From NCBI GenBank assembly GCA_046153645.1, contig JBJXGI010000102.1:1-18567 (forward strand): DNA of 18,567 nucleotides, written 5' to 3'. Position numbers and translations under genes: made by a program. This document shows, in pieces, positions 1-18,567 of this stretch (positions are counted from its first letter, which is position 1; every line of letters starts with the position of its first letter). The notes below the pieces were generated by a model. That model worked only from the letters and a program-made list of their open reading frames with translations, had not been told where the DNA came from and made no database searches. The DNA is from Elusimicrobiota bacterium (GTDB lineage: Bacteria; Elusimicrobiota; Elusimicrobia; F11).

Positions 1-392
1 AAAGATGCGAATAATCCCAGCATCCCTGTTTCCAAAAGAAGAAACCAAAAGAAATACTCTTTGGTCCGTTTATCGACACCAAAAGAGGCAATTACTGAAA
101 TAAGACACAAAAAAGTGGTCAAAAGAATCATGGGAAACGAAATTCCATCAATACCCAAATGATATTCGATATTAAAAGTTGAAATCCAAGGAAGTTTTTG
201 AACAAATTGCATTTCGTGAGTTAGTGAATTAAATTGCGTCAGTAACAGCAGAGATAAAATAAAGGTAAAAGCGGAAAAGATGGTAGCGATGGTTCTATGT
301 ATCTTTTCATTCTCCTTTGATGTAAATAGGATAACAACACCTCCTATCAGAGGTAAAAAAGTTAACCAAGAAAGAATTGATGAAGAATTCAC
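1..392 (-). CDS. nuoM: NADH-quinone oxidoreductase subunit M (5' part; runs off the window edge)
   Basis: Not in the ORF track; translated by hand. GTG at 392 follows an AAGGAG RBS (400-405). Reads MNSSSILSWLTFLPLIGGVVILF...QKLPWISTFNIEYHLGIDGISFPMILLTTFL...KEYFFWFLLLETGMLGLF, with the NuoM motifs W..FNI.YHLGIDGIS and LLLE.GM.G.F. Lies directly after nuoL. Confidence 0.93.
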   Translation of the reverse strand, partial: MNSSSILSWLTFLPLIGGVVILFTSKENEKIHRTIATIFSAFTFILSLLLLTQFNSLTHEMQFVQKLPWISTFNIEYHLGIDGISFPMILLTTFLCLISVIASFGVDKRTKEYFFWFLLLETGMLGLFAS

Positions 393-410
393 GCCGAAAC
401 TCCTTATACT

Positions 411-2396
411 TTATTTAAAACTTTGAGCAATCCACACGAGCATCGAACCGAGCCCAATAACAATCCAAAACAAATAACTTTGAATCAGTCCTGATTGTAG
501 TTTCTTCATACCAGAACCCAATTTATCAATGATGAAACCATTTCCATCAATAAGAATTTTATCTACAAATTTTCCATCTAAAAAAGAACTCACAACTGAA
601 GTGATTTTTCCACTGCGGCCAATACCATCAACAACACCTTGATCCAAAATATCATAGTCAATTTTGGCTAAAAACCGACTTATCGGATGATAAATATGAC
701 CAATGGCCCATAAATAAATCTCATCAATTTTCCAGCGATCAGTTAAAAATTTATGAGGAATTGAAAATTGTTTCCCTAAAAATGGATAAACCGGTGGTTT
801 AGACATATATATCCAACCTGCCATAGCCAAACCAAAACCAAAGGCCGCCAATGAAATATAAAGAATCATCGGAGCATGATGAACAGCTTCACCATGTTCT
901 CCCCAAGCGATGAATTTTCCAATATTCCCACCATGAATCAAAAAGTAGCCTAAAACCACAGATAAAAAAGCGAGGAGAACTAAAGGAATTGTCATAAGAG
1001 CGGGAGATTCGTGGGCATGATGAAATTTTTCTTCATCGCGGGGATGACCCACAAAAGTTAAAAACCAAGTTCTAAACATATAAAAAGAAGTCATCAGTGC
1101 CGCTAAAGCCAAAAGCGCAAAAATAACCGGGTTATGATGATGAGCGACCGCTAGTACCTCTTCTTTAGAATAAAACCCTGATAAAAAAGGACAACCCGCA
1201 ATCGCTAACGTACCGATTAAATAACAAGTTGAAGTAATAGGCATTTTTTTACGAAGCCCGCCCATCTGCCACATATCGTTTGTATGAACTGAGTGAATAA
1301 CACTTCCTGCGCATAAGAAAAGAAGCGCTTTGAAAGCAGCATGCGTGGTTAAATGAAACATGCCAGCAACATACCCACCACAACCCAATGCGGCCATCAT
1401 AAATCCAAGTTGACTTACAGTTGAAAAAGCAAGAACACGTTTAATATCACGAGAAACAAGTCCCATACTAGCGGCCACCAGAGCGGTAATAACTCCAACC
1501 CAAGCAACAACTTCCATTGTTAAGTGAGACGCCTCAAAAAGGAAAAATACTCTGGCTACCATATAAACCCCAGCTGCAACCATGGTAGCAGCGTGAATGA
1601 GAGCTGAAGCGGGAGTGGGGCCTTCCATAGCATCGGGCAACCAAACATGTAAAGGAAACTGAGCCGATTTTCCCATTGCGCCAAAGAAGAGCATCAGGGG
1701 AACACCAACAACAACCCAAGTAGGATAAGAAGAAACCATTGTTTTTATATTTTCAGAAAGGGCCGGAATATTAAATGTCCCCATATAATTGAAAATAGTT
1801 AATAGCGCAATATATAAACCTAAGTCGCCGACTTTTGTAGTTAAGAACGCTTTTCTACCCGCATAAGCGGCAGCATCACGCTCAAAGTCAAAACCGATAA
1901 GAAGATAGGAACATAATCCCACCATCTCCCACCCGATAAAAAACTGCAACATGTCATTAGCAACAACCAGGATGAGCATTGAAAATGTAAATAAATTGAC
2001 GTAAGCGAAATAACGTCCAAAACGCTTATGATCATGCATATATGAGATGGAATAAAGCTGAACCAAGAATGAAACAAAAGTGACAACAACCAACATAACA
2101 GAGGAGAGACCATCAATTAAAACACCCAAACGAAAATCGAAATTACCGACTGAAAACCAAGTCATGTATTTTTCGTAAAAAAGGCCTTGAAGACCTTCTG
2201 TAGGCAAAACAATGCTTCCTTTCATAATTCCAACAGCAATCAACAAGGAATGGACAAAACAATACCCCATTGCGACTAGCCCCACCCAAGCGCCTTGAAG
2301 TCCTAAAAATTTTCGAAAGAAAATAATAAGTACAAAGGCCAACAAAGGCGCAAACACAATTTGATATGAATTTTCAAGCAAAAAAGCTGCTGACAT
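411..2396 (-). CDS. nuoL: NADH-quinone oxidoreductase subunit L, with elongated lateral helix
   Basis: Motifs DGLS..M, YSISYM, F.GWE.VGLCSYLLIGF, GKSAQFPLHVWLPDAMEGPTPASALIHAATMVAAGVY, HAAFKALLFL.AGSVIH, GF.SKE and C-terminal QSG.IQ.Y. RBS AAAGGA at 2404-2409. Confidence 0.97.
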   Translation of the reverse strand: MSAAFLLENSYQIVFAPLLAFVLIIFFRKFLGLQGAWVGLVAMGYCFVHSLLIAVGIMKGSIVLPTEGLQGLFYEKYMTWFSVGNFDFRLGVLIDGLSSVMLVVVTFVSFLVQLYSISYMHDHKRFGRYFAYVNLFTFSMLILVVANDMLQFFIGWEMVGLCSYLLIGFDFERDAAAYAGRKAFLTTKVGDLGLYIALLTIFNYMGTFNIPALSENIKTMVSSYPTWVVVGVPLMLFFGAMGKSAQFPLHVWLPDAMEGPTPASALIHAATMVAAGVYMVARVFFLFEASHLTMEVVAWVGVITALVAASMGLVSRDIKRVLAFSTVSQLGFMMAALGCGGYVAGMFHLTTHAAFKALLFLCAGSVIHSVHTNDMWQMGGLRKKMPITSTCYLIGTLAIAGCPFLSGFYSKEEVLAVAHHHNPVIFALLALAALMTSFYMFRTWFLTFVGHPRDEEKFHHAHESPALMTIPLVLLAFLSVVLGYFLIHGGNIGKFIAWGEHGEAVHHAPMILYISLAAFGFGLAMAGWIYMSKPPVYPFLGKQFSIPHKFLTDRWKIDEIYLWAIGHIYHPISRFLAKIDYDILDQGVVDGIGRSGKITSVVSSFLDGKFVDKILIDGNGFIIDKLGSGMKKLQSGLIQSYLFWIVIGLGSMLVWIAQSFK

Positions 2397-2415
2397 GTAA
2401 ATATCCTTTTAAATT

Positions 2416-3192
2416 TTAATTGAGCTCTAAAAAAAACTTTTTGATCGACCCTTCTAAGGTTGAAGATGAAATCAATGATTTAGCACTCTTTAATAAATCC
2501 TTAGAAAGTTGACTGTCCATTTCTATTAACTCAGAACGAACCCAAGATCTTTGCGCTTCACCAATCAAATCTTCTTTAATTTTTCCGGTTTTAATTCCTT
2601 GAACATGATCCCATTCAAACACATTATTCATAAAAACCAGTTGAATCTCTTTCGGAGTTTGTTGCTGTTGATCAAACCAAATAAACAAATGTGTTTCATT
2701 AACTCCTTGGAACCAACGCAAAGCTTGTCCCGGTTTTTGTTGCAACGCTGTCGGATCAATTTCCCGGAGCGATTGCCCAACAATTTTAGGTTCTACAAAC
2801 CATTCCAGCTGATTAAAGTCTTTCGGGAAAGGAGCAACGAACTGAAAAGCAACATTGTCTTTACTAATAAACCGAACCACCTTTAATTGTAATAAAAGAG
2901 AAAAATCTTCTATTTCAAGAGAACTGGAATATATCTGACCTTCCTTAAGTCTCTGTACATCTTCAATATTTTGAAAGACCATCCGGCATCCACGAAGGCT
3001 AATGTTTTTTACATTTCCTAAAGGAAATTTATCTATTTCCCCTGATTCCGGTTTTAATAAAAAAATTCTTGGCTTTGGGTGATCGTCAAGCTCTAATCGA
3101 AATTGTTTCCGTTTTTCATTCCATGATAAAGATTGATCAGAAGATTCTTTATCGTTACTTTTATTAAACCCGAACCAATTTTTTAAACTCAT
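2416..3192 (-). CDS. PilZ-domain protein (candidate c-di-GMP receptor) with an uncharacterised C-terminal domain
   Basis: RxxxR (RKQFR, aa 28-32) followed 30 residues later by (D/N)xSxxG (NISLRG, aa 63-68) and a beta-rich segment ending KVVRF...VAFQF. The start overlaps the nuoK stop (ATGA, 3189-3192). Soluble, 258 aa. Confidence 0.78.
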   Translation of the reverse strand: MSLKNWFGFNKSNDKESSDQSLSWNEKRKQFRLELDDHPKPRIFLLKPESGEIDKFPLGNVKNISLRGCRMVFQNIEDVQRLKEGQIYSSSLEIEDFSLLLQLKVVRFISKDNVAFQFVAPFPKDFNQLEWFVEPKIVGQSLREIDPTALQQKPGQALRWFQGVNETHLFIWFDQQQQTPKEIQLVFMNNVFEWDHVQGIKTGKIKEDLIGEAQRSWVRSELIEMDSQLSKDLLKSAKSLISSSTLEGSIKKFFLELN

Positions 3193-3494
3193 CCTTGCAG
3201 TATATTCATTTTCTCAACAAGAATATTTCGCGATTGTCGATATATGGTTAAAACCAAAGCCAATCCAACAACGGCCTCTGCTGCGGCTAAGGCAATAATA
3301 AATAACACAAAACCTTGACCCCATAAATTTTCTGGGTACAAATAACGGTTAAATACAATAAAATTAATAGCAGCAGCGTTAAACAAAAGCTCAACGGACA
3401 TCAGAATTCCCACAACATTTCTTCTGGCTAAAATTCCGTACAAACCAATAGAAAAGAGAATGGCGCTTAAAATAAGAAAAGGTTTTGGACCCAT
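3189..3494 (-). CDS. nuoK: NADH-quinone oxidoreductase subunit K
   Basis: 101 aa with three hydrophobic helices; motifs LFSIGLYG...RRN...LMSVELL.NAA and AAAEAVVGLA. Confidence 0.97.
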   Translation of the reverse strand: MGPKPFLILSAILFSIGLYGILARRNVVGILMSVELLFNAAAINFIVFNRYLYPENLWGQGFVLFIIALAAAEAVVGLALVLTIYRQSRNILVEKMNILQG

Positions 3495-3986
3495 TTACGA
3501 TGCCTTCTTTGAACTAAAAAATATTGCCCCAATCAGTGCTACCACCATAACCAACGAAATGACTTCGAAAGGAAGGACCATTTGTTTTATTAACAGATCT
3601 CCTAACTTACCGGTTGTGGCCTGAGGTTCGAGCATTTTAATAGGCACTGACCATTTACAAATAAATCCCAACATGGCCGTAACAAAAAAAATCGAAAAAA
3701 GCCCTGCAGCCCATGATTTTTCATTGACTTGGCGACCCGTCCAATCGCTGGGTTTGCCCGATAAGAGAACGACAAAAAGAAGAATAATCATAACGCCGCC
3801 AATATAAACAAGAAGCTGGACTGCAAATAAAAAGTCAGCCGCTAACATTGCATAAATTCCCGCTACCCCCAATAAAGAGGTGACCAAAAAAAGAGCGGCG
3901 TGAAAAACATTTTTAACGCTAACAACCAACAAAGCAGGAACAAGAGTTAATAAAGCTAAAATTCCAAATATTAAATATTCGATCAT
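3495..3986 (-). CDS. nuoJ: NADH-quinone oxidoreductase subunit J
   Basis: Motifs N.FHAAL.L, ADFL.AVQLLVYIGGV.I..LFV and LPFE..S; position between nuoI and nuoK. Confidence 0.95.
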   Translation of the reverse strand: MIEYLIFGILALLTLVPALLVVSVKNVFHAALFLVTSLLGVAGIYAMLAADFLFAVQLLVYIGGVMIILLFVVLLSGKPSDWTGRQVNEKSWAAGLFSIFFVTAMLGFICKWSVPIKMLEPQATTGKLGDLLIKQMVLPFEVISLVMVVALIGAIFFSSKKAS

Positions 3987-4516
3987 TGTGCGACTTCTCC
4001 CTTTTCTTTAGGATCCGAAAGAGACGAAATTTTTTCTTTTCTTCCATCTGGCATAAAACGAAACCATTCTTGTGCTTTGGGACCTTGAGCAACTGTATCG
4101 GCCAGTGTGGGGCCCCATTTAACCAAAGCGTCTTTTCTACCGTCAAAAACAACTTCGTATTCATTGGAATGATGAACAGATTTTACCTTTGTAGGACAGG
4201 CTTCTTCACAAAGGCGACACACATTACATTTCGCGAAATCTATTTGATACCACGATAAATCTTTCTTCTTGGTTTGTTCATTGCGAACCCACTCCATTGA
4301 AATAACATCGGAAGGGCAAACTCTAACGCACATTTCACAAGAAATACAAATCTCAGGATGAAATGAAAGCACACCTCTAAATCTTTCTGGGACCGGTTTT
4401 TTCTCTCTTGGAAACTGGAAAGTGTGTGCGGGTTTAAAGTAGTACTTCAGGGTGAGCATCATCCCCTTCATGGTGGCCCAAGATACTCTAAAAATAGTTT
4501 TCAAATCCCAAAACAT
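3983..4516 (-). CDS. nuoI: NADH-quinone oxidoreductase subunit I (2x[4Fe-4S])
   Basis: T.QFP.E...PERFRG motif plus two ferredoxin motifs, CISCEMCVRVCP and CNVCRLCEEACP. Confidence 0.95.
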   Translation of the reverse strand: MFWDLKTIFRVSWATMKGMMLTLKYYFKPAHTFQFPREKKPVPERFRGVLSFHPEICISCEMCVRVCPSDVISMEWVRNEQTKKKDLSWYQIDFAKCNVCRLCEEACPTKVKSVHHSNEYEVVFDGRKDALVKWGPTLADTVAQGPKAQEWFRFMPDGRKEKISSLSDPKEKGEVAQ

Positions 4517-5794
4517 TTACTTAAGCCTCCACAACAAAACAAAACCCGTAATTAAGATATTTATCAAAGTCCATGGAATGAAAATTTTCCAACACAAATC
4601 CATAATTCGATCAACTCGAATTCGAGGGAAAGTCCAACGACTCCAAAGGAAAATAAATATAAGTCCAAATGTTTTCATGAGCATCCAAGCCCAAGAAGGA
4701 ATGAAATCAAGCGCTGGGAAAAGCGGCGACCCTCCGCCTAAGAAAAGAACCGCACCTAACAAAGATCCGATAAACACATAAGCATATTCAGCTAAAAAGA
4801 AAATCGCAAATTTCATTCCACCATATTCCGTGTGAAAACCTGCGGTTAATTCAGATTCAGCTTCAGGAACGTCAAAAGGAACTCGGTTGGTTTCAGCAAT
4901 CGTGGTAATAAGATAAATGATAAAACTAATTTGACCCACAACGGGATAGAAAATAAACCATCGGGGAAACCATCCGCCCATATGAAGTGATTGTGCGTTC
5001 ATAATATGAGTCAGGTTCATAGAGCCCACCCACATAATAACAGGAACAACTGATAAAATTCGTGGAATTTCAAATGACACAACTTGTGCAGCCGCTCGAA
5101 GTCCACCAAATATAGAAAATTTGTTGTTAGATCCCCACCCTGCCATCAATACACCAATAGTAGAAAGACCCGAAACAGCCATGACATAAATAAGACCAAT
5201 ATCTAAATCGAGAGCGGCTAATCCATTCCCCAAAGGAAGGGGAGCCACACATAAATACGCAGGAACAAACACAATGACCGGTGCTAAACGAAATACCCAT
5301 TTATCTGAACCGAGAGGCTCAATAATTTCTTTTAAAAGAAGTTTAATCCCATCGGCAATTGTTTGTGCCCAACCATGCCATCCTCCCACATCCATGGGAC
5401 CTAACCGCCCTTGTATATGAGCGGCCACTTTTCGTTCCCACCAAACAAGAACGGCGGGAATTGCTTGGATAATTTGAATCCAAATAACAGCAGGAATAGT
5501 GATAGCTAAAATTGTCGGAATGAATAAAGGAATGTTATTTTTCGCAGCAAGATCAAAAATAAATTTATGTCCTAATTTAAACCAAGGTGATAATTCTCCA
5601 ATCGCAGAAACAGCTCCAATAAAAAGCGCCACAAGCGCCGTTAGCCAAATAGCAGAACGAACCCAACTTTGACGCATTCGAACTTGTTTATCTTGGAACT
5701 TTTGAAGATATTCGCGCATCCTTTCTGAAGAAGGATCGGGAATAACCACAGAAGGCGCTACCGGGGCCGGAGTGGGTTGAACAGATTCACTCAT
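4517..5794 (-). CDS. nuoH: NADH-quinone oxidoreductase subunit H, with N-terminal extension
   Basis: Motifs ERK..A.IQ.R.GP, Q.IADG.KLL.KE, GW.SNNKFS..GG.RAAAQ..S.E and AETNR.PFD.PEAESEL..GF.TEY.G..FA.FF.AEY. The start overlaps the nuoD stop (ATGA, 5791-5794). Confidence 0.96.
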   Translation of the reverse strand: MSESVQPTPAPVAPSVVIPDPSSERMREYLQKFQDKQVRMRQSWVRSAIWLTALVALFIGAVSAIGELSPWFKLGHKFIFDLAAKNNIPLFIPTILAITIPAVIWIQIIQAIPAVLVWWERKVAAHIQGRLGPMDVGGWHGWAQTIADGIKLLLKEIIEPLGSDKWVFRLAPVIVFVPAYLCVAPLPLGNGLAALDLDIGLIYVMAVSGLSTIGVLMAGWGSNNKFSIFGGLRAAAQVVSFEIPRILSVVPVIMWVGSMNLTHIMNAQSLHMGGWFPRWFIFYPVVGQISFIIYLITTIAETNRVPFDVPEAESELTAGFHTEYGGMKFAIFFLAEYAYVFIGSLLGAVLFLGGGSPLFPALDFIPSWAWMLMKTFGLIFIFLWSRWTFPRIRVDRIMDLCWKIFIPWTLINILITGFVLLWRLK

Positions 5795-6960
5795 CGGTCA
5801 ACCTCCCCCAAAACGAAATCGAGAGATCCCAATATGGCAATGACATCTCCTACTTTCCAACCACGAATCATTTCACTCAAAGCTTGTAGGTTAATAAATG
5901 AAGGAGGGCGAACATGATATCGATAAGGGCGATCGGTTCCATCAGAGACAATATAAGTTCCCAACCACCCACGAGGACCTTCGAGTTGGTCGTATACCTC
6001 TCCTGCACTTGGACGATAAACCTTTCCCACTTTTCCCATGACTGGACCTTCAGGAAATTTATCGCAAGCTTGCTCAATAATGCGAAGAGATTCACTCATT
6101 TCTTGGCGACGAACCATAAATCGATCGTAGCAGTCTCCTTTTTTGCCAAGAGGTACATCAAATTTAAATTCTTTATAAATGCTGTAGGGATGATCACGTC
6201 TTAAATCCAAATCAACGCCACTTCCACGCAAACAAGGACCCGTGAGTCCATAATTAATAGCTCTTTCAGCTGATATTGGACCAATACCGATGGTTCGATC
6301 CATAAAAATAGGATTGTAAGTTAAAAGAGTATCGTATTCCTCTAAATTCTTTTTCATTTTGTTAACAAAATTTTTCACTCGACCAATCCACCCTTCAGGA
6401 ATATCAAGCATAACGCCACCAACTCGAATATAGTTATAGGTAATTCGAGCGCCACAGATTTCTTCAAAAAGATCCAAAATTTCTTCACGATCTCGACCAA
6501 ACGCGTGTAAAAATGGCGTAAAAGCACCAATATCAATTCCATAGGTCCCATAAAAAACCATATGAGAAGCAATTCGATTTAATTCACCAACAATCACACG
6601 AATAAAGTCCGCACGAACAGGAATTTCAACTTTGAGTAATTTTTCAACAGCCAAACAATAGGCCCAATTATTATTCATGGCTGATAAATAATCATCTCGG
6701 TCAGTCAGCACAACAATCATGGGATAAGTTCTATTTTCAGCAAGTTTTTCAACACCACGATGCAAATACCCTAAATCTGGAACTGAATCTGTAATAACTT
6801 CGCCATCGAGCTTAAGAACAACTCGCAATACGCCATGCGTAGAAGGGTGTTGTGGCCCAAGATTGAGCAACATTTCATTTTCACCAACTTGCTCGATTTT
6901 CGTTTCAAATACCGGGCCAGTGGCAATAATTTTTGCGGGATCTAAAATATCAGACGCCAT
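5791..6960 (-). CDS. nuoD: NADH-quinone oxidoreductase subunit D
   Basis: Motifs LNLGPQHPSTHGVLR, GYLHRG.EK, ELNRIASH and C-terminal GSLDFVLGEVDR. No CxxC Ni-binding motifs. Confidence 0.97.
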   Translation of the reverse strand: MASDILDPAKIIATGPVFETKIEQVGENEMLLNLGPQHPSTHGVLRVVLKLDGEVITDSVPDLGYLHRGVEKLAENRTYPMIVVLTDRDDYLSAMNNNWAYCLAVEKLLKVEIPVRADFIRVIVGELNRIASHMVFYGTYGIDIGAFTPFLHAFGRDREEILDLFEEICGARITYNYIRVGGVMLDIPEGWIGRVKNFVNKMKKNLEEYDTLLTYNPIFMDRTIGIGPISAERAINYGLTGPCLRGSGVDLDLRRDHPYSIYKEFKFDVPLGKKGDCYDRFMVRRQEMSESLRIIEQACDKFPEGPVMGKVGKVYRPSAGEVYDQLEGPRGWLGTYIVSDGTDRPYRYHVRPPSFINLQALSEMIRGWKVGDVIAILGSLDFVLGEVDR

Positions 6961-7501
6961 GGGATTCCTTTAACTTTAACGGCACACCCTTTTCATCTAA
7001 ACCAGGTGTTCCGATTTCTAAACCAGAATCAAATTTATCCGTAATGTGGACATAGTCTTTTCTTAAGGGATATCCTGGGAATCCTTCCCACATCATAATT
7101 CGCTTTAAATAAGGATGTCCCTTAAAAGTTATACCCATTAAATCGAAAACCTCACGTTCTTGCCAATTCATTCCGGTCCATAAAGAACTGACCGAGTCAA
7201 CTTCTGCTTTATCACGTGGAATTTGTGTTTTAAGGACAATTCCTTTTTTATTTTTTGTTGAGTAAAGATAATAAATGAGTTCGAACAACCCCTCTTTAAT
7301 AAAATCAACACTCGTCATTTGAATAGGAAGGTCAAAATTAAGAGAAGTGTCTTCTTTGAGATATTTACAAATGGAGAAAAGAGTTTCAGGGGTTACTTTT
7401 ACCACAACTTCAGGGTCACGAATGGCTTTTTCAGCAATGGGTGGAATAACCGCATCAGGAAATTTAGAACATACTTTTTGAGCGACATCTACTGTGAACA
7501 T
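6950..7501 (-). CDS. nuoC: NADH-quinone oxidoreductase subunit C
   Basis: Motif SVS.LW...NW.ERE.FDL.GI.F.GHP.L.RI......GYPLRKDY. Confidence 0.96.
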   Translation of the reverse strand: MFTVDVAQKVCSKFPDAVIPPIAEKAIRDPEVVVKVTPETLFSICKYLKEDTSLNFDLPIQMTSVDFIKEGLFELIYYLYSTKNKKGIVLKTQIPRDKAEVDSVSSLWTGMNWQEREVFDLMGITFKGHPYLKRIMMWEGFPGYPLRKDYVHITDKFDSGLEIGTPGLDEKGVPLKLKESHGV

Positions 7502-7504
7502 AAC

Positions 7505-8092
7505 TTACGAAGACCTCGCAGTAATAGAAGCATCATTCACAGCTTTTAAAATTTCACGAGTGGGTTGTGCGGGATAAGCAACTCGCTTTCCAGCGTCCCA
7601 ATATTTATTTATTTTTTCTTGAAGCGCGATGACAGCAGTTAGTAATGCTTCAGGACGAGGAGGACAACCAGGCACATAAATATCAACAGGAATAATTTTG
7701 TCTACACCTTTGGCCACAGAATAAGAATCGTAATAAGGACCACCGCAATTAGAACAGGCTCCCATCGAAATAACAAATCGGGGTTCAGGCATTTGATGAT
7801 AAAGAGTTTCAACAGCTGGAGCCATTTTTTTGACAACAGTTCCCGCGATAATCATAAGGTCAGCTTGCCTCGGTGTTGGACGAGGAATAACACCAACACG
7901 GTCAAAATCATATCTAGACGCATAAGCCGCCATCATTTCAATGGCACAACATGCCAAACCAAAAGTTAGAGGCCAAATAGAAGATCGTCTTGCCCAGTCG
8001 ATAAAAAAATCCACTCCCGTTAGGAGCAGTTCACCGCCAAGAACCTTATGTCTCTTAATAATAGGAAGATTGTTAAATACTGGACTTGTCAT
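7505..8092 (-). CDS. nuoB: NADH-quinone oxidoreductase subunit B
   Basis: Motifs [36 protein letters not shown] and [14 protein letters not shown] (N2 cluster ligands). Confidence 0.97.
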
Positions 8093-8096
8093 AAAA

Positions 8097-8459
8097 TTAC
8101 TCCCACTTTAAAGCGCCTTTACGCCAGGCCACAACGAAGGCAACAAACAAAATAGCAATGAATGAGATCATGCTCAAAAAGCCCATCATTCCAAGTGATT
8201 TAAATTGAACGGCCCAAGGAAGAAGAAAAACGGTCTCAACATCGAAAATAACAAAAATAAGGGCAAATACATAAAAACGAATATTAGGAGAAACATAAGG
8301 AGTCCCGATCGGCTCCATTCCGCACTCATAAACAGAACGACGAAGTGGGTCTGTCCCTCTTTCACGAAGAATATAATTGGCGAAAAATACACCAAAGATG
8401 AAAGCGAAACCGATGGCTAAATAAACCAACAATCCCGCATATTGACTAAGATTTAACAT
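8097..8459 (-). CDS. nuoA: NADH-quinone oxidoreductase subunit A
   Basis: Motifs YECG.EP, RFY.FAL.FV.FDVE..FL.PWAV and C-terminal W.KGALKWE. Confidence 0.97.
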
Positions 8460-9139
8460 CTCACTCCCACATATAAACCAGCGATACCACCAATAAGAGG
8501 ATGATAACTCGCTTGATTAAAACCTGCCCATCTTATGTATTGGCACATCTGCTGCGGTTCTGGAAAACTATAAATAGTTTTTTCTAAATAATCTTTGGGC
8601 CAACGTTCACCAAAGTTAAGCCAACCAACAAGAGGAAGCACTGTTTTCAAATATGTTTTATGACCCCAAGCTAAAAAGTTATTCGGTGGTCGTGATAATT
8701 CTAAGTGAACCATTTTTCCGCCGGGTTTAGTAACTCGAAAAAACTCTCTGAGAGAAGGAGTCAGAATTCCACCTTGATTCAAATTTCTCAAAACAAAAGA
8801 AGAAGTGATTCCATCAAAACTTTTTGGTTCAAAGGGCAACTCATCGGCAGAGGCCACTTGAAACCGAATTTGATCATTACTCCCAAGCTTCTTTTGAGCT
8901 GCTTCTATCATTGGTTCAGAAAAATCGACTCCGACAACACTACAACCTTTACTCAGCAATTCCTTTGCTAAGTCACCCGTTCCAGTTCCAACATCGAGAA
9001 TACTCGAGTTGCTATTAAACATTCGCGCTAATTCACGTCTCCAAGCTTGATCAAGGCCTAAACTACTAATGCGATTAAAACGATCATATTCCGGAACGAG
9101 AGCGTCAAACATCTCCCGAATGGGAGAGGAACTTTTCAT
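8453..9139 (-). CDS. ubiE: UbiE/MenG family C-methyltransferase (demethylmenaquinone/ubiquinone biosynthesis)
   Basis: N-terminal MFD....YDR.N.I.SLGLD..WRR signature, SAM motif ILDVGTGTGD, DFS..M, LPF...SFD..T.SF.LRN and RV.KPGG. Overlaps the nuoA start by 7 nt. Confidence 0.85.
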   Translation of the reverse strand: MKSSSPIREMFDALVPEYDRFNRISSLGLDQAWRRELARMFNSNSSILDVGTGTGDLAKELLSKGCSVVGVDFSEPMIEAAQKKLGSNDQIRFQVASADELPFEPKSFDGITSSFVLRNLNQGGILTPSLREFFRVTKPGGKMVHLELSRPPNNFLAWGHKTYLKTVLPLVGWLNFGERWPKDYLEKTIYSFPEPQQMCQYIRWAGFNQASYHPLIGGIAGLYVGVRC

Positions 9140-9318
9140 TAAAGATCTTCAACTCCAAGAGTCTTTTTCTTGCCATCCAATCTTACTTTTTCAACTGAAG
9201 CATTTAAAATATCTTCTACTTTTTTGGAGAGAGCTTCAATATAATCTCCACCAGTTCTATACCCAGCTTCTTTTACTTTTCCTTTAATTTTACTTACAAC
9301 AACGTATGTTTCAGACAT
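9139..9318 (-). CDS. Bacterial histone-fold protein (Bd0055/HBb-like singlet histone), 59 aa
   Basis: Absent from the ORF track; translated by hand as MSETYVVVSKIKGKVKEAGYRTGGDYIEALSKKVEDILNASVEKVRLDGKKKTLGVEDL*. AAGGAG RBS at 9324-9329, 5 nt before the ATG. Its TAA overlaps the ubiE ATG (TAATG). The pattern VV.SK.K..K..G..T....I..LSK..E.......VE....DG.KT...D matches Bdellovibrio Bd0055 as I recall that sequence. Confidence 0.88.
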   Translation of the reverse strand: MSETYVVVSKIKGKVKEAGYRTGGDYIEALSKKVEDILNASVEKVRLDGKKKTLGVEDL

Positions 9319-9442
9319 GATTTCTCCTTGTTGCTATCCAGTGTTGGATGGCATTAGCTATTGAAATATGAGTCTAATATTTTAATTATGATAAACCTTA
9401 AAGGTTAATGTGGCCAATGGAGGACACGTGAAAATCAAAGAG

Positions 9443-9472
9443 ATAATAAGACAATTATATTCAACCTGTCAA
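9443..9472 (-). promoter_or_regulatory. Putative sigma70 promoter for the histone-ubiE-nuo operon
   Basis: Minus strand reads TTGACA (9472-9467), an 18-nt spacer, then TATTAT (9448-9443). It sits in the 163-bp gap upstream of the histone gene. Confidence 0.55.
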
Positions 9473-9481
9473 AAAAATCTT

Positions 9482-11254
9482 TTAGGCCGCGCATTCGCCT
9501 TGACCAATTTGCGCCTTGAATTCATCAAATTCACCCCACTCAAAATACATTTCTTTCTTTTCATCATAGGCGGGCAATGACTTAAAAGGCTCAACTTCTT
9601 TCTTTAATCGATCTTTTCCCAATCGCTCCATTGTTTCAACAAATTTTTCTGAAGCTTGTTTTTCTTTTTTGAATAACTGAACCAAATGTTTCACTACTTC
9701 AGGCGCCCGCTTTGCTGGAATAGCTGCAATAGCTTGTCCAAACCGCGCAGAACCCTCTTGGATATCTCCGCCAATCAATAATTGATAATGAGGAACTTCA
9801 TGGCCATTAACTTTCCGATAGGTCCCAAAGAATCCAATATTTCCGATGTGATGCTGTCCACATGAATTGGTACAACCTGAAATTTTAATGCTCAGGTCTT
9901 TTAAGTCGGCATCTTGAGCCAACCCATTCTTAAATAAATCAAGAATAGCACCCGCAAGTCCACGGGACTTCGTCACCGCAATCTGACAAGTGTCAGCACC
10001 TGGGCAGCGAGTGACATCTGATAAACGCAAAGCCCCACCCGTTGCAAGTCCGATAGCAACAAGCTCATTAAAAAATGAAACAAGATGCTCTTGTTTAATC
10101 CAAGGTAAAAAAAGATTTTGTTGAACCATGGTTCGAAGTTGACCACCATTATATTTGCGGGCTATGTTCGCCAAAGATCGCATCTGAGGAACATTGATAT
10201 CCCCAAGAGGAGTCACAACAATGACCATCACATAACCGGATTGTTTTTGTTGAATAACATTCGTTTGACGCCACGTTTCAAAACCCGCTTGGGGTTTCGC
10301 ACTTAAATCAACAGAAACATTAACAACAGGAGGAACCAATGGTTTTTCTTCAGGGATAACCCATTTAACTTTTCCAGGGCGAACAGCTCTCACCTGAGCG
10401 CGTTCATCAATAACCATTTTACGAAACGCCGCGTCTCCAAACTTTTTCAAAACAAATTTTAAGCGCGCATGAAATTTATCAATACGATCGCCATGTCGAT
10501 CAAAAATGCGACAAACGGCATCCGTTGTCGAATAAAAATCAGCCAAGGGGGTGAATTCTTCTAATAATATGGCTAAGTGCGGTGTGGCTCCGAGACCTCC
10601 ACCTAAATAAATGCGAAAACCCTTTTCTTCTTTTCCGTTCACAGTTCTTTTGGCGGCAACAAATCCCATATCATGAATAGCGGTATAGGCAATATCTTCT
10701 TTCCCTCCTCCATAAAAAGCAATTTTAAATTTACGCGGGAAATTTTGATAAGCAGGGTGACGCAGTAAATATCGAAACAAGCTTTGCGCATAAGGGGTTA
10801 CATCAAAAAGTTCATCTGAAGAAAAACCAGCAAAAGGAGTTGCAGTTAGATTTCTCACGGTGTTACCGCAGGCTTCACGAGCTGTCAAACCACAAGCTTC
10901 AATTTCAGTCAACGCTTGAGGGATGCTCTCCAAAGGGACATGATGAATTTGTATGGCTTGGCGAGTTGTCACATGTGCCAATTTTGTCCGGGTATATTTT
11001 TCTGTAAGTCCTGCAACAACATCTAATTGATCTGAGGTTAAAATGCCATGAGGACATTTGATTCGAATCATCTGTAAATCAGTTTCATTTCTAATGCCAT
11101 ATACGCCATTATTCAGACGAAACTTTTTAAATTCATTGGGATCCATTTTGCCAGAACGGAGCAATTGAATATTCTCTTTAAACCGAGTGACTTCTTCCAA
11201 AGCCTCTGGAGAGAGTTTTCCCAGATCAACTTGAGTTTCAACGGCTAACGACAT
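9482..11254 (-). CDS. Siroheme/[4Fe-4S] sulfite (or nitrite) reductase hemoprotein, ferredoxin-dependent Sir/NirA type
   Basis: Motifs F..FRL.NGVYG.R, M.RIK.P.G, H.TTRQ.IQ.H, REACGNTVRN, .PRKFKI, and cluster ligands CPGADTC and SGCTNSCGQH; C-terminal GQGECAA. The start is reassigned from the track's 11281 to the ATG at 11254 because GAGGAGG (11261-11267) lies 6 nt upstream. The cysteine synthase neighbour favours sulfite as substrate. Confidence 0.9.
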   Translation of the reverse strand: MSLAVETQVDLGKLSPEALEEVTRFKENIQLLRSGKMDPNEFKKFRLNNGVYGIRNETDLQMIRIKCPHGILTSDQLDVVAGLTEKYTRTKLAHVTTRQAIQIHHVPLESIPQALTEIEACGLTAREACGNTVRNLTATPFAGFSSDELFDVTPYAQSLFRYLLRHPAYQNFPRKFKIAFYGGGKEDIAYTAIHDMGFVAAKRTVNGKEEKGFRIYLGGGLGATPHLAILLEEFTPLADFYSTTDAVCRIFDRHGDRIDKFHARLKFVLKKFGDAAFRKMVIDERAQVRAVRPGKVKWVIPEEKPLVPPVVNVSVDLSAKPQAGFETWRQTNVIQQKQSGYVMVIVVTPLGDINVPQMRSLANIARKYNGGQLRTMVQQNLFLPWIKQEHLVSFFNELVAIGLATGGALRLSDVTRCPGADTCQIAVTKSRGLAGAILDLFKNGLAQDADLKDLSIKISGCTNSCGQHHIGNIGFFGTYRKVNGHEVPHYQLLIGGDIQEGSARFGQAIAAIPAKRAPEVVKHLVQLFKKEKQASEKFVETMERLGKDRLKKEVEPFKSLPAYDEKKEMYFEWGEFDEFKAQIGQGECAA

Positions 11255-11301
11255 AATGTTCCTCCTCACGACTAGCGCCAATTTTGGAAATGGCGTCTAA
11301 C

Positions 11302-11793
11302 TTATGAAATTCTTATTAATTCTTCAGCAAAAGGCTGATTATCTTCTTCTCGAAACCAGGAACGCATTTCAAAAGCTTTTCCTTTCTGAACTGAAACAAT
11401 GATATTAGACCACTGCGCTAAAAAAGGCTGGGATTCATCAATTTTACTTGGAATCGCTGGGTGATCAGGATGAGTATGAATCACACCAATCACATCCAAT
11501 CCTTCTTTTTCCGCTTTTAATGTTTCCCGGTTAAACTCGTCTGGTTTCATCAAAAATTCTGTTTTTCCAGCCCCTTTTCCTTGTCGATGCTCAGGTAATG
11601 TAGGGGCAATGTTATTTTCATTACCTAAAAGGTCATTGGTAAGGGCTGCCAAACGAATCATTTCTTTGCCTTTCCCAGGTAGAAATTGACCTATCAGCAA
11701 CCCACAACCCTCATGTGGATATGCTTTTTCAGCCCAGGTAAAAATAATTTGTTTAAGCGCTGCAGAGACAACTAAAAACGAATCAACTGACAT
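11302..11793 (-). CDS. JAB/MPN+ (M67) metallopeptidase, Mec-like sulfur-carrier-protein hydrolase
   Basis: AYP.E.CGLL.G plus the JAMM motif HTHPDHPAIPSKID (HxH-x7-S-x2-D). Lies 1 bp downstream of the cysteine synthase gene. Confidence 0.88.
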   Translation of the reverse strand: MSVDSFLVVSAALKQIIFTWAEKAYPHEGCGLLIGQFLPGKGKEMIRLAALTNDLLGNENNIAPTLPEHRQGKGAGKTEFLMKPDEFNRETLKAEKEGLDVIGVIHTHPDHPAIPSKIDESQPFLAQWSNIIVSVQKGKAFEMRSWFREEDNQPFAEELIRIS

Positions 11794-11794
11794 A

Positions 11795-12793
11795 TTAAGG
11801 TTTTTTCGATCGGGGCATTTCTAATTGATCGTGAGTTCTCCAATATTTCTCAAAATAATTTACCATTTCTTCCCAAAAACGGGAATTCATATATCTTTCG
11901 CCGCCATCACAAAGCACACACACAACAACAGCATTTTTTACCCCAAGGGCGACTTCAAAAGCTCCTTGTAAAGCAGCTCCTGAAGAAAATCCAACCAAAA
12001 CCCCTTCTTCTCTGGCCAGACGACAGCACATCTCATAGGCATCTTCAGTATGAACGCTCACTTTACGATCATGAACTTTTGAATCATAAATCCCCGGAAC
12101 AATAGAGGAAGCCATGTGCTTTAACCCTTCTAAACCGTGTAAAGGAGAATAAGGTTCCACTGCGACAATTTCAATTTTTGGGTTTAATTCTTTGAGCCTG
12201 CGCCCCGTTCCCATCAAAGTACCAGAAGTTCCAATACCAGCAACAAAATGTGTAATTTTTCCTTCTGTTTGAGCCCATACTTCTTCAGCGGTTGTTTCAT
12301 AATGAGCTTTCCAATTATTGGGATTATTATATTGATCGGGCATATAATAACGATTGGGATTATTTTTTAAAAGCTCTAGCGCTTTAACGATCGCCCCGTC
12401 AGACCCTTCCAGAGGATCTGTGTAAATAACTTTTGCCCCAAATGCTTCACTAATTCGCGCTTTTGTTACAGCATTTTCTGGAATACATAGCTCTACCTTA
12501 TAACCAAGCGCCGTACCAATCATGGCATAAGCAATTCCTGTATTACCGCTACTAGAATCAAGAATAATTTTATCTTTGGTTAATTCACCCGATTTGATAG
12601 CGCCTAAAATCATGTGGCGGGCAGCGCGGTCTTTAACAGATCCCCCCGGATTTGCAAATTCAGCTTTACCAAATATTTGAGATCCGTGATCGCCCAACCA
12701 ATGATTAAAACGATCAAACCGGAGAAGAGGTGTGTTTCCAATTCTCTCCAATAAGTTCAAACCATGATGATGAGTTGTTAACGTGCTGTTCAT
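11795..12793 (-). CDS. cysM: PLP-dependent cysteine synthase (CysM-like)
   Basis: Motifs IGNTPL, K.E..NPGGSVKDR (PLP lysine), SSGNTG, DQY.NP.N..AH..TT, GIGTSGT, EG...G.SSGA and D.GERY. Confidence 0.9.
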   Translation of the reverse strand: MNSTLTTHHHGLNLLERIGNTPLLRFDRFNHWLGDHGSQIFGKAEFANPGGSVKDRAARHMILGAIKSGELTKDKIILDSSSGNTGIAYAMIGTALGYKVELCIPENAVTKARISEAFGAKVIYTDPLEGSDGAIVKALELLKNNPNRYYMPDQYNNPNNWKAHYETTAEEVWAQTEGKITHFVAGIGTSGTLMGTGRRLKELNPKIEIVAVEPYSPLHGLEGLKHMASSIVPGIYDSKVHDRKVSVHTEDAYEMCCRLAREEGVLVGFSSGAALQGAFEVALGVKNAVVVCVLCDGGERYMNSRFWEEMVNYFEKYWRTHDQLEMPRSKKP

Positions 12794-12816
12794 TGCCGGT
12801 GAAAGGTTAAGATCAT

Positions 12817-13599
12817 TTATGCAGGTTGGCCAACGATTTCCCCGGCATAGACTTTTTTAATCCCAGAGGCGGATTCTAGCAGAAGGTTCCCTTCTGTATC
12901 AACGGAAGAAAGTGTCCCTTGAATGGTTTTATCTCCCATTTGAACTTTTGTTTTCTTACCAATGCCAAATAGTTTTGTCTCAAATGCTTTTTGATAAGGA
13001 CCAAAACCTGTTGAAGGATAATCTTTCCATGCGGTATAAATGGCAGAAAGAACAGCTTCTAGTAATCGTGACCGTCCTTGCGTTTGTTTGCGTATATCTT
13101 TAATCGCAATCGCGATTTGTGAAAGCTCTTTGGGAATTGCATTATTAACATTAACGCCAACACCAATGAGGAGCCAGTCTTTTTTATATTTCGTGGTGGT
13201 TGACAACAAAATCCCTGCTACTTTTTTCCCCTCAGCCAAAATATCATTGGGCCATTTTACCTGACACTCCAAATTATTAACTTCTTTTAACGCATTAGAG
13301 ACCTGAAGAGCCGTTACCAACGAAAATGCGCCTATTTTTTCAATCGATATATCACTCAAAGGAAGGGCCAATGTAAACCAGAGTCCACCAGGAGGAGAAA
13401 TCCACTCACGACCTTGCCTTCCCACTCCTTTTGACTGAGTTTCTCCAATAACAACCACAGCACCATCAGCCAATTTGGGTAACCATTGAATAATTCGGCT
13501 TTGTGTAGAGTCCACTTTGTCAAAATATTTGGCTTCAACAATCCATGGTAAATCAACCTTTAATCTAGCGGAAACTTGTAATAATTCTGAAATAGCCAT
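12817..13599 (-). CDS. birA: Biotin--[acetyl-CoA-carboxylase] ligase (no N-terminal HTH)
   Basis: Motifs DST, E.Q.KG.GRQGR.W.SPPGGLW, KWPND, KK.AGIL, GVGVNV and C-terminal AGE. The start overlaps the nadC stop (TAATG at 13599). Confidence 0.94.
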   Translation of the reverse strand: MAISELLQVSARLKVDLPWIVEAKYFDKVDSTQSRIIQWLPKLADGAVVVIGETQSKGVGRQGREWISPPGGLWFTLALPLSDISIEKIGAFSLVTALQVSNALKEVNNLECQVKWPNDILAEGKKVAGILLSTTTKYKKDWLLIGVGVNVNNAIPKELSQIAIAIKDIRKQTQGRSRLLEAVLSAIYTAWKDYPSTGFGPYQKAFETKLFGIGKKTKVQMGDKTIQGTLSSVDTEGNLLLESASGIKKVYAGEIVGQPA

Positions 13600-14468
13600 T
13601 ATAAAACCTCCAAGGATAAATCTAAGATTGGTGCTGAGTGCGTTAAAGCACCAACAGATATTCGATCAACTCCCAACTTCGCCAATTTTCTGGCTTTTTC
13701 TAATGTTACGCCGCCTGACACTTCAATTAATGGATAAGGCGAATTCAAGGCTCGACGAGCAGCTTCAACAAAAAAAACGGCTTTTTTAATCATTGGAATG
13801 TCCATATTATCCAATAAAACAATATCGGCCCTACACTTAATAGCATTCCAAACTTCCTTAATATTTCTAGCCTCTAAAGCTAAAAATTTTATTTTCTTAT
13901 GTTTTGTTTTTTCTTTACTAAACACTGCTAACGGTGTCATTTTCTTTTGATATAGAAATTCTAAATGATTATCTTTAACCAAAATGGCATCACCCAATGA
14001 AAACCGGTGATTGGTGCCCCCAGCGCAATGGACTGCGTACTTTTCCAAGTCCCGCCATAAAGGGGTGGTTTTCCTAGTGTCTAAAATGGAGACATGTGAA
14101 CCCCTTACAGCGTCAACATATTTCTTTGTTAAGGTTGCAATGCCACTTAAATGACAAATCAAATTGAGAATGGTTCGTTCTGCCCCTAAAATGGCTTTCG
14201 CCGTTCCTTTTAAAGAAAGAATTTTCTCCCCCGAGCGAACAATACTACCATCGCTTTTATGTATTTTAACATGGGATCTCGAATCTAAAAGTCTCAAGGT
14301 TTCTAACACAATGAAACTTCCACAAAAAACACCAGGAGATTTAGCAATCACAGTAGCGCTTACTTCATGTTTAGAAAATTCCGGAAGAAAATGAGTGGTT
14401 ACATCAGAAAATGCCTGATCTTCAATAAGAGCGCTTTTTAAACGTTGTGATAAATTTTCAAATTTCAT
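13599..14468 (-). CDS. nadC: Nicotinate-nucleotide diphosphorylase (quinolinate phosphoribosyltransferase)
   Basis: Motifs ERT.LN....LSGIAT.T, DTRKTTP, NHR..L.D..L.KDNH, LLDNM, E.SGG and ISVGALTHS. Confidence 0.96.
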   Translation of the reverse strand: MKFENLSQRLKSALIEDQAFSDVTTHFLPEFSKHEVSATVIAKSPGVFCGSFIVLETLRLLDSRSHVKIHKSDGSIVRSGEKILSLKGTAKAILGAERTILNLICHLSGIATLTKKYVDAVRGSHVSILDTRKTTPLWRDLEKYAVHCAGGTNHRFSLGDAILVKDNHLEFLYQKKMTPLAVFSKEKTKHKKIKFLALEARNIKEVWNAIKCRADIVLLDNMDIPMIKKAVFFVEAARRALNSPYPLIEVSGGVTLEKARKLAKLGVDRISVGALTHSAPILDLSLEVL

Positions 14469-14551
14469 TTTTCTTAATTAAGAGTTTACTACATTTGAAT
14501 ATTGACAAAACCGCCTTTAACCACAAGATTTACATCATGCCAATATTATAT

Positions 14552-14580
14552 TTGACGCTAAAAGACAGATTAGTTACACT
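14552..14580 (+). promoter_or_regulatory. Putative sigma70 promoter for the GAF-HD-GYP gene
   Basis: TTGACG (14552-14557), a 17-nt spacer, then TACACT (14575-14580), in the divergent intergenic region. Confidence 0.55.
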
Positions 14581-14646
14581 TCCCCGCGTGATTAAGAAAT
14601 TTGGATCCTTAATTGCATCGCCGAATTTGAGATTCTACGAACTTCC

Positions 14647-15912
14647 ATGAAAAAGAAAAGAAAAGTTCCTGTTTCTCGTTATTCTGCAAAAGCCAAACAG
14701 CCCCCCCGACAAGCTGCTCGCAGATTATTTTCCAAGAAACTTTCCAAAAAATCTCAAATTGAAAAAAAATTGGTTCCGTTGTTGGAATGGAAAAGGAAAC
14801 TGGCTCTCCTTCTTAAATTCGGGAAAAAAGCCGCCACCACAACACATATTGATGAATTACTCCAGTTATTAGTAGAAGAATCCAAAGCCGTCTTAAACGC
14901 AGATCGTGCAACGGTTTTTTTAGTTGATCGAAAAACAAAAGAGCTTTGGTCAAAAGTAGCATCAGGAACAAAAACGATTAGAATTCCTATGGAAAAAGGA
15001 ATTGCCGGCGCGGTGGTTATTTCTGGAAATCTTCTTAACATTAAAGACGTCTATAAAGATGCACGTTTTAATTCCGACATCGATCAGAAAACAGGATATA
15101 AAACAAAAACAATGCTTGCGGCTCCGATGTTTACGGCAAAAGATTCTGTGTTAGGTGTTTTTCAAGTATTAAACCGAAAAGATCAAAAATCTTTTGACAA
15201 ACAAGACGAAGAACTTTTAACCATGATCGCCGACCAAGCCTCAGCCCATATTGAAAACGCGCAACTTTACCAAGAAATTCGAAAAGTAACCCAAGAAACC
15301 ATTATTCGCCTTGCTGCCGCTGTTGAGTTTAAAGATCATGACACCCGCGCCCACTTATGGAGAATGAGTCAATATTCAGCCATTATTGCTCGAGAAATGG
15401 GCTTTGAAAACGAATGGGTCGAAAATTTAAGATTAGCTGCGCCTATGCATGATATTGGGAAAATAGGAGTTCCTGATGCTATCTTAAACAAACCAGGGAA
15501 ATTAGATCCACAAGAATGGGAAGAAATGAAAAAACACCCACTTTATGGGGCTGACATTTTAAAAGACGCAGAGAACGAACTCATGCAAATGTCGGCAACG
15601 ATTGCCTTATGTCACCATGAAAAATGGGATGGTTCGGGATACCCCAGAGGAATCAGTGGTGAAGCCATTCCCATAGAAGCAAGAATTGCGACTTTGGCTG
15701 ATGTTTTTGACGCCTTAACAAGTAAAAGAGTTTACAAAGCCTCCTTTTCGCTTGAAGACACTCTAAAAATCGTTGATGAAAACACCGGCAAACATTTTGA
15801 TCCAAAAGTGGTTGAGGCGTTCTATAAAAGCCTTCCCAAAGTAAAAGCGATTATGGAATCCTATGCTCCAAGAGAAGATAACAACCATTCTCCTGTTCCG
15901 ACTACTTGGTAA
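14647..15912 (+). CDS. GAF + HD-GYP cyclic-dinucleotide phosphodiesterase
   Basis: GAF domain (ADRATVFL.D...ELWS.V, GIAG.V, NI.D.Y.D.RFN..ID..TGY.T...L..P, GV.QV.N) followed by an HD-GYP domain (KD..T..H, HDIGKIG, KPGKL, HP..G, HHEKWDGSGYP, ADVFDALTS.R.YK). The start codon is uncertain because there is no clear RBS. Confidence 0.93.
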   Translation: MKKKRKVPVSRYSAKAKQPPRQAARRLFSKKLSKKSQIEKKLVPLLEWKRKLALLLKFGKKAATTTHIDELLQLLVEESKAVLNADRATVFLVDRKTKELWSKVASGTKTIRIPMEKGIAGAVVISGNLLNIKDVYKDARFNSDIDQKTGYKTKTMLAAPMFTAKDSVLGVFQVLNRKDQKSFDKQDEELLTMIADQASAHIENAQLYQEIRKVTQETIIRLAAAVEFKDHDTRAHLWRMSQYSAIIAREMGFENEWVENLRLAAPMHDIGKIGVPDAILNKPGKLDPQEWEEMKKHPLYGADILKDAENELMQMSATIALCHHEKWDGSGYPRGISGEAIPIEARIATLADVFDALTSKRVYKASFSLEDTLKIVDENTGKHFDPKVVEAFYKSLPKVKAIMESYAPREDNNHSPVPTTW

Positions 15913-15925
15913 ATATAAAAATCCC

Positions 15926-15953
15926 TTGAAAAATACGCCGCATTTGTTAGGTT
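15926..15953 (+). promoter_or_regulatory. Possible sigma70 promoter for the pilT/pilU gene
   Basis: TTGAAA (15926-15931), a 16-nt spacer, then TAGGTT (15948-15953) with an extended -10 TG at 15945-15946. Confidence 0.3.
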
Positions 15954-16018
15954 TGAATGGTAGTGATATTGCTTTGGTTTTGATAGAAATATAAAAAGCA
16001 CAATTTTACGAGGCCCCC

Positions 16019-17206
16019 ATGGAATACAAACGACTCATCGAACTCATGCTCAGAGATGGAATATCCGATATCCTTTTTAAGCCCGGATCTTGCCCCCTTA
16101 TTAGAGTCAATGGCCAGTTGGTACAAACAAATTTAGAACCCCTTAACGCCACTCAAACAGAAGAAATCGCCAAAAGTCTTTTAACGCCAGAACAACAAAA
16201 AGAATTTTCAGAAAAAAATGAAATGGACGTTGCCTGCACATTAGACGGTGTTAGTCGCTTTAGAGTAAATCTCTATCGACAAAAAGGAAGTATCGCTGTT
16301 GCCTTAAGAACCATTCCTTTAACGTTAAAATCATTTGAAGACTTACATCTTCCTTCGCAAACCCTTAAAAAACTAGTTGCTCAAGGAAGGGGATTGGTAC
16401 TCTTTGCCGGCGTCACCGGGGCTGGAAAAACAACCACCATGAATTCAATCATTAATTATCTAAATACCAACTTCACTTACAATATTATTACCGTTGAAGA
16501 TCCCATTGAATATATCCATACCGATATCAAATCCTCAATCTCACAGAGAGAAATAGGACAAGACACGGCCTCTTTTAAGGCCGCGTTAAAAAATGTTCTC
16601 AGACAAAGCCCCGATGTTATTGCCATCGGTGAAATGAGAGACCCTGAAACCATGGCCGCCGCCCTTTCGGCTGCTGAATCAGGTCACCTGGTTTTATCAA
16701 CCATTCATACATTAGATGCCATTCATGCGGTATCGAGATTGGTAGACGCTTTTCCCCCACACGAACAGAATTCCGTTCGACAACAGGTAGCAGGTGTCGT
16801 AACAGGAATTGTCGCTCAACGACTGGTAAGATCAATTGATGGGAGCCACCGCTATCCTGCCTCTGAAATTCTTATCGGAACAACTTTCATGAAAAGACTT
16901 TTGGCGGAAGGAAGAACAGAAGAGATCTTAAGACACGTCCAACAAGATACTTATTACGGAATGCATACCTTTGATCAGGACCTTGAAAGATTACATTCTC
17001 AAAATTTAATTTCTACTCAAGAAGCGCTAAATCATGCCACCAATCTAGAAGATCTTGCGCTTAAATTGCGTGGGGTTGATCGAGGAATTGTTTCCAACAA
17101 TGGAGACAAACAGATCAATAGCTCAACAACTTCAAGTAAAGACGTAGGGTCTGGTGGAATGGTGATTGACCTACCACAAGCCCCAAAACCTAAAAAAGCC
17201 CCTTAA
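16019..17206 (+). CDS. pilT: Type IV pilus retraction ATPase, PilT/PilU family
   Basis: RFRVN.Y.Q, Walker A GVTGAGKTT, Asp box EDPIE, SQRE.G, LRQSPDVI.IGEMRD (Walker B), His box GHLVLSTIH and GM.TFDQ.L. Confidence 0.92.
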   Translation: MEYKRLIELMLRDGISDILFKPGSCPLIRVNGQLVQTNLEPLNATQTEEIAKSLLTPEQQKEFSEKNEMDVACTLDGVSRFRVNLYRQKGSIAVALRTIPLTLKSFEDLHLPSQTLKKLVAQGRGLVLFAGVTGAGKTTTMNSIINYLNTNFTYNIITVEDPIEYIHTDIKSSISQREIGQDTASFKAALKNVLRQSPDVIAIGEMRDPETMAAALSAAESGHLVLSTIHTLDAIHAVSRLVDAFPPHEQNSVRQQVAGVVTGIVAQRLVRSIDGSHRYPASEILIGTTFMKRLLAEGRTEEILRHVQQDTYYGMHTFDQDLERLHSQNLISTQEALNHATNLEDLALKLRGVDRGIVSNNGDKQINSSTTSSKDVGSGGMVIDLPQAPKPKKAP

Positions 17207-17245
17207 GAAATTCCGAAAACGCTCACCTCAAAGTTGCCATTGGTT

Positions 17246-18567
17246 TTACTTCTTCTCTTTCCATGACACTGCGGCCACTTGTCCTTGGCGCGCATAATCC
17301 GCCGCTTCACCCAAAATTCGAGCCGCTTCTTGTGGCGCATGAAAACCCATAGAATTTTCTGCTGCGATAAAATCAAGACGCCACTGCGCTTTCCGCTGTA
17401 AATCTAAGGCCAATTTCAATTGATCAGGAGTGGCTCCCTGGGCTTTTGCTTTGGAAATCGCATCGAGTTGGTCCGTTAAGGCTTTTGCGGCTCTTTGAAG
17501 CAAATCATGATTTCTTTCTTGAATCACGTCAACTCGGGCTTTTATTTCTTCCTCAGGAATTCGGTGACAAGTTTGGCAAGCCTTATTGATATTTAAAAGA
17601 GGACTGCGCACCCAGTGATCTGAAATCTTTGTAGCGCCGTCTCTCATATAAGGCATATGGCAATCAGCGCATGACACCCCACTGCGAGCGTGAATCCCTT
17701 GACTCCAGAGTTCATATTCGGGGTGTTGCGCTTTTAAAAGTTTGGCCCCCGTTTCTTTATGTTCAAAATCATGAAAGGGTGTTCCATCTTTAAATTTCTT
17801 CTCATTCCAATAGTCTTCTAGATTTTCGGCTTTCAACCCTTTCCCCCAAGGAAACGTTAAGGGCATTTTAGTTCCACAATAATATTCGACATGACATTGG
17901 CCGCAAACAAAAGACCTCATTTCCGTTCGAGAGGCAAGAAGGTTCGGCTCATAGGGCTCTTTTTTAGAGCCCTCTCGCCACCTTTGAATAGAAGGAATAT
18001 GTGGAACAGCGGCGTCTGAAGCCGCCAATTCTTGAATACCTTTAACAAAACCAGGTCGAGTTACTCTCAACCCCATTGTTTTAGGATCATGACAATCAAC
18101 ACAAGACACTGGATGAGCGTGCCCCATATCATGTAATTGTTTGTTCAAGTCTTGATAAGAATATTCATGACTCTTTTCTAACCCTTTATTGGCATCGCCA
18201 TCCCCAAGCTTTCGATAAAGCGGCATGACGGAGGCATGGCAATGTAAACAAGATCCCGATTGAGGTTTTGTGAGGCGTTGTGTGGCTTCTTGATCGGCTA
18301 ACATATATGCGTGCCCACGACGATCTCTATAGTCAATCGAAAACGCATACCCTTGGAAAATGCGTTTAAGCCAGGGATCTCGTTCAATTTTTTGATCCGG
18401 CATGGCTTCACTTCCCCCATGCCCACCAAACCGGGTCCGAGTCGTCTCGGCGGTTAATTTGTAGGAATCATATTCTTTGGGCCAATTAATTCCCCATTTG
18501 GCTGGATCGGTATCATCTTCTCCCACATCAACCAATCGAACATAAGGGCTACGAGCCTCTTTTTTTC
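17246..18567 (-). CDS. nrfA: Pentaheme cytochrome c552 nitrite reductase (ammonia-forming); 5' end lies outside the window
   Basis: Five heme motifs (CLHCH, CVDCH, CGQCH, CADCH, CQTCH), GY.FS.DY...RGH.Y, CHVEYY, the diagnostic KAQHPEYE and ENSMGFHAP. The frame stays open upstream of the track start to the window edge ([14 protein letters not shown]...). Confidence 0.93.

Follow-up and report, generated by a model that had tools for sequence, protein, structure and literature searches.

The window analysed here, i.e., the whole stretch of 18,567 bp, contains a gene for a 59-residue histone followed, on the same strand, by a gene of a quinone methyltransferase family and by a complex I (nuo) gene cluster. 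The features of this region are the following:

9443 to 9472, minus strand: sigma70-type promoter-like site TTGACA-18-TATTAT, upstream of the histone gene, with an 11/12 match
9324 to 9329, minus strand: Shine-Dalgarno sequence AAGGAG, 5 nt 5′ of the histone ATG
9139 to 9318, minus strand: histone of the HBb/Bd0055-like alpha3 type, 59 aa, pI 8.9, with Lys51 in place of the RD-clamp Arg
9137 to 9141, minus strand: TAATG overlap of the histone stop (TAA, 9141-9139) and the menG/ubiE start, with 1 nt shared
8453 to 9139, minus strand: MenG/UbiE-family quinone methyltransferase in the middle slot, 228 aa (TIGR01934, 186.5 bits against a cut-off of 158.35; PF01209)
8097 to 8459, minus strand: nuoA (PF00507, E 1.7e-32)
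7505 to 8092, minus strand: nuoB
6950 to 7501, minus strand: nuoC
5791 to 6960, minus strand: nuoD (NF008974 and TIGR01962, above cut-off)
3189 to 5794, minus strand: nuoH, nuoI, nuoJ and nuoK, without nuoEFG before nuoH
2416 to 3192, minus strand: PilZ-like ORF between nuoK and nuoL (PF07238, E 6e-4, under the cut-off)
411 to 2396, minus strand: nuoL (NF005141 and TIGR01974, above cut-off), followed by the contig end

The nuoB, nuoC, nuoH, nuoI, nuoJ and nuoK genes were named from their translations by motifs that we take to be those of the respective subunits, and the resulting order up to the contig end is nuoA-B-C-D-H-I-J-K-[PilZ-like]-L. A search for NuoF (PF01512) gave nothing in this genome, which is 99.7% complete, in keeping with the complex I devoid of the N-module that the accessible text of bioRxiv 10.1101/765248 describes in several Elusimicrobia lineages. 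The genome also carries two heme-copper oxidase subunits and two HU/IHF genes. The middle gene had been called ubiE in the preliminary description; the family is right (TIGR01934 above its cut-off, equivalog models under theirs), but menaquinone methylation by MenG is the likelier function of the product, as the genome carries two PF02621 futalosine-pathway genes. Homologues of the PilZ-like ORF were found in 8 of the 11 other genomes of the family and in none of the 29 remaining genomes, located in six family genomes some 6 kb 3′ of the histone gene, and a c-di-GMP input to complex I is possible. Upstream of the histone gene, a nadC-birA-cysK/M-JAB-sulfite reductase run occupies 9482-14468 (minus strand); nadC-birA or nadC alone also directly precedes the histone in seven other loci, two of them outside the class of the window genome. 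A GAF and HD-family phosphohydrolase and a PilT-like ATPase (14647-17206, plus strand) are divergent from nadC, and an NrfA-type cytochrome c552 gene (17246-18535, minus strand; PF02335, E 7e-122) reaches the other contig end.

The histone ORF, its AAGGAG ribosome-binding site and the TAATG overlap with menG are all as first described: the translation is exactly the 59-aa protein that had been quoted, and the methyltransferase ORF shares 7 nt with nuoA. The gene had also been called unannotated, which is correct for function, since Pfam and NCBIfam gave no match for the protein and its few named homologues are labelled "hypothetical protein", and does not hold beyond function. At E≤1e-3, 663 homologues were obtained, nearly all of them 57-61 aa long among the 120 matches listed, and those with named organisms are from Elusimicrobia. 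Considering this uniform length together with the matches free of internal stops in 34 of the 41 genomes of our relatives sample (own genome counted), the ORF is not a chance one. Among the locus titles of the best 80 of 162 matches, 75 correspond to Elusimicrobia/Elusimicrobiota or Endomicrobia, 4 to "bacterium" and 1 to "Candidatus Obscuribacterium"; a tblastn search of the histone against a phage collection gave no match. Purine-rich motifs resembling Shine-Dalgarno sequences also precede the histone start in the displayed sequences of relatives. The codon adaptation of the gene is at the 99th percentile of 1961 ORFs, the 91st among 58-codon windows and the 95th against recodings of the same protein, which is a weak signal.

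The promoter-like site is the top one of eight found between positions 8000 and 9700 and lies inside a 163-nt gap 3′ of the sulfite/nitrite reductase gene. Its form, TTGACA-N11/12-TTGTCTTAT(G/T)AT, recurs in 8 of the 12 loci of the family, and 8 of the 12 also keep TTGTCT at the end of the spacer, ahead of the -10 box. Together with the -35 box, TTGTCT forms a GACA-N12/13-TGTC dyad, whose full form occurs once in the genome and which may be a regulator site. Against Rfam, nothing in the window reached the gathering score, so the leader has no known riboswitch.

Regarding the protein itself, the best PDB sequence matches by phmmer were Bd0055/HBb (8FVX, E 5.9e-6; 8CMP, E 6.6e-6), followed by HLp (9QT0, E 1.4e-4). 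An AlphaFold2 monomer model built from a 30-row alignment (pLDDT 78) has a histone fold with predicted helices at residues 6-17 and 24-48 and an alpha3 of three residues, i.e., the shortened alpha2 and the alpha3 cut to 3-4 residues of the alpha3 histones. A Foldseek search with this monomer model returned nothing at E≤1e-3; its top seven rows are all alpha3 histones (probability 0.99-1.0, TM 0.71-0.75), with archaeal HMf lower (TM 0.46). These results bear out the histone identity proposed beforehand. The HBb category is itself defined by CLANS clustering; here the assignment follows the closest PDB sequences, HBb/Bd0055, and the Ser-Lys motif and lysines of alpha1, which in the 125 unique histone loci described below are nearly invariant (S9, K12 and K16 in 125/125; K10 in 124/125). 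Residues R21, T53 and D58 are present in all 125 loci and K52 in 123. The DG-RKT-xxx-D loop that had been reported is partly there: DG, K-T and D are present, but the Arg of the RD clamp (RKTxxxD) is Lys, the protein reading DG-KKKT-L-xxx-D, as it is in 113 of the 125 loci, and for this reason we class the histone as a variant of the HBb type. Six of the ten main DNA contacts of HBb, taken from the accessible text of bioRxiv 10.1101/2023.02.26.530074, are identical and four are changed (T8V, N22R, S24G and R57E), the contacting R57 being Glu in 124 of 125 loci; hence, the DNA-binding mode may differ from that of HBb. The residues that mark the face-to-face tetramer are replaced, HLp Arg48 by Lys44 (118/125) and Asn52 by Asp/Glu48 (never Asn), under an inferred mapping. 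Altogether, sequence and model support a Bd0055/HBb-like alpha3 bacterial histone of Elusimicrobiota with lineage-specific changes, predicted to form DNA-bending dimers.

To survey the gene order, we used a sample of 201 genomes in which nuoA was called at E≤1e-8. The histone was found in 55 of them, nuoA in 36 and both in 23; in 21 of these 23 the two genes lie within 1.4 kb of each other on one strand, all 21 belonging to the class of the window genome, while the two exceptions (G055 and G097) are both outside it. The joint absence of histone and nuoA from two families (f7, 0/61; f16, 0/60) suggested that the histone might occur only with complex I, which is contradicted by 32 of the 55 histone genomes without a nuoA match and by 13 nuoA genomes without a histone match.

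We then examined a pool of loci composed of 30 loci from the relatives sample, 40 regions that cover 27 of the 33 histone genomes from outside the class, and the 80 best out of 162 matches; because the latter are biased to close kin, the pooled fractions are not unbiased. After dropping a partial copy at a contig end (L044) and two loci without the histone (L031 and L072), 149 loci collapsed to 125 unique ones. These comprise 38 loci with ubiE and nuo after the histone, 40 with MidA and nuo, 7 with nuo directly, 4 with a methyltransferase on a short contig and 36 others; thus, nuo is downstream of the histone in 85 of 125. The slot between histone and nuoA therefore holds a MenG/UbiE-type gene, a methyltransferase gene of the MidA/NDUFAF7 family (PF02636 in 9 of the 9 tested) or nothing. 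A tree of the 67 loci, out of 89, with enough NuoA and NuoB separates the ubiE and MidA types by a single 100/100 branch, and five changes are needed to account for the six rows with direct linkage, which suggests one MenG/MidA swap and repeated losses of the middle gene with the histone-nuoA link retained. On the upstream side of the histone, 78 loci show 23 different groups of neighbours, with the downstream link constant. Four loci that resemble those of the class and have no downstream nuo come from genomes with weak nuoA matches (E about 1e-11) and a fifth from a genome with none, which suggests loss of nuo rather than its separation from the histone. The order kept far beyond the window genome supports the earlier proposal that the histone is the first cistron of the menG/ubiE-nuo unit.

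Promoter-like sequences are distributed in agreement with such a unit. Of 82 nuo-linked loci, 26 carry a match of at least 10/12 in the 200 nt preceding the histone, where dinucleotide shuffles predict 0.7, and 56 carry none there. The corresponding counts are 0 of 78 for the region preceding the middle gene (0.3 expected) and 3 of 85 for that preceding nuoA (0.6 expected). All these counts overstate significance because related loci are not independent. A separate promoter between the histone and the middle gene, which would have spoken against the unit, was thus not seen as a strong match in any of the 78 loci. The median gap is 35.5 nt from the histone to the aligned start of the middle gene (≤60 nt in 56/78) and -7 nt from the middle gene to nuoA. 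Since promoter-like sites precede the histone and none precedes the middle gene, co-transcription of the histone with menG and nuo is likely. The read-through may be partial, since some loci have hairpins 3′ of the histone stop: z-scores fell below -2 for 9 of 41 loci linked to nuo and for 11 of the 28 others, and a crude terminator scan was positive in 10 of 89 nuo-linked and 5 of 36 other loci, with a clear terminator-like hairpin in L027. The window has a weak hairpin that begins 11 nt past the histone stop and precedes TGTTT, with a z-score of -0.7 that is not above shuffles. A conserved attenuator after the histone as a general feature is ruled out by these z-scores and the terminator scan.

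The translational coupling suggested by the TAATG overlap fares less well. An in-frame overlap between the histone stop and the start of the next gene occurs in 8 of 89 loci (once as ATG, in the window, and seven times as TTGA), which makes it a local, not a conserved, feature. Nor would coupling control the supply of the histone, since its direction would be from histone to ubiE and not the reverse.

Nine of the 125 loci, inside and outside the class, have a rex gene 2-115 nt upstream of the histone, and five of the nine have the order rex-histone-ubiE-nuo. When searched with an operator consensus that we assume to be the one recognized by Rex, four of these five nuo-linked loci each gave a Rex-like operator with 0-2 mismatches, which lies 8-74 nt upstream of the aligned rex start and is the only such site in its locus of 5.3-6.2 kb; none was found in the fifth locus or in the four out-of-class rex-histone loci. 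In Streptomyces, Rex represses nuo (nuoA-N) and rex is autoregulated, according to the accessible text of PMC8981147. The window has neither component of a Rex regulon: the window genome gave no PF06971 hit and no tblastn match for Rex, the window promoter has no Rex or FNR site, and no Rex operator lies within 200 nt of the histone. Among the 21 genomes with adjacent histone and nuoA, Rex is above cut-off in three and beside the histone in none. In a genome of another class (G044), the order is rex-histone-127-aa ORF-nuoH-like-ORF-nuoK-L-M-N, without nuoB, C, D and I and with rpsB-tsf a few genes on, and two further loci (L046 and L054) read rex-histone-(x)-rpsB. The occurrence of rex-histone in and out of the class, together with the G044 arrangement, suggests an ancestral rex-histone-nuo locus.

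Other neighbours of the histone also deserve mention. The G044 cluster (L157:3204-10540) encodes a diverged nuo with only the membrane arm, possibly a remnant or else an antiporter-like complex put to a new use; a NuoA identity of the 127-aa ORF was considered and found no support (BLASTP E 0.017, no family match). In L112, L118 and L128 (about 3212-4590), a GltD/FprA-type flavoprotein gene lies 3′ of the histone, nuo is missing and weak nuoA matches exist in the lineage. The L112 product is FprA/adrenodoxin-reductase-like (E 1.5e-120), which rules out a type II NADH dehydrogenase replacing nuo. Genes of the Hpre_diP_synt_I type follow the histone in L058, L061 and L069, with NusG-II before it and ApbE nearby in L061 and L069; we take these genes to be those of flavinylation and Rnf clusters.

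As a control for the linkage, we followed a single HU/IHF-family gene in families f1, f4, f5, f10 and f6, the MidA-type families being outside the control. In f1, f4, f5 and f10 the histone has one group of downstream neighbours (23/23) and six groups upstream (21 loci). The HU/IHF gene has one downstream group in 22 of 24 loci and six upstream groups in 23 loci, and its downstream neighbour in the window genome is DAP-aminotransferase-like (L158:116-1767). Thus, the histone is not the only nucleoid gene here that stands at the head of a housekeeping unit of unrelated function, and the concept of "genomic hitchhiking" set out in the accessible text of PMC2588523 fits such conserved linkage of nucleoid genes. 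This control, together with the histone genomes that have no nuoA match, weakens the initial idea that nucleoid protein supply is tied to respiration; the Rex arrangement of some relatives is the one result in its favour.

The best reading of these observations is an ancient shared operon, i.e., hitchhiking, that is redox-regulated in some lineages. We consider it somewhat better than an even chance that the HBb/Bd0055-like histone is the likely first gene of a complex I operon in which it has been kept by shared high expression and not by a respiratory role. One transcript would start about 120 nt before the histone and continue through menG into nuo. The strong Shine-Dalgarno sequence of the histone would drive its own translation, so that more histone can be made than product of the genes downstream, and the TAATG overlap would be a local restart of menG translation that does not set histone supply. 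The arrangement probably derives from the ancestral rex-histone-nuo locus; where rex and the operator survive, histone transcription would track NADH/NAD+, and the window lineage appears to do without rex, using the sigma70-type promoter. Pure hitchhiking accounts less well than a selected redox link for the Rex operators and for the recurrence of FprA-like and flavinylation genes as redox neighbours. Under such a link, Rex repression of a rex-histone-menG-nuo operon would originally have tied histone supply to the respiratory or redox state, making nucleoid compaction follow energy metabolism. The nine rex-histone loci and their operators, the Streptomyces precedent, the flavoprotein, NusG-II, Hpre_diP_synt_I and ApbE neighbours in nuo-less and other loci, and the survival of the histone-nuo link through the MenG/MidA swap and about five middle-gene losses all agree with it. 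Nevertheless, Rex was not found in the window genome or in most nuo-linked genomes, the four out-of-class rex-histone loci gave no operator, the neighbours in many histone loci are unrelated to redox functions (rpsB, aroB, moeA, exbB-like), the HU/IHF gene is linked equally to an unrelated enzyme, and HBb, described as essential and abundant, is a poor fit with strong repression; we therefore regard selected redox coupling as rather unlikely. We are doubtful of the further version in which an ancestral Rex-repressed rex-histone-nuo operon was kept to tune the histone dose to NADH/NAD+, with a K/E-remodelled L2-alpha3 surface unlike that of HBb.

The histone might instead be a strong monocistronic gene with its own terminator next to a separate nuo promoter, the order being inherited inertia. 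Alpha3 histones are described as single-gene operons in the accessible text of PMC11390915, and the terminator-like hairpins of some nuo-linked loci and the weak window hairpin agree with this. Against it stand the lack of strong promoters before the middle gene, the short gaps, the window hairpin that does not exceed shuffles, and upstream neighbours that vary widely yet leave the downstream link in place; mere adjacency is, in our judgment, distinctly improbable. We find it very hard to believe that the MidA/NDUFAF7-family arginine methyltransferase of the middle slot modifies histone Arg21 (RTG) to give a bacterial histone mark. PF02636 lies directly 3′ of the histone in 43 of 125 loci, Arg21 is invariant, and all 20 genomes with PF02636 above cut-off have the histone beside nuo. 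However, 35 of the 55 histone genomes have no PF02636 above cut-off, the window genome has its PF02636 gene on another contig, and the slot is filled equally by a quinone methyltransferase. Additionally, NuoD of the window operon contains LHRG, presumably the Arg substrate motif of MidA/NDUFAF7. The described role of this family is that of a complex I assembly methyltransferase (papers cited in PMC9036352). PF02636 is above cut-off in 20 of the 201 genomes, all with this type of nuo and 10 of them with the gene beside nuoA, a distribution that would lend genomic support to a complex I role outside Proteobacteria.

No description of this context was known at the outset, and our searches of openly available full texts found no paper on a histone-complex I gene context. 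Elusimicrobiota had already been reported as hosts of "bacterial dimer" alpha3 histones in the accessible texts of PMC11390915 and PMC10627809; accordingly, the kind of histone is known, and the conserved respiratory operon context appears to be undescribed. With a class-wide operon context and a putative repressor site in one lineage, the histone transcript would be expected to co-vary with nuo and, in the rex-bearing lineages, with NADH/NAD+. If the redox-tuning reading is true, chromatin supply would be hard-wired to complex I; if there is only hitchhiking, the arrangement would be useful for marking how the genomes of respiring Elusimicrobiota are organised, but for hardly anything else. 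With its RD-clamp Arg lost across the lineage and its Arg57 changed to Glu, the histone is a natural variant for DNA-binding comparison with HBb and HLp.

Among known systems, HBb/Bd0055 of Bdellovibrio bacteriovorus (8FVX, 8CMP, 9EZZ and 9F0E) is similar in size, in its short alpha2 and in its one-turn alpha3, shares S9-K10, K12, K16, K52-T53 and D58, and has 37-39% identity (TM 0.73-0.75). It differs in R51 and R57, replaced here by Lys and Glu, and in N22, which aligns with the invariant Arg, while loop L1 is here one residue shorter and L2 one longer. HLp of Leptospira perolatii (9QT0, a face-to-face tetramer) is the top Foldseek row (TM 0.71) and aligns without gaps over residues 3-47, L1 loop included; it differs in its tetramer markers, missing here by the inferred mapping, and in its neighbours, SMC, MAP and DUF350 (accessible text of PMC12701072). 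In contrast to the alpha3 histones described as single-gene units, the Elusimicrobiota histone heads a respiratory cluster, which would correct that generalisation. The RdgC and IHF histones of the accessible PMC11390915 text are also conserved within multi-gene operons, as the first gene in the RdgC case; they have DNA-related or unknown partners and C-terminal extensions, whereas the histone described here is minimal and its partners are respiratory. Finally, the Streptomyces Rex regulon, as far as the accessible text of PMC8981147 goes, has nuo as a Rex target, resembling the five rex-histone-ubiE-nuo loci; the difference is that Rex was not found in the window genome and that the unit here includes a histone.
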